Shown: one piece after another, positions 1-64,000 of the stretch
Position numbering within the stretch: position 1 is the stretch's first letter
How the letters are laid out: each line of letters opens with the position of its first letter
Assembly (NCBI GenBank): GCA_030698495.1
Contig: JAUYKA010000035.1
Coordinates: 8,778-72,777, forward strand
Direction of reading: 5' to 3'
Origin: a bacterium
GTDB lineage: Bacteria; Patescibacteriota; Andersenbacteria; UBA10190
Length of the DNA stretch: 64,000 bases
Made by a program: the position numbers and the translations under genes
The notes under the pieces: model-generated
What the model was told of the DNA's origin: nothing
The model's database searches: none
The model's input: only the letters and a program-made list of their open reading frames with translations

Positions 1-201
1 CGGCAGAGATTGGCCGTGAAAGAATTCTGGTTTCTTTTCCTCGATCGCTTTCGGCACCTGGTAAGAAGCCGCTCTTTCTGCGTCCATTTTGTTCATTTCG
101 AACCAAAGGAGTGGGCCGAAGAATATTGCGCAAGGCACAAGCAAACCAAAAAAGCTAATAACCGCCAGGCTTCTAATGGCCTGTCTTTGAGTAATGGTCA
201 T
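1..201 (-). CDS. Partial CDS covering only the N-terminus, which runs off the window start. It is a putative membrane protein beginning MTITQRQAIRSLAVISFFGLLVPCAIFFGPLLW.
   Basis: ATG at 199-201 on the minus strand is preceded by an AAGGAGG Shine-Dalgarno (plus 208-213) with a 6 nt spacer. The frame stays open to the window edge and the N-terminus has a hydrophobic helix. The overlapping plus-strand ORF 10-216 has no RBS. Confidence 0.45.
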   Translation of the reverse strand, partial: MTITQRQAIRSLAVISFFGLLVPCAIFFGPLLWFEMNKMDAERAASYQVPKAIEEKKPEFFHGQSLP

Positions 202-280
202 AATAGACCTCCTTGAATGGGTTTCAGTTGGAAAGTGTACAAGACCAGTAATTACACACATATTTAGTAATTCGTCAAGA

Positions 281-308
281 TTGACAAAATCTTTCGGGCG
301 GCTAATAT
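281..308 (+). promoter_or_regulatory. sigma70-type promoter TTGACA-16nt-TAATAT
   Basis: The -35 TTGACA lies at 281-286 and the -10 TAATAT at 303-308 with a 16 nt spacer. The -10 ends only 2 nt before the GTG at 310, so GTG 310 is unlikely to be the start if this promoter is used. Confidence 0.5.
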
Positions 309-429
309 AGTGAATATCACTACGAAAAAGCTCCCATGCGGGTTTTGTCCCACAGCGGGGCTTTTTCATTTTTGCCTACTTATATACGAACCGTGCGGAT
401 TTTTTGTTTCCTATGCTAAAATCCATAAT

Positions 430-897
430 ATGATTATCGAGATTGATCAGAGCGGAAAAGTTGAGGAAACGGCAAAAGATACAGTTGTCGCTTTCGTTGA
501 TAACAGTAAGAAGAAGCTGTATCGGTCAATATTGTTACCTAAAAAGGAGAAGAGAAAATTACAGCGTTTTTTCCGAGACGTTGGGATGCCGCGCAGATAT
601 AACTATCAAGTCTTTTCTGCATTAATCTTCTTACTCATTCGCCCTTATTTACGTCGACTAGATAGAGTTATAGTTGATATTGAGTATCCTGGACAAAATA
701 CGTTGATTAGGAATCTCATTCTCGAAAAAGTACGTCCAATTTACGAGAAATTTGATCCTTCTATTATTGTATTCCAGCGAATCGGAAAAGGGTCGCCGGC
801 CCACGACCGTGCTTATTACACATATCAGAAAAAATATAAGCCCAATCAAAAAATTGGTAGTAAAGACGTATTAGGGGCTATTATAGCTCCGGAATAA
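430..897 (+). CDS. Hypothetical protein of about 155 aa (MIIEIDQSGKV...), from an AT-rich gene of about 38% GC. The ORF track extends it to a GTG at 310.
   Basis: The frame is open 310-897 and ATG 430 is in frame. No clear Shine-Dalgarno precedes either start. No recognisable family motif was found by eye. Confidence 0.5.
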   Translation: MIIEIDQSGKVEETAKDTVVAFVDNSKKKLYRSILLPKKEKRKLQRFFRDVGMPRRYNYQVFSALIFLLIRPYLRRLDRVIVDIEYPGQNTLIRNLILEKVRPIYEKFDPSIIVFQRIGKGSPAHDRAYYTYQKKYKPNQKIGSKDVLGAIIAPE

Positions 898-1215
898 AAA
901 ACCAGGCCCCGCGCTTAACTATCGAGTTTACGATTGGTCGGCGCCGCAGCCTGATTTATACTCTCATTATATTTCGGGATTCGCGAAAGTCAAGAGCAAA
1001 AAATAGGCGATAAAAAACCACCCCGCACAATGCGAGGAGGAAACGCCTATTCTAGTTAGCCCCTAGAAGACTTCACTACCAGTAGGTAGTTCCGCCATAC
1101 GGTCGGTTTTCGGCTTTTTTTGTTTATGACCATATTGTAATCAAATTATGATAGATGAGCCAGCCTAATCTCTATAGCCGCACTATTCCATTAGCGGCTT
1201 AGGTAAAAGGAATTA

Positions 1216-1224
1216 TGGTATAAT
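1216..1224 (+). promoter_or_regulatory. Extended -10 promoter element TGgTATAAT, implying a leaderless transcript for the gene starting at 1231.
   Basis: TG lies at 1216-1217 and TATAAT at 1219-1224. The ATG at 1231 lies 7 nt downstream, where the transcription start is expected, and no Shine-Dalgarno is possible. Confidence 0.45.
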
Positions 1225-1230
1225 ATATTT

Positions 1231-2445
1231 ATGTTTACCTACCCGCATCGCATAATAAGACCATTTACGCATCCCTTCACCGTTGCTACTGCCGGTTTGT
1301 ATACAATAACGATTAATGCTATCTGCCGCTCCGGCAGACAAATCAACCAGCCCGGTGGTGAAGATTTGCGAGTAGAAATTGACAGTATAGCACTGCGGGA
1401 AATACCGGCTGTCGCCCGCACACAAGAATATGATATACCCCCTGCGTGGAATGGGACTCAATTATGCGGATTGTCTAAAACTGTTGTTTTTGTATTGCGT
1501 CTTGAGACCGGTAATCATCAAATCAATTTTATACCATATCGTGGCGCAGAAATTGTGGCTGAACCGAAGATCGAATTAGTCAGTGATCCACACTCATTAT
1601 CCTTAATAATGGAACAGCAAGCCGAAGATAGTGATCGAAGGCCATGGTATACGATTTCGCTTGTTAATTTGCCGTTACAAAGACTCACCATTGATGCAAC
1701 GGCTAAATGGCACTTAGGCGATAGTGACGATATTAAAATCATTGTTGATAATGCTGTAAAGCCTAATCCTAGCTCTCTGGCAATCCTTCGTCGTGACTGG
1801 CTCATATCCGGCAGTCTTCTAAAAAAGCTTTTCAAGAATGAACGCCAGCAATTCAATTTTGAAGAAAATCTGAACCAAGGTATTCACTATATAGAACTTT
1901 GGGCGGATCGGGAACCCATAATACATAGCTTTGAGCTAGATTTAGGAGATATAGAGATTGAAGAACCGGCCCAACGCACACCGACAGTAGACGATCCAAA
2001 ATGGACAGGCAATTTTGATGATGACTCCGAGACCATCCTCCTTGCCCGTCTTATTTTCGGTGAAGCAGAGGGTGAATCTAGAGAGGCTAAAACTTGGGTC
2101 GGAGCGAGTGTATTAAACCGAGTTAGGGCACAAACATGGTGGGGCAAAACATTGCGTGAAGTAATTTTGAAGCCAGCGCAATACGATCCATTCGGACTAA
2201 CCGATGAGCGCTTTAAAACCATCATCAATCCAATGAAAAACGCTAATTCTGGCACAGTACAAGCATGGCATGAATCATACACAGTAGCGGAGGAGCTACT
2301 TTCCGGGAAAATTTCAATTCCAACTGAAGCAACTCACTTTCACGGCATCGGTATTGTTCGTGACGAATTTATCAAAAAGGTTGTGCCAAATGGACGTTTC
2401 TTACGACAAATCGACAATACATTTTTTTATTGGAGTCCCAATTAA
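1231..2445 (+). CDS. Cell-wall hydrolase with a C-terminal SleB/CwlJ-type (Hydrolase_2) domain and an N-terminal region of about 250 aa of unknown function.
   Basis: The C-terminal segment ...ILLARLIFGEAEGESREAKTWVGASVLNRV...LKPAQYDPF...ATHFHG matches conserved blocks of SleB-family hydrolases. No signal peptide is evident. Confidence 0.7.
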   Translation: MFTYPHRIIRPFTHPFTVATAGLYTITINAICRSGRQINQPGGEDLRVEIDSIALREIPAVARTQEYDIPPAWNGTQLCGLSKTVVFVLRLETGNHQINFIPYRGAEIVAEPKIELVSDPHSLSLIMEQQAEDSDRRPWYTISLVNLPLQRLTIDATAKWHLGDSDDIKIIVDNAVKPNPSSLAILRRDWLISGSLLKKLFKNERQQFNFEENLNQGIHYIELWADREPIIHSFELDLGDIEIEEPAQRTPTVDDPKWTGNFDDDSETILLARLIFGEAEGESREAKTWVGASVLNRVRAQTWWGKTLREVILKPAQYDPFGLTDERFKTIINPMKNANSGTVQAWHESYTVAEELLSGKISIPTEATHFHGIGIVRDEFIKKVVPNGRFLRQIDNTFFYWSPN

Positions 2446-2446
2446 T

Positions 2447-3007
2447 ATGAAAACCAGACTAATAATTGTACCTGTCTCGTATGTATTACTTGGCATTATT
2501 AGCTCAACACTATTTTTTTATCTAGTGAGGCCAAAAAACAACATTACTTTACCTACCATTACAACACAACCAACAAAACTGCCCGTAACCAGCAATAAAA
2601 ACCCGTACGGGGAACGTTCATTATTTGATTTTTCTCCCGATCAGAAGAATATTGCTTTTATCGAGGATGTTTTCGAAAAATACGGCCATAATTATGACCG
2701 TTATTATGCTGTCAATGTTTTTAATGTAGAAAGCAAACGGGAAAAGAGTCTTTTGATTGATACCTATAAAATATCCGGTTTTGAATGGCGTAATAATGAT
2801 ACGATACGAGTTTTCCTGGATGCCGGCACAGGCATTCGCGCTTATCGTGATATCTCGATTCAAATTTCGAAACCGCTTATTTTCAAGGACTTTGTGGCGA
2901 GCAGCCATAAGCCAGAAACGTTCTGGACACCCGACGAGCAATACCTCCAGGAGCTCCAAAGAAAACAGCTAGCCAACCAGAAATACCTAGAGCTTACGTC
3001 GCAATAA
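2447..3007 (+). CDS. Hypothetical membrane-anchored protein of 186 aa with an N-terminal TM helix, translationally coupled to the upstream hydrolase.
   Basis: The ATG at 2447 overlaps the upstream stop (TAATATG). It lies in frame within ORF-track entry 2354-3007. The N-terminus MKTRLIIVPVSYVLLGIISSTLFFYLV is hydrophobic. The gene is AT-rich, at about 36% GC. Confidence 0.6.
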   Translation: MKTRLIIVPVSYVLLGIISSTLFFYLVRPKNNITLPTITTQPTKLPVTSNKNPYGERSLFDFSPDQKNIAFIEDVFEKYGHNYDRYYAVNVFNVESKREKSLLIDTYKISGFEWRNNDTIRVFLDAGTGIRAYRDISIQISKPLIFKDFVASSHKPETFWTPDEQYLQELQRKQLANQKYLELTSQ

Positions 3008-3042
3008 CCTCCGCTAAATCATGTCAGATAATATGCACTAAA

Positions 3043-3080
3043 AGTGCTCACCGTATTTTGCGATGAGCACTTTCATTGTT
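3043..3080. terminator. Hairpin (8 bp stem, 13 nt loop) followed by a T-rich tract between convergent genes. It is a possible bidirectional terminator.
   Basis: agtgctca...tgagcact is followed by ttcattgttcttaatttta, between the stop at 3007 on the plus strand and the ftsZ stop at 3088 on the minus strand. Confidence 0.4.
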
Positions 3081-3087
3081 CTTAATT

Positions 3088-4317
3088 TTATAGCGATTGA
3101 TCTTCTGAATCGCCGTGGTTCCTAGCTTCTTTTTGTTCGCGCATCTTACGGCGGATGAACGTAGGCACTTCCAGGTCTTCGTCATTACCATCCGTTCGCG
3201 GAGTCACGACAGGGCGGCTATATGGATTTGGTTTTACTTCCGGCTGACTGCGAACCGGCTCCGACTCCGGTATAGCACCGAAACGAACCGGCTGGGTAGC
3301 CATTCCCTGGCTATAGGGAATCGCCCCGCTATAACGTTCTGTCTTACGAACAGCTTCCGGCTTATCAAAACCAGTCGCCACCACTGTAATTTTTAATTCC
3401 CCCTCTTCTACCTGGTTGTTATCAATAACCGTCCCGAATATTACTTTCGCGTTATTATCCGCGTGTTCTGTAATCACTCGCGCCGCTTCCTCCACTTCAA
3501 ACATCTTCAGATCTTCCCCCGCAGTAACATTAAAGATAATACCCTTAGCCCCATCAATCGTAATATCCAACAAAGGACTCTCAATGGCCGCCCTTGCCGC
3601 GTCCACCGCCCTATTCTCGCCAGACGCTCGGCCAATTCCCATTAACGCTGACCCAGCGTTAGACGTTATCGCTCTTATGTCCGCAAAATCAACATTCACC
3701 ATACCATGATGGACAATCAAATCTGATATGCCCTGCACCCCCTGACGCAAAACGTCATCTACCACGCGGAATGCGTCCACTAAACTTGTCTTCTTATCAA
3801 TTATCTGTAACAATCGATCGTTCGGCACCACCACTGCCGCGTCCACTCTGTCCTGCAATTCCGCCAGCGCTTCTTCCGCAATCGTCATCCGTTGCTGGCC
3901 CTCAAACGAAAAGGGACGCGTTACCACCCCCACCGTAAGAGCGCCGCTTTCTTTGGCAATCTCTGATATCACCGGACCGGCTCCGCTGCCTGTACCACCG
4001 CCAAAACCGCACGTAATAAATACCATATCCGACCCCTTCAAAACCTCGTAGATTTCCTCACGACTTTCTTCCGCCGCTTGCTGGCCAACAGAGGGATCCA
4101 TTCCTGCTCCCAGGCCCCGTGTAATAGTCTGACCGATATGAATTTTTGTCGGTGCCCCGGAATAATGCAGCGCCTGCGCGTCCGTGTTTACCGCGATAAA
4201 CTCAACCCCCTTAATTTGCGCTTCCACCATTCTGTTCAAAGCCGCGTTGCCAGAACCACCCACGCCGACAACCTTAATGTTGGCTACATTCTCTATACTT
4301 GGTTTTACTACTGGCAT
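3088..4317 (-). CDS. ftsZ: Cell division GTPase FtsZ
   Basis: The tubulin signature GGGTGSG and N-terminal VIGVGGGGNNA-like VVGVGGSGNAALNRM are present. The length is 409 aa and the C-terminal tail is typical. Confidence 0.95.
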   Translation of the reverse strand: MPVVKPSIENVANIKVVGVGGSGNAALNRMVEAQIKGVEFIAVNTDAQALHYSGAPTKIHIGQTITRGLGAGMDPSVGQQAAEESREEIYEVLKGSDMVFITCGFGGGTGSGAGPVISEIAKESGALTVGVVTRPFSFEGQQRMTIAEEALAELQDRVDAAVVVPNDRLLQIIDKKTSLVDAFRVVDDVLRQGVQGISDLIVHHGMVNVDFADIRAITSNAGSALMGIGRASGENRAVDAARAAIESPLLDITIDGAKGIIFNVTAGEDLKMFEVEEAARVITEHADNNAKVIFGTVIDNNQVEEGELKITVVATGFDKPEAVRKTERYSGAIPYSQGMATQPVRFGAIPESEPVRSQPEVKPNPYSRPVVTPRTDGNDEDLEVPTFIRRKMREQKEARNHGDSEDQSL

Positions 4318-4508
4318 AATGTTTTTCTACACAATTAAACAGTTCTCGTCTCGTTTTGCAGCACGGCATAACAAAACATCACTTATACTTCTTTAAGCGT
4401 AGAGGGTTGTTCTAGAATGTCAATAACAAAACCTGTTCACTTTGGACACACTTGTTGTTCACTAAATCCGCGCCTCGTAAAGGCGCGGCTTCATTTCTAT
4501 CACTCAAT

Positions 4509-5756
4509 TTACGGCATGAAAGTCTTAAGCCAGCCGCGGATACGATGAGCTGTATTTCCCCAATCATGTAAATTGATCAGCGTTCGTTGACGTCCTTTTC
4601 CTTCCTGATCAAATGCCCATAAAAGTAAACCCAACACCACCGCGTATCCAGGACTGGCTGCCTTTTCAGATAAACCAGACATTTCTTGTACCCGACCAAC
4701 TCGGGCAGGCAAACGTAACCTCTTCTTCGCTATCTCCACCACCCCGGGCAACTGCGCGCCACCGCCAGTAAACACAATACCCGCCGGTAAAAGACCAGAA
4801 CGATTTACTCCCTTAAGCTCCCGATCGACAAAAGAAAAAATCTCTTCCAGCCTGGCCCGAATAATAGTAGCCACTTCTTTTCTTGAAACCGATTCTTGTT
4901 CATTGTTTTCATCTCCCTCAATCAGTATAGCTTCGTTGGTTTTTATCTCATCGGCTAACGCCGTACCATGTTCCACCTTAACCACTTCAGCCACATCAAT
5001 GGACGTGCGCAGACCGATTGCTATATCGTTAGTTATGTGACTGGATCCCAGTGGTAAAACCGCGGTATGTAACAAGGCATTTTCTTCATACACTACCAGA
5101 CTGGTAGTTCCCGCCCCCAGATCAACCAGCACCACTCCTAACTCTTTCTGTCTTTTATCCAGAAGAATCTGCGCCGCCGCCAGCGGTGAAAACACAAAAT
5201 CCTCAACATGAACACCAGCCTGGTTCACCGCTTTGGTTATGTTCTTAATAAAAGGAGCCGATCCTTCAATAATATGCGTCTCCACTTCCAGCCTTACCCC
5301 CGTCATCCCCACCGGATCATGAATATGTTCCTGCCCGTCTACAACAAAATTTTGCGGCAGTACATGCAGGATCTCCCTATTGCTTGGCAGCGAAATCGCC
5401 TGCGCGGCATTAATAACCCTGGCCACGTCATCGGCGGTAATCTCGCCATCCGCTCGACTAACCGCTATAACCCCTCTTGAATTCTGCGACATTATATGAG
5501 ACCCGTTTATGCTCACATACGCGTGTTCAATCGGCACACCCGCTACTCGCTCCGCCACATCCAACGCCTTACTAATCGACGCTACCGCCGCCTCAACATC
5601 GGTAATCACACCTTTCTGCATGCCGTCCATAGGCTCGGCCGATATGCCAAGAATTGTCGGGCTTTGCCCCGCCAGCGCGCCGCCTAGTTGAGCCACCGCT
5701 ACTCGGACTTGGGAAGAACCGACGTCGATGCCTGTTACGTGTTGTTCACGAGCCAT
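4509..5756 (-). CDS. ftsA: Cell division protein FtsA (actin-like ATPase)
   Basis: It lies immediately upstream of ftsZ on the same strand. The actin/Hsp70-fold motifs GIDVGSSQVRVAV and DLGAGTT are present. Confidence 0.9.
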   Translation of the reverse strand: MAREQHVTGIDVGSSQVRVAVAQLGGALAGQSPTILGISAEPMDGMQKGVITDVEAAVASISKALDVAERVAGVPIEHAYVSINGSHIMSQNSRGVIAVSRADGEITADDVARVINAAQAISLPSNREILHVLPQNFVVDGQEHIHDPVGMTGVRLEVETHIIEGSAPFIKNITKAVNQAGVHVEDFVFSPLAAAQILLDKRQKELGVVLVDLGAGTTSLVVYEENALLHTAVLPLGSSHITNDIAIGLRTSIDVAEVVKVEHGTALADEIKTNEAILIEGDENNEQESVSRKEVATIIRARLEEIFSFVDRELKGVNRSGLLPAGIVFTGGGAQLPGVVEIAKKRLRLPARVGRVQEMSGLSEKAASPGYAVVLGLLLWAFDQEGKGRQRTLINLHDWGNTAHRIRGWLKTFMP

Positions 5757-5940
5757 ATTATATCTATATCAAATCAATAATTAATACTAATTGTAAACCG
5801 TCGTCTGTTTTTTTGCACGCCCAGTTGCCGCTATAAAGAAGGGCTAAGGACTAATTAAGATAAAATTTATCTATAAGCCAGACACCCAGTAAACAAAACA
5901 CAACATCACAAGAATAAGTATTGTATAGCCGGGCAAACCC

Positions 5941-6348
5941 CTAAAAATTTAACTGCTGTAATAGATGGGGAACAAACACCACTATACCGATAACCAACGC
6001 GACTAAACTTACGATCAATACCGCCCCCGCCATCATGTCCTTGGCTTTTTGTACCAACTCTCCATAATCCGGATGTACTGCGTCAGCTAAAGCCTCCATT
6101 GCCGAATTCATCATCTCCAAACTCAACACTGCCCCGGCCGCCAATAAAACGATTACTGTCTCCGTAACCCCCACCCGCAACCACCAAACCAATCCCAAAA
6201 CCACCAGCAACACTATGCTCTGCCGTCGAACATTTGCCTCGGACCACAAGCCGATGATTACTCCGCGCACCGCGTGAGTAACCGAAGCAGAAAAAGACCT
6301 GCTCTTGCCCGTACGACCGTGAAATACATTACCAAACCCTGAACGCAT
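5941..6348 (-). CDS. dgkA: Diacylglycerol/undecaprenol kinase (DgkA family)
   Basis: The EMMNSAMEALADAVHP motif is typical of prokaryotic DAGK. It is a polytopic 135 aa protein in the ybeY-dgkA arrangement. Confidence 0.8.
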   Translation of the reverse strand: MRSGFGNVFHGRTGKSRSFSASVTHAVRGVIIGLWSEANVRRQSIVLLVVLGLVWWLRVGVTETVIVLLAAGAVLSLEMMNSAMEALADAVHPDYGELVQKAKDMMAGAVLIVSLVALVIGIVVFVPHLLQQLNF

Positions 6349-6363
6349 AACAATATTTTACCA

Positions 6364-6792
6364 CTATTCTGACAGCACTGCTTTGTAGCCGCACTGTTGT
6401 AAAATATTTCTTTCCCGTTCTCGAGTCAGCTCCGCTTCCGTTAATGATCTTTCATGATCCATACCCGCCGCGTGCAAAAACGCATGTACTAACAGCCACG
6501 CCATATAATCACGCCACGACATTCCGTGCTCTTTAGCTTCTTCTTTTGCTATCTGATCACATAAAGCAACATCATGCTCACCTTCGTCATAGGAAAAAGT
6601 CAATACATTTGTCGCCCGATCCAACCCCCGATATTGCTTATTTAGCTTTCTCGCTTCTTCCTTCTTTACAACCACCACTGTTACTAAATCGTCCGTACAC
6701 CCCATCTCGCCAACCACCGCTTGCCATAAAGTGTTAGCTTCTACTAAAGTCAGCGGCATTTTTCTCCCCTTCAACAAAACCGGCACAACCAA
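6364..6792 (-). CDS. ybeY: rRNA maturation endoribonuclease YbeY
   Basis: The HxxxHxxGxxH metal site (LLVHAFLHAAGMDHE) is present. The size is about 140 aa. Confidence 0.85.
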   Translation of the reverse strand: MVVPVLLKGRKMPLTLVEANTLWQAVVGEMGCTDDLVTVVVVKKEEARKLNKQYRGLDRATNVLTFSYDEGEHDVALCDQIAKEEAKEHGMSWRDYMAWLLVHAFLHAAGMDHERSLTEAELTRERERNILQQCGYKAVLSE

Positions 6793-6798
6793 ATAACA

Positions 6799-7689
6799 TT
6801 AAAGCTTATCGCCGGGCGAAGGAATGAGCGGATTATAACCGTTCTGTATTTCCTCGCCATCTGAATAACCATCACCGTCCGTATCCGGGTTAAACGGATC
6901 GCTGCCAAACGCCCGCTCATCAGGATCGGGAAACCCGTCGTTATCCGAATCCAGTTTACCCGGACCCAAAGGATCGTACCCCACCTTCACTTCATCGCCA
7001 TCACTATATCCATCGCCATCACTATCCACTTTAGCAGGATCAGTACCATAATATTTCTCTTCCGCCGCGGTTAGCCCGTCATGATCCGCATCCAATACTT
7101 CGGCCTCGGCATCAACGGACAAAGACGGTTCAGGCGAGGTAGACACTGACGGCTCCAAAGAAACAGACGGACTTGGTGTCGCACTGGTCAAGGGTGGCGG
7201 CGTAGAAGTTGGTGTCACATTGTTAAATAATCCGCCCGCACCCGAACCGCCTCCGGCAAAAAATCTGGCCAGAATCAAACCCAGCACAACCAGCAACAAA
7301 ACCAAAATTATTACTCCCCCTAACAATACCGCCAAACGTTTATTGCGCCGCGGCGGCACCGGACGCTGAAACACTGATGGCGCCAATGCGACACCGCCAA
7401 CCGGCGTAGAACTCCCCTCCCTCTTTGCCGTCGGTACCGCCAAACCACCCGCTTGGCCTTTTCCGGAAGACATGACATTATTACTATTTACATTTTTCTG
7501 AATAAACGGATCAGGTATATCCATGCCTTCGCCTGGACGCTTTACTAACGGTTGCCGACCGACAGGCTCACCCGACATCGTAGCATTTTTCTTGTCATCC
7601 GCACGTCCGCTAAAACCGGAGGGTGTTTTTCCGTCAGAAGCTGCGGCAGATAATGGTAAATTTGTCGGCGGAAACCCCTGATTTGCCAT
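6799..7689 (-). CDS. Membrane-anchored protein with thrombospondin type-3-like calcium-binding repeats
   Basis: A single TM helix ([21 protein letters not shown]) is present. C-terminal DxDxDG-type repeats are present ([37 protein letters not shown]). Confidence 0.6.
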
Positions 7690-7826
7690 AATTCAAATTA
7701 ACTAACTGCTTAATTGTCATTATTATAATTGACGTCCGAATAAAAGTCACCCCATAGCTTGCGGCTACCAAAACCCCGCATCCTTATAACACCAGGGTAA
7801 GTTATTTTTCGGTGGTGACAAACCTA

Positions 7827-8093
7827 TTAACGCCTGCCGCCGGAACGACCTTGCGGCCGATACGACAAAGCACTGAACTCATCCAGCTCACCGATTTTTA
7901 TCAAATGCTCTCTCTCCGCCTGCAGCTCCGTGCGCCGTTGGGCTTCTTCCCGCATCCGCCGCCGATTCTTTTTCCGCGTATGAAAACGAATTTTCCTGGC
8001 CTGCAACAAAACACCGCTCTGTTGCACCTTGCGGCTGAATCTCCTCACTACGCTGTCCGATCCTTCATTGTCTCGCCGTTTTACTTCTACCAT
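7827..8093 (-). CDS. rpsU: 30S ribosomal protein S21
   Basis: MVEVKRRDNEGSDSVVRRFSRKVQQSGVLLQARKIRFHTRKK aligns with the S21 family (E. coli [29 protein letters not shown]...). The ORF track extends it to a TTG at 8114, which is part of a GGGAGG Shine-Dalgarno. Confidence 0.8.
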   Translation of the reverse strand: MVEVKRRDNEGSDSVVRRFSRKVQQSGVLLQARKIRFHTRKKNRRRMREEAQRRTELQAEREHLIKIGELDEFSALSYRPQGRSGGRR

Positions 8094-8288
8094 TTTAATA
8101 AAGACACCTCCCAAGATTGAACATAAAGAGTGAAAGAGGACTCAATGAATTAATCGCCATAAAACACCCTCTTTAGAGTAGCGATTATCTAAAAATCCTC
8201 ATTAAAATACTGCCACAAGACGGTTTTCCCGTCAAGACAGTTAATCGCGATCAAAATGCGTTTATCATCTCTTTGTCTTAACGCCCTA

Positions 8289-8753
8289 CTATATTTGAGC
8301 CTTATCCAGAACAGATTGAATACCACCCCCGCCCAACATACCAATCAACGTATTCACAACCAAGAAAGCCACCGCAATAATAATCAGCCCTACAATCGCC
8401 CTGGTAACCGTAGTCTTCGCCGCTTCCAGCTCCCCCGGCGCGTTCTCCATAAAACTCCAGTAAAACATTCTGACGCCGCCGAATATAATAAACAATATCG
8501 CCACCAGACCCGCCAACCCTAACAATGTATTATATATATTAACTAACAGTTGAATAATATCCTCAACACCGCAAGGGTTTGAAGACTCCGTGACATCACC
8601 ATTCGGCAATGTCTTATACCTTATCGGATCGCAATCAGGCAACAACTGAATCGCACTCGCCACCCCCGGTGTCGCTATAAAAATCAATCCCGCAAATCCT
8701 GCCGCCACTATTAGTAATCTTATGTTTGCTGAAATTTTTGAAAATTGGTTCAT
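8289..8753 (-). CDS. Small secreted/membrane protein with a signal peptide plus two hydrophobic segments, giving a TrbC/VirB2-pilin-like topology. Family assignment is unsure.
   Basis: MNQFSKISANIRLLIVAAGFAGLIFIATPGVASA is signal-like. Two later TM segments are present. The start ATG 8751-8753 directly abuts the GGAAATTG repeat array. Confidence 0.5.
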   Translation of the reverse strand: MNQFSKISANIRLLIVAAGFAGLIFIATPGVASAIQLLPDCDPIRYKTLPNGDVTESSNPCGVEDIIQLLVNIYNTLLGLAGLVAILFIIFGGVRMFYWSFMENAPGELEAAKTTVTRAIVGLIIIAVAFLVVNTLIGMLGGGGIQSVLDKAQI

Positions 8754-8754
8754 T

Positions 8755-8794
8755 GGAAATTCAATGGAAATTGGAAATTGATAATTGGAAATTG
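8755..8794. repeat. Tandem array of four GGAAAT(T)G octamer-type repeats filling the HIT-to-next-gene intergenic space
   Basis: ggaaattcaatggaaattggaaattgataattggaaattg is present. The same motif family recurs at about 21.73, 41.01-41.14 and 46.42-46.48 kb and as the GGGAAATTTCCC palindrome at 10615. Confidence 0.7.
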
Positions 8795-8799
8795 TCGCG

Positions 8800-9171
8800 C
8801 TAACAGCGCATCGGTCCCAGCCTCTCGCCCCCCAAAACATGGAAATGCACGTGCTTCACCACCTGCCCGGCATCATCTCCGACATTACTGATAATCCTAT
8901 ACCCGCCCGCGACTAGGCCTAAATCCCGCGCCACTTTTGTCGCGTCATGAATTAACTTGCCTATTAACAACTGATCATCATCAGTCATGTGTGCCAGTGA
9001 CACTATATGCCGCTTCGGTATTCCCAGCACATGCACCTTGGCTTTCGGAGAAATATCACGAAAAAACAACGTGTCCGTGCTCTCATATACCGCCTCCACC
9101 GGCGTTTCTCCTGTCACCATCCGGCAGAAAATACAATCCGGATCGTGCGTTTCATTCCTCCTAGCTGTCAT
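8800..9171 (-). CDS. HIT-family (histidine triad) nucleotide hydrolase
   Basis: The HVHFHVLGG histidine triad motif is present. The protein is 123 aa. Confidence 0.85.
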   Translation of the reverse strand: MTARRNETHDPDCIFCRMVTGETPVEAVYESTDTLFFRDISPKAKVHVLGIPKRHIVSLAHMTDDDQLLIGKLIHDATKVARDLGLVAGGYRIISNVGDDAGQVVKHVHFHVLGGERLGPMRC

Positions 9172-9208
9172 ACTCTCATTATAAAACTATCCTGCCCCGT
9201 CCACAAAC

Positions 9209-10573
9209 CTACCCCCCATTCTGTATATGCAACCGTCTTTGTAATTCTTCGATAAGTTTTTCCTGCGGTATTACTTCCTGCATGCCGCTCTCCATGTTCC
9301 GCAAAATAACCGTCTTATCAATAACCTCTTTGTGTCCGATAATCAGCGCCGACTGTACCCGCAACCTGTCCGCCGCTTTTAATTGCGCCTGCATGCCATC
9401 GCGATGGATACTCTCGGCAAAAGGAATACCGGCTACTTGTAAATCGCGCATGATACGCAAAGACTGGTTTTTAGCCAGTTCCCCCAGATGAGCAATAAAT
9501 AACTGCGGCGCGTCGGTCACGGTCAATTCCACTTCTTCCGCTTTCAATTGATCAATCACCCGTTCCACACCAATCGATACACCGGTACCCGGCGTATCGC
9601 GACCGCCCAACGCTCTCACCAAACCATCGTATCTGCCACCGCCGGCTAGAGTGTTTTGCGCCACGTCTTCGCGTTTCTTAGCTACAAATTCAAACACGGT
9701 GTGGGTATAGTAGTCCAAACCCCGAACCAGCGACGGAGCCACTTCGTATTTTACCTCTAAGGCATCCAGGCTCTTTAACACCGACTCAAAATATTGCTTT
9801 GATACATCCGTCAAGTGATCCAACAATCGCGGTGCCGTGTTGGCTAGCTGCTGACATTTTTCCTCTTTGCAATCCAGCACCCGCAACGGATTGGTCTTTA
9901 ATCTTTCCGCGCAAAGCCGACACATTTTTTTGCGATTACGCCGATAATGATCGCGCAAAACCTTAATATATTCCTTGCGCTCTCCCGGCCCCCCGATACT
10001 GTTGATTTTTAAAACATAATCCTCAATCCCCAGTTCTCCAAACATCAAATTAGTCACGTAAATCACCTGCGCGTCCGTTATGGGCGCAGACGAACCAAAC
10101 ACCTCCAAGCCTATTTGATGAAACTGCCGCCAGCGTCCGGCCTGGGGGCGATCATAACGAAAATACGGACCAACATAAAAAAGTTTGACCGGCTTCGGCC
10201 AACTGCGCATACCATGTTCAATATAAGCGCGCGCTACCGCCGAAGTTCCTTCGGGACGCAGCGCATACTGACTACTGCCACCGCGCCTCTTTAATTCAAA
10301 CAACTCCTTGCTGACAATATCCGTTTCCTCACCCACCCCTCGAGTAAACAGTATTGTTTCCTCAAACATCGGTGTATCAATTCTCTGCCAGCCAAATCCT
10401 CTGGCCACCGCCTTGGCCGTCTCCACTACATACTCCCAATACTTCTGCTCCTGCGGCAAAATGTCCTGCGTCCCTCGCGGTACCTGCACGGGAAAACCGG
10501 CCGGCGGTTTAACCCTGGCGCTAGCTTTATTCTCCTCCTCTTGCTGTGCCTTTGTCTTTTTATTGAACACCAT
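9209..10573 (-). CDS. hisS: Histidyl-tRNA synthetase
   Basis: Class II aaRS motifs are present, with HisRS-like blocks (RPEGTSAVARAY, GGGRYDGL). The protein is 454 aa. Confidence 0.9.
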   Translation of the reverse strand: MVFNKKTKAQQEEENKASARVKPPAGFPVQVPRGTQDILPQEQKYWEYVVETAKAVARGFGWQRIDTPMFEETILFTRGVGEETDIVSKELFELKRRGGSSQYALRPEGTSAVARAYIEHGMRSWPKPVKLFYVGPYFRYDRPQAGRWRQFHQIGLEVFGSSAPITDAQVIYVTNLMFGELGIEDYVLKINSIGGPGERKEYIKVLRDHYRRNRKKMCRLCAERLKTNPLRVLDCKEEKCQQLANTAPRLLDHLTDVSKQYFESVLKSLDALEVKYEVAPSLVRGLDYYTHTVFEFVAKKREDVAQNTLAGGGRYDGLVRALGGRDTPGTGVSIGVERVIDQLKAEEVELTVTDAPQLFIAHLGELAKNQSLRIMRDLQVAGIPFAESIHRDGMQAQLKAADRLRVQSALIIGHKEVIDKTVILRNMESGMQEVIPQEKLIEELQRRLHIQNGG

Positions 10574-10614
10574 AAGTCTTTTATTCTACTACAAAAATTA
10601 ATAAATGCAAGACC

Positions 10615-10626
10615 GGGAAATTTCCC
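10615..10626. promoter_or_regulatory. Perfect 12 bp palindrome GGGAAATTTCCC about 42 nt upstream of the hisS start. It is a candidate operator related to the GGAAATT repeat family.
   Basis: gaccGGGAAATTTCCCataa is seen directly in sequence. Its half-site equals the unit of the tandem arrays. Confidence 0.3.
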
Positions 10627-10701
10627 ATAAAAATCGGATAAGCCAGTCAAAACAAATCAACCATTGACGATAAAATAACCTTTACTAATAAGCTTATCCA
10701 G

Positions 10702-11310
10702 TTATTGCAAACTAAGGTATCCCGGCTTCATTATCTCAAAAACACTAAAACGATCAAAGGGATACGCCCTGATCCACGTTCTTCCCACAATTTCAAACCT
10801 CTTTAACGGCCCCCACGACCTTGAATCGGAACTAGCGGAACGATTGTCACCCATCACAAAATATTCATCAGACCCCAACCTAACATCTAGTTGTCCACCG
10901 GTCCTGGTACCTGCCGATAAATAGCCGCTCTCGTCTAGCACAACTCCCTGCTGATATTGATCGTTTTGTATTACCACTCGCCCGTCGTTTACCCTGACAG
11001 TATCTCCAGGCAAGCCGATAATTCTCTTGATAAAAAACTGGGAAGGATTATTTGGGTACCGGAAGACAATAACCTCGCCTCGTTGCGGCTCGCGCCAACG
11101 ATATGATAATTCATCGACCACCAGATACTCACCGTCTTCATAACTCGGCTCCATGCTCGCCCCCCTCACAAAAAACGGCTGCACTAAAAAATAACGAACG
11201 GGTATAATAATTACCACCGCGATTAAAAAAACTTTTATCAGCTCCCAAAAAAAACTTCCGATCGACATCAGCGCCGCCTTTGCTCCTACGGTATCGTTTG
11301 GCTCATCCAT
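10702..11310 (-). CDS. lepB: Signal peptidase I (S26 family)
   Basis: The start is taken at MDEPND, an internal Met of ORF 10702-11454. The SM box GASMEP is present after an N-terminal TM segment. Confidence 0.8.
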   Translation of the reverse strand: MDEPNDTVGAKAALMSIGSFFWELIKVFLIAVVIIIPVRYFLVQPFFVRGASMEPSYEDGEYLVVDELSYRWREPQRGEVIVFRYPNNPSQFFIKRIIGLPGDTVRVNDGRVVIQNDQYQQGVVLDESGYLSAGTRTGGQLDVRLGSDEYFVMGDNRSASSDSRSWGPLKRFEIVGRTWIRAYPFDRFSVFEIMKPGYLSLQ

Positions 11311-11508
11311 TTTTATTAACTTAATATTTATGCTTCTATTGTACGCCCCGCGCACAATGCGGCAAGGGTTGATAATTATCGAGTTGCCAATTTTGTTTAA
11401 ATCTTGTTCTCTATAGCCTAACCGAATATATGTTGTATACTCTACCCCAGTCACCGCAATTCCCTAACACGAAGATACACTGCGTTCTCGTTTTTGTCTT
11501 TAAAAATT

Positions 11509-13068
11509 ATGCCAAAAGACCAATCTAAATCAAGCGCGGAAAAACGTATTCTCTGGGAAATAAGAGACAAATATCAAATCCCCAAATCCCCGCGCCGCGG
11601 CAGTTTGACCGCTGCTGCCCGAAAACCCACTCTGTCTGGCCGACCGCAACTCGCCCACGTATCGCCTCCCCCCGCACCGCCGCGTCGAGACAGCGCCAGG
11701 AGCAACTCGCGCCTACCGTCTCGTCCCGCCAAAAAACATTGGCCGCGCCGTTTTTTCATTTTGCTTATAATTGTCATTCTTTTTTCCGGCGGGGTTTTCG
11801 GTTATAAAATTTTAGCCGCCGGCAACAAAATAAGCAGCGCCGAGCGATCTCTGATCGGACAGATCAAAGACCTTTTTCTCGTCGGAGACAAACAACTTAA
11901 AGGAGAAGCCGACGACCGCATCAACGTCATGCTGATTGCTATTGGCGGCGCCGGGCACTCCGGTGAAAACCTGGCCGACACTGTTATGATCGCCAGCCTA
12001 AGACCGTCCGATAATCGGGTATCTCTCCTTTCTATTCCTCGCGACCTTTATGTCCAAGTACCGGGCCAAGATTATTACACGAGAATTAATGCCGTTCACG
12101 CTCACGGTGAATCCCAGAAAGAAGGTCAAGGACCCGAGATGCTCCGCGGTCTGGTCGAAGAAGTTACCGGCTTACCTATTCACTATTACGGACGCGTTGA
12201 TTTCACCGCTTTTAAACAAATTGTTGATGCCGTCGGCGGCATCGACATTACCATTCCTAACGGTTTTTACGACTATTGGCACAAAATTGATTTTCGCGCC
12301 GGCACGGAAAAAATGGACGGGGAACGTGCCCTGGCTTACGTTCGCGCCCGCTACATTGAAGGTCCGGAAGGCGGCGACTTCAAAAGAACCACTCGACAGC
12401 AACAAGTCTTAATGGCTATTCAGGAAAAAGTTTTCTCCGTTAACACCGCTTTCGATTTCGCCGGGCTCAACAAAATTCTCAACTCGCTGTCGGATAACGT
12501 GCGCACCGACATGCAGTTATGGGAAATGAAAAGATTTTACGAAATAGCCCGCCAAGTCAAACATGACAACATCTCTTCAACCGTACTAACCACCGGTCCC
12601 ACAGCTCCCCTGGTCGGCGCTACTGAAATTCTTGGCGACACCCCCGCTTCCGTTCTTAAAACAAAAACCGGGGACTTCTCCGAAATCCAAAGCATTGCCG
12701 CCGGACTTTTTGACAATATTCCGAAGACTGTCACCGCCACCGCCCCACCCCAAGCCTCACCTTCAACCAGCCCCACCCCCCTAACCAAACCTACTATCGC
12801 CATCAGAAACGGCACCGCCATTACCGGCCTAGCCAAACAAACCGGCGATGACTTGAAAGACAAAGGTTACACCGTTACCGGTATCGGCAATGCTGCGAGT
12901 AAAGATACCTCCCAAACAACAGTTTATGTTATCAACGACGACTACGAAGACCAGGCCCAAGACATTGCGGACACCCTGCACGCCCAACTTTCCCATAACT
13001 TGCCGGATAGCGAACAATCCACCGACGCTCAAGTCTTAATTATTCTTGGTACCGATACCGGCGCCTAA
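11509..13068 (+). CDS. LytR-CpsA-Psr (LCP) family cell-wall polymer transferase with an N-terminal TM anchor
   Basis: The ATG at 11509 is taken as the start. The ORF-track start at 11494 is a TTG. A basic cytoplasmic N-terminus, a TM helix and LCP-domain blocks (NVMLIAIGG...DTVMIASL, YVRARY) are present. The 3' end overlaps pth by 33 nt. Confidence 0.8.
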   Translation: MPKDQSKSSAEKRILWEIRDKYQIPKSPRRGSLTAAARKPTLSGRPQLAHVSPPPAPPRRDSARSNSRLPSRPAKKHWPRRFFILLIIVILFSGGVFGYKILAAGNKISSAERSLIGQIKDLFLVGDKQLKGEADDRINVMLIAIGGAGHSGENLADTVMIASLRPSDNRVSLLSIPRDLYVQVPGQDYYTRINAVHAHGESQKEGQGPEMLRGLVEEVTGLPIHYYGRVDFTAFKQIVDAVGGIDITIPNGFYDYWHKIDFRAGTEKMDGERALAYVRARYIEGPEGGDFKRTTRQQQVLMAIQEKVFSVNTAFDFAGLNKILNSLSDNVRTDMQLWEMKRFYEIARQVKHDNISSTVLTTGPTAPLVGATEILGDTPASVLKTKTGDFSEIQSIAAGLFDNIPKTVTATAPPQASPSTSPTPLTKPTIAIRNGTAITGLAKQTGDDLKDKGYTVTGIGNAASKDTSQTTVYVINDDYEDQAQDIADTLHAQLSHNLPDSEQSTDAQVLIILGTDTGA

Positions 13069-13617
13069 CTCACCCAGAACAGCAACTTTAGTCAAACTTG
13101 CCATCGCCGTCAGTTTTTGTTTACTCATCGTTTCCCGCTCTGCCGCCGAAAATTTTTGCAGCACATATTCTTCAGCCTCCATATTCTGCGGCGGACGTCC
13201 TATCCCCAAGCGCAAACGACGAACATCCTTGCTCCCCAACGCTGTCTGCACCGACCGTACCCCATTGTGCCCCTTAGCGCTGCCTCGACCTAAACGAATC
13301 TCGCCCAACGGCAGCTCCATATCATCATGCACTAATAATATCTCCCCCTTATCTAATCGCTCGTATCGGATAAACTCGCCCACCGCCTCACCGGAATTAT
13401 TCATCATCGTTAAAGGAAACATAACCGTTATCTCGCAATCACCAAACACCAACTTGGCGCTGGCCCATTTCCCGCTCGCGTCTGTTTTCCATCCCGACTT
13501 CACCGCCGATTCGTTTTCTCCTACCCAGTCACGCAGTGTTGCAATGCCAAAATTATGACGCGTGTTTGTAAAACGCGTGCCAATATTACCCAACCCGACA
13601 AACAACATCTTTTTCAT
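13036..13617 (-). CDS. pth: Peptidyl-tRNA hydrolase
   Basis: The N-terminus MKKMLFVGLGNIGTRFTNTRHNFG is the classic Pth signature. The protein is 193 aa. Confidence 0.9.
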   Translation of the reverse strand: MKKMLFVGLGNIGTRFTNTRHNFGIATLRDWVGENESAVKSGWKTDASGKWASAKLVFGDCEITVMFPLTMMNNSGEAVGEFIRYERLDKGEILLVHDDMELPLGEIRLGRGSAKGHNGVRSVQTALGSKDVRRLRLGIGRPPQNMEAEEYVLQKFSAAERETMSKQKLTAMASLTKVAVLGELGAGIGTKNN

Positions 13618-14482
13618 ATTTCCATCATAACCCGGTTACGGTCTTCTGTGCAGTTCCACTGTCGAGAGTAGTGAGAAGCGTAGGAGGGGTTGCTTCGCAC
13701 CACAAGCTCGCCAGCGGAACCGCCAAGAACACTCATTACCAGCTTTTCAACCTAGCACATGCGCCTGGTAAGTCAAGAATAGTCTGGTGTTTGTCACGAA
13801 CCCCACTTCGCTCTCACTGAAGCTCGAGCTTCCAGCCTTCGCACAAGGCTTCGGCCGGCGCGGCGAGGGGTTATCCCCCTTCGCTAAAGCTTCGGAGGGA
13901 CAGGTATTTTCGCTCAAAATGCGTGGCTCACCTTCGGTGAGCTCACTTATTTTGGCGAAAATATAAAAAAAAGACCCGTTGGCGCCTGAAGCTGCCACAC
14001 AAACCCTCGAGTTCAGACATGCTGATCTTTGAGGTTTCGCGGCAAGCCATCCACGGCGCCAAGCGGGTCGGGTAACGCCACTCCTCCGAGTGGCATCGAC
14101 CCTGGGCGTATGCTTCTACGGTATAGATAATAGCATCTCTTTACTGCACACACCCAAGAAAGAATGTCCTGCCCCGGGCTTTTCTATAACAGGCAAACCT
14201 GCCTAGTTAAAGCCCGGAAACAGGACAGATCGATTGAAGGAGGAGGAACGTCTGTTCGTTCCTTCTCTTCCTCTTCTCTGATCGTATGAGTAAACCTTTA
14301 CTCATACTCTCTCCTCCTTTCAATCTAGAGAACTGCTACGCCCAGAGGTCAGTTACCCTCTTTGAAAGGACTGTTTCCCATGACAGGCTCCCTTCCCAAA
14401 AAGAGTAACGGATCACCAGCTGTCTGCCTAAACAAACAGACCACCCCAATCAAGAAGTGGTGCCTACAATATATCAATGCTT
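13618..14482. other. An 865 nt non-coding gap between the TrmB-like regulator and pth that is unusually rich in stable hairpins. It is a candidate structured RNA locus of unidentified class.
   Basis: Multiple GC stems with UUCG-type loops are present (gcttcggc, cttcggag, ccttcggtg). A long hairpin gtcctgccccgggcttt...aaagcccggaaacaggac is present. A 14 bp-stem purine-rich palindrome gattgaaggaggag...ctcctcctttcaatc is present. No convincing protein ORF was found. RNase P, tmRNA and SRP consensus motifs could not be matched by eye. Confidence 0.4.
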
Positions 14483-15262
14483 TTACTCATTGTCAACACT
14501 TTCCGATTTGTCCCAAGCTAAATCAAAAAGACGCCTCATCATATCTGCCATAGACTGACTCTCGATAATTACCCCGCCAAGTTTTCCAGTAAACGACCCT
14601 ATAGCAATTCTGTCTTTAAAAATTGTCATACCACTGGTACTAGGAAACAGATCGGTCGGTACAAACCGTCTCTCAGATAATTTCAAATATTCTTTAGAAA
14701 AAAGCTTATTTCTCTGACTTAACGACCTAGTAGAAAAAATTGTCTTTGATTTGATTCTTTTTGCTAAACGTTGACGATAATATTGGTTCTCTTGTTCCGC
14801 AAAAACCGCGTCCAAATGATCGGATGGTGTAAAGTTGTAAATAACATCGCCCGGCTCGCTATACATCACAATTTCCTGTCTCATCGCATGCAGTCCCTCT
14901 TTGCCGCTAAAATACCTCACCGATGGTCGATCGCCAGCCGACTTCATTAATATCTGTAATGCCGGCAACAGACGCTCTAAATCATGCTCTTTGTCTTGTA
15001 TTACCTCGCGCTGCTTCTCCAACAGCCTCATCAACTGCCGCGGCGGCTCGGCTGAAAACAGTGTCTTTTTTCCTTCCTTGTATTGCGTTACCAAGCCCCG
15101 CTTCGCCAAAGAATCAAGCACTACGTAAGTCGTCGCCCGCACTACATGCGCCTTGCGCGATATTTGCTGTACCGCTGCCGAACCAAGCTCTAAACAAGCC
15201 AAGTATACCGAGGCTTCTTTATCCTTTAAACCTAGTTTTTTGAGTTCCGTCTCAAATGGCAT
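14483..15262 (-). CDS. TrmB-family HTH transcriptional regulator
   Basis: The N-terminus LGLKDKEASVYLACLELGSAAVQQISRKAHVVRATTYVVLDSLAKRGLV matches TrmB-type winged helix regulators. Confidence 0.7.
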   Translation of the reverse strand: MPFETELKKLGLKDKEASVYLACLELGSAAVQQISRKAHVVRATTYVVLDSLAKRGLVTQYKEGKKTLFSAEPPRQLMRLLEKQREVIQDKEHDLERLLPALQILMKSAGDRPSVRYFSGKEGLHAMRQEIVMYSEPGDVIYNFTPSDHLDAVFAEQENQYYRQRLAKRIKSKTIFSTRSLSQRNKLFSKEYLKLSERRFVPTDLFPSTSGMTIFKDRIAIGSFTGKLGGVIIESQSMADMMRRLFDLAWDKSESVDNE

Positions 15263-15303
15263 AGAATAGTCCTTGACGCTACATTACAAGCCTAACAAAG
15301 TCA

Positions 15304-18300
15304 ATGAACACTGCTCAAGACAACTGTCAATTATTATCAACAAATCTTCAGGAAAATCTGATGCCCTTTATCGAGTATTTAAAAAACGACCTGACTGCGA
15401 ATGATAACACCGCCAAAACAGACATTCCTATACGCCATCTGCCTTTGTTTTTGGCCTACATCAACACTTTCTTTAATCGGATTTTTGCCATAGTTGACAC
15501 GGGACCGCAACGTGCCCAGAAGCTATCCATAATAACTTCTCAATGGTCATCACTTCTAAATGTCAAAAATAATTGTCAATTAATTTCCGATACCTTAAAC
15601 CAAGCTGAAACCAGCGGCGATGTTGTGTCCAGTCTCAGTCAGACTTATCACCGTTTGCTTCTCCCCCAAAACCAGGAGAAAAACATATTTATTTTACCGA
15701 TAGACAAATTAGACATAGCCATACCCGATCCCGCGCAATATCAAAACAACATTATAACCATCACCGTCGGCGAGCCAACCACTCTAAGCCAACTCACCGA
15801 AGCCCTTATTAAAACCGGCTACCATCGTTATCGCGAACAACTGTCCGGCCCCGGTCTGCAAATCATAGGGGAACAGATGCATATCAAACACCCCCTTCTA
15901 ACTGGCTACTATGCCATAACCTTTTACGGCTCGTCTATTGAAAAGATAGTTCACCACCACGCCCGACGCGCTATCCGCCAACACCGCCTTAATATACCAC
16001 CTGCTTCTTTTTCCCAATCCCGTCAAAACATAACATCAATTTTATCCTCCTTTTTATTAATTCGGCCCGCGCACTCACCCGCGCCAAACCACACCAAAAA
16101 CATTATCTATAACGCGATCGGTGCCCATCGGCTTTTTCCTTTTCAACAACCTTCAAATCCGATGAAAGTCCTGTCTTCACCAAACAACTTTCTTCTTTAT
16201 ACTAATCATGACCGCGTTGCCAACTTTCTCAAAAATAATCGTTTATCGGTTAAATTATGCTCCTCTCCATTGGCAACCAACAATTCAAGTCTGGTCGGTA
16301 ACAACCTGGCCGTAGTTTGTGAACAAACACTTTTTCCTTCTACAGACAAGCAAAAAAACGCACCCCTATCTTATCAACAAGGGCTGGCTCTTATCAGCGA
16401 CTTGCGCGTCGGCCGGCCGGCCGTGCACAGCGACCATGGCATCGGCATATATGAAGGACTGCAGACAAGAACTATCAGCCATCAAACTCGCGAGTATCTG
16501 GTTTTGCGTTACGCGCAGGGCGACAGTCTATCCGTACCGGTCGAATACGCCCATAAAGTTACCGGCTATCTAGGAGACACCACCCCCGTCCTCAACCGCC
16601 TTGGCGGCAACTTGTGGTTTAAAACCAAAAAAAGCGCCCAACATGATGCCGCCAAGTTTGCTCGCGAACTCCTCGACCTCGCCGCCCGCCGGTCACAATC
16701 GACAGCCAATCAATATATTATTGACTCCGAATTGGAAAAAAAATTAGCCGACAGTTTTCCCTATAAACTTACTCCCGACCAATTACGCGCTTGGCTTGAT
16801 ATTCAAGACGATCTCGTCTCACCGCGTCATCTGGATCGCTTAATTGTCGGCGATGTTGGCTTCGGCAAAACGGAACTGGCGCTGCGTACTGCCCGCCACG
16901 CCGTTAACAACAATAAACAAGTCGCCATCCTCGCCCCCACTACTTTACTCGTCCAACAACACGTCGATAATTTCCACCAACGCCTGGCCGATATCGCTGA
17001 TCAAATAGGAGTTTTATCCCGTTTTTCATCCCCTTCCCAACAAACCGCAACCAAAAGACAAATTACTGCGGGCAGTTTAAAAATAATTATCGGCACCCAC
17101 GCCCTATTGAGCCCATCAATTGACTGGCAAAATCTTGGCCTCGTTATTATCGATGAAGAACAACGCTTCGGTGTTAAACAAAAAGAACACTTTAAGAAAA
17201 TCCGCGCCCATTTAGATGTACTGGCTCTTACCGCCACCCCTATCCCCCGCACCCTCTCCATGGCGCTCACCGGATTAAAGCAGTTATCCGTTATCAGCAC
17301 CCCTCCGGCCGGACGGCGCAGTATCAAATCTTTTGTCTGCCCACTCAATGACCAAGACTTCGCCCGCGCTCTTAACACCGAGCTTGTCCGTCACGGCCAA
17401 ATATATATTATCGCGCCCAAAATCCGTCAGCTTCACGCGCTGGCACATCAAGTCAATCAACTAGCGCCCCAAGCCAAGCTCGCGATTGCACATGGACGCA
17501 TGCCGGCCAAACAATTATCTGATGTCATGTCCCGATTCGATAACCAAGACATCGATGTTTTGGTGAGCTCATCTATTATTGAAAACGGACTTGATCTACC
17601 CCATGCCAACACCATCATCATCGTTAATGCCACTCATTTCGGTCTAGCCGATCTCTATCAGCTACGTGGACGCGTCGGACGACGCCAGCGCCAAGGTTAT
17701 GCCTACTTTTTTTATGATCAACATAAACTATCTGAACAACAACGCCGCCGGCTCACTGCCCTTATAGAAGCCTCGCGCCTGGGCTCCGGCTGGTCGCTCG
17801 CCCAAAAAGACTTGGAAATTCGCGGGGCTGGCAGTCTGCTTGGCGCCGAACAAAGCGGCACCGTCAACGCCGTCGGCATCCAATTATATCTTGATTTAAT
17901 CAAACAAGCGGCTGACCGGATGGAAGATAATTTCATTCCCCGCCGCGACGTTGATATCCTTCTGCCTTTACCGGCATTTATTCCGCCTCCTTACGTTGCA
18001 GACCCAGCCCAGCGCGCCCTCGTTTATCAAAAAATGTCCCGTGCCGACAGTCCCAAAAATCTCGAATTGGAACTATCGCGTTTAATAGAGCAATATGGTC
18101 CTCTGCCGCCAGAAGTCAACAACCTGCGTCTGGTCATCCTGCTCCAACATGCCGCTTCCAAAGCCGGCATCTCCCGCCTGGAAAGTACCGTTATCACACC
18201 ACCCGACGAAGACCCTTACACTAAGATATTTATAACCACCGCTAGTCCACCGGCTGTCCTGCGTAAAATCGGCGGTTTGGGCAATTGGCAGGTAATCGAA

Positions 18301-18387
18301 AACAAATTAGTGTTAGTCTTAGATGCTGTCACCCCAAAATTCATCTCACAGCTCATCGCTAAACTACTCAATAAACAATTAACCTAA
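15304..18387 (+). CDS. mfd: Transcription-repair coupling factor Mfd. It has a shortened N-terminus of 1027 aa.
   Basis: A CarD/TRCF RNAP-interacting domain (RPAVHSDHGIGIYEGL...) is present. Superfamily-2 helicase motifs (GDVGFGKTE, DEEQRFGV) are present. A TRG-like region and a C-terminal D7-like domain are present. Confidence 0.85.
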   Translation: MNTAQDNCQLLSTNLQENLMPFIEYLKNDLTANDNTAKTDIPIRHLPLFLAYINTFFNRIFAIVDTGPQRAQKLSIITSQWSSLLNVKNNCQLISDTLNQAETSGDVVSSLSQTYHRLLLPQNQEKNIFILPIDKLDIAIPDPAQYQNNIITITVGEPTTLSQLTEALIKTGYHRYREQLSGPGLQIIGEQMHIKHPLLTGYYAITFYGSSIEKIVHHHARRAIRQHRLNIPPASFSQSRQNITSILSSFLLIRPAHSPAPNHTKNIIYNAIGAHRLFPFQQPSNPMKVLSSPNNFLLYTNHDRVANFLKNNRLSVKLCSSPLATNNSSLVGNNLAVVCEQTLFPSTDKQKNAPLSYQQGLALISDLRVGRPAVHSDHGIGIYEGLQTRTISHQTREYLVLRYAQGDSLSVPVEYAHKVTGYLGDTTPVLNRLGGNLWFKTKKSAQHDAAKFARELLDLAARRSQSTANQYIIDSELEKKLADSFPYKLTPDQLRAWLDIQDDLVSPRHLDRLIVGDVGFGKTELALRTARHAVNNNKQVAILAPTTLLVQQHVDNFHQRLADIADQIGVLSRFSSPSQQTATKRQITAGSLKIIIGTHALLSPSIDWQNLGLVIIDEEQRFGVKQKEHFKKIRAHLDVLALTATPIPRTLSMALTGLKQLSVISTPPAGRRSIKSFVCPLNDQDFARALNTELVRHGQIYIIAPKIRQLHALAHQVNQLAPQAKLAIAHGRMPAKQLSDVMSRFDNQDIDVLVSSSIIENGLDLPHANTIIIVNATHFGLADLYQLRGRVGRRQRQGYAYFFYDQHKLSEQQRRRLTALIEASRLGSGWSLAQKDLEIRGAGSLLGAEQSGTVNAVGIQLYLDLIKQAADRMEDNFIPRRDVDILLPLPAFIPPPYVADPAQRALVYQKMSRADSPKNLELELSRLIEQYGPLPPEVNNLRLVILLQHAASKAGISRLESTVITPPDEDPYTKIFITTASPPAVLRKIGGLGNWQVIENKLVLVLDAVTPKFISQLIAKLLNKQLT

Positions 18388-18454
18388 CAAAAAATTATTT
18401 TGTAATTTTGGATTGTCATTTTGATTTTTGCATTTTAAATTTTGAATTAACGAA

Positions 18455-19339
18455 ATGTCCGAAATCCACCACATAACCGAGAACAGCGACCTCTACCCGC
18501 CCCTCCTGCGCGAAATTCATCATCCGCCCGTCGAACTTTTCATCCGCGGCAATATACACCTTCTGCAACACCCTCACCTACTCGCCGTTGTCGGCAGCCG
18601 CCGCGCTTCCACTTACGGCAAACAGTGCGTGACCCAACTCCTCCCGCCCGCGGTACTGGCGGGAGCCGTTCCCGTTTCCGGCCTTGCTTATGGCATCGAC
18701 TCTCTGGCGCATCGTACAGCCGTTGATTTACAACTGCCCACTATTGCCGTACTGGGTTCCGGCATTGACGACGCCTCTATATACCCTCGTATCAATATTG
18801 CCTTGGCACATAAAATTATTTCTTTCGGCGGAGCGCTAATCTCCGAATATCCGCCCGGCACCCCCGCTTATCCATACAACTTCCCCGCGCGCAACCGCAT
18901 CATTTCCGGCCTGTGCCAAGCCACTATTATCGTTCAGGCCGCCCGGCGTTCCGGCTCGCTAGTCACCGCCCGTCTGGCGCTGGAAGCAAACCGGGACGTA
19001 GCCATAATCCCCGGCCCTATCAATGATCCCAGAAATGCCGGCACCAACGAGCTTCTTCTGCACGGTGCCATTCCCATTATCAGCCCCGAACAAGTCGCGG
19101 ATCTGGTCGGACTTACTTTACCCGCAAACAACGCCGCTCCCGAACAAATATCACTCACCGCCACCCAGCAAAAAATTATGGACATCCTTTCCGATAAACC
19201 GCTACATCTTGATACGATTACCGAACGCAGTCAGCTTCCTTCTCCAACCATCGCCGCCATTATTACCGAACTGGAACTTTTTGATTTAATCCAACACGCC
19301 GGCGGACAGACATACCTAAAAATCAAACAAACAACTTGA
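18455..19339 (+). CDS. dprA: DNA processing protein DprA (Smf)
   Basis: Rossmann-like DprA core (LAVVGSRRASTYG, GLAYGIDSLAH, ARNRIISGL) with a C-terminal winged-helix region. Confidence 0.85.
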   Translation: MSEIHHITENSDLYPPLLREIHHPPVELFIRGNIHLLQHPHLLAVVGSRRASTYGKQCVTQLLPPAVLAGAVPVSGLAYGIDSLAHRTAVDLQLPTIAVLGSGIDDASIYPRINIALAHKIISFGGALISEYPPGTPAYPYNFPARNRIISGLCQATIIVQAARRSGSLVTARLALEANRDVAIIPGPINDPRNAGTNELLLHGAIPIISPEQVADLVGLTLPANNAAPEQISLTATQQKIMDILSDKPLHLDTITERSQLPSPTIAAIITELELFDLIQHAGGQTYLKIKQTT

Positions 19340-19429
19340 CATACCAGCAATGTTTCGCTTTACTCCCACTAATGACTTATTATTACCGAATAGCCAACGG
19401 CTCATTAAATTAACTTAAATTATCTTCAG

Positions 19430-21646
19430 ATGAAACTAGTCATTGTCGAATCTCCCGCCAAAGCTAAAACCATTCAAAAATATCTAGGCCCCGGTTTTAA
19501 AGTCACCAGCAGTTACGGCCATGTTCGCGACCTGCCTAAAAGTAAGCTGGGTGTCGACACCGATAACGACTTTACTCCTTCTTACGTTATCCCGGTTAAA
19601 GCTCGCGCGCACGTAGCCTCCCTAAAAAAAGACGCGGCCAAAGCCGAAACTATCTACTTCGCCACTGATGAAGATCGCGAAGGAGAGGCCATTGCCTGGC
19701 ATCTGTTTGCCATTCTAAAGCCGGATCCGGCTAAAGTTTTTCGCATTACTTTTGACGAAATCACCAAGGCGGCTATAACCAAGGCTGTTGCCAATCCACG
19801 CCAGATAGATATCAATTTAGTTGACGCTCAACAGGCACGCCGTATTCTGGATCGCCTGGTCGGCTATGAGCTCTCCCCTCTGCTTTGGAGCAAAGTCCGC
19901 CGCGGTCTCTCCGCCGGTCGTGTCCAGTCGGTCGCCGTCCGTTTGATTGTTGAGCGCGAAGATGATATCAAGGCTTTCCGACCGCAAGAATACTGGTCGG
20001 TAGAAGCCAATCTCAATCATCAAGATACGGATTTTACCGCCCAGTTGTCCGAACACCAAAAAAAGAAAATCGGCAAATACGACGTCAAAGACAAAACAGC
20101 AGCGGAGAACATCAAGCGCGACGTTTCCGGTGTAACTTACACCGTCTCGGACATCCAGACCAAGGATCGCCGCCGCACCCCGCCGCCTCCATTTACCACC
20201 AGCACTCTGCAGCAAGCGGCTGTCAACCGCCTCGGTTTCTCCAGTAAAAAAACCATGATGCTGGCCCAGCAGCTCTACGAAGGCGTGGAATTGGGAGACG
20301 AAGGATCAACCGGTCTCATAACTTACATGCGCACCGACTCCGTTCACTTGGCTAATGAAGCCTGCGCGGCCGCGCGCCAGACAATTGAAAACCTATTCGG
20401 CGCCAAATACTCCTTGCCCCAGCCCCGAGTTTACAAAACTAAATCCCGCGGCGCCCAAGAAGCCCATGAGGCCATCCGTCCCACCGATCCGGCACACACC
20501 CCCGAAGCCCTCGCTCCATTTTTATCAAATGATCAATTACGTTTATACCGGTTGATTTGGCAGCGCCTGCTGGCCTCGCAAATGGCGGAAGCGATTCTGC
20601 AAAACACTACCGCCCTCATCACCGCCGGCGCCTACACCTTCAAAACCGTCGGCAGTATTGTCGTATTCGATGGCTACGTCAAAGTACTCGGTGCCAAAGC
20701 CGCCTTCAAAGAAAACATTTTACCCGCCCTAAAAGTTGGCGACACCCCAAGCTTGGAGAAAATTTCTTTGGAACAGCACTTCACTCAACCCCCGGCGCGT
20801 TATTCCGAAGCCACGCTAGTTAAAGCTTTGGAAGAACACGGCATTGGCCGTCCCTCCACTTACGCTCCCACCATCGACACTATTCAGCGCCGTGAATACG
20901 TTATTAAACAGGAAGATAAAAAATTCACCCCCACCGAGATAGGTGTCATCGTCACCAATCTGCTCAAAGAACATTTCCCCGATATAGTCGACTTGCAATT
21001 TACTGCCAACATGGAATCCGACCTGGATAAAATAGCTACTGGCGACAAACAATGGCAGCCGATAATCAAAGATTTTTATAACCCCTTCCACGCTAATCTC
21101 GCCAAAAAACAAACCGAGATCAGCAAACAGGAATTAATGCAGGAATCAACCGGCGAAACTTGTCCCAAATGCGGCCACGAGCTGGTAATCAAACTGGGGA
21201 GGTTTGGCAAATTCAAAGCTTGCAGTAATTATCCCGAGTGCAAGTTTACTGAATCCGTCGGCGAAGAAAAGAAGCTCCAGGAAGAACACAGCGGTCAAAC
21301 TTGTCCCCAATGTGGTAAAGAGCTAATCGTTAAGAGAGGACGTTTCGGCCCATTCTTGGGCTGCTCCGGCTACCCTGACTGTAAATTCATTCAGCCAATA
21401 GAAAAGAAAACCGGCGTCACCTGCCCCGCTTGTGGCCAAGGAGACATTGTCGAGAAAAAATCCCGCCGCGGTAAATTATTCTACGCTTGCAATCGCTATC
21501 CTGATTGTAAAAATGCCTACTGGAGTAAACCCACCGGCGAGAAATGCCCCAAGTGCGGCAGCCTCCTGGTCTACGGCGCCAAAAATACCGCTCGCTGTTC
21601 CAGCAAAGAATGTGACTTCAGCCAACAATTAGTAGCAAGTAGTTAG
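19430..21646 (+). CDS. topA: DNA topoisomerase I with four C-terminal C4 zinc ribbons
   Basis: The TOPRIM N-terminus (MKLVIVESPAKAKTI, DEDREGE) is present. The active-site region is present. Four CxxC...CxxC modules lie at the C-terminus. Confidence 0.95.
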   Translation: MKLVIVESPAKAKTIQKYLGPGFKVTSSYGHVRDLPKSKLGVDTDNDFTPSYVIPVKARAHVASLKKDAAKAETIYFATDEDREGEAIAWHLFAILKPDPAKVFRITFDEITKAAITKAVANPRQIDINLVDAQQARRILDRLVGYELSPLLWSKVRRGLSAGRVQSVAVRLIVEREDDIKAFRPQEYWSVEANLNHQDTDFTAQLSEHQKKKIGKYDVKDKTAAENIKRDVSGVTYTVSDIQTKDRRRTPPPPFTTSTLQQAAVNRLGFSSKKTMMLAQQLYEGVELGDEGSTGLITYMRTDSVHLANEACAAARQTIENLFGAKYSLPQPRVYKTKSRGAQEAHEAIRPTDPAHTPEALAPFLSNDQLRLYRLIWQRLLASQMAEAILQNTTALITAGAYTFKTVGSIVVFDGYVKVLGAKAAFKENILPALKVGDTPSLEKISLEQHFTQPPARYSEATLVKALEEHGIGRPSTYAPTIDTIQRREYVIKQEDKKFTPTEIGVIVTNLLKEHFPDIVDLQFTANMESDLDKIATGDKQWQPIIKDFYNPFHANLAKKQTEISKQELMQESTGETCPKCGHELVIKLGRFGKFKACSNYPECKFTESVGEEKKLQEEHSGQTCPQCGKELIVKRGRFGPFLGCSGYPDCKFIQPIEKKTGVTCPACGQGDIVEKKSRRGKLFYACNRYPDCKNAYWSKPTGEKCPKCGSLLVYGAKNTARCSSKECDFSQQLVASS

Positions 21647-21682
21647 CAGCAAGTAGCAAGGGACAAACAAAAGCTTCTTGCA

Positions 21683-21715
21683 CTACACCCAGAGGTGTTG
21701 TCGGGGTGTAGTTTT
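21683..21715 (+). terminator. Intrinsic terminator downstream of topA
   Basis: The 8 bp stem ctacaccc/gggtgtag has a 13 nt loop and is followed by TTTT. Confidence 0.6.
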
Positions 21716-21729
21716 AGTATTTGGTCATT

Positions 21730-21772
21730 GGAAAATTGAAGAATTGATTGGAAATTGGAAATTGAAAATTTG
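21730..21772. repeat. GGAAA(A)TTG-type tandem repeats (ggaaaattg, gaagaattg, ggaaatt, ggaaattg, gaaaatttg) between convergent topA and parB
   Basis: Seen directly in sequence. It is the same motif family as 8755-8794. Confidence 0.65.
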
Positions 21773-21847
21773 CAGACAACTTCCCTGTTCCCTAAATAGC
21801 GTCCCTATACAAAGGAATTTAGTTTTATTGCAACCACAAATGGCCTT

Positions 21848-23278
21848 CTAGTCCTCAATCACATCCTGATCAACCGTATCCGGCAGTGGCTGCAAACCCA
21901 GCAGTCTCTCGATTAACTCCTGCGCTTCATCCTCGCTAAAAGCGTGAAATACCACTTCAAACCGATTCTTGTCCGATTTGAACATGACTCGCGCGTTATA
22001 ACCGAACTTATCCTGCAGCATCCCGTCGTATTTAAGCGCTAACTGCGGCCGCCCTCTGGTTTTCTTACGCAGCGGATCATTCAACTTCATTGTCCGCTGA
22101 ACACGACGCGCTCGGTTTTCCGCTTTGCGCACCGTTAACCCCTCATCCACCACATGATTATAGAACCGTATCTGTTTCTCTTCATCCGGAATCATCAATA
22201 TCGCCCGCGCGTGCCCGATAGAAATCTTGCTCTCAATCAAACCCCGCTGGATCTCCGCCGGCAGCTGTAGCAAACGGATAATATTAGTTATTCCTACCCG
22301 GCTGCGCCCCACTCGTTCGCCTATTTCCTCATGTGTCATACCGTATTCCTCGTTCAACCTCTGATAACCCATCGCCTCTTCCACTGGGTTTAAATTCTGT
22401 CTCTGCACGTTTTCCGTCAGAGCCAGCTCCAGCCGATGACGATCGGACGATACATCGCTTCTGATAACACACGGCACTTTCTCCCAACCAAGCCTCTTTG
22501 ACGCCCGCCAGCGCCGTTCGCCGGCAACTAACTGATACATCTTCTGTCCCGGCATCTTAGCCACCACCAGCGGCTGCAACATACCGTGCTGATCCAACGA
22601 TTGCACCAAGTCTTCCAAATCCTCTTCGTCAAACGCGCGCCGCGGCTGCAGCGGATTAACCTCAATATCACCGATAGTAATGTACTCCACCTTCTCACCC
22701 AATACGCGCCGCTCGCCCACTGCCGCCAAATCGTCAAACGCCGCCGCTACTTTTTCTTTAACTGTTTTTTTAGGCTCTGTTTGCTCTTCTTCCTTATTAG
22801 CTTTAACCCGCTTTTCTGCTTTAAGTGGTTCAACTTTTTCCGCCGCTATCGTTTCTTTGGCTTCCTCCGCTTCACTCTCCTTATCTTCATCCGTCTCGTT
22901 ATCTGCTTCAGCCAAAATTTCTTTATCCTTCTCATCCGGCTCTACTTCTATAGTTAATGGTGTCACCATCGGTTTAGCCGGCATCGGCTCCGGCACCGTC
23001 TCTTCTATCACATCAGCCTCCATTTCCTCTACCACTTGCACTTTTTTCTTCTCTACTTTAACCGGCTCCTCCTCAACCCCTACCGTTTCCTGCCACTGAA
23101 TCTCATCCGTATTTTCTTCCTCAATATCTTCCTCAACTTCATCGCCGCGCAAAGCCCTCACATTCTCCGGCTCATCCCCAACCGCCTCCATACTGTCTAT
23201 TTGTTCAATAATATCTTCGGCATTTTCCTTATGTCGTCTGGGTATTAATGAGGCCAAGCCTCGTCCTAATGGTGTCAT
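21848..23278 (-). CDS. parB: Chromosome partitioning protein ParB with a roughly 170 aa acidic low-complexity insertion after the N-terminal ParA-interaction peptide
   Basis: The N-terminus LGRGLASLIPRR is present. The ParB box GERRWRASKRLG is present. An HTH and a C-terminal dimerisation region are present. The protein is 476 aa, against a typical length of about 300. Confidence 0.85.
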   Translation of the reverse strand: MTPLGRGLASLIPRRHKENAEDIIEQIDSMEAVGDEPENVRALRGDEVEEDIEEENTDEIQWQETVGVEEEPVKVEKKKVQVVEEMEADVIEETVPEPMPAKPMVTPLTIEVEPDEKDKEILAEADNETDEDKESEAEEAKETIAAEKVEPLKAEKRVKANKEEEQTEPKKTVKEKVAAAFDDLAAVGERRVLGEKVEYITIGDIEVNPLQPRRAFDEEDLEDLVQSLDQHGMLQPLVVAKMPGQKMYQLVAGERRWRASKRLGWEKVPCVIRSDVSSDRHRLELALTENVQRQNLNPVEEAMGYQRLNEEYGMTHEEIGERVGRSRVGITNIIRLLQLPAEIQRGLIESKISIGHARAILMIPDEEKQIRFYNHVVDEGLTVRKAENRARRVQRTMKLNDPLRKKTRGRPQLALKYDGMLQDKFGYNARVMFKSDKNRFEVVFHAFSEDEAQELIERLLGLQPLPDTVDQDVIED

Positions 23279-24039
23279 AGATATAAATTTAATAATTCTT
23301 CTGACAAATACTCGTAAGCTTTGGCGCCCCGAGAATCTTTAGCATACTCCAAAATCGTCCGTCCCGTTGACGGCGCTTCCGCCAGCTCCGTATTTCGAGG
23401 AATAACACTGTCAAACACATGCCCGGGAAAAGTCTTACGCACTTCTTTCACTACCCGCCGCGCCAGCGCTGTGCGCCGATCGTACATCGTCAGCACCGCT
23501 CCCAGCACTTGTATCTGTGGGTTAAGATGCTTTCGTACCATGTCTACCGTATTCAACAACTGCCGTAATCCTTCCAGCGCGTAATACTCACACTGCACCG
23601 GAATTAATACCCGGTGCGCCGCTGCCAAAGCATTTACTGTTAACAAACCCAAGCTGGGCGGACAATCAACTAATATAAAATCAAAACTGGGCGCTAAATC
23701 CTTCAATGCCCGGCGCAATCGATATTCCCGGTACGGCTGATCCATTAATTCAATTGCCGCGCCCACCAAATCAGGCGTCGCCGGAATCACATTCAAATTT
23801 TCCTGCGTCGTCGCCTGCAACGCTTCTCTGGTCTGTTTTTCTCCTAACAAAACTTCATAAACCGTCGGTGCGCCATCCGCTACCTTCACGCCCAAACCGG
23901 CCGTGGCGTTTCCCTGCGGATCCATATCCACCACTGCCGTCGCCTTGCCGGAATTGGCCAAGTAGCCACCCAAATTAACGCTGGTCGTGGTCTTACCCAC
24001 ACCGCCCTTCTGATTTACAACCGCGATTACTTCTGTCAT
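23275..24039 (-). CDS. parA: Chromosome partitioning ATPase ParA/Soj
   Basis: The deviant Walker A KGGVGKTT is present. It overlaps parB by 4 nt (ATGA). Confidence 0.9.
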   Translation of the reverse strand: MTEVIAVVNQKGGVGKTTTSVNLGGYLANSGKATAVVDMDPQGNATAGLGVKVADGAPTVYEVLLGEKQTREALQATTQENLNVIPATPDLVGAAIELMDQPYREYRLRRALKDLAPSFDFILVDCPPSLGLLTVNALAAAHRVLIPVQCEYYALEGLRQLLNTVDMVRKHLNPQIQVLGAVLTMYDRRTALARRVVKEVRKTFPGHVFDSVIPRNTELAEAPSTGRTILEYAKDSRGAKAYEYLSEELLNLYL

Positions 24040-24138
24040 CTAAAGGATTTAGTGTAATATGTATATAGTGTAAACCAAGCGAACTAAAAATAACAACTAC
24101 TTGGCAACACCGTTCTAGTTTTGTACAGTATATATCTT

Positions 24139-24225
24139 GCCGGGATGGCGGAATTGGTTTACGCGCACGACTCAAAATCGTGTGAGCTTACGCTCGTGTG
24201 GGTTCGAGTCCCACTCCCGGCACCA
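24139..24225 (+). tRNA. tRNA-Leu (anticodon CAA), type II with a long variable arm and an encoded CCA
   Basis: The acceptor stem GCCGGGA/TCCCGGC is present. The anticodon loop is cuCAAaa. The T-arm GGTTCGAGTCC is present. A possible TTGGCA-17-TACAGT promoter lies just upstream. Confidence 0.9.
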
Positions 24226-24230
24226 CAAAT

Positions 24231-24872
24231 ATGATCAAAGCAATTTTATTTGACGTCGACGGAGTATTAATAGACTCCTTTGAAGCAAATTTAAGGTTTT
24301 TTCAAGACTTAATGAATAAAGTTGGTTACCCTCCGCCAACCAGAGATCAATTTCATGATATTTTTGCCATGAACCTTGTTGATGCTATCAAAACTCTTAC
24401 TAAATCAAATTCCGAAGAAGAAATTCAGCGCATATGGCATACAGGAAAAAACAGAGAAGTTAATTATCATACAGAACTAATTAACATTCCCAATGAATTA
24501 GAAATTGCGCTCAAACAACTAAGCAAAGATTTTTTATTGGGTATCGTTACCAGCCGCGTCCGAGAAAATATCTACGAAGCCCCTTCTTTAAAAGAACTTA
24601 AACATTATTTCAAAATTGCAGTCGGCTATCAGGATACAAACAACCATAAACCGGATCCTGACCCGTTATTATTTGCTGCTAAAAAGTTAAAAATCAAACC
24701 GGAGGAATGCATATACATAGGCGACACTTCAAACGATCTGCAGGCAGGCCATGCTGCAAACATGAAGGTTATAATCTATCCCAATAATAAAAACCTTCCC
24801 GCCGACGCTCACGCCGCATCCTTTACTGAATTACCAACACTGATATCGTCTTTAAACAAAGAAACGCGATAA
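24231..24872 (+). CDS. HAD-superfamily hydrolase (beta-phosphoglucomutase/phosphatase-like)
   Basis: Motif I FDVDGVL is present. The ATG at 24231 is in frame within ORF-track entry 24198-24872. The track start overlaps the tRNA. Confidence 0.75.
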   Translation: MIKAILFDVDGVLIDSFEANLRFFQDLMNKVGYPPPTRDQFHDIFAMNLVDAIKTLTKSNSEEEIQRIWHTGKNREVNYHTELINIPNELEIALKQLSKDFLLGIVTSRVRENIYEAPSLKELKHYFKIAVGYQDTNNHKPDPDPLLFAAKKLKIKPEECIYIGDTSNDLQAGHAANMKVIIYPNNKNLPADAHAASFTELPTLISSLNKETR

Positions 24873-24942
24873 ACCTTAGTAAACTTCAACCAAACACAAT
24901 TAATACCCTACTCATCTCCCTGTCATTATCCCTAGGGATCTT

Positions 24943-26151
24943 CTACAACGCCCGATAAAACAACGCCATCACTCCCGCCAACGCGAAGGTAACCACAAAT
25001 GCCGTTTGCATCGGCAGGAAGAAAAAGACCGCCGCCAGCGCCGCCGCCATCACTACCTTGCCGCAGGCCAACGAAATTTCAAACGCCAGCATATAACGTA
25101 GCGACCCAACCCGTCGCGCCTTGGCGTACAACCGCGACATCGTCGGTACCTCCATACTTGTATCACTCACCCGCGCTAATATGTCCGCCGGTAAAATCAT
25201 TGCCACGGAATGCGATAATATTCGCAAAATATAACTAGCCGCAATAAACGGTGCCGCCCAGCGCAACACTACCCGGGGTGTCTTTCTGTCCGCCAGTTCT
25301 CCTACAAAAAATCCCCACAGCACCATTACCGCCACACTCAACGACACTACCAATCCCAGCAACTCCGCACTGCGCAAAATAATAAACATATAGATCGGCC
25401 AGAAAACCATATAAACCAAGTTCTCCATCCATCCTGCCGATGCCGCCAGTACCATGCGTCGGTTTGCCCGTTGGCGGATAACTTGCCACCCCGCGCTATA
25501 AGACATCTCTCGACGTTGTTGATTTTCCTTCGTAGTCAAAAGCGGCAAACCGGCTAGCACCAGAGTAACCGCCGCTACTATGAACAGCGCAGCAAAACCA
25601 AACCACACTACAATAAATCCTCCTAGTAGGGGACCAATTATACCTACCCCGTAAACAATAATCCTCTGCCATGACTGCTCGGTACCCCTGTTATCCGAGT
25701 TACTATAAGCCGCGAAAGTAGCATGATAAGCTGGCCAGAAAAATATCTTGTGCGCCGCCAGAACAAAAGGCCCCAGCCAAAATAACTGCCAAAACTCCGT
25801 GACACCGGACAAAATCAGAAAATACACCACCAGTATAGGCGTGGAAACGGCCAATGACCGCTCGTACCCGAATCTCGCCGCTAGCTTCGCGCCCCACGGC
25901 AGAGCAACTACATAGACCACATAATGTGTCAGGTAATATATCGCTATTAGCCACAGCTTGAATCCTTGGCTGTAAAAAAATATTGGTTCGAAAATTGTGA
26001 TCAGCGAAGAAGCAAAAGAAAAAAGCAGTAAAAACAAATATAACTCGCGTATTTGTCGCCGGGCTTTAAACCCAAACACGCTGCGTAAATCGCCTAACGT
26101 AATATGCAATTGTCCCAACATGTGATTATTATACATTATCGTTAACCACAA
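24943..26151 (-). CDS. Polytopic membrane transporter, MFS-like
   Basis: The protein has about 12 predicted hydrophobic helices and is 402 aa. No strong signature motif was seen. Confidence 0.5.
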   Translation of the reverse strand: MWLTIMYNNHMLGQLHITLGDLRSVFGFKARRQIRELYLFLLLFSFASSLITIFEPIFFYSQGFKLWLIAIYYLTHYVVYVVALPWGAKLAARFGYERSLAVSTPILVVYFLILSGVTEFWQLFWLGPFVLAAHKIFFWPAYHATFAAYSNSDNRGTEQSWQRIIVYGVGIIGPLLGGFIVVWFGFAALFIVAAVTLVLAGLPLLTTKENQQRREMSYSAGWQVIRQRANRRMVLAASAGWMENLVYMVFWPIYMFIILRSAELLGLVVSLSVAVMVLWGFFVGELADRKTPRVVLRWAAPFIAASYILRILSHSVAMILPADILARVSDTSMEVPTMSRLYAKARRVGSLRYMLAFEISLACGKVVMAAALAAVFFFLPMQTAFVVTFALAGVMALFYRAL

Positions 26152-26230
26152 GTTACGAGTTCCGAGTTACAAGTTATAAGCTACAAGATAATATTTGCCA
26201 AACATCACCTTTTTCTAGTATGTTATTTTT

Positions 26231-27550
26231 ATGAATAAGCCCGCAAAAAATCAGCATAAATTAGCCTTCATCGGCGCCGGTTATGTCGGTCTTGTTTCCG
26301 GCACCTGTCTGGCTGAAATCGGCCACACCGTCATTTTAGTCGACAACAACAAAGATAAAATCACTCGCCTTAATAAAGGTCAGATACCTATTTTTGAACC
26401 AGGCCTGGACGAGCTGGTAACCAAAAACGTCAAAGCAGGACGCTTGTCGTTTACCACCAGTCTCAAGGACGCTGTTAAAAATTCCGAGGCAATTTTCATC
26501 GCCGTTAACACCCCGCCTCTACCCAACGGTCGAGCCGATCTCTCTTTCGTAGCTGGTGCCGCCCGTGAAATCGCCGAGGCCGCCGACGGCTACAAAGTCG
26601 TTGTCGATAAAAGCACCGTCCCCGTACAAACCGGCGAGAGAGTGGCCGAAACAATCAAGCGCTACAATAAACGGCAAATTGATTTCGATGTTGTCAGTAA
26701 TCCCGAGTTTTTACGCGAAGGCTCCGCTATTGACGACTTTCTCCAACCCGATCGTATCGTTGTCGGCGTAGCCAACAAACGCGCCGAAAAAATCATGCGT
26801 GAAATATACTCGCCTATCGATGCTCCTTTTATTGTCACCGATGTTAAAAGCGCCGAACTGATCAAACACGCCAGTAATTCTTTCTTAGCCACTAAAATAT
26901 CTTTTGCCAACGCCGTCGCCAGAATTTGCGAACTATCCGGCGCCAACATTGATCAGGTAGTCGGCGGCATGGGACAAGACGCGCGCATCGGTAAACATTT
27001 CTTAAACGCCGGCATCGGCTATGGCGGCTCGTGTTTTCCTAAAGACGTATCTGCTTTTATCAATATCGCTGACGAGCTTGGCTACCATTTCGGCATCTTA
27101 AAAGAAGTGGAAAAAATAAATGAGCAAGCCAAACAACTTTTCTTGCAGAAAATCGAACAGGCTTTATGGGTTACTAAAGGCAAAACCATCGCTATGTGGG
27201 GCTTGGCCTTTAAGCCTAACACCGACGACATGCGCAACGCCCCTTCCATCGACATCGTTAATCAACTACACGCCGACGGCGCCGTTATTCAGGCCTACGA
27301 TCCCGCAGCTCAAGACACAGCCAAAGCTGTTTTAGGCAATAAAGTAAAATATATTAAAGACAAATACGATGCTCTGAAAAATGCCGACGCGCTGGTTATT
27401 GTCACCGACTGGAATGAATTCAAAGATCCGGATTGGAATAAAGTCGCCAAGCTTCTTCACAGTCCCATCATTATTGATGGCCGCAATATGTTCGACCCCA
27501 AAGAGATGGAAAAGAAAGGTTTTGTCTACCACTCGGTCGGCCGCGGCTAG
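26231..27550 (+). CDS. ugd: UDP-glucose 6-dehydrogenase
   Basis: The N-terminal NAD fold FIGAGYVG is present. The catalytic Cys region GYGGSCFPKD is present. The protein is 439 aa. Confidence 0.9.
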   Translation: MNKPAKNQHKLAFIGAGYVGLVSGTCLAEIGHTVILVDNNKDKITRLNKGQIPIFEPGLDELVTKNVKAGRLSFTTSLKDAVKNSEAIFIAVNTPPLPNGRADLSFVAGAAREIAEAADGYKVVVDKSTVPVQTGERVAETIKRYNKRQIDFDVVSNPEFLREGSAIDDFLQPDRIVVGVANKRAEKIMREIYSPIDAPFIVTDVKSAELIKHASNSFLATKISFANAVARICELSGANIDQVVGGMGQDARIGKHFLNAGIGYGGSCFPKDVSAFINIADELGYHFGILKEVEKINEQAKQLFLQKIEQALWVTKGKTIAMWGLAFKPNTDDMRNAPSIDIVNQLHADGAVIQAYDPAAQDTAKAVLGNKVKYIKDKYDALKNADALVIVTDWNEFKDPDWNKVAKLLHSPIIIDGRNMFDPKEMEKKGFVYHSVGRG

Positions 27551-27634
27551 AGCAGTAAATACAGTGAATACAGTAAATTAAGTAAATACAGTTACTGTAT
27601 TTACTGTACTCGCTGTATTTACTTTATTTACTGA
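27551..27634. repeat. Inverted array of GTAAATACAG/CTGTATTTAC tandem repeats forming a hairpin with about 40 bp arms between convergent ugd and the nucleotidyltransferase gene
   Basis: agtaaatacagtgaatacagtaaattaagtaaatacag is followed by its imperfect reverse complement ctgtatttactgtactcgctgtatttactttatttactg. Confidence 0.7.
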
Positions 27635-28311
27635 CTCAACACTCTCTCCGCCTCTTCTAACTGCTCCTTGTCATTAATTGGCAACCAAAAGTCAGTTTCC
27701 ACGACTTTAATTTTTGCCCCATTTTCCTGAATCATTTTCATCCACACATCCGGTGTCTCGTACTCCCCGCGCGCCGACGGCGGCACTTCCAAATCCAAAA
27801 ACGACTCATCCATCACCATTGCTCCTGTCCACACTAAATTGGAAATAAACTCCTGCGGTTTTTCCACCGACCGCACTAAATACCCCTCATCATCAGCTAC
27901 CAGCACCCCAAATTTTTCTGGGTGTTCCACCCTGTCCGCCAACGCCGCTAAGTCATGCCGCACTAATTCCTGCATTCCTTTCGGACCAAATATGTCATCC
28001 CCAACCATCCCCAACCATCTTCCAGTCACCAATTCTCTGGCGCACCGAAAAGCATGCGCCAGTCCCAACTGCTCTTCTTGGCGTACAAATTCAATCGGCC
28101 GGCCGTCATGTTCACCGCTCTTAAAATAATCCCGTATTGTCTGCTCGTGCGGCCCGCCGACCACAAACACCAAGCCATCCACTTCCGGTGGCAATAAATC
28201 CAAACTATGCTCAATCACCGGCTTATCGCCAACCGGCAATAATTGCTTTGGGCCTTCGTAATATTTGGCCATCCTTGTACCCTTCCCGGCCACCAAAACC
28301 ACTGCTTTCAT
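27628..28311 (-). CDS. Sugar-1-phosphate nucleotidyltransferase (NTP_transferase fold)
   Basis: The N-terminal GxGTR motif (LVAGKGTRM) is present. Confidence 0.75.
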   Translation of the reverse strand: MKAVVLVAGKGTRMAKYYEGPKQLLPVGDKPVIEHSLDLLPPEVDGLVFVVGGPHEQTIRDYFKSGEHDGRPIEFVRQEEQLGLAHAFRCARELVTGRWLGMVGDDIFGPKGMQELVRHDLAALADRVEHPEKFGVLVADDEGYLVRSVEKPQEFISNLVWTGAMVMDESFLDLEVPPSARGEYETPDVWMKMIQENGAKIKVVETDFWLPINDKEQLEEAERVLSQ

Positions 28312-28317
28312 AGCTTT

Positions 28318-28436
28318 GTATTTAGTATTTAGTATTCCGTATATAGTATATTACAAAAATGTTGTCCACAAGAGTTATGACAAAAAAATCAACGATGCTA
28401 AATACTATATACAAAATACGAAATACTAAATACTAG
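28318..28436. repeat. Large inverted repeat with about 35 bp arms built from TATTTAG heptamers and a 44 nt spacer
   Basis: gtatttagtatttagtattccgtatatagtatatt pairs with agtatttagtatttcgtattttgtatatagtatttagc (the reverse complement of 28397-28436). It lies between the FG-GAP protein stop and the nucleotidyltransferase start. Confidence 0.7.
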
Positions 28437-31400
28437 ACCGTCGCCGCCCTAGCCGCCGCCAGCCCGCCGGACTGCGGTGTCACCGGCATTAAATCGGCTG
28501 TCATTTGCACCGTTGTGTCATGTTCAGACTTCATTTGCACATTCTCCTTGGCAAAATTCGCATAGCCCGGCTTTGTCACCGTAATCATATAAGATCCCGC
28601 CGGCGGCAGGGCAAAAAACTTACCCTGATTGTTCGTCACTCGTGTCATCACCAGCCGCTTAGTCTTCTGATTGAACAGTCGTACGACCGCCAAATCCAGC
28701 GGTATATGGGTAATGGCATCCCTCACCTGGCCGTAAGCCGGACGCATCCTCACCTCCAAAGCAATCTTAACAATTACCAATAGTATATACAGACCTTCAA
28801 TCACCAGATACAGCCAATTGAGCGCCAAGAACACCAACGCTGTATTTAACAAAGCTCCCGCTAAAAACAACGGCCACGACAACAACCGTCCCAATCGCTG
28901 GACCGTCTGCCAAATATGGAGAACACTCACCCGCACCGACGTTACTTCCGCCGCTGTCGGTTTCATTGGTATCACAATAGACAGTGGCTGATTAGCGTCT
29001 TTTACCGTTAATTTTCCGCCGGTATAAACAATATTTTCCGCCGGCGCCAACGACCGACCCGCCGGCGCGAATGTAAACCCTTCTGCCTTTACTCCGATTG
29101 TGTACTGACCAACCGGAAAGAAAGTACTAAACGCACCTTGAGCATTTGTTCTCTCTGTTGCCCTTAATTTACCGGTCGCGTCGTAAACCAACACAGAAAC
29201 GCCGGCCATCGGCTCATTAGTCCGATAATGCACCACCTTACCTTGAGGTTGCATCCTGCCCGTAGCCAAACTGACAGAGTCATCTTTTTTATTACGTCTC
29301 TGATTTATAGCCTGTACTAACCTTTCCGCTAATAAGATGGCCATTGAGCCCAGAGTCAAAAACAGTAAAAACAAATCGGCCGGTTTCAGTATATTGCGAA
29401 TCAGCGCCGACTCCTCTTTAACCGGCTGCGGCGGAGGCGTTTCTTGCTTTACAATATTAAAGTCCACCGTCTCTTCAGTAGGCAAGCTCCTGGTTGCGAC
29501 AGTTACTGTATCCGACGCAGACGCACCGTTCAAATCACGCGCCGTCAAAACAAAAATATATGTTTCGTTTTCATCTCCCGCCGAAAACGAAGCGGTGGCT
29601 GTCCTGTCCGACATTAACTTTACTGCCGGTCCGCTTAACTGACGCCAGCTGAAGTTAAGCGTACTGGTATCGCCCGGATCCGGATCGAAAGACGCTGTAC
29701 CGTCCAAAATTACCAGTGCCCTAGGGTTAACCACCTGGTCCGGACCGGCATCAACTGCCGGCGGTCGATTGTTTTTTAACACTGGCGCTAAATCCGGCGC
29801 CGCCGGTTTCGGAGAAACAGCCGGAGTCGGTGTTATGGAAGGCAATCCGGTCACTTGTGCCGACGTTGCCGGCGTCGGACTGGGAGTCGGGGTTGCCCCG
29901 GACAACGGCGTTGCCACCGGGACTGTCGCGGTGGAACCATCCGTCTTGCCCCTCACACTGGGCCAAGCTCCGATATTGCCAAAATTATCTTCGGCAACCA
30001 GCTTAAAAGTGTAATATTTATCGGCTGCCAAGCTGGTAATAGTTGTTGTTGTCGCCTCTGTATCATCGAGATCGCTATCGTCATTAACGTCCCAAACATC
30101 CGAACGCAATTCCAGCACCGCGGTGTTATCCGTACCGTAATACACCTTATAAACGAAAGTGTTACTGTCGGTAGCCCTATTCCAGCTCAACACCGCTTTC
30201 TCTGGATCAATACTAACCAGTCGCAGTGCTCCTGCGCCAGTAGGCGGCGCGTTATCCACCCGAAAACCAGAACTGACCGCGGCTAACCCTACATCTCTAT
30301 CATCACGAGGAATAATTCTTAAATATACCTTGGCCGTATCGCCACTTATCGGTCCGCCTGTATTTTCCGTTGATTTCGTATCCCAAGTAAACGTCAGCTT
30401 CACACTGTCGTTTTGATCGGTATCGATATGATCCACCGTTCCTACCTGATAACCATTTTTATTTACCAAATCCACACTGCCGTTATCCGCGGTAACTTTA
30501 GTCAGCCACGGTTTATACCAATGTTGGCCGTCAACAGAATATTGAACCCTAATCCGCGTCGGATCGTCATCGCCATCGGAAATTTCGCTGGTGAATTGCA
30601 CCGCCCCGCTACCGGTAGTGCTTTGCACTATTTCCCCCGGAGCCATCGCGCTAGGCTTGGTACGCAATCTTTCGTAAGCGTAAACAATGCCGCGCTGTAA
30701 ATCCGCTGTCACTATGTCACTGTCTCCGTCGCCGTCCAAATCGGCCGCCGCCACGCCATACACGCTCTGCAAATTTGTCGCGATTGTCTGTTGAGATTTA
30801 AACTGTCCCGTCCCATCGTTTTCGTACCAATAAACGCTATTCTTATCCTGATCCGCCACTAATAAGTCCAAGTTACCATCGCCGTTCAAATCAACCGTCG
30901 CCACCGTTTTCGCGTCAATACTGTTAGCCACCACCATGCGCCCATAACGAGTATAACTTGATTCCGTCGGTCCCGACTTATATAATACCAACTCATCCAC
31001 GTTATCATCGGCCGTAGCAATCCACGTACTGCCATTTTCCGGATCGCCCACGACAATATGCGTCCGATTCGCATTGCTATCGTCAACATCCACTCTAGTC
31101 CAAGTCGCCCCGTCCGACGTATCCCAGCGCTGTAAGCCGTCATCACCACCGGTAACAATATCCTTATAGCCGTTATGGTTCAAATCACCTATCGCCACCG
31201 CCGTTACTTTACTATCAGCATTTAAAACCGTTGCCGAAAACGTCCCGCTGCCGTTATTGATCCATGTGCGCAACACAAAAGGACCGCTCAAGTCCCCGCT
31301 ACTGCCGGAAGTGATAATATCAATCGCGCCATCACCGTTTATGTCCCCCGCCGCGGCCACCGCGTCCCGCCCGGTCGCCCCACCCAAAGACTGGGACGAA

Positions 31401-31888
31401 AACTCAAAATCACCGTTGTTTTTAAACCAAGCCACACTGGGCGAATCTCCCTTGAAATTAACCAAGATATCACCGTCACCGTCGCCGTCCAAATCGGCAA
31501 TTTGTACCCGCTCACTTTGTTTATCGCTCACCACGTGCAAATCAAACTTAAAATCTCCCGTGTTGGCGTAAATCTTAATGCCATCAATACCGCCGGTAAC
31601 AATATCCCTATCTCCGTCACCATCAATATCATACGCGGCCACTCCTTGCACGCCCACGGCACTGCCCGACTCTCCCACCACATGCGGCGTAAATTCCAGC
31701 GCCCCCGCTTGCGGTACCTCTATTAACCAACGCCAGCCGCTTATAACCAGCGACACAACCAACACTAAACTCACCGCGGTACGCACCGCCGGCATCACTC
31801 GGCTAAACCTCGCTCTACGGCTTCTGACTCTTAACCTCGCCCGCAAAACCACACGCTCTCTGCTTCCATGGGAGCTTTTTCTTTTCAT
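28433..31888 (-). CDS. Very large surface protein of 1151 aa with FG-GAP/VCBS-like repeats, beta-sandwich (FN3/PKD-like) domains, C-terminal TM segments and CarboxypepD_reg-like beta domains
   Basis: Repeated DxDGDGxxD / FG-GAP-like blocks are present (DIDGDGDRDIV, DLDGDGDGDIL, DLNGDGNLDLL, DLDGDGDSDIV). Hydrophobic helices lie near residues 880-1000. Confidence 0.7.
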   Translation of the reverse strand: MKRKSSHGSRERVVLRARLRVRSRRARFSRVMPAVRTAVSLVLVVSLVISGWRWLIEVPQAGALEFTPHVVGESGSAVGVQGVAAYDIDGDGDRDIVTGGIDGIKIYANTGDFKFDLHVVSDKQSERVQIADLDGDGDGDILVNFKGDSPSVAWFKNNGDFEFSSQSLGGATGRDAVAAAGDINGDGAIDIITSGSSGDLSGPFVLRTWINNGSGTFSATVLNADSKVTAVAIGDLNHNGYKDIVTGGDDGLQRWDTSDGATWTRVDVDDSNANRTHIVVGDPENGSTWIATADDNVDELVLYKSGPTESSYTRYGRMVVANSIDAKTVATVDLNGDGNLDLLVADQDKNSVYWYENDGTGQFKSQQTIATNLQSVYGVAAADLDGDGDSDIVTADLQRGIVYAYERLRTKPSAMAPGEIVQSTTGSGAVQFTSEISDGDDDPTRIRVQYSVDGQHWYKPWLTKVTADNGSVDLVNKNGYQVGTVDHIDTDQNDSVKLTFTWDTKSTENTGGPISGDTAKVYLRIIPRDDRDVGLAAVSSGFRVDNAPPTGAGALRLVSIDPEKAVLSWNRATDSNTFVYKVYYGTDNTAVLELRSDVWDVNDDSDLDDTEATTTTITSLAADKYYTFKLVAEDNFGNIGAWPSVRGKTDGSTATVPVATPLSGATPTPSPTPATSAQVTGLPSITPTPAVSPKPAAPDLAPVLKNNRPPAVDAGPDQVVNPRALVILDGTASFDPDPGDTSTLNFSWRQLSGPAVKLMSDRTATASFSAGDENETYIFVLTARDLNGASASDTVTVATRSLPTEETVDFNIVKQETPPPQPVKEESALIRNILKPADLFLLFLTLGSMAILLAERLVQAINQRRNKKDDSVSLATGRMQPQGKVVHYRTNEPMAGVSVLVYDATGKLRATERTNAQGAFSTFFPVGQYTIGVKAEGFTFAPAGRSLAPAENIVYTGGKLTVKDANQPLSIVIPMKPTAAEVTSVRVSVLHIWQTVQRLGRLLSWPLFLAGALLNTALVFLALNWLYLVIEGLYILLVIVKIALEVRMRPAYGQVRDAITHIPLDLAVVRLFNQKTKRLVMTRVTNNQGKFFALPPAGSYMITVTKPGYANFAKENVQMKSEHDTTVQMTADLMPVTPQSGGLAAARAATV

Positions 31889-31929
31889 ATACCTGCATAT
31901 TAGCAGGAAAACACCTTTTAAATCTACAA

Positions 31930-32015
31930 AAGCTACGTATCTACAAACTTACATTGGTAGAGTAGTTTTGTATATTTGTAGCTTTGTACATTTGTAGATC
32001 TGCAGATTTGTAATC
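31930..32015. repeat. Inverted array of TTTGTAG(A/C)T / ATCTACAAA repeats between the FG-GAP gene start and the leuS stop
   Basis: aaatctacaaaagctacgtatctacaaac ... gtatatttgtagctttgtacatttgtagatctgcagatttg is seen in sequence. Coordinates are uncertain by about 1 nt. Confidence 0.6.
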
Positions 32016-32020
32016 CATCT

Positions 32021-34444
32021 CTACTTCACCACAAAATTAATGAGCTTATTCGGTACAAATATAACTTTCACAATTTGCTTCCCCTCTAAATACTTACCTA
32101 CATTCTCTACCTGCCACGCTTGCTCTTCAATTACTGTCTTAGCCGCACCTACGACCACCTCCAGCGTCCCGCGCAAACGTCCGTTCACCTGCACCGGAAT
32201 CGTAATCGCCGCCTGCTTTAAAACACGCTCGTCAAACACCGGCCACTCTTCCCGCAAAACCGAGGTTTTATGACCAAGATATTGCCATAACTCCTCCGTC
32301 AGATGCGGCGCGTAAGGGCTAAGCAATAAAACAAATCGTTCCAACACTCCACGCGGCACCGGCACGCTTTTTTCCAGTTCGTTCAGCATCTCCATTAAAG
32401 CCGCGATGGCCGTATTAAAGCTGAATTTCTCCGTGCTCTCTGAAACTCGTTTTATCGTCTGCTGTGTCAGTGTTTCCAGTTCTTTATTTCCAACACCGTC
32501 AGCTATCGAACTTCCTTTTACTACCCCCCACACCCGTTTCAAAAACCGCTGCGCCCCGGCAATACTTGCCGTACTCCACATGCCCGACCCGTCAAACGGT
32601 CCCATAAACATCTCGTAAATGCGCAGCGTATCGGCGCCATATTTGGCCACCACATCATCAGGATTAATTACATTTCCCCGCGACTTGCTCATCTTTTGTC
32701 CATCCTCTCCGATTACCAAACCCACATTGCGCAAACGTAAAAAAGGTTCCCTAAAAGAGAGCGCTCCGGCATCGGCCAGCACCTTAGTCCAAAAGCGCGC
32801 GTACAAAAGATGCAACACCGCGTGTTCCGCTCCGCCGATATACAAATCAACCGGCAACCAGCGCTTAAGCGCTTCCGGACCCGCTAGCGCTTCTTTATTG
32901 TTCGGATCAACATAGCGCAGGAAATACCAGGAAGAACCGGCCCATTGCGGCATAGTGTTGGTTTCCCTCTTGCCCATGCCCGAGCAAGTAGGACACCTTA
33001 CGTTTACCCAATCATCAATTTGCGCCAGGGGAGACTCACCCGTTCCCGTCGGTTCGTATTTTTCCACCTCCGGCAATTTAACCGGCAGCTGGTCTTCCGG
33101 CACCGGCACCGCGCCGCATTTGTCGCAATGAATAATCGGAATTGGCTCTCCCCAGTAACGCTGTCGGGAGAACACCCAGTCGCGCAAACTATACGTAACC
33201 ATCCGCTTGCCGTAACCGTTTTGCTGCATGTAATCTTTCATTCTTTCCGTCGCGTCATGAATATTCATTCCGTCCAAAAATCCGGAATTAATCATTTTCC
33301 CCTCGTCTTCCTGCACCTGCTCAATTCTCTCAATTTCAGACGCATCATCATCCGCCGCTACCACCACCCGGATAATGGGCAATTCAAATTTTTTCGCGAA
33401 TTCAAAATCACGCTTATCATGCCCCGGCACTCCCACCACCGCCCCCGTGCCAAAATGTCCAATCACAAAATCAGATATCCACACCGGCATCTCCCGCTTT
33501 GTCAGCTGATTAACGACGTAGTATCCGGTAAACACACCTGTTTTATCGCGTCCCTCTTCCATTCTCTCTCGCTCCGTTTTATGAGCCGCACGATCAATAT
33601 AATCCGCCACCTCTTTATTCTTTTTTGCCAACTGCCCAGCAATTTTGTGCTCTGGCGCCAGCACCACAAACGTCGCGCCGAAATTGGTGTCCGGCCGCGT
33701 CGTAAAACACGTAATTGTCTCGTCAGTTCCTTTAATCTTGTAAGTAATATTTATTCCTTCTTTGCGCCCGATCCAATTTCTTTGTGATTCCATAATAAAC
33801 TTCGGCCACTCCAAACCGCCCAAATCATTTAACAGCTGATCGGCGTAACGCGTAATTCGCAACAGCCATTGGCGCATCGGCTTCTGTACCACCGGCGTGC
33901 CGCACCGCTCGCACTTGCCATCCACCACTTCCTCGTTAGCTAAACCTGTTTTATCCTTCGGACACCAATTTATCGGCACTGTCGCCTCATACGCCAGACC
34001 AAGCTTGTAAAGCTGTAGAAAAATCCACTGCGTCCACTTGTAGTATTCCGGATCCGTCGTGTTTACTTCCCGATCCCAGTCATATAACAAACCGACCCGT
34101 CGCATCTGCTGGCGGAACCGATCAATGTTTTTCTCCGTCAGCTTGGCCGGATGCACACCGTACTTTATTGCCGAGTTCTCCGTCGGCAACCCGAAGGCGT
34201 CCCAACCGGTCGGATGTAATACGGCAAACCCTTTCATCCGCAAATACCTGGCCACTACATCCGAAGCGGTATAAATCTTCACATGTCCCACGTGCAAGCC
34301 ATCTCCCGAAGGATAAGGAAACATATCCAGCACATACCGCTTCTTCTTCACCGGATCCGTATCGGTTTGATATAATTTCTCATCCAGCCAAAATTTCTGC
34401 CACTTCGGTTCAATTTCCTGTGGTTTATATTCGTCTGTCGCCAT
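32021..34444 (-). CDS. leuS: Leucyl-tRNA synthetase
   Basis: The HIGH-type motif (HVGH) and KMSKS are present. The LeuRS editing and anticodon-binding regions are present. The protein is 807 aa. Confidence 0.95.
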   Translation of the reverse strand: MATDEYKPQEIEPKWQKFWLDEKLYQTDTDPVKKKRYVLDMFPYPSGDGLHVGHVKIYTASDVVARYLRMKGFAVLHPTGWDAFGLPTENSAIKYGVHPAKLTEKNIDRFRQQMRRVGLLYDWDREVNTTDPEYYKWTQWIFLQLYKLGLAYEATVPINWCPKDKTGLANEEVVDGKCERCGTPVVQKPMRQWLLRITRYADQLLNDLGGLEWPKFIMESQRNWIGRKEGINITYKIKGTDETITCFTTRPDTNFGATFVVLAPEHKIAGQLAKKNKEVADYIDRAAHKTERERMEEGRDKTGVFTGYYVVNQLTKREMPVWISDFVIGHFGTGAVVGVPGHDKRDFEFAKKFELPIIRVVVAADDDASEIERIEQVQEDEGKMINSGFLDGMNIHDATERMKDYMQQNGYGKRMVTYSLRDWVFSRQRYWGEPIPIIHCDKCGAVPVPEDQLPVKLPEVEKYEPTGTGESPLAQIDDWVNVRCPTCSGMGKRETNTMPQWAGSSWYFLRYVDPNNKEALAGPEALKRWLPVDLYIGGAEHAVLHLLYARFWTKVLADAGALSFREPFLRLRNVGLVIGEDGQKMSKSRGNVINPDDVVAKYGADTLRIYEMFMGPFDGSGMWSTASIAGAQRFLKRVWGVVKGSSIADGVGNKELETLTQQTIKRVSESTEKFSFNTAIAALMEMLNELEKSVPVPRGVLERFVLLLSPYAPHLTEELWQYLGHKTSVLREEWPVFDERVLKQAAITIPVQVNGRLRGTLEVVVGAAKTVIEEQAWQVENVGKYLEGKQIVKVIFVPNKLINFVVK

Positions 34445-34512
34445 GTTTATAGCCTAAATCCAACCCACCCAAATTACCAGACAAGTCAACCAACATTATT
34501 GCTTTTTCATAA

Positions 34513-34676
34513 GCGAGAGGCACTTTTCGCGGCACCTACTTCCGGCAACGCACTTGCCCCGTCCAGCGACGGGACTGCGCTCGACTAAAAGCCTGCCGCT
34601 CCGCCTTTTAAGGCGGAGACCATGCCGGCAAGCTTTTAGACGGTTGCCGGAAGTAGGCACCGCGAGTGCCGCTCGC
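34513..34676. repeat. Palindromic element copy C. It is inverted relative to copies A and B.
   Basis: Its reverse complement aligns with copy A through ccgtct(a/g)aa(a/g)gcttg(c/t)cggcatggtc(t/c)ccgcc ... gtcgagcgcag(t/c)ccg...gggcaagtg. The outer imperfect stem is gcgagaggcac...gtgccgctcgc. Confidence 0.7.
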
Positions 34677-34746
34677 CACGAAAGTCCATGTAGAATAGGC
34701 TAACAATAGCCATTCTATCCTGATGAAACTCATATTAAGTTTTGTC

Positions 34747-34782
34747 ATTCCGGAATTTTGCCAAGGGCAAAATATCCGGAAT
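34747..34782. repeat. Short hairpin related to the element core (attccggaattttgcc-aag-ggcaaaatatccggaat)
   Basis: It has the same X-TTTTGCC-n-GGCAAAA-X' architecture as the central hairpin of copies A and B. Confidence 0.5.
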
Positions 34783-34818
34783 CCAAGCGGAAATTCAACG
34801 CTCTAGTATAACGCACCA

Positions 34819-34997
34819 GCAAGCGACGCCACGACTTTTGCTCTTGGCGACCGTCTGAAGGCTTGTCGGCATGGTCCCCGCCGTTATTTTGCCGCGGCAA
34901 AATAACGGCGGGGCGACAAAACTTCAGTCGAGCGCAGCCCGCCCGCAGGGGGCGGGCAAGTGTGTCGTCCAAGAGTGAAAGTTGTGGCGCCGCTTGC
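34819..34997. repeat. Palindromic element copy A (179 nt), ending 12 nt from the rarA stop
   Basis: The roughly 33 bp imperfect outer stem has G-T/T-G wobbles. The core is gaccgtctgaagg...ggtccccgcc-gttattttgccgcggcaaaataac-ggcgggg...cttcagtcgagcgcag-cccgcccgcagggggcgggc-aagtgtgtcg. Confidence 0.75.
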
Positions 34998-35008
34998 TAA
35001 TTAAAATT

Positions 35009-36331
35009 TTACTTACCCCCGTGTAACATTTTCCGCGCCTCGTCAACGCGCCTTTTAACTTCCTTCTCAAACCCGTCACTGCCCGGTTCATAATAAATAT
35101 GCTCTTGAATACTTCCCGGCCGATATTTCTGCTCCACCACATGTCCGGCAAAATCATGCGGATACTTGTATCCAACTCCTTTGCCAAATTGCTTCATCCC
35201 TTCTATCGGTGCATTTGTAATATGTCCCGGCGGCGCGTCATTGCCGTGTAAACGCACATCATCCTTTGCCGCTTCCTTCGCCCTATACACACTATTGCTC
35301 TTCGGCGCCGCCGACAAATACACCGCCGTCTGCGCCAACGCAAACTCCGCTTCCGGCAGTCCCACCCACTTCAGCGCCTGACTGGCCGCCGCCGCCAGCA
35401 TCAGCGCGTGCGGATCCGCATTGCCTATGTCTTCCGACGCAAAAATCATCATTCGCCTGATGATGAACTTAGGATCTTCCCCTGCCAGCAACATCCGAAA
35501 CAGATAAAACAGCGCCGCGTCCGGATCCGACCCCCGCATACTTTTTATAAACGCCGAAATAGTATCGTAATGCGCGTCGCCTTTCTTGTCATACTGCACC
35601 ACTGACGCTTGCGCCGCCGATTCCACCTCTTCCCGCGTAATCGCTTTCTTCGACCTCGTTTTGCTTGAACCTCTGGCCAACACCATCCGCTCCAGAATAT
35701 TAAGCGCCCGCCGCGCGTCCCCACCCGCCAACTCCACGAGCGTCTTTCTGGCTTCCACTGACAGCTTCTCCTTTCCGGCTAAACCGTTTTCCTCATCCCG
35801 CAACGCTCGATCGATAATTTTCCCTATCGCTTCCTGATCGTGCGGTTCCAATTTAACCACTTCCGCGCGACTTACCAGTGCCGCGATAACTTCAAAATAT
35901 GGATTTTCCGTCGTCGCCCCTATCATCGTCACCACGCCTTCTTCCACCGCCGGCAGCAGCACATCCTGTTGCGCTTTATTAAACCGATGTATTTCATCCA
36001 CAATCAGAATCGTTCTCGTATTCATTTTGCGCCACTCTTGCGCCCGGCTTATCACTTCCCGTAATTCTTTCACACCAGCCGCCACCGCACTGATCCGCTC
36101 CACTTTCGCCGACATCACATTGGCAATTAAAAAAGCCAGGCTCGTTTTTCCTACTCCGGGCGGCCCCCATAAGATAAGTGATCCAACAAGGCCTTGTTCT
36201 ATTGAGCGCCTTAAAGCCGAATCATGCCCCAAAACTTTATTTTGCCCCACATACTCATCCAAATTTCGCGGACGCATTCTTGCCGCCAGCGGCACGTAAG
36301 ACTGGCTTATTTTGCTTTTAGTTCGTGGCAT
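35009..36331 (-). CDS. rarA: Replication-associated recombination protein A (RarA/MgsA AAA+ ATPase)
   Basis: Walker A ILWGPPGVGKTSLA is present. Walker B ILIVDEIHRFNK is present. The MgsA C-terminal domain is present. Confidence 0.85.
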   Translation of the reverse strand: MPRTKSKISQSYVPLAARMRPRNLDEYVGQNKVLGHDSALRRSIEQGLVGSLILWGPPGVGKTSLAFLIANVMSAKVERISAVAAGVKELREVISRAQEWRKMNTRTILIVDEIHRFNKAQQDVLLPAVEEGVVTMIGATTENPYFEVIAALVSRAEVVKLEPHDQEAIGKIIDRALRDEENGLAGKEKLSVEARKTLVELAGGDARRALNILERMVLARGSSKTRSKKAITREEVESAAQASVVQYDKKGDAHYDTISAFIKSMRGSDPDAALFYLFRMLLAGEDPKFIIRRMMIFASEDIGNADPHALMLAAAASQALKWVGLPEAEFALAQTAVYLSAAPKSNSVYRAKEAAKDDVRLHGNDAPPGHITNAPIEGMKQFGKGVGYKYPHDFAGHVVEQKYRPGSIQEHIYYEPGSDGFEKEVKRRVDEARKMLHGGK

Positions 36332-36385
36332 ACTTTTCAGTGTACCCCAAAACAGCCGTTCTCACACCGGAATTTTACACCTCGC

Positions 36386-36538
36386 CTAATCCAGTAAACT
36401 CTCCAGTGATGCCTGAATATAACCGTGTAATGGTGTCGCGTAAAGCAAACCCAGCGCCCCTAAAAACACGGCTATTAATATTGCCAGCAAAAGCAGCACC
36501 TTCCGCTGCGCCACCTGTTGCCAATAATCCTTAACCAT
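36386..36538 (-). CDS. Candidate small single-TM protein of 50 aa (MVKDYWQQVAQRKVLLLLAILIAVFLGALGLLYATPLHGYIQASLESLLD), not in the ORF track because it is shorter than 60 aa
   Basis: The frame is open from ATG 36536-36538 to the TAG at 36386-36388. It lies 54 nt upstream of the rarA start on the same strand. It has a hydrophobic core and a weak RBS. Confidence 0.3.
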   Translation of the reverse strand: MVKDYWQQVAQRKVLLLLAILIAVFLGALGLLYATPLHGYIQASLESLLD

Positions 36539-36699
36539 ACTATAACTATCCTCCAAATTTTCTTTTCAATCAAACTGCAACCATATTTTTATTACCACCA
36601 ATCAATTTGTGGTAATATGCGCCAGGTTGTACTTTTCAATCTTTTAATGTATTACTTTTACAAGTTGGTTCCCTTACAAATTTATGGGGAGGGTTTAAA

Positions 36700-37119
36700 A
36701 TGGATCGCTCGCCTTTTGACAAACAAAACCGGATAATATCCAGTTGGTCACTGCCCGTTCCTGCCACTGCAACCGAATGCAATCGATTAATCCGTTACAT
36801 CCTACAGGGTAACGGTACCGATTCTGGTCACATAGGCGACCATGTTCGCCTATCCCGGAAATATCATCAACGATGGGTCGGCACACGCGTTAGAATCAAA
36901 AGGAGAAAAGGAAGACGCTACAGTGGTAGACAAGGCACCGTCATCGCCCTTCAGGCTAGAACCGCCGACGAAGTTGAACAAGCTCGGCTTACTTGCCGCC
37001 GCCACACCCCGCACCCCTTCAAAGCCCTCGTGCATCTTGAGGGAATAACAAAACCCGTTACCATATCTCTTTCCCTCCTGCTCCTGGTCGAACGCCAAGA
37101 ACAGCGCACCTTGTTCTAA
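36700..37119 (+). CDS. Hypothetical 139 aa protein with a KOW-like basic segment (GTRVRIKRRKGRRYSGRQGTV)
   Basis: The ATG is preceded by a GGGGAGGG Shine-Dalgarno at an 8 nt spacing. The upstream inverted repeat attaccac/gtggtaat overlaps a TAATAT -10-like hexamer. Confidence 0.5.
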   Translation: MDRSPFDKQNRIISSWSLPVPATATECNRLIRYILQGNGTDSGHIGDHVRLSRKYHQRWVGTRVRIKRRKGRRYSGRQGTVIALQARTADEVEQARLTCRRHTPHPFKALVHLEGITKPVTISLSLLLLVERQEQRTLF

Positions 37120-37132
37120 AAGCGCCTCCCAC

Positions 37133-37156
37133 TAGCCCACCCGGGCTAGTTTTCTT
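37133..37156 (+). terminator. Intrinsic terminator
   Basis: ctagccc-acc-gggctag is followed by ttttctt. Confidence 0.6.
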
Positions 37157-37227
37157 ACTTAAAAAAACAAACCCGAACAATATCAAGGATTATCCTTTAA
37201 AATGCCTTGATACGGCTTATGAACACT

Positions 37228-38004
37228 CTATTTTAAGCCAAACAACTTACGTGTGTTCTGTTCTGTTGCACTATCCACAACCTCTAAATCCACTCCTCGC
37301 AACTGCGCAATCTTTTCCGCCGTCAGCCTTACATAAGCCGGCTCATTCCGTTCACCCCGATGGGGCACCGGCGCCAGAAACGGCGCGTCGGTCTCCACCA
37401 GCATTCTATCCAGCGGTACCAACTTAGCCACCTCCGGCAGCGCCCCGGAGTTTTTAAAAGTGACCACGCCGGAAAAAGAAACATAAAGTCCCAACTCCAA
37501 ATATCTTTGCGCTTGCTCTAAACTGCCACTGAACGAATGCATCACACCACGCGGACGCTCATCCACCGACAACCTTCCCAGTATTTCCAGTAAATCTTCA
37601 TTGGCATCTCGGTCACCGCTTCTTATATGCCAAACTACCGGCAAGTCACGAGTAACCGCCAACCTTATAAACCGCAACAAAACCGGCTCCTGCTCCTCGC
37701 GTTTGCCGCCACGGTAATAATCAAGCCCTACCTCACCAATTGCCACCACTTTATTGCCGGTTATCAATTGTTCCATCTCCCGCCAGTCATTCTCCGTTAA
37801 TTTATTAATATCATCGGGATGCACACCTACCGTCGCCCACGCATTACTATATTTCCGGGCCATTGCAACCGCCTGTCGGCTGGATACCATATCCGCGCCT
37901 ATTTCAATCCAACCTTTAACACCGACCGCCGCCATCCGGGCTACCGCCTCATCCCTGTCATTATCAAAAGCCTCAAAGGCTACATGTGCGTGTGAATCAA
38001 TCAT
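37228..38004 (-). CDS. tatD: TatD-family metal-dependent DNase/hydrolase
   Basis: The N-terminus MIDSHAHV (HxH) is present. The TIM-barrel TatD blocks (GEVGLDY, HSFSG) are present. Confidence 0.85.
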   Translation of the reverse strand: MIDSHAHVAFEAFDNDRDEAVARMAAVGVKGWIEIGADMVSSRQAVAMARKYSNAWATVGVHPDDINKLTENDWREMEQLITGNKVVAIGEVGLDYYRGGKREEQEPVLLRFIRLAVTRDLPVVWHIRSGDRDANEDLLEILGRLSVDERPRGVMHSFSGSLEQAQRYLELGLYVSFSGVVTFKNSGALPEVAKLVPLDRMLVETDAPFLAPVPHRGERNEPAYVRLTAEKIAQLRGVDLEVVDSATEQNTRKLFGLK

Positions 38005-38174
38005 TGTTTTATGTAATTATAAATACATAATCAAATAACTTTAACCCCATTAACCTCTCAATATAAGCCCCCCACTACTAGCTACTTACTGCTTACTACT
38101 TTTAACTAAAACGCTTTATATTAACATGAGACACAATTATCTTTGTTATTATCTCTAACCTATAATTTCAACCA

Positions 38175-38621
38175 ATGCTTTCCGCCGTCCACACTGTAAC
38201 TAGTCTCCCCTTCGCCATCTATCTCGGTAACATCCCGGCAATTCTCATCGCTGCTTTTCTGTGGCATTTTTTGGCCGACTCAATTCTGCATTGGAATATA
38301 GATCCCAACAAACCGGACTCTTATCCTTACTTCTTTGTCAGTCTGGATGTCATTGGCGGACTAGTCGTAGCCTACTTTCTCCTTGGTCCCGCTATGTTCA
38401 CCCCCCGCTTTCTGGCCGCTATTATCGGCGGCAACCTGCCGGATGTCATCCACACCGTCTGGTACTTACTACCACCAAACAAGCGCCAACACTGGTTCGG
38501 CTGGGCCAAATGGTGGTTTGATTTTCACCACCGCGTCCAAAACGAAACCAAAAATATACTTGCCGGACTAGCTACTCAAGCCTTGGCTGTAATCACTGCA
38601 ATTTATCTCATCCTTAAGTAA
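38175..38621 (+). CDS. Hypothetical polytopic membrane protein (148 aa)
   Basis: It has four hydrophobic segments. No known motif was seen. Confidence 0.45.
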   Translation: MLSAVHTVTSLPFAIYLGNIPAILIAAFLWHFLADSILHWNIDPNKPDSYPYFFVSLDVIGGLVVAYFLLGPAMFTPRFLAAIIGGNLPDVIHTVWYLLPPNKRQHWFGWAKWWFDFHHRVQNETKNILAGLATQALAVITAIYLILK

Positions 38622-38665
38622 ACACAGGTCTGTATTTACTTTATTTACTGTGTTCTGTATTTACT
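38618..38665. repeat. CTGTATTTAC-family repeats with a flanking hairpin (gtaaacacag...ctgtgtt) between convergent genes
   Basis: gtaaacacaggtctgtatttactttatttactgtgttctgtatttactatact is the same unit as at 27551-27634. Confidence 0.6.
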
Positions 38666-38669
38666 ATAC

Positions 38670-39716
38670 TCACCCCGGCAGCTCTTCCGTGTTATTCTTA
38701 GCAACAAATATATCCGCCAATAAAATACTGATAACCGTAGCAATCGGCACCGACAATATAATTCCCACCACTCCGGCTAAACGCGCGCCCAATAAAATTC
38801 CGACTATCGTCACCAACGGATGCAAACCGATTGCTTTCCTCATGATATTAGGCACCAGCACATGCGCTTCAAATTGCTGAATAATAATATACATAGCCAG
38901 CACCACCAACCCCATCACCCAAGACATGGTGAACCCAACAGCAACCCCGGGAATAGCCGCCAATACCGGGCCAATATACGGCACAACCTCCAAAATTCCG
39001 GCAATCAACCCCAGCAACAAAGCGTATGGCACACCCAAAATCCAAAGACCAGTCCCTACCAGCAATCCGATAATTATTCCCAACGACACTTGCGCCAACA
39101 CCCATTTCCCCACTTTTTGCTGCGCCCGGTCAATTGCTCTTTCCGCGTAAGCCACGTGCATTGCCGGCGTCACCAGCCGTACAAATTTTTTCAAAGCTTC
39201 GCGCTCCACCACCAAATAAAACGTTAGCACAAACACAAACACTACCGTGAAAACCCCCGAAACAAATGTTCTAGTCTGCTGAAATATATTCACGCCTAAA
39301 TTCGCCAGATTGTCTCCGAATCTGCTTATCCCCGTCTGCAAATAACCCACGACTGCCGCCCGATCCACTTCCGGCACAAAAGTTATAAAACGATGCGCCA
39401 CTTGTATTATCGAAGGAACCGCTTGCGCTAGTTGCTGACTCTGTGTAACTAACGGCTCAACCATCAAAGACAACACCCCGGCCAATAATGCCAATACCAT
39501 TATATATATCAACGCCACCGAAATCATCCGCGGGATACGCCGCTGCTGCAGCCAATTAACCACCGGCTCAATCGCCGTCGCCAGCACCACCGCCGCAAAT
39601 AACATTAATAAAATATCGAAAATCAGATACAAAAACCATGCTCCGATCAGAATAATAATCACCCGGAAAATCGTCCCCGAGGTTATATCTATACTCATTC
39701 TGTTTCCGTTACCCAT
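38670..39716 (-). CDS. AI-2E family (PerM/UPF0118) membrane transporter
   Basis: The protein is 348 aa with about 8 TM helices and the characteristic long hydrophilic loop. Confidence 0.6.
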   Translation of the reverse strand: MGNGNRMSIDITSGTIFRVIIILIGAWFLYLIFDILLMLFAAVVLATAIEPVVNWLQQRRIPRMISVALIYIMVLALLAGVLSLMVEPLVTQSQQLAQAVPSIIQVAHRFITFVPEVDRAAVVGYLQTGISRFGDNLANLGVNIFQQTRTFVSGVFTVVFVFVLTFYLVVEREALKKFVRLVTPAMHVAYAERAIDRAQQKVGKWVLAQVSLGIIIGLLVGTGLWILGVPYALLLGLIAGILEVVPYIGPVLAAIPGVAVGFTMSWVMGLVVLAMYIIIQQFEAHVLVPNIMRKAIGLHPLVTIVGILLGARLAGVVGIILSVPIATVISILLADIFVAKNNTEELPG

Positions 39717-39725
39717 ACCCTTATT

Positions 39726-41003
39726 TTACCCTAATTGCCTCATAAATGCACCGGCAGATTTCTGCGGTCCCAGCAAAGCCAATGCCCGCTTTGGCGCTGT
39801 CAGCAGCTCTCCGGCTACTCTTTGTACATCACTTGGTTGCACCGCGTCAATCCTGGCTAAAACCTCATCCGGCTTTTGAATCTTCCCGACCAGAAGTTTC
39901 TGCGCGCCGGCAAATGCGGCCAGCGAATTGGTTTCTTCCATTTCAATTAGCATCTGCCCCCTCATCATCTGCTTAGCTTTATTCAGCTCTTCTTTAGCCG
40001 GCGGTTCGTTCATCGCCCTGTCATATTCTTCTAAAATAATCTTCAGGGCTTCCGGTGCTTTGTCGGTACGCACACCCGCCTGCGTCACCAGCATCCCCGT
40101 ATCGGTTAAACTTTCCGAACTCATTCTAATAGCGTAAGCCAAACCCCGCCTCTCCCTTACCTGAATAAACAAACGGCTGCTCATTCCGCCGCCTAATATC
40201 ACCGACAGCACTCCCGCCGCCCACCGTCGCTCGTCGGTCATCGACACTCCTGGCACCCCTACCAGCAAATGAGTTTGATCCAAAGACGGCCGGGATTCGA
40301 AAACCACTCGCTCAACCGGTAAACGCTTGCCAACAGGCTTCGGCTTGGTTTCTTCCCCCACCGCCAGATCATCGAACAAACCGGCCAGCAGTTTCTTCGT
40401 CTTATCTTCATCAAACATCCCCGCCACCGCTACTACCACATTGCCGGTATGGTAATGATGATGAGTATAATTAACAAAATCTTTCTTTTGCAGTTTGCCC
40501 ACCGTTTCCGGCTTACCGTCAATCCGCCGCCCCAGCGGATGGTTACCAAACAAAGCCTGGTTCCACAAATGCCAAACATGGCGCATCGGCGTTTCCGTGT
40601 ACATTTTCATCTCCTCCATGATTACCCCCCGCTCCCGCTCGATTTCCTCCGGGGGAAAAAGCGGCCGCAGTAAAATATCCGCCACCACATCCGCACCGCG
40701 CGCCAGATACTTGGCCGCCACTTTTACGTAATAACCCGTGTATTCCTCGCCCGTGAACGCGTTAAACTCACCGCCGACATTATCAATCGCTTCCGCGATC
40801 TCCTGCGTAGTCGGCCGCTTTTCTGTCCCCTTGAAAAACATATGCTCCAGAAAATGCGACAACCCGGCCTGCCGCGGCGTCTCATAGCGCGATCCAACCC
40901 CCACCAATACCAAAAACGTTACCGTCTCGCTTTCCCGCCGCGGTAATAGCACCGCCCGTAAACCGTTTGGTAAAACCGTTTCGCTTAATTTAAATGTGGA
41001 CAT
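39726..41003 (-). CDS. M16-family (pitrilysin/insulinase-like) zinc peptidase
   Basis: The inverted zinc motif HFLEHMFFKGT (HxxEH) is present. Confidence 0.8.
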   Translation of the reverse strand: MSTFKLSETVLPNGLRAVLLPRRESETVTFLVLVGVGSRYETPRQAGLSHFLEHMFFKGTEKRPTTQEIAEAIDNVGGEFNAFTGEEYTGYYVKVAAKYLARGADVVADILLRPLFPPEEIERERGVIMEEMKMYTETPMRHVWHLWNQALFGNHPLGRRIDGKPETVGKLQKKDFVNYTHHHYHTGNVVVAVAGMFDEDKTKKLLAGLFDDLAVGEETKPKPVGKRLPVERVVFESRPSLDQTHLLVGVPGVSMTDERRWAAGVLSVILGGGMSSRLFIQVRERRGLAYAIRMSSESLTDTGMLVTQAGVRTDKAPEALKIILEEYDRAMNEPPAKEELNKAKQMMRGQMLIEMEETNSLAAFAGAQKLLVGKIQKPDEVLARIDAVQPSDVQRVAGELLTAPKRALALLGPQKSAGAFMRQLG

Positions 41004-41013
41004 AAAATATTAA

Positions 41014-41137
41014 TTAATTTTCAATTTTCAATTTCCATTGAATTATCAATGACGCAATTTTCAAACACTAAAACTTTTCATCGTTGTGCTTGGAAATTGA
41101 TAATTGATTATTATATGGAAATTGGAAATTGGAAATT
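41014..41137. repeat. GGAAATTG-family repeat arrays in both orientations. These are aattttcaattttcaatttcc at 41014-41036 and ggaaattg at 41092, then three tandem ggaaatt units at 41117-41137 that overlap the glyQS stop codon.
   Basis: Seen directly in sequence. It fills the glyQS-M16 peptidase intergenic region. ORF-track entry 41104-41328 over it is judged spurious. Confidence 0.7.
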
Positions 41138-42518
41138 ATATCGACAGTTTATCTGTTAAATATCCACCAACCTTGTCTATATTAATCCTCTCCTGCTCCA
41201 TACTATCCCTCTCTCTCACTGTCACCTGCTTATCTTCCAAGGAGTCAAAATCAACCGTTACGCAATACGGCGTGCCAATTTCATCCTGGCGCCGATACCG
41301 CTTGCCGATTGATTGCGTCTCATCGTAATCAACGCGCAGACTTTTTGCCAATTCATCAGCCAACGGCTCGGCCAGCTTTATAAGTTCCGGCTTCTTCGAC
41401 AAAGGCAGTACTGCCACCTGATACGGCGCCAAATTTGGTTTCAGCTTTAGCACTACCCGCTTATCTCCCTTAACTTCTTCCTCGTAGTAAGCATCCATCA
41501 ACACAAATAATACCAGCCGCGACAAACCGAATGTCGGTTCAATCACATGCGGATAAAATTTTTCTCCCGTTTTTGTATCCGTCACCTGCAGATCCTGACC
41601 CGTAGCCTGCGCGTGATTCTTCAAATCGTAATCGGCACGATAAGCCAGCCCGAACATTTCTTTACTGCCCCAAGACGACGCATACTCAATATCCACCGTC
41701 CGTCTGGAATAATGCGCCCGTTCTTCAGTCGCCTGCTCCCGCAAACGCAAGTTTTCTTTTTTGATCCCCACTTCCTCCGTCACCCATTTTTGCATCTCCC
41801 CAAGCCACATCTCAAAATACTTCTCCCAATCAGCTTCTCTCACAAAATACTCAAACTCCATCAAATCGAACTCCAGCGTGCGGAAAATAAAATTACCCGG
41901 CGTGATTTCATTGCGAAACGCCTTGCCGACTTGCGCTATGCCAAACGGTAAGGATTTCCGCATTGAATCCATAATCAATTTAAAATCTACAAACATCGAT
42001 TGCGCCAGCTCCCCCCGCAAATAAACAATCTGTTTATTACTTTCAACCGTTCCCAACGAAGTCTCAAACAGTAAGTTGAATTGACGCGCTTCGGTAAAAT
42101 CATGTTTACCACAATTCGGACAGACAATATTGTTATCAGCGCTAATTAAAACGGACATTTCCTCTATCGTCATCGCGTCCGTATTCCTATCAGGCAATAT
42201 GTTCTTTATCAGATCGTCCGCCCGCCAGCGATTATGGCAGGACTTACAATCCACCATCGGGTCGTTAAAATTATCAACGTGATGCGAAGCTTTCCACACT
42301 TCCGGATTCATTAAAATCGCCGCGTCCAAACCAACCATATCCCGCCGGCTCTCCACAAAATACTTCCACCAGGCATCCCGCAAATTATTTTTTAACTGCA
42401 CTCCCAACGGACCGAAATCCCACGAATTGCGCAACCCGCCGTAAATCGCCGACCCCGGATACACAAACCCGCGTCTTTTGCATAACTCAACTATTTTTTC
42501 CAGAGAAACTTTTTCCAT
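41136..42518 (-). CDS. glyQS: Glycyl-tRNA synthetase, single-chain (alpha2) type
   Basis: The N-terminus VELCKRRGFVYPGSAIYGG is present. Class II motifs are present. The protein is 460 aa. Confidence 0.9.
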   Translation of the reverse strand: MEKVSLEKIVELCKRRGFVYPGSAIYGGLRNSWDFGPLGVQLKNNLRDAWWKYFVESRRDMVGLDAAILMNPEVWKASHHVDNFNDPMVDCKSCHNRWRADDLIKNILPDRNTDAMTIEEMSVLISADNNIVCPNCGKHDFTEARQFNLLFETSLGTVESNKQIVYLRGELAQSMFVDFKLIMDSMRKSLPFGIAQVGKAFRNEITPGNFIFRTLEFDLMEFEYFVREADWEKYFEMWLGEMQKWVTEEVGIKKENLRLREQATEERAHYSRRTVDIEYASSWGSKEMFGLAYRADYDLKNHAQATGQDLQVTDTKTGEKFYPHVIEPTFGLSRLVLFVLMDAYYEEEVKGDKRVVLKLKPNLAPYQVAVLPLSKKPELIKLAEPLADELAKSLRVDYDETQSIGKRYRRQDEIGTPYCVTVDFDSLEDKQVTVRERDSMEQERINIDKVGGYLTDKLSI

Positions 42519-42586
42519 AATATAGCAAAAATTATACTCCTTACTGCTTGCTACATACTACTTATTACCAATAAACAGCACAACCC

Positions 42587-43012
42587 TCACCCCACCCCGC
42601 GCAGCCGCAACCTAATTACCTTAGTTCTGTCATTACGCGCCGCCCTCACTTGCTTCTCTGCTCGCAGCTGCTCCCGATGCAGCTTCTCCATTACCTTCTT
42701 CTGTGCCGCTTGAGGGTTGTTTTTTTGCTCATAAGACATTATTCCAAACTCCCGGTAAGTGCGATCCCGATCGCGCCTAAACCCCTGTTTTATCTCCCTC
42801 TCCCGCCGTTTAAAATCCGAGCGCACCCTCCCCAGCTCGCCCACATACCAATCCGACACCTGCCTCCTCTCCTTCCGCCACTGCTTCATGTACTCGCTCG
42901 TCCCCAAAAAACTCTGGATAAAATTTCCCTTATCCGGCGGCCGTACCGGCTGACCTCCCCAATCGTTTGGATTACTGAAACCTCCCGGATTTTGCTCCAT
43001 AAAACTCCCCAT
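42587..43012 (-). CDS. Hypothetical highly charged Arg/Lys/Glu-rich protein (141 aa)
   Basis: The frame is open. The sequence is low-complexity basic/acidic with no motif seen. Confidence 0.4.
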   Translation of the reverse strand: MGSFMEQNPGGFSNPNDWGGQPVRPPDKGNFIQSFLGTSEYMKQWRKERRQVSDWYVGELGRVRSDFKRREREIKQGFRRDRDRTYREFGIMSYEQKNNPQAAQKKVMEKLHREQLRAEKQVRAARNDRTKVIRLRLRGVG

Positions 43013-43111
43013 AAAGCCAGTATATCACACCCTTGACCAAACACAGCCTTTGGGCGTAGCGTAAAGCTGCTTCTTAGGCACTCCCGTTCCTTACCAACAA
43101 GGAGACTGACC

Positions 43112-44269
43112 ATGTTTCACGGCATCGAACAAGCCTACGCCGGCGCTATGGTGACTGCCGCGCGTACCGCCCAGCAAACTCTGTTCGACACCCCCATTTG
43201 CGAGGCCATCCGGCCTTCCACGGTTTGGAACAAAGGTGACACGGAAAGCTTCGACACCATTCCGGAAAACGCGATTGTCGGAGTCTTGCGCCGTTTTGAC
43301 CCATATGCCGTCGTCGTCACCGAGGAACGTGGCGCTGCTAACCCCTTTCTAAGCGACGACCCGACCCAAAGCAAGGGAGCACGTACTTTCTGTGTCTGCG
43401 ACCCTTTCGACCGATCAAACCAGGCCAAACAATTTCTTACCCCTCTAGCCGCCAAAGGCGGAAAGATCGTTGACATCCTGCGCAACCCGGAAACCATCGC
43501 CAACTGGGAAAAAGACTTCGGTTCTCCCGCCTCCATCACCGGCTTCACTACAGGCATCACCTGCGTCCGTCGCGGCTTGCCTATTGCCAGCGTTATCTTG
43601 AATTACCTTACGGAAGAAGTAACCCTGGCCTGCGCCGCCGGCATCTTCCACGCCAAGCTGCCTGAAGATCTCTCGCATGATATCAACCTTGAATATATCA
43701 TGCAGCAGGGAAAACGCCTGGTCTTCCCTCAACCCAACCACTTTACCGTCCGCAACATCGTGTCATACATCGGTAAACCGGAGCGTGGCTACCCCAAGAA
43801 CTTCTCCAGTATCCGTCTGGTGCAGGATCACGAACTAGATCACCGCCTTTACTACAATCTGCCCGGCGGCCCCTCGCGTATTCTGTATCTCTCAAATCTG
43901 CAACCGGCCGAAGCCCCCATTGGCGCCGTTGTTGCCAACGGCGAGAAGATCGGAGAATGGACTTCGTGGCTTACCTTCATCCGCTTTGCTCTACGCGCAG
44001 ACGATCACAGTTCTCCGGCCTTACGCATCTTCGAAGCCTCACAAAAAGAAACGTTGTCCATAGACGGCATATTGATGATGCCTACGCCCGACTACAGCAT
44101 CTTCGTCAACCGCAACCCCGATTCCAACCGCGTCTATATCAGCGCCCAAAAGCTGCAGGATTTCACCAACCCCAGCAAATATCGCGCCACAATGATTGTG
44201 TTCCCCGCCAGCAGTCGTTGGGCCTTAAGTCTGGTGGAGCAGTACGGCTACCGCGAGATCGTCTTTTAG
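43112..44269 (+). CDS. Hypothetical 385 aa protein with weak resemblance to IMPase/FBPase/CysQ-superfamily phosphatases
   Basis: An AAGGAG Shine-Dalgarno lies 8 nt upstream. VVVTEERG and FCVCDPFDRS loosely match the EE and DPxDGT motifs, with Gly replaced by Arg, so the assignment is tentative. GC content is elevated and codons are C/G-ending. Confidence 0.45.
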   Translation: MFHGIEQAYAGAMVTAARTAQQTLFDTPICEAIRPSTVWNKGDTESFDTIPENAIVGVLRRFDPYAVVVTEERGAANPFLSDDPTQSKGARTFCVCDPFDRSNQAKQFLTPLAAKGGKIVDILRNPETIANWEKDFGSPASITGFTTGITCVRRGLPIASVILNYLTEEVTLACAAGIFHAKLPEDLSHDINLEYIMQQGKRLVFPQPNHFTVRNIVSYIGKPERGYPKNFSSIRLVQDHELDHRLYYNLPGGPSRILYLSNLQPAEAPIGAVVANGEKIGEWTSWLTFIRFALRADDHSSPALRIFEASQKETLSIDGILMMPTPDYSIFVNRNPDSNRVYISAQKLQDFTNPSKYRATMIVFPASSRWALSLVEQYGYREIVF

Positions 44270-44322
44270 CTCGACTAACCCGGCACCATTACCAGACTCG
44301 GCTAAACGATTCAACAACCCAA

Positions 44323-44351
44323 CCCCCCGCAAACCCAAGCGGGGGGTTTTC
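44323..44351 (+). terminator. Intrinsic terminator
   Basis: ccccccgc-aaacccaa-gcgggggg is followed by tttt. Confidence 0.7.
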
Positions 44352-44353
44352 AA

Positions 44354-44381
44354 TTGACATGGTAAATACGACTGCTAATAT
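44354..44381 (+). promoter_or_regulatory. sigma70-type promoter TTGACA-16-TAATAT for the purM-like gene
   Basis: The -35 lies at 44354-44359 and the -10 at 44376-44381. The 5'UTR is about 65 nt with an AAAGGA Shine-Dalgarno. Confidence 0.55.
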
Positions 44382-44450
44382 AAAAAACCAGGCGGGATCA
44401 AACCAACTGGCTGTTCTCTTCCCAATCTTTTTCTCGAAAGGACTGCTGTC

Positions 44451-45491
44451 ATGTCCCAAGCTTCAGCGTACGCGGCTAGCGGTGTTGACATCGACAAGGG
44501 CGCGCTTTTTGTCAAAATGGTCAAAGAACGAATCGCCAAAGCCTGGCCCGGCAGAGAAGACGCCATCGGCGGCTTCGCCGGCCTCCTACAACTAGCCACA
44601 CCAACCAGCATCCTCAAAACTTGCTGTGACGGCTCCGGCACCATCGCTATTCTCGGCGCGCTCACCGGCCGGTTTTCCCTGATCGGCCACAACGCCGCCG
44701 CCATGTCACTGGTTGACGCCTATGTCGCCAGCACCCACCCCGTGGGCCTGAATGACGTAATCGGCACCGGCAGTCTTGATCCGGAACGGCACATCGGGAT
44801 TATTGACGGCATTATTAATGCCTGTCAGTATTCCGAAGATTGCTTCATCGTCGGCGGCGAAACGGCTGAACAGCCCGGTATGTACAAGTATGACTGGATA
44901 GTGGACATCAACACTTTCGTTGTCGGCATACCCGACCCAGATATCGTTACCGGCAACGTTCAACCAGGACAACCCGTTTACGGCTGGCCTTCTTATGGTC
45001 CTGCCTCCAACGGTTTCTCGTTGATCCGCAACGTGTTCAACCTTAACACCGATCCGGAATCAGCCAGAGACACATTGAATCAACTTCCTCTCGATGGTGC
45101 TTGTTCTCTGGCCGATGCCCTGCTTGTACCAGCGCCAGTGTACATCAATCAGATCGAAGTGCAGCGCCGAACCGGCATCCGCTTTGCCGCCCATGCTCAC
45201 ATCACCGGCGGCGGATTGGTGGACAACATTCCGCGTGTACTGCCTGAAAACTGCAAAGTGGTTCTCGACCGCTCCGCCTGGCTGCGTCCGTCAATCTTCA
45301 AAGCTATCCAGGAAACCGGTCACATTACGCCTGCTGAAATGGATCGCGTCTTCAACCAGGGCATCATGGTCGCCTCCATTATTGACGGCAATGAGATGCC
45401 CGACAGCTGCAACGCCACGTGCATCGGCACTGTCGAACAGCGCCAAGGCAACGAACCCCAGGTTCAGTTCACCGGTTCCTTCAAACAGTAG
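44451..45491 (+). CDS. PurM-superfamily protein (AIR synthetase-like), divergent
   Basis: YAASGVDIDKG...GGFAGL...DGSGT matches the PurM N-domain. GGETAEQPGMY and HITGGGLVDNIPRVLPEN match the PurM C-domain. ThiL, HypE and SelD hallmarks are absent. Confidence 0.75.
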   Translation: MSQASAYAASGVDIDKGALFVKMVKERIAKAWPGREDAIGGFAGLLQLATPTSILKTCCDGSGTIAILGALTGRFSLIGHNAAAMSLVDAYVASTHPVGLNDVIGTGSLDPERHIGIIDGIINACQYSEDCFIVGGETAEQPGMYKYDWIVDINTFVVGIPDPDIVTGNVQPGQPVYGWPSYGPASNGFSLIRNVFNLNTDPESARDTLNQLPLDGACSLADALLVPAPVYINQIEVQRRTGIRFAAHAHITGGGLVDNIPRVLPENCKVVLDRSAWLRPSIFKAIQETGHITPAEMDRVFNQGIMVASIIDGNEMPDSCNATCIGTVEQRQGNEPQVQFTGSFKQ

Positions 45492-45505
45492 CCCCCCGAG
45501 CAACC

Positions 45506-45546
45506 CCGCGCGAGACCTCAAAAAGTCTCCGCGGGTTTTTCTTTTT
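45506..45546 (+). terminator. Intrinsic terminator
   Basis: ccgcgcgagac-ctcaaaaa-gtctccgcgg is followed by gtttttcttttt. Confidence 0.7.
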
Positions 45547-45571
45547 AAAAAACTCTAACCACCAGTCGTGC

Positions 45572-45600
45572 TTGACTTAACTGAATATTTCATCTATTAT
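45572..45600 (+). promoter_or_regulatory. sigma70-type promoter TTGACT-17-TATTAT for the NUDIX gene
   Basis: The -35 lies at 45572-45577 and the -10 at 45595-45600. An AAGAGG Shine-Dalgarno lies before ATG 45648. Confidence 0.55.
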
Positions 45601-45647
45601 TATCCACTCCTCTAAGACCGTACATTCTCAAACCAAAGAGGCTAATC

Positions 45648-46163
45648 ATGGCAATCATCAAACACACTTGGTGCGGTAAATTCGTTTCAGTTCGCGTAGA
45701 AGAACGTGGCTCCCAAACATTGGAAATAGTCCACGTCCGCAATGGTGTCACTGTTGTTCCTATTTTCCCAGACGGTCGCCTGTGTCTCATCCGCGAACGC
45801 AGCTGGAAGACCCAACAGATGGTAACAAAGCCGGTTACCGGATTTATCGACGACAATGAAAACCCCTGGGCAGCGGCGCGACGCGAGCTTGCCGAAGAAA
45901 TCGGCTTTGAAGCCGGCGAGTGGGAACTGGCTCTAACGTCAACCAAAAACGACGTGATTGAGCACCAGCAATTCTGTTTCGTATGCCACGACCTGACTGC
46001 CACATCCCCCCATCCGGAACCGGGGGAGTATATCGAGAAATTGGTTAAACTCACGCCGGCCGAAGTCCAACAACGCACTCTTGGCCTTGAGTTTGGCAGC
46101 AATATCACCGCGTTCTTTCTCCTTCGCCTAGCCACACAGCTTCTAGAAAATTCTGGCAAATAG
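45648..46163 (+). CDS. NUDIX hydrolase (ADP-ribose pyrophosphatase-like)
   Basis: The Nudix box GFIDDNENPWAAARRELAEEIGF fits Gx5Ex7REUxEExGU. Confidence 0.85.
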   Translation: MAIIKHTWCGKFVSVRVEERGSQTLEIVHVRNGVTVVPIFPDGRLCLIRERSWKTQQMVTKPVTGFIDDNENPWAAARRELAEEIGFEAGEWELALTSTKNDVIEHQQFCFVCHDLTATSPHPEPGEYIEKLVKLTPAEVQQRTLGLEFGSNITAFFLLRLATQLLENSGK

Positions 46164-46175
46164 CCAGTACTTTAC

Positions 46176-46202
46176 ACACCCGGACCCCACCGGGTGTTTT
46201 CA
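46176..46202 (+). terminator. Intrinsic terminator downstream of the NUDIX gene
   Basis: acacccgg-acccc-accgggtgt is followed by tttc. Confidence 0.6.
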
Positions 46203-46415
46203 TTACCTACACACCAATCTATTTTTTTTCTCCGTACCTGCTTAACAATTCCTCACGCGACATAGCGGCTGTCCAAACCGGCCGCGTTTCTTTCGCGAAA
46301 AGCTGCTGGCGCATCTCTTCGGAAATTGCGCCTTCCCAACATTCTCATTCAAACCAGACTTTGGCACTCCTTCCGCACTCATTGTTTTTTGTCATTTTAA
46401 AATTGAGACTTAAAT

Positions 46416-46476
46416 GGAAATTGCCTTGCCGGCCATAGCTCGCGAGCGACGGCTGGGAAATTGAGCCTTGAAAATT
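46416..46476. repeat. GGAAATTG-family repeats (ggaaattg at 46416 and 46456, gaaaatt at 46470) between convergent NUDIX and protease genes
   Basis: Seen in sequence. The last unit abuts the protease stop at 46478. Confidence 0.55.
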
Positions 46477-46477
46477 A

Positions 46478-47539
46478 TTATTCCCATCCTTGCCGCACCA
46501 CCCGCCAAACTACTTTTTCCTGCTGAACCTGCATCGGGCCCTGCGGCGTCTGCTGTTGCACCGGCACTTGCTGACGGCGAAACTCCACATGCAAATCAAA
46601 GTGCTGTGATTGCTTCTCACTTTCTACATAAGCAATCGTGTAGTCTTTTTCTCCTTGACTCATACCCGCTCCCAGCTCCATTTCCTGGTTCCACTGCTCG
46701 CCTATTTTCATCTCCTCTTTAAAGCTCTCATAAATTTCCGTCATCACATCAGCCAAGCCGCTCTTGGCATACATCACGCTGTTTAATCCCAGCGACTCTC
46801 GCGCTTCCTTGCGCCCGATAAAGTACTGGTGACTGTACAGCTTTTCCGTAAAGTAACCAACCACTTTGTCCACTTCCGCCTCTGCCATCGGCTCTTTATG
46901 ACTAAGCAGTAACTGACGAGCCAGCAATCGAATTAAATTATGAATACGGTTAACATTCCCCAGCGCCAGCGGATGAATCTGCGGATTAGCTTTTCCGAAT
47001 TGGCTGAAAATTTGCTCCAAACTGGCATCTGATGAAATTCCAAACTTATTCTTGGCCAAATCAAAATAGGCGACTACGTCTTCCACGGAAATCGGTATGC
47101 GCCCCTGCGGACTTCCCGGCTGTGGCGGATTAAACACGTTCGCCGTGGACGGATCGATAGGGGACAACTCCGACAAGTCACTCATCACTATTTCGTCCGC
47201 TCCCAGCGCAATCATCGTCGCCGCGCTGTGCGCTTTATAGGGCACCAACACTGCCAACTTATCACAGTATTCCCGAATCATAGACACCAGCCGCCACGGC
47301 ACCATGGTATCCCCGCCCGTGCTGTACAAAACCAAATCTATTTTTTCCTGTTTCCCCATCGCGCGCAGCTGTCCGCTAAAAATCGGAATTATATCCATGC
47401 CGATTTTAGCGCCAATCGGTCCCGGCCGGTCGCTGGTGAAATAAGCTAAAACACTTGATCCCCGCTCCTGGCCGATTTTTTTCAGTAATTCTTTTCTATC
47501 CATATTAAAACTATACTCCCCTGCCCATACAAAAATCAA
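46478..47539 (-). CDS. SDH-family (ClpP/crotonase-fold, Peptidase_S49-related) serine proteinase
   Basis: The N-terminal region GSSVLAYFTSDRPG...LYSTGGDTMVPWRLVSMIREY...HSAATMIALGADEIVM matches the serine dehydrogenase proteinase family layout. Confidence 0.65.
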   Translation of the reverse strand: MIFVWAGEYSFNMDRKELLKKIGQERGSSVLAYFTSDRPGPIGAKIGMDIIPIFSGQLRAMGKQEKIDLVLYSTGGDTMVPWRLVSMIREYCDKLAVLVPYKAHSAATMIALGADEIVMSDLSELSPIDPSTANVFNPPQPGSPQGRIPISVEDVVAYFDLAKNKFGISSDASLEQIFSQFGKANPQIHPLALGNVNRIHNLIRLLARQLLLSHKEPMAEAEVDKVVGYFTEKLYSHQYFIGRKEARESLGLNSVMYAKSGLADVMTEIYESFKEEMKIGEQWNQEMELGAGMSQGEKDYTIAYVESEKQSQHFDLHVEFRRQQVPVQQQTPQGPMQVQQEKVVWRVVRQGWE

Positions 47540-47546
47540 AAACTAT

Positions 47547-47585
47547 GTAAAAAAATAGGAACCTTAGATCAAAGACCCAAGGTTC
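47547..47585 (-). terminator. Intrinsic terminator between the 127 aa gene and the protease gene
   Basis: Read on the minus strand, ggaacctt-gggtctttgatct-aaggttcc is followed by tattttttt. Confidence 0.55.
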
Positions 47586-47633
47586 CCAAAGTAAGAACAT
47601 TCATAACGGACTCTCCTTTCACCCAAAGGGCGT

Positions 47634-48017
47634 TCAGTAATTGCGGCACTCGCGGGCCAGCACTTCCGCCCGTTCGTCTTCACCCAAGCCAGGCAACTGA
47701 TCATGCAGCCGGCACATCAGCGCGTGCAGCCTGGCACGCTTCTTCTGCCCAATCGTGTCGAGATTCAGAGCATCAGCCACTCGGTGAGCGTCGGTGAAGA
47801 TCTCCTGCATCAGACGCTCACTATACTCTCTCATCAGCCGACGCCTGACATACTCCAGGAACCTTTTCACCGAGTTGAACTCGCTGCCAGCGGAGAGCTG
47901 CTTCCTCATCCTCTTCTGCTGCTTACGCTTCTCGCTCTCCGCTTGTAGCTGCTCCCTGTCCCGCTGGCCGGCCGAAATCAGGCCTGCCACGAACAACTGA
48001 TCAGATAGAGTGCCCAC
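47634..48017 (-). CDS. Hypothetical helical protein (127 aa), GC-rich at about 58%
   Basis: The GTG start at 48015-48017 is preceded by an AAAGGAGG Shine-Dalgarno 5 nt upstream. The protein is charged and helical with no motif seen. Confidence 0.55.
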   Translation of the reverse strand: MGTLSDQLFVAGLISAGQRDREQLQAESEKRKQQKRMRKQLSAGSEFNSVKRFLEYVRRRLMREYSERLMQEIFTDAHRVADALNLDTIGQKKRARLHALMCRLHDQLPGLGEDERAEVLARECRNY

Positions 48018-48072
48018 CAGAGCCTCCTTTCATAAAAAGCAGTGATATTGCCAAAAGAGCCACTAACTCTTA

Positions 48073-48101
48073 ATTATAGCTCTTGTGGCACTATTTGTCA
48101 A
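48073..48101 (-). promoter_or_regulatory. Perfect-consensus sigma70 promoter TTGACA-17-TATAAT on the minus strand, overlapping the last codons of tgt
   Basis: The minus-strand -35 corresponds to plus-strand tgtcaa at 48096-48101. The -10 corresponds to attata at 48073-48078. It lies about 50 nt upstream of the GTG start of the 127 aa gene. Confidence 0.6.
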
Positions 48102-49218
48102 GCACGGCTCTTATCTCCCGCATCAACTGCACGTAAAAATATATATTATGTAACACCACCAGCCGAAACCCGCTCGGCGCCTCGCAACGCATCAGATGAT
48201 GCACATAACTCACGCTGTAATCTTTTGTAATCACCGGATTTCCCGGAGAAAAAACTTGTTGGTCATCCTTAAACGAACTCTTGGTAATATCCATCACTTC
48301 ATATAACTTGTCTGCCTCCACCGGACGCTCCGGATCCTGCAAACACGCCGCCAGTTCTTTGATATTTAAATTACGATAAATCTTGCCGTGCCGCGCGTTG
48401 CGTATCGGCAGTACGCAGTCAAACTGGTCCACCCCCGCTCGCACCGCCCGCACAATATCCTCCGGCATACCCGCCCCCATTAAATATCGCGGCGCGTCCT
48501 CCGGCAAAAACTGCGTTGTCATGCGTACTCCCTCGTCCATGGAAGTTGCCGTCACATCGCGCATCTCTCCGCCAATACTGTAACCGAAAAACCCTATTTC
48601 CCTTAGAGCCGCCGCCGACTTCTCCCGCAAGTCTTTATATATACTACCCTGAACTATGCCGTATAAAGCCTGTGTGTCTTTACCAGCCCTCTCCCATTCT
48701 GCTTTGCACCGTGCCGCCCACTTGCTTGTCTGCTCTACCGCCGCCGCCACTTTTTCCCTATCAGCCCCGTACGGTGTACACACATCCAACGGCATAATAA
48801 TATCCGCGCCCAGCTTTGCCTCAATTTGCACGGCCGACTCCGGCGTCAGCCGATACTTATTACCATCAATTGGCGAAGCAAAAGTTACCCCGTCACTATC
48901 CAGCTTCACATTTTTGCCTAAACTGAATACCTGATAGCCACCCGAATCAGTCGTCACCGGATGAGACCACTGCATAAATCCGTGTAAACCGCCGCCGGCT
49001 TCCACCACATCTTCCCCCGGTCGCAAATGCAAATGATACGTATTTGCCAGCACAATCTGCACTCCCATCTTTTCCAAATCCTCGGCAAACACCTGCCCGC
49101 GCACCGCGCCTTGAGTTGCCACAAACTGAAAAAAAGGCCCCTCTACCGTGCCGTGAGGGGTTGTTAACTTCGTTAGCCTAGCTAAACCCACTTTTTTTAT
49201 TATCTCAAACCTAAACAT
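48091..49218 (-). CDS. tgt: Queuine tRNA-ribosyltransferase (tRNA-guanine transglycosylase)
   Basis: The N-terminus MFRFEIIKKVGLARLTKLTTPHGTVEGPFFQFV is present. A zinc site of CxCxxC...H type is present in the C-terminal part. The protein is 375 aa. Confidence 0.9.
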   Translation of the reverse strand: MFRFEIIKKVGLARLTKLTTPHGTVEGPFFQFVATQGAVRGQVFAEDLEKMGVQIVLANTYHLHLRPGEDVVEAGGGLHGFMQWSHPVTTDSGGYQVFSLGKNVKLDSDGVTFASPIDGNKYRLTPESAVQIEAKLGADIIMPLDVCTPYGADREKVAAAVEQTSKWAARCKAEWERAGKDTQALYGIVQGSIYKDLREKSAAALREIGFFGYSIGGEMRDVTATSMDEGVRMTTQFLPEDAPRYLMGAGMPEDIVRAVRAGVDQFDCVLPIRNARHGKIYRNLNIKELAACLQDPERPVEADKLYEVMDITKSSFKDDQQVFSPGNPVITKDYSVSYVHHLMRCEAPSGFRLVVLHNIYFYVQLMREIRAVLDK

Positions 49219-49345
49219 CGAGTATCAACATTCTTGAAGAGTAAAAGGTAAAACCAAAAATGTAAAACAACAATGCAAAATTTAAAGTATCTTTTGCGTT
49301 TTGAGTTGTTGTTTTAAGTTTTTCGTTTGACCCTTTACGTTTTCG

Positions 49346-51352
49346 TTATTCCACTTTCCCCTCCCCCGGTACTGCCGACTCGGTTGACGGGAAAGAAGTA
49401 ACCTCCGTTTCCAAATCACTATTAGTAAACAAGTCTGTTCCCATCGCCGTCAGACGATTCAAAAATTCTATCACACTTCCGCGCTGATTTTCTCCCGGCA
49501 CCACCGCCACCTGCCAATACAGCTCCGCCGCCGGCTGCCTGCTTCCCGCCAACCCCGCCAGTTGCGGCAAACGCCAAATTAACTCCCCGGTCCGATCGTT
49601 ATACTCAACTTCACCCGTCGTCTTAACCACTTTGCCCGTGTAGCGCACCCCGTCCGGCAACACCGCCGACACCCTGACATCCCCGGCGTCGTTTAGGGTC
49701 GAGCCCAAACGCAGCCGTACCGTGTAAGTCGTCTCCTCTCCCACTTTCGGCGGTGTTGGTCCCGTGCTCGTAATACCCAACCGGCCGTCATCATAAAAAG
49801 CATCCGCCTGTATTGTCAAAGCGGTCGCCACTGACAACACCGCTCTGTCCGATATTTCTTTTGGCGTTTCTCCCGCCGTCACAGTCAGTGACGGGCTGTC
49901 AACTGAAGCCGTAATAATCAAAGCATTACTTGTCCTAGACTCTTCTCCAGCTGCTAAAACATCCACGCCTTGTATATCAAACTGATAAGAGATTTCTCCT
50001 GCCTGGTTTGGCTGCACCGCCGCTAACTCCGGCATTGATGCTGCCGTCCACGTAATTGTCTTTGTCGTCGGATCATACGCGCCGGAAGAAAGCTGTAATG
50101 AAGCCGGATCAAGCCCCTGCCCTTCAAATTTCGCCCGCACCACCACGTCAGTCAGCGCCACCGTGCCCGTATTGACGTATTTAATTACCCCCTTAACTTT
50201 GTCCTCCGGTTTCACCGTCAAAAGCTCATTAGTATTGTTATAATACTGATCAATCGACAGCGTGCTGGACGCTATAGACACTACTCCCGCCAGCGTCCGC
50301 TGAACAAACACTTGATCCCCCTGCTTAATTCCCGTCTCCACTCTGATTTCTCTTTTGTCTCCCGATCGACCTTCTACAAACACCACCGCCTCGCGCGTCG
50401 CCACATCCAGCGGCTCCAAATCTTCCAAGCGCCATAGGCTCTCCGGCACGGAAAAATCAGCAGAAAACTGCGGATCCTGCAAAGCCAACTGCGCGCCGGG
50501 CGGCACTTGCAGCTTCAAATATGCCCCGCTGATTTTATTAGTACTGGTATTGGTCACCGTAATTTTTATCGGCACTCGCTCGCCCTGCCGCGCTTCGTTC
50601 GGCACATCCGCCGCCAGATCCAGCGGCACCGTGCTAATATTGGTAGTCGCCAACGCTGCCTTGGCAAAACGCCCGCTTGGAAAATTCTCCGGCGTGATGG
50701 TTATTTCCGCTCGAGCCACCGCTGCTGTATTGATCTCTCCCAGTAAATATCCTGTTATCTCCAACTTTCTTTCTTCACCGCTTTTCAACTCCCCCACCGT
50801 CAACACCCGCTCTTGGCCGCTTTCATCTAACGGCAATGAACTGTCGCTTAAGGTAAACCCAACCGGCTGATCAAATATCAACACCACATTTTGCCAATGT
50901 TCCAAACTGTTATTGGCAAAATCGACTACGTATTTTATCTCATCGCCCGCCGCCAGCGCCGACGGCGCTTCAATCGCTATGCCAATCTGATCGGCCGTCA
51001 CATTATGCCGCGCCCTATACCACAATGTCCCCGCCAGCGCCACCGCAAATAACACTACCAGCAACAATACAGACACAACCGCAACTATCACCTGACGCCT
51101 CTTTTTCGCTCGCCCCTCGGCCATCGATTTAAAAGTCACCGGAGCCGATGGCGCATTTTCGTCTGTTGACAAAACCTTTGTTCTTCTAATCCCTAATTGC
51201 TTCAGCTGATCTTCGCGTTGACGCATTGTGGACGACTCCTGCCTGGCATACAGTTGTCGCTCTAAATCAGGCAACTGACTCCTACCATCGCCGGTATGAG
51301 CCCCTTCCGTTTCTTCCGGCGTCTGCCTTTTATTTTCTTCTTTGCCTTCCAT
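49346..51352 (-). CDS. Type II membrane-anchored surface protein (668 aa) with repeated beta-sandwich (DUF11/CARDB-like) domains
   Basis: A charged N-terminal cytoplasmic segment, a single TM helix and a long extracellular T/V/S-rich repetitive beta region are present. Confidence 0.55.
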   Translation of the reverse strand: MEGKEENKRQTPEETEGAHTGDGRSQLPDLERQLYARQESSTMRQREDQLKQLGIRRTKVLSTDENAPSAPVTFKSMAEGRAKKRRQVIVAVVSVLLLVVLFAVALAGTLWYRARHNVTADQIGIAIEAPSALAAGDEIKYVVDFANNSLEHWQNVVLIFDQPVGFTLSDSSLPLDESGQERVLTVGELKSGEERKLEITGYLLGEINTAAVARAEITITPENFPSGRFAKAALATTNISTVPLDLAADVPNEARQGERVPIKITVTNTSTNKISGAYLKLQVPPGAQLALQDPQFSADFSVPESLWRLEDLEPLDVATREAVVFVEGRSGDKREIRVETGIKQGDQVFVQRTLAGVVSIASSTLSIDQYYNNTNELLTVKPEDKVKGVIKYVNTGTVALTDVVVRAKFEGQGLDPASLQLSSGAYDPTTKTITWTAASMPELAAVQPNQAGEISYQFDIQGVDVLAAGEESRTSNALIITASVDSPSLTVTAGETPKEISDRAVLSVATALTIQADAFYDDGRLGITSTGPTPPKVGEETTYTVRLRLGSTLNDAGDVRVSAVLPDGVRYTGKVVKTTGEVEYNDRTGELIWRLPQLAGLAGSRQPAAELYWQVAVVPGENQRGSVIEFLNRLTAMGTDLFTNSDLETEVTSFPSTESAVPGEGKVE

Positions 51353-51367
51353 ATATTTAACTATATC

Positions 51368-52105
51368 TTAAGTAGTTCGCACCATCGGCACCGTCTCGGC
51401 CACCACCATCGCATAATACCTCATCGCCGCCAGCACTTGTCTGCTTTCCTCCTTGGTCGCACTAAGCTGTAATGCCTTTTGCGGATACCTACCCAGCCAG
51501 CGCAGCGCGCGCAACAAACGCGGCGGCAGTGACAACTGCGTCCCCACAAAAGAATCGTGACACGACAAACATCGCCAACCTCCGGCTTGGGGATTCAATA
51601 TCACCGCTTCGTCCGGCTGGTTTCTGCCGCACGCTTGACACCGATTTAAATCCGGCTGCAAACCCGCACAACGTAGGGCATAACCGGCCACGGCTACCTC
51701 TAGAAAATCCCGCTTGGGCGCTGGCAACTCCGGAAACATCTGACAAGCATGATACAAAGCATCAAACAACTCCACCTGCACTTCTTCCTCTTCAAAAAGC
51801 CCCAAGACTAATCGTGCCAGCATCTCCGCGTGCTCCCACGCCTGCACATCACCGCGCAAAGCCAGATGATCATCCACCGTCTCCACCGCCGCCAGATATT
51901 TCCGGTCCGCCGTACCCGTTACAATCGCCAATACGTAAGTCAAAGGCTCCAAGTGCCCCCCACGCCGTGACGGTATCCGACGCACACCTTTAGCCAGCAC
52001 TCGCAGCAAACCTTGCTGCCGGGAAAACAGTGTCACCAGCCGATCCGCTTCATTAATGTCGCGACGCGCTAAAACCAGCGCGTGCAGCTTCTCCCGCTTA
52101 TTCAT
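51368..52105 (-). CDS. recO: DNA repair protein RecO
   Basis: The N-terminal OB-fold region LHALVLARRDINEADRLVTLFSRQQGLLRVLAKGVRR is present. A C4 zinc motif (CQACG...CLSC) is present. Confidence 0.8.
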   Translation of the reverse strand: MNKREKLHALVLARRDINEADRLVTLFSRQQGLLRVLAKGVRRIPSRRGGHLEPLTYVLAIVTGTADRKYLAAVETVDDHLALRGDVQAWEHAEMLARLVLGLFEEEEVQVELFDALYHACQMFPELPAPKRDFLEVAVAGYALRCAGLQPDLNRCQACGRNQPDEAVILNPQAGGWRCLSCHDSFVGTQLSLPPRLLRALRWLGRYPQKALQLSATKEESRQVLAAMRYYAMVVAETVPMVRTT

Positions 52106-52183
52106 TCATATATTATAGCACATACCCTCTCCACTCCCCGTCCTCTTTCCTCCTCCCGGAAGGGAATAAACTAACCTATGAGC

Positions 52184-52353
52184 AAAAATTTTCTAATCTT
52201 CTGCTCTTAGCGACCGTCTGAAGGACTGCCAGCCTGGTCCCCGCCTAAATTTTGCCGCGGCAAAATTTAGGCGGGGTGGCAGGCCTTCAGCCGAGTAACG
52301 CCCGCGCTGGGGCGGGCGTTATGTGTCGCTAAGAGCAGAAGATTAGAAAATTT
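52184..52353. repeat. Palindromic element copy B (170 nt), ending 6 nt from the ileS stop
   Basis: A perfect 29 bp outer stem (aaaaattttctaatcttctgctcttagcgac / gtcgctaagagcagaagattagaaaattt) encloses the same core as copy A. The core reads ccgtctgaagg..ggtccccgcc-taaattttgccgcggcaaaattta-ggcggggt..ccttcagccgag..cgcccgcgctggggcgggcg..gtgtcg. Confidence 0.75.
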
Positions 52354-52358
52354 CATCA

Positions 52359-55300
52359 CTAACTATCACCTTTCATCACTCCAATATGCATTTCTTCCCC
52401 ATCTACTTTAAAATCCCCCCCCGCATCCTCACTGCCGTTTTCCATAACTTCATCCGCCTGCAACACATCCAGTATTAATACTTTCTGGCTCTCCACTGTT
52501 TTACGCAGCTTCTCACTGGAAGTTGTTATTACCAACTTAATCCTATCATCCAGCGCGTACCCCGCTTCCCGGCGCAACACCTGCCCCCGCCTGATAATCT
52601 CCCGCGCTCGGCCTTCTTCCTTTAACTCCTCTGTCAAAACAATGTCTAAAGCCAACTTCACCTTGCCTTCCTCTCCGCTCACCGCGTACTCGTCGCTATC
52701 GGGTAGCTTCTCCGCATATTCCACATTCTTAACATTCACCTCTTCTTTTATAATATTCATAATTTCTTCCGCCGGCGGCACACCCATCACCATCATCTTA
52801 TTCAATGGTTGGCGCACTTTTATACCATGTCCGGCCCGTATGGCTAACCCGGCCGAAACCGCCTCGCGCGCCTGCTTCATTACCTCTAATAACTCCAGTT
52901 TATTTTTCTCAAAATCAACCGCAACCGGCAGACGCGATAAATGCACCGACTCCTCTTTTGTCAGATTACGATAAATATTTTCCGTCACAAAGGGCATAAA
53001 GGCCGCCAACAACCGGACACAACGCACCAACACTTCATGTAACGTGCCAAAAGCTTCGTCACGAATTTTATCACTGGCCGGCCGCTGAAACCGCCCCCGT
53101 GATCGCCTTATATACCAGTTACTCAAATCATCAACAAACCCCGTAAACGCCCGCGCCGCTAGATCTATTTGATAATCATCTGCCGCCGACACCACCTCGT
53201 TTTCCAGCTGAACCAGCCTGGCTCTAATCCATTTGTCCAATATATTGCTGCTCTCCGTCACCTGATCACCCGGCTGCCAGTCATGTGTGTTGGCGTAACG
53301 AACAAAAAAGCTGTAAGCGTTCCACAGTGTCAGATAAAAACCCCGCTGTACTTGCTGCATCTCTTTTTCTGAAAACCGATACGGCTCGCCCAGGCTGGTA
53401 CCGGCCAACAGGTAAAATCGCAAAACGTCCGCCCCGTATTTGGCTATTGTCGGCTCCGGCTCCGGATAATTTTTCAACTTCTTGGATAATTTTTGTCCAT
53501 CCTCCGCAAATATCAATCCCGACCCGATTACATTTTTGTAGGCCGGCTTATCCTTGCCTAAACCAATATCGTCTTTAGTTAATGCTGTCGCCAATACATG
53601 CATCACATAAAACCACGCGCGGGTTTGTTCAACACTCTCCGCAATAAAATCAGCCGGAAAACTTTTTTCTACAAACTCCTTATTGGCAAACGGATAGTGC
53701 CACTGGCTGTACGGCATCGCCGCCGAGTCGAACCAGACATCCAACACTTCCTCCACACGTTTCATTTTCCCCTCGCCTTTCGTACAACTCCACGTCACCT
53801 CGTCAACGTACGGCCGGTGCATATCATCTAATTGCTTCTGTCCGGACAACTCTGCTAATTCCGCTAAACTGCCGGCGCAAACTCTTTCCCCGCACTTATC
53901 ACACTCCCAAATTGGCACCGGTACACTCCAAAAACGATTACGCGACACCGCCCAATCCGGCGCCGATTCTATTCCTTTGGCAAACCGCCCATGCTTCACA
54001 TGTTTCGGCGTCCAATTTATCTGCTCATTTATTTCCAGCATCCGCTTTTTCAAATCCGTCACCTTTATAAACCAAGTATCCAACGCGTAATAAATTAGCG
54101 GCTCATCGCACCGCCAGCAATAAGGATAGCTGTGCGTAAATTGCTCCGCTTTCAGCAACAAACCACGCTCACGCAAATCATCCGTCACCTTGTCGTTAGC
54201 CGCGAATATCTTTTCGCCGGCCCACGGTTTTACTTCATCCGTAAAACGCCCGTCCGAATCCACGTTGCGAATTACCGGCAGCCCCAGTTTTTTTCCCAAT
54301 TCAGCGTCTTCCTCGCCGAAAGCCGTGGCGATATGCACCAATCCCGTACCGTCTTCGCCCGTCACGTGCCCGCCATACACTACTTTGTAGCCACCCTCAA
54401 CCGCCGAGAAATTATACAGCGGCTCATACGTTAAGCCGTCCAGTTCGCTCCCGCTCCATTGCTTTTTTACCGGCAAGTCCTCGCCAAAAATTGCTTTGAT
54501 TCTCTGCTTAGCCACAACAACTTCTTTGCCTTCGTAATCCACGCTCACGTATTCCAACTCGGGGTTTATCGCTACTGCCACGTTACCCGGTAACGTCCAG
54601 GGTGTTGTAGTCCAGATGGCCAGATATAGGCCATCTGACTCTGAGCGAGCGAAGCGAGTCGAAGAGCCATTCACCTTTAACAACACATAAACCGCCGTAT
54701 CCGTCCGGTCATGATAATTACTGGTCACTTCAAAATTAGACAGCGGCGTCGCACAGCGAATGCAGTACGGTGTCGAACGAAAATCCTTGTAAACCAACTC
54801 CTTCTCCCATAACCTCTTAAACGCCCACCATTCCGATTCCATGTAATCACGGTCAAGCGTAGCGTAAGCCTGATCATAATCGGCCCACCGCCCGATTCGC
54901 TTCAGCGTCGTCGTGAAGTCGTCAATGTATCGAAAAACAGTATCGCGGCATTTTTGATTAAATTTTTCTATACCGTATTTCTCAATATCTTTCTTCGACT
55001 TAAAACCCAGTTCTTTTTCTACTAACGTTTCCACCGGCAACCCGTGACAATCCCAGCCTACTCGGCGCGGCACGTGATACCCCTGCATCGTTTTATAGCG
55101 CAGCACCGTGTCTTTGATCGCCGACTGTAAGATATGACCGTAGTGCGGCTTGCCCGTCGCGTACGGCGGCCCATCATAAAAAGTATAAATTTTCCCCCTA
55201 GCAGTCTGCTCTAAAGAACGCGCATATATCTTTTTCTCATCCCAGTAATCTAAAATCTCCCGCTCCAGCTCGTCAGCCGCCATCCGCGGCGGCACATCAT

Positions 55301-55361
55301 CAAAATATGGTTTCTTTTGACCCATAACACTAAAGGTAAAATCCGGCTGAACAAAATGCAA
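52359..55361 (-). CDS. ileS: Isoleucyl-tRNA synthetase
   Basis: The HYGH (HIGH-type) motif is present. KLSKK (KMSKS) is present. The CP1 editing domain and a C-terminal zinc-binding region are present. The ORF-track start is a TTG and the true start is probably an internal Met. Confidence 0.95.
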   Translation of the reverse strand: MHFVQPDFTFSVMGQKKPYFDDVPPRMAADELEREILDYWDEKKIYARSLEQTARGKIYTFYDGPPYATGKPHYGHILQSAIKDTVLRYKTMQGYHVPRRVGWDCHGLPVETLVEKELGFKSKKDIEKYGIEKFNQKCRDTVFRYIDDFTTTLKRIGRWADYDQAYATLDRDYMESEWWAFKRLWEKELVYKDFRSTPYCIRCATPLSNFEVTSNYHDRTDTAVYVLLKVNGSSTRFARSESDGLYLAIWTTTPWTLPGNVAVAINPELEYVSVDYEGKEVVVAKQRIKAIFGEDLPVKKQWSGSELDGLTYEPLYNFSAVEGGYKVVYGGHVTGEDGTGLVHIATAFGEEDAELGKKLGLPVIRNVDSDGRFTDEVKPWAGEKIFAANDKVTDDLRERGLLLKAEQFTHSYPYCWRCDEPLIYYALDTWFIKVTDLKKRMLEINEQINWTPKHVKHGRFAKGIESAPDWAVSRNRFWSVPVPIWECDKCGERVCAGSLAELAELSGQKQLDDMHRPYVDEVTWSCTKGEGKMKRVEEVLDVWFDSAAMPYSQWHYPFANKEFVEKSFPADFIAESVEQTRAWFYVMHVLATALTKDDIGLGKDKPAYKNVIGSGLIFAEDGQKLSKKLKNYPEPEPTIAKYGADVLRFYLLAGTSLGEPYRFSEKEMQQVQRGFYLTLWNAYSFFVRYANTHDWQPGDQVTESSNILDKWIRARLVQLENEVVSAADDYQIDLAARAFTGFVDDLSNWYIRRSRGRFQRPASDKIRDEAFGTLHEVLVRCVRLLAAFMPFVTENIYRNLTKEESVHLSRLPVAVDFEKNKLELLEVMKQAREAVSAGLAIRAGHGIKVRQPLNKMMVMGVPPAEEIMNIIKEEVNVKNVEYAEKLPDSDEYAVSGEEGKVKLALDIVLTEELKEEGRAREIIRRGQVLRREAGYALDDRIKLVITTSSEKLRKTVESQKVLILDVLQADEVMENGSEDAGGDFKVDGEEMHIGVMKGDS

Positions 55362-55376
55362 AGCAACCGCTCCAAG

Positions 55377-56078
55377 CTACTTCTTCCGCTGGCTTTTAAC
55401 TTTGCTTTTATGCTCGGTTTTAATCTTCTTAGCCTTACCCTCCTCGTAAACTTCCCGATAAACCTGAATTAATTTTTTCACCCGGCGCGGCCAGTCAATT
55501 GTATTTGTATCCTCATCACCCGTCACCACTATTCTCTCCTTGGGATACCCGTGCCGCTCCACCAGTATCTTCTCATCGCTCGGCTTATTCACAATAATCC
55601 TCTTGGCCCGTTTGCATAGCTGGGCAAAAGCCACCCGCGCCCCCATCATAAATGTGCGCGTGAACAAATTGCTGTCTCCCACACCACGCGGCACGTAATG
55701 AAAAGTGGTCAAGATCTTGCCGGGATAAACAAATGGTATTAAACCTTCCGGCGAGTGAAACACATCCAATTTAGCCGAACGCAGAAAAGCGGAAATCAAC
55801 ATATGAGAATACAACACCGGCATATACTTCCGATACTGCACAAATGGAAAATGTCTTATCACCACATTCTCCTGCTTATATTTAGCCAGTTTCTTCGAAT
55901 CTTTCATCCGCTCATCAAAAAACAGCACCCAAGTATGTTCCTTCTTCTTATCCGCCTCCAGCAAATACGTAATTAATTGCTCCGTATACCAGGCAATTTT
56001 CGGATCATACCGCTTGTGTTTGGGCAAAATTATATGCGCGTCAATACCAATTCGCATAGGACTTTTATCATAGGCCAT
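55377..56078 (-). CDS. Truncated GT4-like glycosyltransferase. It has the N-terminal domain only and lacks the catalytic C-terminal half. It is a possible gene remnant.
   Basis: MRIGIDAHII...DVFHSPEGLIPF (the GT4 N-terminal domain) and the first strands of the Glycos_transf_1 domain (RIIVNKPSDEKILVERHGYPKERIVV) are present. The protein then ends 15 nt before ileS. Confidence 0.45.
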   Translation of the reverse strand: MAYDKSPMRIGIDAHIILPKHKRYDPKIAWYTEQLITYLLEADKKKEHTWVLFFDERMKDSKKLAKYKQENVVIRHFPFVQYRKYMPVLYSHMLISAFLRSAKLDVFHSPEGLIPFVYPGKILTTFHYVPRGVGDSNLFTRTFMMGARVAFAQLCKRAKRIIVNKPSDEKILVERHGYPKERIVVTGDEDTNTIDWPRRVKKLIQVYREVYEEGKAKKIKTEHKSKVKSQRKK

Positions 56079-56126
56079 TCTCCCTAAAAAAGGAAGATTA
56101 TTAGGCCTATTTACATAGTACCACAG

Positions 56127-57827
56127 CTACATCACCTCCGGCTTGCTTATACCCAGCAAATCCAGCGTTTGTCCCATCACCTTTCGCGCCGCCAGCACCA
56201 ACTGCAGACGGCTCATCCGCACTTCTTCCTTATCCGCCGCAATCACTGGCACATTCCGGTAAAAAACATGTACCGCTCGCGCCAGCTCCAGCGCATAATA
56301 AGCCAACTGCTGTGCTTCCCCACTAGCCGCAATATCCGTTATCGCCTCCGGCAACCGATACATCTGCCGCATCAACTCCAACTCCGTCGTATGTGTCAGT
56401 TCCCCGTGACTGGTCAACTTTATTTTCTCGCCGGCCCCTTCAATCACACCTAACTCCTTGGCCCGACGCAATATAGACTGCAAACGCACATACGCGTACT
56501 GCGCATAATAAACCGGGTTGCGCTCGTTTCGTTCTTTCGCCAAATTAATATCAAAATCCATGTGCGTCGTCAGCGCGTGCTGGACCATAAAGAAACGCGC
56601 GGCATCATACCCCACCTCTTCTATCAAATCACCTGGTCCGTATAAGTTCCCTCGCCGCTTGGACAACTTCACCGGCTTGCCGTCCCGCAACACGCCAATC
56701 CACTGCGCCGCCACTACGTGCAACTTACTCACGTCGCAGCCCAGCGCCTCCAGCGCCGCGCGCAGCTTCGATCCATGACCCTGATGATCCGCGCCGACAT
56801 AAGTAAAAATACCGTCGAATTTTCGGTCAAACTTGTCCTGATGATAAGCCACATCCGGCGCAATGTAAGCATATTCACCGTCGCTCTTGACAAAAATCCT
56901 GTCCTCGCTGTCGCCAAATTTCGTTGTCCGCAAATATTCCGCACCGTCTTTTTCGTAAATCATCTTTTTATCGCGCAATTTCTCGTGAACCTTCTCAACC
57001 GCTCCGCTGGTTCTTAATTTTCTCTCTGACGTCCACACATCAAACTTTATCCTTAAATCCTCCGCTATCGTTTTTTTTATCTTATCCATCATTGTATCCG
57101 CCGCCTGCTGACCCAGTTCCTCTATCAACTTCTTATCTTTTAAATCGCCCCCGGTAAACTCTCTCCCCTCGTTTTCTTTCGCGTTCTCCGCCAGTATCGT
57201 TGCCACCTCACTAATATATTCGCCCTGATAAAGCTCCTCTGGATAATCAACTTTTTCCCCTTTCCCTTCCAAAATTCTCCGCAGCGCTGATTCGCCCAAT
57301 TTCATAATCTGGCCGCCCGCGTCGTTAATGTAATATTCCCGCGTCACGTTATAGCCGGCGCAGGTCAGCACGTTAGCCAAACTGTCCACGGAAAAAGCCG
57401 TGCGCGCGTTGCCCAGCGTCAGCGGCCCGGTGGGATTAGCCGAAATAAATTCAAAATTATATTGCTTACCCCGACCAATATTTACCCCGCCGCAAATATC
57501 TTCTTCTAAAACATCGTCCAACCGCGCCGTCATCCAGCCAGGGTTCAGGCGGATATTTAAAAACCCCGGCGCCACCGCTTCCAGCTTGCCTACATATTCC
57601 TTCTTCGGCATATGGCGCGCAATAATATCCAAAATATCCAGCGGCGGCTTATCCGCGCTTTTTGTCAACGTCAAGGCCACCGGCGAAGCGTAATCGCCAT
57701 GCTCCGCTTTTTCCGTCCGCTCTACCACCACTGCTTCATTTTTAGTTTTAGGCAACTCCCCGGCCGACCGCGCTGCGGCAATGCCAGCCGCGATATCTTC
57801 AACCAAAGACTGTTTTAAATTAATCAT
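56127..57827 (-). CDS. argS: Arginyl-tRNA synthetase
   Basis: The class I HIGH region (P...GPLTLGNAR) is present. The DALR anticodon-binding C-terminus is present. The protein is 566 aa. Confidence 0.9.
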   Translation of the reverse strand: MINLKQSLVEDIAAGIAAARSAGELPKTKNEAVVVERTEKAEHGDYASPVALTLTKSADKPPLDILDIIARHMPKKEYVGKLEAVAPGFLNIRLNPGWMTARLDDVLEEDICGGVNIGRGKQYNFEFISANPTGPLTLGNARTAFSVDSLANVLTCAGYNVTREYYINDAGGQIMKLGESALRRILEGKGEKVDYPEELYQGEYISEVATILAENAKENEGREFTGGDLKDKKLIEELGQQAADTMMDKIKKTIAEDLRIKFDVWTSERKLRTSGAVEKVHEKLRDKKMIYEKDGAEYLRTTKFGDSEDRIFVKSDGEYAYIAPDVAYHQDKFDRKFDGIFTYVGADHQGHGSKLRAALEALGCDVSKLHVVAAQWIGVLRDGKPVKLSKRRGNLYGPGDLIEEVGYDAARFFMVQHALTTHMDFDINLAKERNERNPVYYAQYAYVRLQSILRRAKELGVIEGAGEKIKLTSHGELTHTTELELMRQMYRLPEAITDIAASGEAQQLAYYALELARAVHVFYRNVPVIAADKEEVRMSRLQLVLAARKVMGQTLDLLGISKPEVM

Positions 57828-57843
57828 AACCTTATATTATACC

Positions 57844-59697
57844 TTATATCTTATACCTGAACATCCTAATCGCATTCATAATCGGCAAGAAATCCGTCGC
57901 GAAGTTATAGGCCGCCGCTTCGGCCGGGCCCATCATTTTGGCGAAGACCAAATACATTCCCAGCAAATTAACCGCGCCCCAAATCACAAAATTCTGGCGG
58001 CTGATAGACACGGCAGCCTTGCCGATTTTTCTCGCCTCGGCGACTTTCATTAAATCATCCTGCATTAACGCCACATCCGCCGCTTCTATCGCCGCGTCCG
58101 ATCCCACCGCCCCCATCGCCACGCCAATATCCGCCAGCGCCAAAGCAGCCGCGTCGTTGACTCCATCACCCACCATCACCAGCTTACCCGGACGCTTCAA
58201 TAATGCTTTGACCCGTTCCAGTTTATCCGCCGGAGTCAGATTCGCCGCGAAAGAATCCAATTTCAGATCACCGGCCACTTTTCCCGCCACTTTATCATTG
58301 TCTCCCGTTAACATCACCATATATTCCATCCCTTCGCGGCGCAGCGCCGCCAGTGCCGCGCGCGCTTGCGGCCTTATCGCGTCGGCACAAACAATCACCC
58401 CCGCCAGCCCTTGGCCGCGGCCAACATAAACCAGCGCCCCCGCTTGACGACTCTGTTGGTCATCAACCGCCCGTTCTTGTTCATCCGTCACTACAACACC
58501 TTCTTTTTCCACGTAATCCCGCCGACCGCAATATACCTTTTCTTCACCGTATTGCGCCCAGCTTCCCTGCCCGGCTACCTGACCGAATTTCTTCGGTTCA
58601 TCCCAGGCAATACCCCTTGCCTTGGCATAATCGAGTATCGCCCGGGCCAACAAATGTGACGAGAAAGAATCTGTCGCCGCCGCCATCTTTATTACCTCCT
58701 CCTTTGTAAACTTGCCGAAAGTAATTACATCAATAACCTTCACTCTGCCAGCAGTTAATGTCCCCGTCTTATCGAAAACAACTGTTTTGGCTTTCGTTAA
58801 TCCTTCCAGGAACGCGCCGCCCTTGACGATGATGCCGCGCCGCGCCGCCCTCCCCAGCGCCGCCGAAAATGTCAACGGCACCGCCACGGCAATATCGTCG
58901 GCACACGCCACCAACAGCAACGCCAGCACTAAACGTAAATCCCTCGTTGTCACGTACAGCACTATCGCCGCGGTAAAAACAATCACAATATATCCGGCCG
59001 CGAACCGACTGCCCAAAGTCTGTATAGGCCCCTTACTATCCCGCGCGCTTTTAACCAGCTTCACCATTTTCTCAAAAGTCGTATCTTTCCCCACTTTTTC
59101 CGCCCGCACCACTATTGTCCCTTCCACTACTACCGTCGCGCTTAATACTTTTTGTCCGACACCCCGCGACACCGGTAAAGACTCACCCGTCAAAGACGCC
59201 TGATCAATCGATGCCGCGCCCTCTACTGCCTCACCGTCCACCGGCACCTGCTCACCCAACTGCACCACCACTAAATCGCCGACTCTAACCCGGCCAATCG
59301 GCAGCATCACTATCGTTCCGTCAAGACGTCTGATTCTAGCCTGATGAGGACGCAGTTTCAATAAACCCGCAATCGCCGTCCGCGATTTACCCTCCGTATA
59401 TGCGGAAAAAATCCTTGCCGCCGTTAACATTAAATTAATAAATACTGCTGATGCCCATTCCGCCGCCAACAACGACGCCACTAGCGCCACGCTGGCCAGT
59501 AAATCAACGGTTATTTCCCGCCGTTTTAGCGCCTGCCAGGCGCTAACCACTACCGGAAAGGTTGCCAGTCCGGCTATCGCCACTAAAACCGTTTCGTTAA
59601 ACTCACGCGGCAAAAAACCAAGATAATAATTCACCAGCACCGCTACCAGTGTCGCGGCTAAATACTTATCAATTCTTTTCCAATTTATTCGCCTCAT
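57844..59697 (-). CDS. P-type ATPase with P1B heavy-metal-type topology. It has no N-terminal metal-binding domain and an atypical C-A-D at the TM CPC position.
   Basis: DKTGTLT, GDGVNDAAALA and a TGES-like region are present. The TM4 sequence VACADDIAVAVP aligns to the P1B IACPCALGLATP. Confidence 0.8.
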   Translation of the reverse strand: MRRINWKRIDKYLAATLVAVLVNYYLGFLPREFNETVLVAIAGLATFPVVVSAWQALKRREITVDLLASVALVASLLAAEWASAVFINLMLTAARIFSAYTEGKSRTAIAGLLKLRPHQARIRRLDGTIVMLPIGRVRVGDLVVVQLGEQVPVDGEAVEGAASIDQASLTGESLPVSRGVGQKVLSATVVVEGTIVVRAEKVGKDTTFEKMVKLVKSARDSKGPIQTLGSRFAAGYIVIVFTAAIVLYVTTRDLRLVLALLLVACADDIAVAVPLTFSAALGRAARRGIIVKGGAFLEGLTKAKTVVFDKTGTLTAGRVKVIDVITFGKFTKEEVIKMAAATDSFSSHLLARAILDYAKARGIAWDEPKKFGQVAGQGSWAQYGEEKVYCGRRDYVEKEGVVVTDEQERAVDDQQSRQAGALVYVGRGQGLAGVIVCADAIRPQARAALAALRREGMEYMVMLTGDNDKVAGKVAGDLKLDSFAANLTPADKLERVKALLKRPGKLVMVGDGVNDAAALALADIGVAMGAVGSDAAIEAADVALMQDDLMKVAEARKIGKAAVSISRQNFVIWGAVNLLGMYLVFAKMMGPAEAAAYNFATDFLPIMNAIRMFRYKI

Positions 59698-59776
59698 AAG
59701 CCTTCACTATACTATATTTATAACTTCTTCGGATAAAAAAAGAGCCCCGCCCTCAAGCGAAGCTCGGTGCAGCCAT

Positions 59777-60157
59777 CTACTCCGTCTTTACTTTCGGCCA
59801 CTGCGGCAAATCAGATGGCATTGGCAGCGGTTTTCTGGGCGAATCCGGCAGAAACTTGCGATACAAAAGCTTTACCAACTCACAAGCGCCGCACCGCCAA
59901 CACAATCTATAGACACCGATGTACACCCACCTGTCATCGTCCGGATGTCCTGTTTTGAGCCACTTCTGATACGTCAACCCGCTGCCGCAACAACCGCACC
60001 GACCGCGCCAATCGCTGATTACCCGCCACAACCAAAATAGCCAATATCCTCCCAACAGCGCCGCCAACAAGAAGAAAAACGACAAGTGAATCGCCGCCAA
60101 AAAGACCAGAGTCAACCCCACTGCCGCCGCCAGATGAATCAAAAACCAGCGTCCCAT
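59777..60157 (-). CDS. Two-TM membrane protein with a cytoplasmic Cys-rich domain (putative zinc ribbon)
   Basis: GRCGCCGSG and CWRCGAC clusters follow two hydrophobic helices. It lies immediately upstream of the P-type ATPase gene. Confidence 0.5.
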   Translation of the reverse strand: MGRWFLIHLAAAVGLTLVFLAAIHLSFFFLLAALLGGYWLFWLWRVISDWRGRCGCCGSGLTYQKWLKTGHPDDDRWVYIGVYRLCWRCGACELVKLLYRKFLPDSPRKPLPMPSDLPQWPKVKTE

Positions 60158-60270
60158 GGCAATATCCTCCAGGAATTTCTAAAGTACCAAACCCCTCTAA
60201 CCCTATACCACCAAACACCTATTAACAAGACACTAAACACAACGGACAAAAAAGTGTTACTATATAAAAG

Positions 60271-60501
60271 ATGTACTCCCGCCGCTTGGAAATATTTCTT
60301 GAGTTTTTAATCTTCGGAATTATTATGGGTGTAATCGAAGACCTTATCGCTATTACGCTAGTCACCAAGGACCCTATTACCTGGCGTACCTTTATCGTCG
60401 CTACTGCTGTCGCCATTCCCTTCGCTTTTCTCGGCGAATATATTGTCGACCGTAAACACCTTATCCCCGTTAGACCAACCGAAAAAGAAAAACGCCGCTA
60501 G
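60271..60501 (+). CDS. Small two-TM hypothetical protein (76 aa)
   Basis: The frame is open and two hydrophobic helices are present. Confidence 0.4.
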   Translation: MYSRRLEIFLEFLIFGIIMGVIEDLIAITLVTKDPITWRTFIVATAVAIPFAFLGEYIVDRKHLIPVRPTEKEKRR

Positions 60502-60545
60502 TGGATAGTTTCCGATCCAGGCGCTAATTTTTATCACAAAAAAAA

Positions 60546-60647
60546 TCAGCTGCCGCCCAACACCCAACCAACAAAAAGACTGATCATCGCTATCAAAAAA
60601 ATAAACAAGGACACCGCCACCACTCCCCTTACTAGTTTTTTAAGCAT
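60546..60647 (-). CDS. Candidate 33 aa hydrophobic peptide (MLKKLVRGVVAVSLFIFLIAMISLFVGWVLGGS) directly downstream of the ferric-reductase-like gene
   Basis: The ATG lies 11 nt after the upstream TAA and is preceded by a GGTAGGGGGG Shine-Dalgarno-like run. It is shorter than 60 aa, so it is absent from the ORF track. Confidence 0.3.
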   Translation of the reverse strand: MLKKLVRGVVAVSLFIFLIAMISLFVGWVLGGS

Positions 60648-60658
60648 ACCCCCCTACC

Positions 60659-61951
60659 TTAAAGCTCAAACTCCTCCGAGTAAATATCTTTTGCTGCCAC
60701 TCCCACTTCCCGCAATTGACGGCGCAAACTGGCCATCATTGGCAAAGGACCGCACAGGAAAAACGACTTCCCCGGCAAATCCTCACTCAATATCTCCCTT
60801 ATTCTTGCCACCGTTATCCTACCGTAGGTATCGGAAAACCAGTTAAATACTCTTAAGCTACCACTGGTACCTGCCAAGGCATCCGTCAAAGCAATTGCGT
60901 CATCTTTATTGCGCGTGGCGTAAAAAAGATCCACGACTGGAGCTTTCTCACCGCCGTAGCGCATCTGTTTCGCCATACTGATAAACGGCGTAATGCCGAT
61001 GCCGCCCGCGATCCACACTTGTCTTTTTGCGTCAACATTACGCGGCCAGAAACGTCCGTACGGACCCTGCACTCGCACTAATGTTCCCGGTCGCACCTGC
61101 CTTAGCTGGCTCGTAAAATTTCCCAGATTCTTCACCGTCACCGCCAATATTTTCTCTGCCGGATGTGAACTCATGGAAAACGGGTGCGCCTCCGCCAACG
61201 CTCCCGTGCCGACAAAACTAAACCAGGCAAACTGTCCCGGATAGTACGGCATTCTCTCTCCTCGCGCCGTCATTAAAACCCGGAAGATACTACCGTTTAT
61301 CCCTAGTACACCCTTAACTTCATATACATATTTACGATGCTTATTAAGCACCGAGTGATAAACAAAAAATACTAGCGCCGAAACAACCAGCGCCAGCATG
61401 TATCCGCGCAACCATATATTTCGCGATATGTCGCTGGGCATCAATAAAATATGTAAACCGGCCAAGAAAAAAGCCAACCCCAAAAACTTATGGGTAAACT
61501 TCCAAAGCTGATACCCCGGACGAAAATAAAAAGTCAGAACCAGCAGAATAATCATTAACCCCAGCGCCAACCAGCCTAGCGCTATCGGCAAGCTGGCTGC
61601 CGGCCAAACTGACAATGCCGCGTCTCGTATTGAAAACGGCAACAGCTTTACCGCCGATAGTACCGGATGGAGTAAAAGCAGCACCAGCGCTGTGCCTCCC
61701 AATAAATGATGGATCACATACATCCGGCTTAAACCCCCGAAATAGTCTTCAAAAAAAGACATGCGCGCGCCTAAAATCAGGACAACCGTAAACAACGCCA
61801 TACCAGTCAATCCGGCCAGCTGCGCCAAACTAGTTAGCGAATTGGTAAAATCGCTAAAGCGCTGCGACCAAGGCAGCATCGCGCTCCACAACAACGCCGG
61901 TATGACCGTTACCGCGAATACCGCCGCCGGCCCCCAGTTTTTCTCCAACAT
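60659..61951 (-). CDS. Ferric-reductase/NOX-like flavocytochrome with an N-terminal 6-TM ferric reductase domain and C-terminal FAD- and NAD-binding domains
   Basis: An HPFS-type FAD motif (AHPFSMSS) is present. GPYG and an IAGGIGITPFISM NAD(P)-binding block are present. The N-terminal half is polytopic. Confidence 0.7.
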   Translation of the reverse strand: MLEKNWGPAAVFAVTVIPALLWSAMLPWSQRFSDFTNSLTSLAQLAGLTGMALFTVVLILGARMSFFEDYFGGLSRMYVIHHLLGGTALVLLLLHPVLSAVKLLPFSIRDAALSVWPAASLPIALGWLALGLMIILLVLTFYFRPGYQLWKFTHKFLGLAFFLAGLHILLMPSDISRNIWLRGYMLALVVSALVFFVYHSVLNKHRKYVYEVKGVLGINGSIFRVLMTARGERMPYYPGQFAWFSFVGTGALAEAHPFSMSSHPAEKILAVTVKNLGNFTSQLRQVRPGTLVRVQGPYGRFWPRNVDAKRQVWIAGGIGITPFISMAKQMRYGGEKAPVVDLFYATRNKDDAIALTDALAGTSGSLRVFNWFSDTYGRITVARIREILSEDLPGKSFFLCGPLPMMASLRRQLREVGVAAKDIYSEEFEL

Positions 61952-62071
61952 GTCATATGAATAACAGCTTGCCAGTTTATTGACAAGATAATTCCAAACA
62001 TTTTAAAAATCGTCCGCGCTCTTACTTCAAGAACACGGACGTATATTATTGCCCCGACCGGAAAACCCACA

Positions 62072-62581
62072 CTAAGCGCCGATTTCGCGTCGGACCATTT
62101 GATACCCCTTGGCGCATAGACGAAAGTCACTCGCTACCTCTATCAGAACCTGGCCGCTTACCGCCTCCAAACAACCGGCTTCCGGTGCCGGCAGACCATC
62201 TACCTTACTGGCATCGCGAAAAACTCTGATGCCCAGCTGTTCCAAAAGCATTGCTGCTCTCGCCCGTCTTCGGCCATTGATCATGTCGGGACAAAACCCC
62301 AACACAACCAAAATTGCGTTACCCAGCTGCACCAATTCCAGGCGCCATTGAACTTCGGTTGGCGTTAATGGTAACTCGTAAAGAGCAATTGCCTTGTTCA
62401 TCAAATACGCCGTCGGCCAGGACAAGAAAGGCGCGTCAGCGGCGTAAATATGCGCCACCAAAACATCCTCCAGATAGTACACAACCGTAGCGTTGGCCAG
62501 ACACAATTGCCGCTGAAAAACATCCTCAACCAACCCGCGCACAAACTGCTCCGGCTTGGTTACAATCAGATTCGTTTTCAT
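62072..62581 (-). CDS. Hypothetical protein (169 aa)
   Basis: The frame is open and no motif was recognised. Confidence 0.4.
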   Translation of the reverse strand: MKTNLIVTKPEQFVRGLVEDVFQRQLCLANATVVYYLEDVLVAHIYAADAPFLSWPTAYLMNKAIALYELPLTPTEVQWRLELVQLGNAILVVLGFCPDMINGRRRARAAMLLEQLGIRVFRDASKVDGLPAPEAGCLEAVSGQVLIEVASDFRLCAKGYQMVRREIGA

Positions 62582-62656
62582 GGCCAGTCTCCTTAAATTT
62601 TCCAGGGAACCACAGCTCTTTTATATATACAAATTTTACTTTCCTGTCCAGACAAA

Positions 62657-62878
62657 TTACTCGCCAATAACAATCAGCTTCTCCTTGGCTGTCTTACCTA
62701 ACTTAATATAAATCCGCGACGGCGCCACATCAAAATATTCCGCCAGCGCTTTTATAATCGCTTCGTTCGCCCGCCCGCCCTGCGGCGTCGCCGTCACCGC
62801 CACCCGATAATGTCCGTCATCAACCTTTGTGACACCCGTTTCCCCCGCCCTTGTTTTAGCCGTCACTATAATTTTCAT
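62657..62878 (-). CDS. DUF167/YggU-family small protein
   Basis: MKIIVTAKTRAGETGV...TATPQGGRANEAIIKALAEYFDVAPSRIYIKLGKTAKEKLIVI matches the YggU (UPF0235) pattern. Confidence 0.7.
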   Translation of the reverse strand: MKIIVTAKTRAGETGVTKVDDGHYRVAVTATPQGGRANEAIIKALAEYFDVAPSRIYIKLGKTAKEKLIVIGE

Positions 62879-62913
62879 GGCCTACTTTAACTGAAAACTA
62901 CAAATCAGATTCC

Positions 62914-63945
62914 TCACGCTTCATATTCAAAACCCTCCCCCGGAAAAAGAAGCTTTATATCAATTCCTTTTAATTCACCAGGATACTGCCTGTAAATATT
63001 CTCCGCGTAATCAAACGTGCTGTTCTCCAGCTCCTCGCGATTGGACATAAACTTAAATAAATGCATCGGCACCACCACTTTCGGACTAATGTCGCGAATA
63101 TCGTAAGCAGCCACTTTCACATTACACAAAAAAACGTCCACACCGCTGTGCGCCAGTGCCGCCTTCTCATTTTTATACTTAAAATTTATGCCGTCGCCCG
63201 TATGCAGAATTTTAAATCCATCCGTCTCCACCAGATACCACGCATTTGGTTCGTTAAAATTACCATCCACTCTATGGTCCGTTTGCAAAGCCGTTATCTT
63301 CACCCCGTTTATATCAACCGGCTGACCATCCTTTAGATAGTAAATATTAGACCAATTCTCGCTCTCATACATAAACCGGAAGCCCTCCGGAAAAACCGCT
63401 GACTTGCCGTTCTGCAAAGCTTTTTTTAATAAAGTTGGATTGTAATGGTCCATATCGGCATGCGTCACCAAAAATATATCGGCAATATCTGCCAGCCTTT
63501 TCTGCACCACCGACTCCGGCATATCCGCCGTATCAAAAGCGATTGCCTTATTACTTGTTTTCACCACCGCCCCCATATTCATAAAACTCCAAATTCGCAT
63601 TTTCCCCGGCGCAACTGCCGTTTGATCAATATCGTCAATCGCCTGCCCCAAACTCAAATCAAAAAATTTTCTTTGATTACCTAAAAACAAATGTAACAGC
63701 GTCGGCGTCTTGCCCGTATCCCGCGGCAGCCAAACCGCCAGATATTTTTCCAGATCGCGCGACAACTCCACCCTCTCTTCGGTTAAAACATTCGGGTCTG
63801 TCGCCGCAATACGTTCGTGCAGCCTCACCGCCGACCGCGGCATGTAAAGATAATAGCCGACGCAAATCAAAACAATAACCAGCAAAACAAGAAAATCTTT
63901 AATCAGCCCCCTCGCCAGCTTGTTCATATTTAAAAAATACCACAC
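62914..63945 (-). CDS. Membrane-anchored metallo-beta-lactamase-fold hydrolase
   Basis: An N-terminal TM helix is present. The histidine motif region LVTHADMDH is present. A second His/Asp cluster (HTGDG) is present. Confidence 0.7.
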   Translation of the reverse strand: MWYFLNMNKLARGLIKDFLVLLVIVLICVGYYLYMPRSAVRLHERIAATDPNVLTEERVELSRDLEKYLAVWLPRDTGKTPTLLHLFLGNQRKFFDLSLGQAIDDIDQTAVAPGKMRIWSFMNMGAVVKTSNKAIAFDTADMPESVVQKRLADIADIFLVTHADMDHYNPTLLKKALQNGKSAVFPEGFRFMYESENWSNIYYLKDGQPVDINGVKITALQTDHRVDGNFNEPNAWYLVETDGFKILHTGDGINFKYKNEKAALAHSGVDVFLCNVKVAAYDIRDISPKVVVPMHLFKFMSNREELENSTFDYAENIYRQYPGELKGIDIKLLFPGEGFEYEA

Positions 63946-64000
63946 CCGAAATTTTTATCCCACCACGTTAATCGACATCCAAAAAAAGAAACCGCCGATC

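Follow-up and report, generated by a model that had tools for sequence, protein, structure and literature searches.

A REPIN-like inverted doublet of heptamer arrays spans a gene junction in a CPR bacterium

We confirm an inverted repeat, its arms built of tandem heptamers, that spans the gap between the gene for a giant FG-GAP surface protein and that for a sugar-1-phosphate nucleotidyltransferase in a genome of the Candidatus Andersenbacteria. Our preferred explanation, which we hold tentatively, is that a REPIN-like doublet of STRR-like heptamer arrays was inserted into a tight operon junction, where it would act as an intercistronic RNA stem-loop. This explanation draws on the anatomy of the element, the further copies of its modules in the same genome, its absence from the corresponding junctions of relatives, its recurrence across genomes with a bias in orientation, and the predicted stability of its fold.

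Anatomy and predicted folding of the inverted repeat

The element lies within a window of 64,000 nt, the whole stretch of DNA that was analysed, in a 121-nt gap (28312-28432) between two minus-strand genes, and it spans that gap completely. The upstream gene (28433-31888) codes for a 1151-aa surface protein with FG-GAP, PKD and CarboxypepD_reg domains and the downstream one (27628-28311) for a 227-aa nucleotidyltransferase (NTP_transferase); domain analysis confirmed the identities that an earlier note on this DNA had assigned to both. That note had also described a near-perfect inverted repeat here, with 35/40-nt arms and a 44-nt spacer. Our repeat search recovered the same heptamer-built feature in the same place as two arms of 32 nt each (28318-28349 and 28402-28433), complementary at 29 of 32 positions (91%) and separated by a 52-nt spacer; it is to this 32-nt core that "near-perfect" applies, the inner ends of the longer arms pairing only in a shifted register. 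Indeed, the search also reported registers displaced by 7 nt, because the arms are periodic: TRF resolves both as period-7 arrays, with 4.6 copies of GTATTTA at 28318-28349 and 5.4 copies of CTAAATA at 28398-28435. The arms are direct arrays of heptamers without internal dyad symmetry, and an odd unit, GTATATA, is mirrored at the matching position of both; this mirroring of variant units identifies the arms as copies of each other. Searched with a tolerance of 3 mismatches, an 18-mer of the unit, GTATTTAGTATTTAGTAT, has 7 matches as against an expected 0.01, every one of them at the inverted-repeat locus.

Read along the sense (minus) strand, the order of features is the stop codon TAG of the surface protein gene, a U-rich 5′ arm, the 52-nt spacer, an A-rich 3′ arm, the hexanucleotide AAAGCT and the ATG of the nucleotidyltransferase gene (28309-28311). 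The 5′ arm, taking repeat search and TRF together, is an array of GUAUUUA-type heptamers at 28402-28435; as had been noted before, it overlaps the stop codon (28433-28435), which sits in the outermost heptamer of this right-hand arm, the G of the TAG being the first base of the U-rich arm. The spacer (28350-28401), which would form the hairpin loop, holds a small internal stem and carries the minus-strand TTGTCA (28378-28383) to which the earlier note had drawn attention. The best -10-like hexamer, TAATAT (28348-28353, minus strand), marks the junction between loop and arm. The 3′ arm (28318-28349) consists of AAUACUA/CUAAAUA-type heptamers and ends 6 nt before the AUG, and there is no Shine-Dalgarno motif within 20 nt of this start.

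The sense-strand RNA of the inverted repeat is predicted to fold at -43.8 kcal/mol (z = -5.9), a value equaled by none of 200 shuffled sequences, and as single-stranded DNA the repeat has a folding z of -6.2. The stem has a GC content of 22% and encloses a loop of 52 nt. The suggestion that this is a cruciform-capable or strong hairpin element is thereby supported, and since the hairpin spans the entire intergenic gap, it could plausibly influence how the sugar-nucleotide gene downstream is expressed. In an Rfam 15 search across the window the sole match was a tRNA-Leu, and a permissive search of 28150-28600 gave as its best results plant miRNA hairpins at chance level (18.7 bits against a threshold of 144). 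Two further classes of element were compared with the repeat. An attC site does not fit, as the arm ends show neither GTTRRRY nor RYYYAAC and the neighbors are housekeeping genes. A MITE would share the inverted repeats; by inspection, the flanks (CTTT before the first G of the element and TAGA after its last C) show no duplication, and the spacer is single-copy in the window.

Flanking genes and the orthologous junctions of relatives

The best NCBIfam similarities of the nucleotidyltransferase are to archaeal GlmU, AglF and RmlA types, and AglF- and AglM-like enzymes adjoin the surface protein gene. This arrangement suggests a glycosylation link between the surface protein and the AglF-/AglM-like genes, and the enzymes encoded beside the giant surface protein probably supply its sugars. 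The wider neighborhood includes the housekeeping genes leuS and parAB. Two Logan assemblies and the MAG GCA_034372665.1, which is labeled Candidatus Andersenbacteria, encode an identical nucleotidyltransferase protein. The gap itself is 100% identical, with the spacer in the same orientation, in four assemblies of the species (the window, L001, L002 and L003), an identity that speaks neither for nor against constraint. Most genes of the window are without a Shine-Dalgarno sequence.

We compared orthologous loci from 44 GTDB genomes and 8 closer contigs, none of which conserves the repeat; almost all loci related to the target come from Andersenbacteria or other CPR bacteria. The repeat is absent from about 30 orthologous junctions of related Candidatus Andersenbacteria. 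At about 25 Andersenbacteria loci, with protein identities of 61-76%, the gene order is kept, a protein ending in CarboxypepD_reg being followed by the nucleotidyltransferase, and many of the gaps measure only 8-20 nt (e.g., TAA ACAGAGCT ATG and TAA CCAAACCT ATG). The AAAGCT ATG that follows the 3′ arm in the window (...AATAC AAAGCT ATG) matches the 8-nt junction ACAGAGCT ATG of these relatives. As this stretch is kept immediately after the 3′ arm, the 116-nt element looks to have been added at the boundary between stop codon and junction. The comparison thus suggests a tight operon junction as the ancestral state, with the element as a later addition, and the gene pair was probably once tight and co-translated.

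In the nearest relatives (78-83% amino-acid identity) the gaps vary between 11 and 170 nt. Only one of these loci (L050) has a long inverted repeat, of 30-45 nt, which differs in sequence from that of the target, brackets the same gap, and pairs with and occludes the ATG (z = -5.1). A further locus (L053) displays tandem CTAATAAG units upstream of the gene and an inverted copy downstream of it. The junction gaps of the nearest relatives turn over fast, yet they repeatedly become structured and repeat-built. The lack of conservation at this junction rules out the role of an essential regulator for the element. Elsewhere, the other Andersenbacteria loci contain 7 long AT-rich inverted repeats in about 380 kb and the Latescibacterota loci 1 in about 340 kb, so the high density of such repeats is specific to the present lineage. 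Heptamer arrays also occur in those Andersenbacteria and Latescibacterota loci, and TTGGTCA-type arrays (AATGACC) are found in the Andersenbacteria loci L009 and L011. As to uniqueness and conservation, on which the earlier note had made its case depend, the exact sequence is indeed private to the lineage, but the kind of element recurs both in this genome and in many others.

Related repeat modules elsewhere in the genome

The portion of the genome covered amounts to about 79 kb, and the copy numbers of the modules are therefore small. AT-rich islands in many of the intergenic gaps of the window carry short tandem units, and among periods of 4-12 nt period 7 alone is enriched (5 arrays, against 0-1 for each other period). 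TRF detects at least 11 heptamer arrays in the 64 kb, and the adjoining 8 kb of the genome adds another 7, their unit families including GTATTTA, GGAAATT, AGTAGCA, ACTACTT, TATCTTA, AAACTTA and others. The arm of the target is itself a dispersed module of about 30 nt with three copies, namely the two target arms and an array (L175, 1997-2048) that immediately precedes an epimerase gene some 6 kb beyond the end of the window. The latter is identical to the right arm at 28 of 30 positions and has the same order of variant units (TATATAC, AAAATAC, xAxATAC, TAAATAC). A partial relative of the arm (ACTATATAC...ACTAAAT; 24037-24082, minus strand) is found directly upstream of parA; in motif searches neither ACTATATAC nor TACTAAAT emerged as a genome-wide motif.

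Two other families parallel this organization. The GGAAATT module has four copies and gives rise to a sister element on the minus strand (41015-41138; folding z = -6.2), whose 36-nt GGAAATT/AATTTCC arms (41015-41050 and 41103-41138) are 86% complementary and, like those of the target, are set 52 nt apart. One arm has at its outer end the stop codon of a gene for a class II aminoacyl-tRNA synthetase; past the other arm, at a distance of 11 nt, comes the ATG of a gene for a peptidase M16. Compared by eye, the target and sister spacers have nothing in common but CATCGTTG, whose offset and strand differ between the two, and they were therefore treated as not homologous; nor has the target spacer a second copy in the window. 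The second of these families is a nonamer module with a GTATTTA core, CTGTATTTA, which forms hairpins at three loci, all of them between convergent genes. One of these (27553-27633; z = -7.5), with two 40-nt arms of CAGTAAATA/TACTGTATT nonamers around the GTATTTA core, sits between the genes for a UDP-glucose dehydrogenase and the nucleotidyltransferase and overlaps the stop codon of the latter; its homologs are at 38619-38672 and at 4571-4641 of L174. Both the GGAAATT and the nonamer families occur as singlets as well as inverted doublets, and the genes flanking the sister elements are functionally unrelated. Moreover, a different palindromic element in the window is present in some assemblies of one population and absent from others, which indicates that such insertions are ongoing. 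The arms are, in short, dispersed modules rather than mere microsatellites.

The same architecture in metagenomes

At least 120 metagenome contigs contain an exact match to the 15-mer GTATTTAGTATTTAG, a number unremarkable for the size of the database. The counts given below concern the first 80 of these loci only, with crude ORF calls, on contigs whose GC content ranges from 0.28 to 0.65. In diverse genomes, GTATTTAG arrays form inverted brackets like that of the target: an inverted partner array accompanies 11 of the 80 loci, lying downstream of the GTATTTA array in 10 and upstream in 1, and the handedness of those 10 out of 11 pairs is that of the target. Their spacers measure 4-124 nt and their arms come to within about 1-25 nt of the ends of the flanking genes, which are co-directional or convergent and in no instance clearly divergent. 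Among the 7 AT-rich hairpins of the window and the 9 metagenome brackets for which both flanking ORFs could be placed, none sits in a divergent (promoter-only) gap and every one touches at least one stop codon.

The arrays are also oriented with respect to the genes beside them. After stop codons the GUAUUUAG orientation prevails by 14 to 5, and before start codons the CUAAAUAC orientation by 12 to 2, usually at 3-14 nt from the ATG; the combined bias is 26 versus 7, or 18 versus 6 once the inverted pairs are set aside, all from the first 80 loci and their crude ORFs. Most of the printed start-codon examples have no visible Shine-Dalgarno motif. Being strand-specific, this orientation bias points to the RNA level. 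Several of the brackets have loops of only 4-20 nt and stop 3-16 nt short of the downstream start; a promoter of its own would not fit there, and transcripts that read through therefore have to contain the hairpin.

Proposed mechanism and competing explanations

As all members touch a stop codon and the short-loop brackets lack room for a promoter, we favor the intercistronic RNA stem-loop over the other readings of the element. In this proposal, a module of about 30 nt, AT-rich and made of degenerate GTATTTA heptamers, would have been inserted, or duplicated in inverted orientation, at a junction consisting of stop codon, 8 nt and start codon. Transcription of the FG-GAP gene would run on through the gap, there being no terminator in it. 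In the resulting RNA, the U-rich 5′ arm, beginning at the stop codon, would pair with the A-rich 3′ arm, ending 6 nt before the AUG, in a stem of about 32 bp, the whole element folding at about -40 kcal/mol. This would loop out the inserted 116 nt and set stop and start codon side by side. As a stable 3′ hairpin on the upstream mRNA, the structure could stop exonucleases or be cleaved by a double-strand RNase; at the same time, its stem may hide the A-rich, SD-less leader of the nucleotidyltransferase until it is opened by a terminating ribosome, or until a transcript without the 5′ arm is made. We infer, then, that the two genes are co-transcribed, that the hairpin forms in vivo and that it affects the stability or translation of the message.

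Several computations bear on this proposal. When a ribosome is modeled on the stop codon of the target, the probability that the leader (-12 to -1) is unpaired rises from 0.12 to 0.34. The leader of the sister element is already open at 0.74 and shows no unmasking with the modeled ribosome, which counts against an RNA function. We also examined strand asymmetry in G·U pairing across 9 co-directional elements, where 4 mismatches are G·U-compatible on the sense strand, 6 on the antisense strand and 17 on neither; there is thus no sign of selection on the sense-strand RNA. Furthermore, the unrelated neighbors of the sister elements fit passive insertion as well as they fit a coupling device.

In light of the null G·U result, the open leader of the sister element and the non-conservation of the repeat, a neutral or selfish origin is nearly as likely as a selected RNA function. 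The heptamer arrays would then have been born by slippage and inverted by template switching, or they would be REPIN- or MITE-like mobile DNA, with the hairpin tolerated by the host rather than selected for any function in it. This is what the absence of the element from about 30 relatives' junctions and the rapid turnover of the gap even at 78-83% amino-acid identity would lead one to expect, and the arm mismatches follow no RNA-strand pattern. Mirrored variant units and a third copy identical at 28 of 30 positions speak of copying rather than of convergent selection, and in the same vein the flanking genes of the sister elements are functionally unrelated and another palindromic element of the window varies by presence and absence within a population. 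However, mutation that is blind to orientation would not be expected to yield the 26 versus 7 bias of the arrays at stops and starts, nor a partner placed downstream in 10 of 11 pairs, and the avoidance of divergent gaps also tells against a purely neutral account. As for mobile DNA, we found neither a target-site duplication of the MITE kind nor conserved internal sequence, and no transposase was seen within the 79 kb examined. The two views can be reconciled if selfish spread is what multiplies the element and folding away is what makes it tolerable.

A more sweeping version of the preferred stem-loop reading would hold that the heptamer brackets represent an unrecognized, widespread post-transcriptional class, or else a new miniature mobile DNA, present with fixed handedness in CPR and in unrelated, even high-GC, genomes. 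We regard this generalization as unlikely. Were it to apply as a widespread class, U-rich (GUAUUUAG)n would follow the stop codon, its complement (CUAAAUAC)n would serve as the SD-less leader of the next gene, and the hairpin between them would make the output of the downstream cistron depend on what happens at the upstream stop codon.

Less probable still, in our assessment, is that the element works as DNA. Here a promoter in the spacer would drive the nucleotidyltransferase gene, and the arrays would either bind a regulator or nucleoid protein or extrude a cruciform that gates the promoter. The TTGTCA and the -10-like TAATAT in or at the edge of the spacer lend themselves to such an account, as does the placement of the -10-like hexamers of the target and the sister element (TAATAT and GATAAT), which end 36-38 nt before the ATG at the junction of loop and 3′ arm. 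Related arrays moreover stand upstream of two nucleotide-sugar genes, those for the nucleotidyltransferase and the epimerase, and promoter-proximal heptamer repeats modulate regulator access in Nostoc (bioRxiv 10.1101/2022.06.06.494920). Yet the promoter envisaged in the earlier note is poorly supported: a consensus scan finds no sigma-70-like site on the sense strand, where TTGTCA and TAATAT are 24 nt apart instead of 16-18, and its only sigma-70-like hit is on the plus strand, directed away from the gene start. The orientation in which arrays precede start codons, CTAAATAC, is free of TAnnnT hexamers, which makes a promoter role for the 3′ arm unlikely; the orientation that does have one (TAGTAT) is rare there (2 versus 12). 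With spacers of 4-124 nt in other genomes, the brackets do not look like a fixed promoter module. A gene-specific operator, which had also been entertained, fares no better, since the repeat is missing at this junction in about 30 relatives and contiguous 7-bp units are out of helix phase and fall on different helix faces.

We consider it very unlikely that the element is a terminator or insulator for the FG-GAP gene, i.e., an unconventional long AU-rich hairpin that halts or pauses RNA polymerase without a U-tract. While the hairpin begins at the stop codon, and related AT-rich hairpins lie between convergent genes where terminators are to be expected, these convergent-gene hairpins are built the opposite way, the A-rich arm lying on the 5′ side and the U-rich arm on the 3′ side of a loop of 1-18 nt, in contrast to the U-rich 5′ arm, A-rich 3′ arm, 52-nt loop and missing U-run of the target. 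The terminator formerly proposed here was not borne out by a consensus scan, which detected no intrinsic terminator on either strand of 28312-28432; a stem of 22% GC closes a 52-nt loop and is followed by AAAGCUAUG and by no T-run. Elsewhere the genome uses ordinary terminators with a GC-rich hairpin and a T-run, and the brackets without room for a downstream promoter imply read-through.

Finally, although inverted repeats do flank a short AT-rich segment beside a surface-protein gene, a site-specific inversion between the arms that switches a promoter of the surface-protein or sugar genes is scarcely credible, given that the spacer has the same orientation in all four independent assemblies, that no recombinase is encoded by the 18 neighboring genes scanned, that the spacer, whichever way it is read, lacks a convincing promoter directed at a gene start, and that the known invertible segments are far longer than 52 nt.

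Implications

In the uncultured, small-genome CPR bacteria, the organization of transcription units and the initiation of translation are almost entirely obscure. If the element is functional, hairpins built from repeats would offer a simple and evolvable means of setting the relative output of neighboring genes, and in the present case the balance would be between a giant surface protein and its probable sugar-supplying enzymes. If it is instead selfish or neutral, it shows that CPR genomes contain REPIN-like miniature repeats and that STRR-like heptamers can serve as their building blocks, which would link two classes of repeat that have so far been described separately. The part most deserving of follow-up is the orientation bias across unrelated metagenomic genomes.

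Comparison with known systems

REPINs are doublets of REP sequences that form hairpins, with spacers of 71 and 110 bp in Pseudomonas fluorescens SBW25 (Bertels & Rainey 2011, PMC3116915; PMC3337134). The present elements resemble them as short, dispersed extragenic modules that occur both as singlets and as inverted doublets with a spacer (52 bp here), that are predicted to form hairpins in single-stranded DNA or mRNA, that comprise several families per genome and that adjoin gene ends. They depart from them in that the target arms are AT-rich tandem heptamers, whereas REPs are GC-rich imperfect palindromes with a GTAG head; in that each family has only 3-4 copies in 79 kb and the spacer is not conserved between copies; and in that no RAYT (an IS200/IS605-like tyrosine transposase) was seen in the roughly 79 kb covered.

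The second point of reference is the heptanucleotide repeats of cyanobacteria termed STRR, reportedly described by Mazel et al. in 1990, and the intergenic regions of nif genes, which Jackman and Mulligan are said to have found in 1995 to be structured but variable. The canonical STRR units are CCCCAGT, TTGGTCA and CAACAGT. Heptamer repeats near start codons have also been described in Nostoc (bioRxiv 10.1101/2022.06.06.494920). With these the present arrays share tandem 7-nt units confined to intergenic DNA, several families dispersed over a genome, a frequent position beside start codons or promoters, variability between close relatives and the capacity to form stem-loops. Repeats of the STRR type have 3 or more tandem copies of their 7-nt unit and lie in non-coding DNA; the arms here have 4.6 and 5.4. 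The differences are that the host belongs to the CPR/Patescibacteria, that the unit GTATTTA is not a canonical STRR unit and that the array is duplicated in inverted form so as to bracket a whole gap.

Similarly, direct repeats of TAACTGA have been reported from marine Beggiatoaceae, Cyanobacteria and Bacteroidetes, a survey that counted 169 direct sets and only one indirect repeat (MacGregor 2015, PMC4679880). These too are direct heptamer repeats located a few nucleotides upstream of starts that have no canonical ribosome-binding site; they are orientation-specific and turn up in phyla that are not related to one another, and a post-transcriptional role is suspected for them. More specifically, translational roles are suspected for heptamer repeats in leaders, both here and in Nostoc (bioRxiv 10.1101/2022.06.06.494920). 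Such a placement is displayed by the 3′ arm of the target and by 12 metagenome loci. The unit here is CTAAATA, however, and inverted pairing is the main feature.

The Correia/NEMIS elements of Neisseria and other MITEs are about 100-150 bp long, have terminal inverted repeats of 26-32 bp and are co-transcribed with neighboring genes; the Correia/NEMIS hairpins are substrates of RNase III and can influence how those neighbors are expressed. The target is akin to them in the size of the unit, its terminal inverted repeats and its insertion close to genes, but no target-site duplication, TA or otherwise, flanks it, its interior is not conserved and its arms are tandem arrays.

Lastly, a REP within 15 nt of a stop codon reportedly lowers translation of the upstream gene, an observation attributed to Liang, Rudd and Deutscher in 2015. 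Intercistronic stem-loops serve the selective processing and stabilization of RNA in the cip-cel operon of Clostridium cellulolyticum (PMC4423207), and REP stabilizers and REPINs (PMC3116915) are further systems that act in the manner proposed here. Common to these cases and the target is a stable stem-loop between cistrons or directly after a stop codon; the known ones set the relative output of the adjoining genes, a role that is putative for the target, and the target stem differs in being unusually long, AU-rich and repeat-built. No account of elements like this one in CPR bacteria came up in our literature search. We class it with the known intergenic repeats, as a REPIN-like inverted doublet of STRR-like heptamer arrays in a CPR bacterium.

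Related heptamer arrays within and beyond the window

We uncovered within the window a sister of the inverted GTATTTA-heptamer repeat, built from GGAAATT heptamers (41015-41138; 36-nt arms and a 52-nt spacer), whose stop/start geometry matches that of the GTATTTA repeat. It is flanked by genes for a class II aminoacyl-tRNA synthetase and a peptidase M16, and singlet copies of the GGAAATT module are found at 8742-8800 and 21722-21778. Arrays also surround the nucleotidyltransferase gene in the 81%-identical relative L053 (250-316 and 985-1010; see also L050, 2530-2560): tandem CTAATAAG units lie 5' of this gene and their inverted copy lies 3' of it. Its upstream neighbor is a different one, namely a 23S rRNA IVP family gene, which hints that such arrays participate in rearrangements.

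Arrays of GTATTTAG type are seen in metagenome contigs. In L119 (GC 0.55), an inverted bracket (5020-5219) overlaps two convergent genes by 17 nt at their 3' ends, and the two genes share the ending K-W-(S/G)-K-V-S-T-stop; these gene ends could either have undergone inverted duplication together with the array or have been homogenized by it. The whole of L116 is a ~56-nt tandem satellite with such a heptamer array inside every unit. In L111, the array lies 3' of a stop codon (6437-6500) and terminates in TAGTATAAT, ~9 nt 5' of a tRNA gene; thus, an array end can generate a perfect -10 box. Beyond these, AATGACC arrays are present in other Andersenbacteria (L009, 10721-10751 and 13758-13788; L011, 12616-12646) and GGGACTG arrays in the Latescibacterota loci L033/L034 (14527-14556). 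These units are the complements of the cyanobacterial STRR2 unit TTGGTCA and STRR1 unit CCCCAGT, respectively; hence, identical heptamer units recur in distant phyla.

Palindromic elements of other types

A family of hairpins made of CTGTATTTA nonamers, in which a short loop joins an A-rich 5' arm to a U-rich 3' arm, is represented twice in the window (27553-27633 and 38619-38672) and once in a further locus, L174 (4571-4641). As all three copies are situated between convergent genes, they are likely to be bidirectional terminators. A GC-rich palindromic element (52106-52358; also 34800-35000 and L174 168-344) displays perfect outer arms of 29 nt around an inner palindrome, CCCCGCC...TTTTGCCGCGGCAAAA...GGCGGGG, with a predicted fold of -138 kcal/mol; a related copy is lodged between leuS and a gene for an MgsA/RarA-type AAA+ ATPase. 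About 153 nt of this element are absent in the NCBI MAG contig from the same population, with TGCTC(T/A)TAG at the flanks of the gap. This difference reflects either a mobile palindromic element that is polymorphic for its presence or a collapsed assembly.

Gene orientation, translation starts and surface-protein neighborhood

Throughout the window, nearly all 1-kb intervals have a GC skew between about -0.2 and -0.35, there is no turning point, and the minus strand carries most genes. Only about a quarter of the genes show a Shine-Dalgarno-like motif, and in many genes the ATG is preceded, at a distance of 6-9 nt, by a TATAAT-like hexamer (e.g., upstream of 1231, 8800-9171, 38175, 38670-39716, 51368-52105 and 28433-31888); the latter placement suggests that leaderless or very-short-leader mRNAs are widespread.

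The giant surface-protein gene (28433-31888) is adjoined by genes for an AglF-like nucleotidyltransferase and an AglM/TuaD-like UDP-glucose dehydrogenase (26231-28311). This pairing is reminiscent of archaeal S-layer glycosylation genes, and by analogy the giant surface protein may be glycosylated.

Follow-up and report, generated by a model that had tools for sequence, protein, structure and literature searches.

An undescribed family of Y-folding, non-coding intergenic repeats in Candidatus Andersenbacteria

Four repeat copies in one Candidatus Andersenbacteria species (A, B, C and D) and a diverged fifth in a relative (E) constitute a genuine repeat family, which is real and undescribed although of a broadly familiar kind (Table 1). 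Three copies lie in the window, by which we mean the whole 64-kb stretch of DNA that was analysed. The copies are 130-181 nt long, with a GC content of 54-64% against ~49% for the window, and were counted four times in ~79 kb of the one species, once in the 21 kb of contig L027 and not at all in the 42 kb of contigs L026 and L028. Our best explanation, which we advance tentatively and with less than even confidence, is that they represent a lineage-restricted, non-coding and non-autonomous insertion element of Candidatus Andersenbacteria that acts as a folded single strand by way of its bulged hairpin.

Table 1. Positions of the repeat copies, their parts and their neighbours (window coordinates unless a contig is named).
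Feature	Position	Strand	Remarks
Copy A, full element	34818-34998	+	181 nt, 62% GC, 165 bits
Copy A, 5' outer arm	34818-34851	+	
Copy A, hairpin 1	34852-34930	+	
Copy A, junction nucleotide A	34931	+	
Copy A, hairpin 2	34932-34963	+	
Copy A, 3' outer arm	34964-34998	+	
Copy A, invariant 7-nt bulge	34869-34875	+	GCATGGT
Copy A, conserved GC stem, 5' strand	34876-34882	+	CCCCGCC; partner GGCGGGG at 34907-34913
Copy A, tip palindrome	34883-34906	+	GTTATTTTGCCGCGGCAAAATAAC, end of hairpin 1
Copy B, full element	52186-52353	+	168 nt, 54% GC, 152 bits; flanked by ileS (stop codon 52359-52361) and recO (start 52105)
Copy B, outer stem	52186-52214 paired with 52325-52353		perfect, 29 bp
Copy B, bulge	52232-52238		GCCTGGT
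Copy B, hairpin-1 GC stem and tip	52239-52276		
Copy B segment missing in GCA_034372665.1 (same species)	52176-52328		153 nt: left flank repeat, left arm, core
Copy C, full element, inverted	34510-34678	-	about 167-169 nt, 63% GC, 135 bits
Copy C, bulge	34625-34619	-	GCATGGT
Copy C, stem	34618-34612	-	CTCCGCC
Copy D	L045:166-347		~6.9 kb left of the window, same species; complete within one Logan contig
Copy E, diverged	contig L027		relative with RarA 72% identical; in spacer downstream of tgt
rarA	35009-36331	-	copies A and C in the 564-nt spacer between rarA and leuS
leuS	32021-34444	-	
Short hairpin	34747-34782		ATTCCGGAATTTTGCC-AAG-GGCAAAATATCCGGAAT; in the 139-nt spacer separating C and A
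Other small hairpin	34690-34718		GTAGAATAGGCTA-ACAA-TAGCCATTCTA; C-A spacer; sequence unrelated to the element

The original prediction, that A and C share a core and that a third copy lies 17 kb away (copy B), is borne out. The shared motifs occur far above chance, with three matches to GGCATGGTCYCCGCC where 0.24 were expected and two to CTTYAGTCGAGCGCAG where 0.02 were expected, and an HMM built from A, B and C recovered copy D at E=1.9e-37, an independent test of relatedness; the antisense cross-matches that come with palindromic sequences score far below the sense-strand matches. Identity between copies is 62-81% in the core and 39-68% in the distal stem, with no close pair. Almost no variation is seen in the asymmetric module CGGC(A/C)UGGUC(Y)CCGCC-loop-GGCGG(R)GCG, even across genomes whose RarA proteins are 72% identical, and the part common to C and E can be written CGGCATGGTCTCCGCC-N(4-40)-GGCGGAGCG. 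Some details of the prediction needed amendment. The core motifs do recur among the copies, but two of them are inexact in C, which has CCGTCTAAAAG in place of CCGTCTRAAGG and carries TTTTAGTCGAGCGCAG with one mismatch. The central perfect palindrome, TTTTGCCGCGGCAAAA, is found at the tips of A and B, is imperfect in D and is absent from C and E, copy C reading CTCCGCC-TTAAAA-GGCGGAG at that position. The outer stems had been thought to differ in sequence from copy to copy; they have indeed diverged, but homology runs the full length of the stems in A, C and D, which led us to reject the idea that outer stems were copied from the target, and B is unrelated only in its distal 12 bp. The short hairpin between C and A, proposed as a relative, is real but has only TTTTGCC/GGCAAAA in common with the tips of A, B and D, and at nhmmer E values of 0.097 and 8.8 its homology to the element is not significant.

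All five copies fold into one common three-way junction, a Y formed by a long outer stem, hairpin 1 and a short GC hairpin 2, in which hairpin 1 carries a GC stem and an invariant 7-nt 5' bulge, GC(A/C)UGGU. Minimum free energies run from -118 to -130 kcal/mol, with z-scores of -11 to -16 against shuffles. Standard pairs account for 97.4% of the 265 pair cells in a structural alignment of four copies, and half of the pairs (35/70) have changed on both sides, compared with 14.5 +/- 2.8 in shuffles and 3-7 when the partners are slid; RNAalifold, given an unadjusted MAFFT alignment, classes 17 of 56 pairs as compensatory. Covariation is present in both outer and inner stems, and the predicted architecture of a conserved core with compensatory stems stands. 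Four features recur in every same-species copy: the 7-nt bulge, a mismatch (U.U or U.C), the junction of one nucleotide and, to the side, hairpin 2. Copy E shares the bulged hairpin. A pseudoknot between the bulge and the hairpin-2 loop, judged by reading the sequences, was discarded, the complementarity being confined to D and inconsistent among the copies.

Comparison with relatives indicates that the copies are insertions, since rarA and leuS, 564 nt apart in the window, are separated by 3 nt in L027 and by 36 nt in L028; copy E sits downstream of tgt in a spacer whose counterparts span 4-17 nt (L026 and L028) and 73 nt (the window). The five copies occupy five different, non-orthologous intergenic sites in two genomes, and no recognisable copy occurs in contigs L046 and L047 of closer relatives (RarA 77-78% identity), which end ~90-100 nt past rarA. 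None of the five copies has a target-site duplication in its flanks, nor do the flanks share a nucleotide motif (n=5, a small sample), and the termini are not conserved among copies. At the B locus, the same-species assembly GCA_034372665.1 retains only the 25-nt right arm, with CTA on both sides of the junction, which lies within a direct repeat matching at 10/12 positions, CTATGAGCAAAA (52176-52187) and CTAAGAGCAGAA (52329-52340). This repeat is not a flanking duplication, because one of its units lies within the right arm and not at its end, and the B-less allele looks like a deletion instead of a virgin target because it retains arm sequence common to A and D, a second reason against outer stems copied from the target. 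Elsewhere in the genome there are also long, unique, AT-rich intergenic palindromes that are absent from relatives.

One strand of the element matters. The sense strand has 16 G.U pairs and two A.C 1x1 mismatches, a bias that tracks the orientation of the element and not the chromosome strand, and this strand folds more stably than its complement in all five copies under both RNA and DNA parameters, the antisense fold being still very stable at -104 to -119 kcal/mol. Mismatches had been predicted to become G-U solely on the sense strand, which describes the tendency correctly and overlooks two to three A.C exceptions. The further suggestion of selection at the RNA level fits the favouring of one strand but is only suggestive, because the same asymmetry is expected of a single-stranded DNA hairpin. 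The flanking genes lie on the strand opposite to the favoured one in four of the five copies, and GC skew identifies the favoured strand as leading-strand template in four of five. Elements of the IS608 type use the strand opposite to the leading-strand template, the reverse of this orientation.

For the insertion element that we favour, the active form would be the sense strand, whether DNA or RNA, folded as the Y-shaped three-way junction, and the bulged GC hairpin would be recognised by a putative trans-acting protein whose gene lies elsewhere in the genome. Both ends would be brought together by the long outer stem, such that the unit might be cut out and joined in without duplicating its target, as is done by single-strand transposases that recognise hairpins (IS200/IS605 TnpA, REP-associated RAYT) or by site-specific recombinases acting on single strands. 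An inserted copy would form a very stable hairpin or cruciform, at which short-read assemblies break and which is easily deleted, as the B-less allele illustrates, and genes that lie side by side in relatives are probably uncoupled by it. Several results count against mobility. No partner enzyme was seen in the ~79 kb read: transposase, integrase and reverse transcriptase are missing from the ORFs scanned across the 64-kb window, consistent with the predicted lack of an associated transposase, and RAYT is missing both from those ORFs and from the called genes of ~15 kb of same-species flanks. No near-identical strain offers an empty site, and the one polymorphism seen (B) is deletion-like; no motif stands beside the ends, where IS200/IS605 elements have a conserved tetra- or pentanucleotide; and the orientation of four of the five copies is opposite to that of IS608-type elements. 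As no two copies are close, nothing indicates recent transposition, and divergence with pairing intact could equally reflect the long in-situ maintenance of a structure useful to the host.

We consider it unlikely that the copies are instead structured non-coding RNA genes, siblings of one family expressed from the sense strand whose junction and GC(A/C)UGGU bulge would bind a protein or an RNA such as the tRNA 3' ACCA end. Such a family would account for the one-strand bias of G.U over A.C, for an energy advantage that is larger with RNA than with DNA parameters, for strong covariation in every helix, for unpaired nucleotides conserved at bulge and junction, and for copies that have diverged but remain intact, as genes under purifying selection would. 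Set against this, Rfam offered no family, in keeping with the predicted novelty: at the gathering threshold the only Rfam 15 match in the window is one tRNA (24139-24222), and permissive scans of A/C, B and D (E up to 10) returned only sub-threshold generic hairpins such as miRNA precursors, Leu_leader among them at 29.9 bits against a threshold of 50, with T-box, tRNA-like, 6S, Y RNA and ribozyme models giving no match to the element. No sigma-70-like promoter was found at any copy, and a scan for the intrinsic terminator consensus found none at A, C and B and a single weak site at D, within the outer arm. Moreover, the transcript would enter the 3' end of a housekeeping gene in antisense in four of five copies, the loci are missing at the same positions in relatives, which would be unusual for a needed RNA, and perfect palindromes of 29-38 nt are more typical of DNA-level processes.

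Stems as perfect as B's outer one (29 bp) and the tips of both A and B (38 nt) suggest a different account, in which the copies are functionless palindromes left by an old insertion or inverted duplication and homogenised arm to arm by intrastrand template switching or hairpin-directed repair, so that stems drift in sequence yet remain complementary. Events of the replication-slippage type do affect the elements, as the B deletion allele shows, and the distal outer stem of B resembles the other unique AT-rich intergenic palindromes of this genome. We nonetheless find the account doubtful: correction between arms should erase asymmetries, yet the bulge, the mismatch, the junction and hairpin 2 persist, and it leaves unexplained both the orientation-dependent tolerance of G.U pairs and the presence of homologues at five loci, unrelated to one another, across two genomes.

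Distinctly unlikely, in our estimation, is the bolder proposal that CPR bacteria harbour a structured nucleic acid of a new class, self-propagating and strand-specific, or an RNA whose UGGU bulge docks tRNA ACCA. As a self-propagating nucleic acid, its bulged hairpin (GC(A/C)UGGU beside CYCCGCC/GGCGGRG) could be the catalytic or recognition centre for a mobilising enzyme; as an RNA, it could use its UGGU bulge to dock the 3' ACCA end of tRNA, much like the antiterminator bulge of T-boxes. In both cases movement or action would proceed with no terminal repeats, no duplication of the target and no linked gene.

REP/BIME and Correia repeats have been reported as 3'-end protectors, RNase III sites or operon insulators, and we weighed whether the copies serve the host in cis as mRNA structures of these kinds. 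Copies A, B, D and E begin 4-22 nt past a stop codon (for A, the gap to the rarA stop codon at 35009-35011 is 10 nt and not the 12 nt first given, rarA lying on the minus strand), and C lies in the leuS leader, 66 nt upstream of the leuS start. This proximity is expected anyway, because spacers in the lineage are only a few nucleotides long. Both strands fold very stably, but in four of five cases the mRNA carries the less favoured fold, the strand with A.C mismatches; no U-tract follows the stems; and a simple barrier hairpin would not need a conserved asymmetric core. Comparable repeat families are transcribed and affect mRNA stability, as REP-type repeats can (PMC3184786). We regard a cis-acting role as very unlikely, and the likening of the copies to 3'-end mRNA elements did not survive, given the less well paired strand in the mRNAs of A, B, D and E and the missing terminator-like tail.

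An assembly or amplification artefact is almost certainly not the answer: chimeric amplification is known to make palindromes and all short-read contigs stop at the elements (inside A, B and C), but parts of A, B and C were recovered in three independent assemblies (SRR26726065, SRR13727534 and GCA_034372665.1), D is complete in a Logan contig, a diverged homologue occurs in a different genome and sample, and the asymmetric core is common to four loci.

Several known RNA and DNA classes were considered and rejected. A hammerhead ribozyme (CUGANGA-like CUGAAG) does not fit C and D, which have CUAAAAG, and the Rfam ribozyme models are silent; a T-box leader of leuS is contradicted by the lack of an Rfam T-box match and by four of five copies being on the wrong strand for any downstream gene; and a retron ncRNA, a DGR hairpin, an attC site and a tmRNA fragment are disfavoured by the housekeeping neighbours, the lack of a nearby reverse transcriptase or integrase and the lack of an Rfam match.

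Scans of sequence collections with strict motifs gave only chance matches. The pattern CCGTCTNAARN(11)TGGTCNCCGCC matched 10 times among GTDB species genomes, 14 times among JGI metagenomes and not at all in IMG/VR, none with the element fold or an HMM match, a pattern that is too strict in that copy E would not match it. A viral scan with GCATGGTCYCCGCC-N(3-33)-GGCGGRG gave 10 matches, all chance, and blastn of copy A against annotated phages and plasmids gave no match. The element is without coding capacity. The translation of the frame open in C, D and E, used to look for spurious ORFs called on other copies, had no match in a set of 5.8 billion proteins. As a side observation on the ORFs of the window, three of 139 aa (at 22680, 31578 and 36700) have the same length by coincidence and are mutually unrelated. 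A literature search found no account of such repeat families in CPR (Patescibacteria) genomes.

CPR genomes are small and tightly packed, and insertions of 170-nt GC-rich hairpins are unexpected there. That these hairpins stand structurally intact between essential genes (rarA/leuS, ileS/recO, ndk) argues for either an active mobilising system or a use to the host. The elements break every short-read assembly of the organism at the same places and create strain-level deletions. If a partner enzyme is found, it could reveal the workings of hairpin-recognising mobile DNA in this lineage; if the elements are RNA, they would constitute a new structured RNA class restricted to Andersenbacteria. Their conserved asymmetric core inside fast-evolving paired arms, with neither terminal repeats nor duplication, inverts the layout of a classic MITE, as the original prediction held, and REP/BIME-, Correia- and ERIC-type intergenic repeats are the right neighbourhood in which to place them.

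Among known systems, the REP/BIME and REPIN-RAYT repeats of Proteobacteria are likewise GC-rich, imperfect intergenic palindromes without a target-site duplication, and the A/C pair resembles REP inverted doublets. A trans-acting HUH (Y1) transposase is presumed to recognise REPs by their hairpin form. They are simple hairpins of 20-40 nt that often follow a GTAG, number in the tens to hundreds per genome and flank a RAYT gene, whereas the present element is a three-way junction of 130-181 nt without GTAG, seen in few copies in the DNA read. PATEs and attC sites are single-strand, strand-specific hairpin substrates with extrahelical bases, structure conserved over sequence and no target-site duplication, and our element can be likened to both the IS200/IS605-derived PATEs and the attC sites of integrons in its one-strand hairpin, kept structure and lack of target-site duplication. 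Unlike PATEs, it shows no conserved tetra- or pentanucleotide at the junctions of its five copies, a small sample, and has no TnpA or TnpB nearby; unlike attC sites, it has no R''/R' boxes (RYYYAAC / GTTRRRY) at its stem bases on reading the sequence, no cassette array and no intI in the window, and its copies stand between housekeeping genes, singly or as an inverted pair.

MITEs, such as Correia of Neisseria, ERIC of enterobacteria and Chunjie of Geobacter, are also small, non-coding, multi-copy and intergenic and form stable stem-loops, and the folding energy of Chunjie, ~-98 to -130 kcal/mol (PMC3184786), is in the same range as that of our element. MITEs have conserved terminal inverted repeats and target-site duplications; our element has neither, its termini being least conserved and its conserved part an internal asymmetric core, and the ORFs scanned in the window include no IS. 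The bcr1 repeats of the Bacillus cereus group are ~155 bp long, non-coding and intergenic with a non-conserved genomic distribution, and maintain a branched, 'cruciform-like' structure through compensatory base-pair changes (PMC3184786). They belong to a different phylum, have no sequence similarity to our element and are transcribed and flanked by 5-bp direct repeats, whereas the Andersenbacteria element is without flanking repeats; the two are nevertheless alike in size, in their intergenic, non-coding nature and in a branched fold with compensatory changes.

The 564-nt spacer between rarA and leuS is the site of two large imperfect palindromes, copies A and C, which share a core in opposite orientations, and the element family to which they belong is real. 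Motifs recur above chance (GGCATGGTCYCCGCC three times against 0.24 expected, with up to two mismatches allowed; CTTYAGTCGAGCGCAG twice against 0.02 expected), and the third match of the recurring motif located copy B, confirming the original prediction of another full copy elsewhere in the window. Searched with an HMM trained on A, B and C, the sense orientation, that of the strand with the favoured fold, gives E-values of 1e-43 to 1e-55 and the palindromic antisense cross-matches give just 5e-4 to 2e-18, so that an orientation can be assigned to each copy; together with the motif recurrence and the shared core, these scores establish A and C as related copies, as had been proposed. The same HMM matched copy D (E=1.9e-37), whose fold is identical in shape (-130 kcal/mol), on L045, a same-species contig extending 7 kb past the left end of the window. 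Copy E comes from L027, a 255-kb JGI contig of a relative with a 72% identical RarA, and retains CGGCATGGTCTCCGCC-TTGG-GGCGGAGCG exactly as in C; its lower and outer stems are still paired and its hairpin 2 is degenerate. Covariance model R1, for which A, D, B and C were the input, scores E at an E-value of about 1e-3; it detected no further copy in the window and none in the 42 kb available from two other relatives, L026 and L028. About 160 nt from E, a small hairpin (L027 3605-3623, GCTGAAGG-GGGCA-CCTTCAGTC) is similar to the lower stem of the element's hairpin 1 (CTGAAGG...CCTTCAGTC), possibly as a remnant or by coincidence.

Element copies and adjacent genes (window positions unless a contig is named; for copies, strand is that of the sense orientation)
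Feature	Position	Strand	Remarks
rarA	35009-36331	minus	MgsA/RarA domains
leuS	32021-34444	minus	
Copy A	34818-34998	plus	rarA-leuS spacer
Copy C	34510-34678	minus	rarA-leuS spacer
Copy B	52186-52353	plus	between ileS and recO
ileS	52359-55361	minus	
recO	51368-52105	minus	
Copy D	L045:166-347		complete; 22 nt downstream of ndk stop
Copy E	L027:3318-3447	minus	diverged; 4 nt past tgt stop

Folded as single strands, A, B, C and D take one common Y shape (MFE -118 to -130 kcal/mol; z-scores -11 to -16 against dinucleotide shuffles), in which the outer stem has about 29-36 paired positions, one 1x1 mismatch or small bulge among them, and encloses two C-G pairs, a U.U (or U.C) mismatch and a 14-bp stem. 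Hairpin 1 carries a 7-nt bulge on its 5' side only (GCAUGGU or GCCUGGU) and beyond it a 7-bp GC stem (CYCCGCC/GGCGGRG), to which A, B and D add a tip palindrome, (N4)TTTTGCCGCGGCAAAA(N4); the junction is one A, followed by a short GC hairpin 2. Run on a plain MAFFT alignment, RNAalifold predicted 56 pairs, 17 of them changed on both sides. A second alignment of A, D, B and C, N-padded and guided by the structure, was fitted to that structure and hence leans towards it; in it, standard pairs make up 97.4% of 265 pair cells and both-sided changes occur in 35 of 70 pairs. Shuffles give 14.5 +/- 2.8 such pairs, none of 500 attaining the observed 35, and shifting the 3' partners by 1-3 columns leaves only 3-7. 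Covariation is found in both alignments. Outer stems had been described as varying in sequence with pairing preserved; pairing is kept, and between-copy identity is 62-81% in the core and 39-68% in the distal outer stem, but in A, C and D the outer stems can be aligned across their full length and are therefore diverged homologues, B's distal 12 bp alone differing in kind (AT-rich). Neutral palindromes whose arms are kept paired by arm-to-arm correction would explain the perfect stems, and other long palindromes exist in the same genome, yet conservation of the bulge, the junction and the side hairpin makes this account unlikely.

The sense strand holds 16 G.U pairs against two A.C 1x1 mismatches or, counting shared G.U once, about 11 events against 3 (one-sided binomial p ~0.03 by our own estimate), and it folds more stably than its antisense in all five copies with RNA and DNA parameters alike, statistics that are weak because there are just five copies. 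The genome has a strong strand-compositional bias (GC skew about -0.25); since the minus-strand copy C shows the same G.U bias, which therefore tracks element orientation, genomic composition is not its cause. The proposed restriction of G-U wobbles to the sense strand accordingly stands as a bias, evident in the inverted C too, though not as a strict rule given the A.C mismatches, and of the proposed selection at the RNA level what remains is that one strand is favoured, single-stranded DNA being also consistent with both G.U bias and stability. These observations support a single-stranded functional form but do not distinguish RNA from single-stranded DNA. A family of non-coding RNA genes would accommodate the G.U pattern, but a consensus scan found no sigma-70-like promoter or intrinsic terminator at any copy and in A, B, D and E the favoured strand is not the one that encodes the flanking genes, which leaves this explanation improbable. 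More doubtful again is a cis-element of mRNAs, in which four of the five copies would present their less favoured strand.

Comparison of spacers shows that the copies are insertions: the rarA-leuS gap is 3 nt in L027 and 36 nt in L028, against 564 nt in the window; the spacer downstream of tgt, where E sits, measures 73 nt in the window but 4-17 nt in L026 and L028; and the GC content of the copies is 54-64% against about 49% for the window. Those RarA homologues that have a named source are assigned to Candidatus Andersenbacteria, of the CPR/Patescibacteria. Proteins identical to those of the window are encoded by the NCBI MAG GCA_034372665.1 and by the Logan assemblies for SRR26726065 and SRR13727534. 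Short-read same-species contigs match the window at 100% identity and terminate within an element or at its margin: L025 breaks off at A's tip palindrome, L032-L034 at C or inside it, and L030 and L049, approaching from opposite sides, at B's tip. The element sequences are thereby in part independently confirmed, and the elements themselves break assemblies. The same-species assembly GCA_034372665.1 (L029, L048) agrees fully with the window on either side of B but lacks 52176-52328, a 25-nt right arm being all that remains of B, and SRR13727534 carries the filled allele, seen from both sides. The junction falls within a 10/12 direct repeat, one unit of which (CTATGAGCAAAA) lies immediately beyond the left arm and the other (CTAAGAGCAGAA) within the right arm; none comparable flanks A, C, D or E. 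Because the retained arm includes sequence (CTTYTGYTCTTRG and its complement) that A and D also have in their arms, we read the B-less allele as a probable palindrome-associated deletion and reject an ancestral empty site.

Other features were noted in the window and in related contigs. The 896-nt tatD-rarA stretch (36332-37227), 1.3 kb from copy A, is a second lineage-specific insertion; within it the opposite strand carries a 139-aa ORF (36700-37119, plus) with no Pfam/NCBIfam match, and the spacer is 7-18 nt in L026 and L027 and contains a different 174-aa ORF in L028. Contigs of the two closest RarA relatives (77-78% identity) both stop about 90-100 nt past the rarA stop in GC-rich sequence not recognisable as the element (L046 1727-1829, L047 2603-2690), where another repeat may be located. 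Four long AT-rich imperfect palindromes (27553-27633, 28315-28435, 41015-41138, 49241-49338; 80-130 nt, arms 32-40 nt, folds -30 to -47 kcal/mol), a class that B's distal outer stem resembles, are each intergenic, unique in sequence and made of short-period repeats; long inverted repeats of this kind are almost absent from L026 and L027, and they may be native terminators or products of a second palindrome-generating process in the species. Across 1-64000 GC skew is very strong and uniform (about -0.15 to -0.33) and constant in sign; the minus strand carries almost all genes, and parB (21848-23278) and parA (23275-24039) are present. A plus-strand block (43112-45558), surrounded by minus-strand genes, encodes a 385-aa protein without a Pfam/NCBIfam match and an AIR-synthase-related protein, and small ORFs nearby (42587-43012, 45590-46159, 47634-48017) match no family. 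To the right of the window, the same-species contig L029 has 1.3 kb without called genes after smpB (4267-5567), possibly the tmRNA gene, and then an 87-92-aa ORF with a GIY-YIG domain only (5568-5831).

Within the resources searched the family is undescribed. Rfam 15 gave no match at gathering or permissive thresholds; annotated phages and plasmids showed no similarity; and strict motifs, the first of which would miss E-type copies, returned chance matches only in GTDB genomes, JGI metagenomes and IMG/VR. No transposase is associated, as first noted: ORFs scanned in the window matched no transposase, integrase, HUH or reverse-transcriptase family, and called genes of flanking same-species contigs included no mobilising gene. 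A classic MITE is likewise ruled out, target-site duplications and a shared flanking motif being absent at the copies and terminal repeats not conserved. Tentatively, we prefer to regard the element as non-autonomous and possibly recognised in its folded single-stranded form by a protein acting in trans, with the outer stem pairing its two ends together. The copies are multiple, intergenic, non-orthologous and non-coding, with no conserved terminal repeats or target duplication, an invariant asymmetric bulged hairpin sits within covarying helices, and the element is strand-specific, all of which points this way.

In REP/REPIN-RAYT systems, IS200/IS605 ends and attC sites, a folded single strand is recognised in trans and the ends are brought together. 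The element is likened to them in its proposed mode of recognition only; on the defining features tested it is probably not a member of any of them. The suggested REP/BIME-like or Correia-like affinity holds in the broad sense of structured intergenic repeats. Among the bacterial families of that sort reviewed in PMC3184786, the closest analogue is the roughly 155-bp repeat bcr1 of Bacillus cereus, which resembles the element in size and in a branched fold kept by compensatory changes, and differs in having flanking direct repeats. The element thus represents a known sort of bacterial repeat, but in an unusual host lineage and with an unusual layout of conserved core and variable arms.

Follow-up and report, generated by a model that had tools for sequence, protein, structure and literature searches.

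The window, by which we mean the whole 64-kb stretch of DNA that was analysed, contains three co-oriented genes on the + strand that run against the prevailing − strand orientation, with typical CPR housekeeping genes as their neighbours. Identical proteins appear in NCBI MAG records labelled 'bacterium' or Candidatus Andersenbacteria, in line with an Andersenbacteria-like CPR organism. A preliminary description of this DNA had proposed three ORFs here, and all of them were found exactly where it had placed them. The genes and their signals are the following:

43112..44269, + strand: gene of a 385-aa protein, unnamed family with a predicted IMPase/FBPase (Li+-sensitive phosphatase) fold
44321..44353, + strand: intrinsic terminator 3' of the 385-aa protein gene (RNA fold of −21.5 kcal/mol)
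44354..44381, + strand: sigma-70-like promoter, TTGACA-16-TAATAT, with an extended −10 TG (10/12 in the consensus scan)
44451..45491, + strand: PurM gene, 346 aa, of a CPR-specific clade (Pfam AIRS and AIRS_C, TIGR00878)
45505..45546, + strand: intrinsic terminator 3' of the PurM gene (fold of −19.9 kcal/mol)
45572..45600, + strand: sigma-70-like promoter, TTGACT-17-TATTAT, 5' of the NUDIX gene (10/12 in the consensus scan)
45648..46163, + strand: NUDIX hydrolase gene, 171 aa (Pfam PF00293, Nudix box GFIDDNENPWAAARRELAEEIGF)
46176..46202, + strand: intrinsic terminator 3' of the NUDIX gene (found by the scan, with 8 pairs, 6 of them G-C; −14.6 kcal/mol)

A Shine-Dalgarno-like sequence precedes each of the three ORFs, good sigma-70-like promoters lie ahead of the second and third genes, and strong hairpin terminators follow all three. 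The TTGACA-16-TAATAT site is located 70 nt upstream of the PurM start. Both promoter-like sites were the two best + strand matches of the scan in the region, and a site of at least 10/12 appeared in 1.2% of the shuffles of the 181-nt spacer between the 385-aa gene and PurM and in 1.7% of those of the 156-nt spacer between PurM and the NUDIX gene. The first terminator has a 10-bp G+C stem (CCCCCCGC.../...GCGGGGGG) followed by TTTT; it was not listed by the consensus terminator scan, probably because of this short T-run. In the terminator of PurM a stem of about 11 bp is followed by TTTTTCTTTTT, and that of the NUDIX gene sits in the convergent spacer shared with an SDH-type protease gene (46478-47539, − strand). 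The promoters and rho-independent terminators claimed for this segment are therefore borne out, the latter as three hairpin and T-run folds, and with them its division into three independent transcription units.

The 171-aa protein matched PF00293 with 49.7 bits (cut-off, 21.1) and has an intact Nudix box (G-FIDDN-E-NPWAAAR-RE-L-A-EE-I-G-F, in agreement with GX5EX7REUXEEXGU), so that it belongs to the NUDIX hydrolases and shares their fold and complete box with NudF, NudE, Ndx4 and NUDT5. Its closest matches were NudF, NudE and ADP-ribose pyrophosphatases; in PDB and NCBIfam the top ones were NudF (5c7q, E 1.4e-10), the T. thermophilus ADPRase (1v8i) and NudE. However, it scores far under the family cut-offs (44.9 bits against 169 for NudE, NF008736) and falls outside the ADP-ribose pyrophosphatase/NudE subfamily. 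Unlike NudF, it lacks a Pro-containing motif after the Nudix box, where HPVIGYSNE of 5c7q is replaced by a non-conserved TKNDVIEHQQ. The earlier identification as an ADP-ribose-pyrophosphatase-like enzyme holds in the sense that the box is intact and that the nearest relatives are hydrolases of ADP-sugars and other ADP compounds. The protein would be a NUDIX pyrophosphohydrolase of the ADP-sugar-hydrolase-like group.

The second gene had been described as PurM-like, and this was confirmed. Both PF00586 (33.1 bits) and PF02769 (59.8 bits) exceeded their cut-offs, and the protein has the architecture of the PurM superfamily, a full-length AIRS N-domain plus an AIRS_C domain, as defined by these domains together with DX4GAXP-type, GGETAE and HITGGG motifs. 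TIGR00878 (purM) was its only NCBIfam match (211 bits, E 2.5e-62, 313 of 332 profile positions), below the equivalog cut-off of 236.35 bits, and E. coli PurM (PDB 1CLI) matched it with E 3.6e-45. It is about 36% identical to canonical PurM and keeps all 31 columns invariant across its clade and canonical PurM, where D89, G135-G136-E137 and H250-I-T-G-G-G255 are invariant. Nevertheless, it falls in a distinct CPR clade that was recovered as monophyletic in all 100 NJ bootstraps and that differs from canonical PurM by His to Ala/Gly, Asn to Val, Gly to Met and D-x-AG to N-x-NT changes, at positions that do not vary in the canonical sample. Its NCBI name is 'AIR synthase-related protein'. In all 27 clade sequences Ala or Gly stands in place of the His of GPHSNG, and 16 of the 27, window PurM included, have a hydrophobic residue for the Lys of DGVGTK; neither of these two residues varies among the 14 canonical PurMs sampled.

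Apart from PurM, no pur or thi genes were found in the 64-kb window, in agreement with the earlier remark that this gene has no pur neighbours. From there it had been proposed that the enzyme acts in something other than de novo purine synthesis. Its relatives do not support this: of nine further clade members examined, three are found in clusters with purN, purD or purL. Among them, P0150 adjoins purD with purN 2 kb upstream (purN..purD-purM), P0162 follows purN and purL (purN-purL-purM) and P0167 follows purL (purL-purM). This context suggests that the window PurM is most likely a true AIR synthetase, which would use ATP to cyclise FGAM to AIR as a step of de novo purine synthesis, and we infer that it continues to do so here.

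It must be considered, in this regard, whether the lone PurM of the Andersenbacteria-like subclade has ceased to be an AIR synthetase, either as a relic or by recruitment to another ATP-dependent reaction. No pur genes were found within 10 kb of PurM in this subclade (window, L083, L084, L090, L091 and L175) nor in L173, which makes seven of the ten clade contexts lone, among them every one from the window protein's own subclade, and the Pth-LytR-S26-HisRS-HIT block of the window runs on into purN-purD-purM in L092 but not here. Every lone clade member examined has a hydrophobic residue for the Lys of DGVGTK, and nucleotide synthesis is often missing from CPR bacteria (PMC7304191, PMC4736985). 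Even so, we regard a loss of the original function as rather unlikely. The protein has kept every universally invariant PurM column, and the 52-62% identity among the subclade members indicates purifying selection. Moreover, the His to Ala/Gly replacement and most other clade-specific changes are common to the pur-clustered members, one of which (P0167) also has Val in place of the Lys. Scattered pathway genes are common in CPR, and in each genome the context compared spans about 20 kb.

The 385-aa protein is the only unusual one of the three and represents a small, closed, uncharacterised family for which there is no database model. It gave no Pfam match at E<=0.1, PF00459 (Inositol_P) included, and its best NCBIfam match was a marginal one to IMPase/FBPase (14.8 bits against a cut-off of 264); none of the Pfam, NCBIfam, PHROG-independent or PADLOC models covers the family. 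All 318 word-index matches are annotated as 'hypothetical' and have a length of about 385 aa. A family HMM searched against 1.84 billion representatives yielded 239 matches at E<=1e-3, with no canonical IMPase among them. The family comprises about 240 clusters at 50% identity, scattered over many classes of CPR and a small number of other phyla. In about 25 distant members, of roughly 430-470 aa, an XRE HTH_3 domain is found at the N-terminus, and a weak receiver domain occurs in two. Such fusions speak against a phosphatase in that they could point to a sensory and not a catalytic role.

The predicted model of the protein (pLDDT 91.4) has the two-domain alpha-beta-alpha-beta-alpha sugar-phosphatase fold, and its best Foldseek matches were HisN, IMPase, SuhB and CysQ (E 1e-9), with PDB 6tqn (SuhB in the rRNA antitermination complex) among the matches. 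The family conserves D43, D48, E52, E71-E72, D97-P-x-D100-R-S102, GGP252-254 and R256, and further NGEK276-279, E282, W283 and R358, together with a number of Arg, Lys and Tyr residues that do not vary. Across 51 close members and 34 distant ones, conservation of E71, E72, D97, D100 and S102 is either complete or no lower than 90%, and the invariant residues of the family persist in relatives at 23-29% identity. In addition, the DTxxxD...E...TEE segment of the family profile aligns with the same motif of SuhB. The likeness to the IMPase/SuhB/CysQ/Hal2/FBPase superfamily resides in the fold and, putatively, in the EE pair and the DPxDxS residues.

The differences are also clear. The PROSITE signature of IMPases contains [LIVM]-D-P-[LIVM]-D-[SG]-[ST], and these enzymes have DP(I/L)DG(T/S), whereas the 385-aa protein reads C-D-P-F-D-R-S, with DPTDRS as the family consensus, and by sequence it lies outside the family delimited by PF00459 and this signature. 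The departure of the DP(T/F)DRS motif from the IMPase signature counts against a phosphatase. Other features that set the protein apart are the Glu of NGEK in place of the third Asp, about 130 extra residues (roughly 103-145 and 295-350) and the XRE HTH fusions of distant family members. By its position (at a strand end, before a helix) and its invariance only, E278 would be a candidate third metal ligand. The previous description of the protein as loosely IMPase-like, with DPFDRS, and as a possible new family is supported on both points by the marginal IMPase/FBPase match, the predicted fold and the lack of a model.

Taken at the level of sequence and predicted structure, the family would branch deeply within the IMPase/FBPase/CysQ phosphatase superfamily and appears to retain the Mg2+-binding acidic residues, namely the EE pair, DPxD(R)S and the Glu of NGEK for the Asp of the WD motif. 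The 385-aa protein is probably a Mg2+-dependent phosphomonoesterase. As for its substrate, we infer a sugar or nucleotide in phosphorylated form, perhaps a bisphosphate. The protein is no closer to Class I/II FBPase, SBPase or GlpX than to other branches, and since the family is equidistant from all the characterised ones, no specificity can be transferred.

Alternatively, the protein could be a ligand-sensing or regulatory module without enzymatic activity that has retained the metal and phosphate pocket. The HTH_3 and receiver domains of distant members fit such a role, as does SuhB, of the same superfamily, which is non-enzymatic in the rRNA antitermination complex. However, the CPR proteins are stand-alone and have no DNA-binding domain, and all the putative acidic metal ligands are invariant even at 23% identity, as expected for catalysis. 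Nor does a HTH fusion need to mean a lost activity, given that BirA, NadR and PutA are enzyme-repressor fusions. Overall, a purely regulatory protein seems unlikely.

The phosphatase reading could also be extended to a novel Li+-sensitive branch with a new substrate that feeds CPR nucleotide metabolism, for which the adjacency to PurM would be meaningful; we consider this extension doubtful. The candidates would be pentose or sugar bisphosphates (sedoheptulose-1,7-, fructose-1,6- or ribose-1,5-bisphosphate) or a nucleotide bisphosphate, and the enzyme might supply ribose-5-phosphate or PRPP in reduced CPR genomes. The XRE-HTH-fused relatives would then be enzyme-repressors that sense the same metabolite, and it would be no coincidence that the gene lies by PurM in the window and has rpe on one side and purN/purL on the other in L081.

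Comparison of gene neighbourhoods provides no sign of a conserved module or operon. In tblastn searches with the window PurM and NUDIX proteins, no matches were obtained within 6 kb at 80 other loci of the 385-aa gene. Among the 175 loci compared, the three genes co-occur only in L001 and L002, from the same organism, and the adjacency recurs in none of the remaining 173: 0/80 other 385-aa loci, 0/9 other PurM-clade loci and 0/80 canonical PurM loci. No neighbour family is enriched beside the 385-aa gene, as the largest neighbour cluster, found at 9/80 loci, is a generic ABC ATPase, and a Pfam scan of 148 immediate neighbours gave at most four members per family. Spacers around the 385-aa gene are mostly longer than 50 nt and its neighbours lie on either strand. 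With regard to pur genes, a family member in L081 is flanked by rpe and purN-like/purL and has purD and rpiB upstream of it, and another in L018 is 2.5 kb from purL. Together with the window, this makes 3/81 family loci near pur genes, and the family may have a loose thematic link to purine or pentose-phosphate metabolism.

These results do not favour the earlier suggestion that the products of the three genes jointly constitute a nucleotide or small-molecule salvage or modification pathway, separate from purine synthesis. The genes are adjacent and co-oriented against the prevailing orientation, and each of the three chemistries can bear on the metabolism of ribose phosphates and nucleotides; ADP-ribose-type NUDIX enzymes, for instance, yield AMP and ribose-5-phosphate. 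The L081 and L018 contexts point in the same direction. Nevertheless, each gene has its own promoter-like site and strong terminator, the adjacency does not recur, no neighbour family is enriched, and 3/81 is close to random placement given roughly 10 pur genes per genome, which makes a common pathway very unlikely.

The segment had also been described as GC-richer, with a higher use of C/G-ending codons and possibly of horizontal origin. The 385-aa gene (GC 0.552, GC3 0.662) and the PurM gene (GC 0.563, GC3 0.645) are indeed above the other 49 ORFs of the window (mean GC 0.495 ± 0.042, GC3 0.534 ± 0.068), with z values of 1.4-1.9 for GC and GC3 and ranks 2-4 of 51 ORFs. Their GC3 (z 1.6-1.9) is at the upper end of the window range, but the NUDIX gene is average (GC 0.520, GC3 0.550), so that the claim of a GC-richer module holds weakly and for two genes. 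Unrelated genes of the window match or exceed them in GC3 (0.74 for 47634-48017 and 0.65 for 59777-60157). The excess of C-ending codons exists, but it follows from a G/C strand disparity that affects the whole window: the + strand has 30.5% C and 18.4% G throughout, C3 exceeds G3 in all + strand genes and G3 exceeds C3 in all − strand genes. Codon-usage distance to other + strand genes is slightly raised (0.12-0.14 against 0.09-0.10), and it is larger for the AT-rich genes at 310-2445 and 24198-24872 than for the three genes.

No integrase, tRNA or flanking direct repeats were found around the 43-46 kb segment. A recently acquired genomic island, to which the GC3 ranks of two genes (2nd and 4th of 51), the opposite orientation of the flanking genes and a synteny unlike that of related Andersenbacteria, where PurM sits between VanW/zf and YdjM/TsaD, might point, is highly improbable, because the z values are modest, small unrelated flanking genes are equally GC3-rich, codon usage is near that of other + strand genes with the strand-specific bias fully adopted, mobility genes and repeats are missing and Andersenbacteria supply the closest homologues of both the 385-aa protein and PurM.

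Taking all this into account, we consider it likely that the locus consists of three functionally independent, monocistronic neighbours, encoding a member of the putative phosphatase family of 385 aa, a CPR-clade PurM and a NUDIX pyrophosphohydrolase. Their position side by side on the + strand, the lagging one, of an Andersenbacteria-like Patescibacteria chromosome would be due to chance.

The three-gene 'module' is, as a chance neighbourhood, not a discovery in itself. What deserves attention is, on the one hand, the PurM clade of CPR, which pipelines label as 'AIR synthase-related' and whose pur-cluster context in some lineages indicates that it is probably real PurM; its identity matters when CPR genomes are scored for nucleotide autonomy. 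On the other hand, the 385-aa family combines an IMPase/FBPase fold and apparently intact metal-binding residues with the lack of a database model and of an assignable specificity. The assignment of a substrate to it would fill a blank in CPR metabolism and add a branch to a pharmacologically well-known superfamily.

The window is a Patescibacteria (CPR) chromosome. Proteins identical to its own were found in MAG records named either "bacterium" or Candidatus Andersenbacteria, and two Logan contigs showed the same gene order. It encodes FtsZ/FtsA, ParAB, Mfd, TopA, DprA, RecO, TGT and six aminoacyl-tRNA synthetases, together with large surface proteins and little metabolism. The three genes under study lie on the + strand, exactly as described in the preliminary description, whose observations were largely confirmed with the exception of the GC claim. 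The features of the region are as follows:

41136-42518, - strand: GlyRS gene, flanking the trio on one side together with a 141-aa ORF (- strand)
43112-44269, + strand: gene of the 385-aa protein, an ORF with the Shine-Dalgarno-like AAGGAG upstream
44354, + strand: promoter-like site TTGACA-16-TAATAT with an extended -10 TG
44451-45491, + strand: PurM-like gene (346 aa), an ORF with the Shine-Dalgarno-like GAAAGGA upstream
45572, + strand: promoter-like site TTGACT-17-TATTAT
45648-46163, + strand: NUDIX gene (171 aa), an ORF with the Shine-Dalgarno-like AAAGAGG upstream

The other flank holds, on the - strand, an SDH-type ClpP-like protease, a 127-aa ORF and TGT. The two promoter-like sites already named were the best + strand matches between 42.5 and 47 kb; shuffling of the spacers yielded a site of at least 10/12 in 1.2% (44354 spacer) and 1.7% (45572 spacer) of cases, while the total of promoter-like sites in the region was not remarkable (4 observed vs. 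2.6 ± 1.7 expected). Upstream of the 385-aa gene, no promoter comparable to these two was found. The hairpins with T-runs reported after the three genes folded stably (-21.5, -19.9 and -14.6 kcal/mol). Given these promoter-like sites and terminators, the sequence supports three monocistronic units. An Rfam scan of 42.0-48.2 kb revealed neither a riboswitch nor any other RNA.

Two further elements were observed around the trio. The SDH-type ClpP-fold serine protease (46478-47539, - strand) matched its family only in the N-terminal ~135 residues, was weakly similar to phage head-maturation proteases and carried a C-terminal extension of ~220 residues. The heptamer GGAAATT appeared in runs and scattered copies, mostly intergenic or nearby (8766-8794, 21750-21764, 41015-41140 and 46321-46477), with inverted copies on either side of the stretch that runs from 41015-41050 to 46402-46477. 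Exact GGAAATTG was counted 14 times (4.6 ± 2.1 expected), and the heptamer could have a regulatory role or be a repeat element in this genome.

The overall G+C content of the window was 48.9%. The trio had been considered GC-richer, which was mildly true of the genes for the 385-aa protein (GC 0.552, GC3 0.662) and the PurM-like protein (GC 0.563, GC3 0.645), with z of 1.4-1.9 and ranks 2-4 of 51 ORFs, but not of the NUDIX gene, whose composition was average (GC 0.520, GC3 0.550). The other 49 ORFs had a mean GC of 0.495 ± 0.042 and GC3 of 0.534 ± 0.068, and equal or higher GC3 values were present in unrelated genes (0.74 at 47634-48017, 0.65 at 59777-60157 and 0.64 at 42587-43012). The marked excess of C-ending codons (C3 0.48, G3 0.17) is a strand effect, since G makes up 18.4% and C 30.5% of the + strand throughout the window (GC skew of -0.249 in each 1-kb bin, regardless of gene orientation) and the third-position preference flips with the strand: C3 exceeded G3 in all + strand genes (0.34 and 0.15, respectively) and G3 exceeded C3 in all - strand genes (0.40 and 0.14). 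A similar strand disparity of G and C has been reported for some Microgenomates genomes (PMC7143001). The trio lay at a codon-usage distance of 0.12-0.14 from the other + strand genes, between mfd, topA, dprA and UDP-glucose dehydrogenase (0.09-0.10) and the AT-rich genes of 310-2445 and 24198-24872 (0.16-0.21). The true compositional outliers of the window are AT-rich genes in the stretches 310-2445 and 24139-24872 (GC 0.38-0.43). One of them encodes a HAD hydrolase and has an ORF that overlaps tRNA-Leu(CAA) (24139-24225) or borders directly on it. Neither a tRNA nor an integrase accompanies the trio, and a repeat search found no direct repeats on its flanks of the kind that would mark an island. 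Thus, the GC excess, mild and limited to two of three genes, is no real evidence of foreign origin, and horizontal acquisition of the segment is not supported.

The trio had also been read as a three-gene pathway, and this interpretation was not supported either: it is not a conserved module. A profile scan with one genome per species (GTDB) provided 80 loci of the 385-aa family, spread over many CPR classes (Andersen-, Doudna-, Uhr-, Falkow-, Taylor-, Staskawicz-, Nomura- and Sung-bacteria and the cultured Minisyncoccus archaeiphilus); a few are on large contigs from outside the CPR, labelled Ignavibacteriales, Bacteroidetes and Planctomycetes. In none of the 80 did a homologue of either the PurM or the NUDIX protein of the window occur within 6 kb. 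When 846 flanking ORFs were clustered all-against-all, the largest neighbour family, a generic ABC ATPase, reached 9 loci. In a Pfam scan of the 148 immediate neighbours, no family had more than 4 members, and the leaders included none related to purines or NUDIX. Spacers were usually longer than 50 nt and neighbours lay on either strand, so the 385-family gene is typically a stand-alone unit. Conversely, it was absent from nine other loci of the CPR-specific PurM clade and, among the matches listed, from 80 canonical PurM loci, only one of these PurM loci having a weakly similar NUDIX gene 9 kb off. The canonical loci came from a metagenome contig scan with the PurM-clade alignment and served solely as negatives for adjacency; the scan patterns HAHITGGG and GGETAExP also match canonical PurM, and the matches listed were canonical PurMs (32-39% identical). 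PADLOC linked none of the three proteins to a defence system, and distant HTH-fused relatives of the 385-aa protein matched through the HTH alone. In 5 of the 80 loci, the family gene adjoins a P-loop (GxxxxGKS), kinase-like protein of ~210 aa without Pfam match (L021, 7213-7851; L025, 2643-3305; L026, 5210-5863; L054, 1763-2572; L057, 5263-5880); one of these loci is a 4.5-Mb Bacteroidetes chromosome.

The PurM-like protein has both PurM domains and matched only purM in NCBIfam, with 211 bits, which is below the cut-off of 236. Its mean identity to canonical PurM was 36%, and E. coli 1CLI was matched at E 3.6e-45. The homology search showed a break between ~50 proteins at 300-463 bits (43-62% identity), many of them from Andersenbacteria and named "AIR synthase-related protein" at NCBI, and canonical PurMs at ~200 bits. 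All 100 neighbour-joining bootstraps separated this clade from the canonical sample. The window protein kept all 31 columns invariant in both groups. The clade differs at several residues that are invariant in the 14 canonical sequences sampled: in the His of GPHSNG, replaced by Ala or Gly in 27/27 members, pur-clustered ones included; in the Asn of VND, mostly Val; in the Gly of GIGM, replaced by Met; and in the Lys of DGVGTK, which is hydrophobic (Val, Ile, Met or Ala) in 16/27 members, the window protein among them.

The pur-cluster context of clade relatives decides the likely function. P0150 (locus L092) adjoins purD with purN 2 kb upstream, P0162 (L174) lies downstream of purN-purL and P0167 (L085) downstream of purL, so that the earlier reading away from de novo purine synthesis is not supported. 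The His, Asn and Gly replacements are found in all three and that of Lys in P0167 as well; therefore, the substitutions would allow a function in purine synthesis. As previously described, the window gene itself lacks pur neighbours: no purN, purD or purL was detectable across 64 kb, despite the Pth-LytR-S26-HisRS-HIT block that in L092 leads into purN-purD-purM. The gene was likewise lone within ±10 kb in all Andersenbacteria-like subclade members examined (window, L083, L084, L090, L091 and L175) and in L173, and CPR bacteria often lack nucleotide synthesis, some lineages having it (PMC7304191, PMC4736985). Nothing specific on purine synthesis in Andersenbacteria was found in the literature. 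These data would fit a relic or repurposed PurM, which we nevertheless consider unlikely. The preferred reading is that the window protein would be a true PurM with scattered partner genes.

The block mentioned (window 8800-13617) is syntenic with 762-5790 of L092, a CPR contig, at 29-49% identity. Past it, L092 continues with YqeY, purN, purD and purM, and the window with a pilin-like gene, a TSP3-repeat protein, YbeY, DAGK, FtsA and FtsZ. The large PurL of L085 (5948-9811), on a CPR-sized contig (820-921 kb), is ~70% identical to Thermodesulfobacteriota/Syntrophaceae PurL, which suggests that some CPR lineages may have acquired purL laterally. In a PurL homology search aimed at the contigs of the lone PurMs, the best 120 matches were all Thermodesulfobacteriota-like PurLs at ~70% identity and told nothing about those contigs.

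The NUDIX protein has a complete Nudix box and matched PF00293. The ADP-ribose-pyrophosphatase-like assignment held as regards its closest relatives (NudF, ADP-ribose pyrophosphatase and NudE), but scores were far below the subfamily cut-offs and the specificity segment that follows the box in NudF is not conserved. It is best described as a predicted generic NUDIX hydrolase of this group. Both the PurM and the NUDIX proteins are new members of kinds already known.

The 385-aa protein, by comparison, represents a variant of the IMPase/FBPase superfamily that is new and covered by no database model. It had been described as only loosely IMPase-like and a possible new family, and it did not match Pfam, PADLOC or, significantly, NCBIfam, where the sole marginal match was archaeal FBPase/IMPase (residues 40-102, E 0.011). 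A word-indexed search gave 318 relatives, nearly all of 380-395 aa and all "hypothetical". Of 1.84 billion cluster representatives scanned with an HMM, only 239 matched at E≤1e-3 and none was a canonical IMPase, so the family is small and closed. The family profile did not match the single canonical IMPase tried with hhalign (L090). No viral relatives appeared in a viral contig scan or a BFVD fold search, the sole BFVD match being a giant-virus FBPase (E 2e-4), and no literature specific to the family was found. DPFDRS indeed replaces DPxDGT, the family consensus being DPTDRS. The alignment has 39 invariant positions, including D43, D48, E52, E71, E72, D97-P98-x-D100-(R)-S102, G252-G253-P254-x-R256, N276-G-E-K279, E282, W283 and R358.

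An AlphaFold2 model built from this alignment (pLDDT 91.4, pTM 0.92) gave as best Foldseek matches in the PDB histidinol-phosphate phosphatase, IMPases, SuhB and CysQ (E ~1e-9, target TM ~0.7, 10-14% identity). Some 230-255 of the 385 residues superposed, the rest being insertions, and the family HMM segment "gDTlglD..pE...ITEErG" aligned with "TnvD..aE...ITEEsG" of SuhB (E 0.03). The fold matches and the kept EE segment place the protein as a deep, equidistant branch of the Li+-sensitive phosphatase superfamily that appears to keep the acidic metal ligands. It is probably a Mg2+-dependent phosphomonoesterase, and its many invariant residues of basic and aromatic type point to a polyanionic, perhaps bisphosphorylated, substrate.

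Weaker matches of the representative scan (P0319-P0375) were proteins of 430-470 aa whose N-terminal 60-80 residues are an XRE-type HTH_3 domain, and two longer distant relatives had a weak receiver domain. Such fusions look like enzyme-regulator or sensor fusions and are the main reason for reading the 385-aa protein as non-catalytic and ligand-sensing, for which we see little likelihood. At 23-29% identity, the HTH-fused relatives have E71, D97, D100, G253-P254, R256, E278 and R358 invariant, and K41, D43, D48, E52, E72, P98, S102, G277 and E282 kept in at least 90%. Two of them had ordinary non-CPR chromosomal surroundings without a conserved partner. No conserved gene partner was seen among the loci of distant HTH-fused relatives in non-CPR bacteria (L086-L089).

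Regarding the predicted phosphatase, family genes lie near pur genes in 2/80 loci (L081 and L018), or 3/81 counting the window. In L081 (1290-12055), purD, rpiB, a receiver protein, rpe, the family gene (the most divergent member of the family), a Formyl_trans_N-like gene and purL follow on one strand; in L018 (8-7155), the family gene is 2.5 kb downstream of purL. Since 3/81 is about what chance placement in genomes with a purine pathway would give, a link of the family to pur genes is a hint only, which motivates pentose and sugar bisphosphates as candidate substrates.
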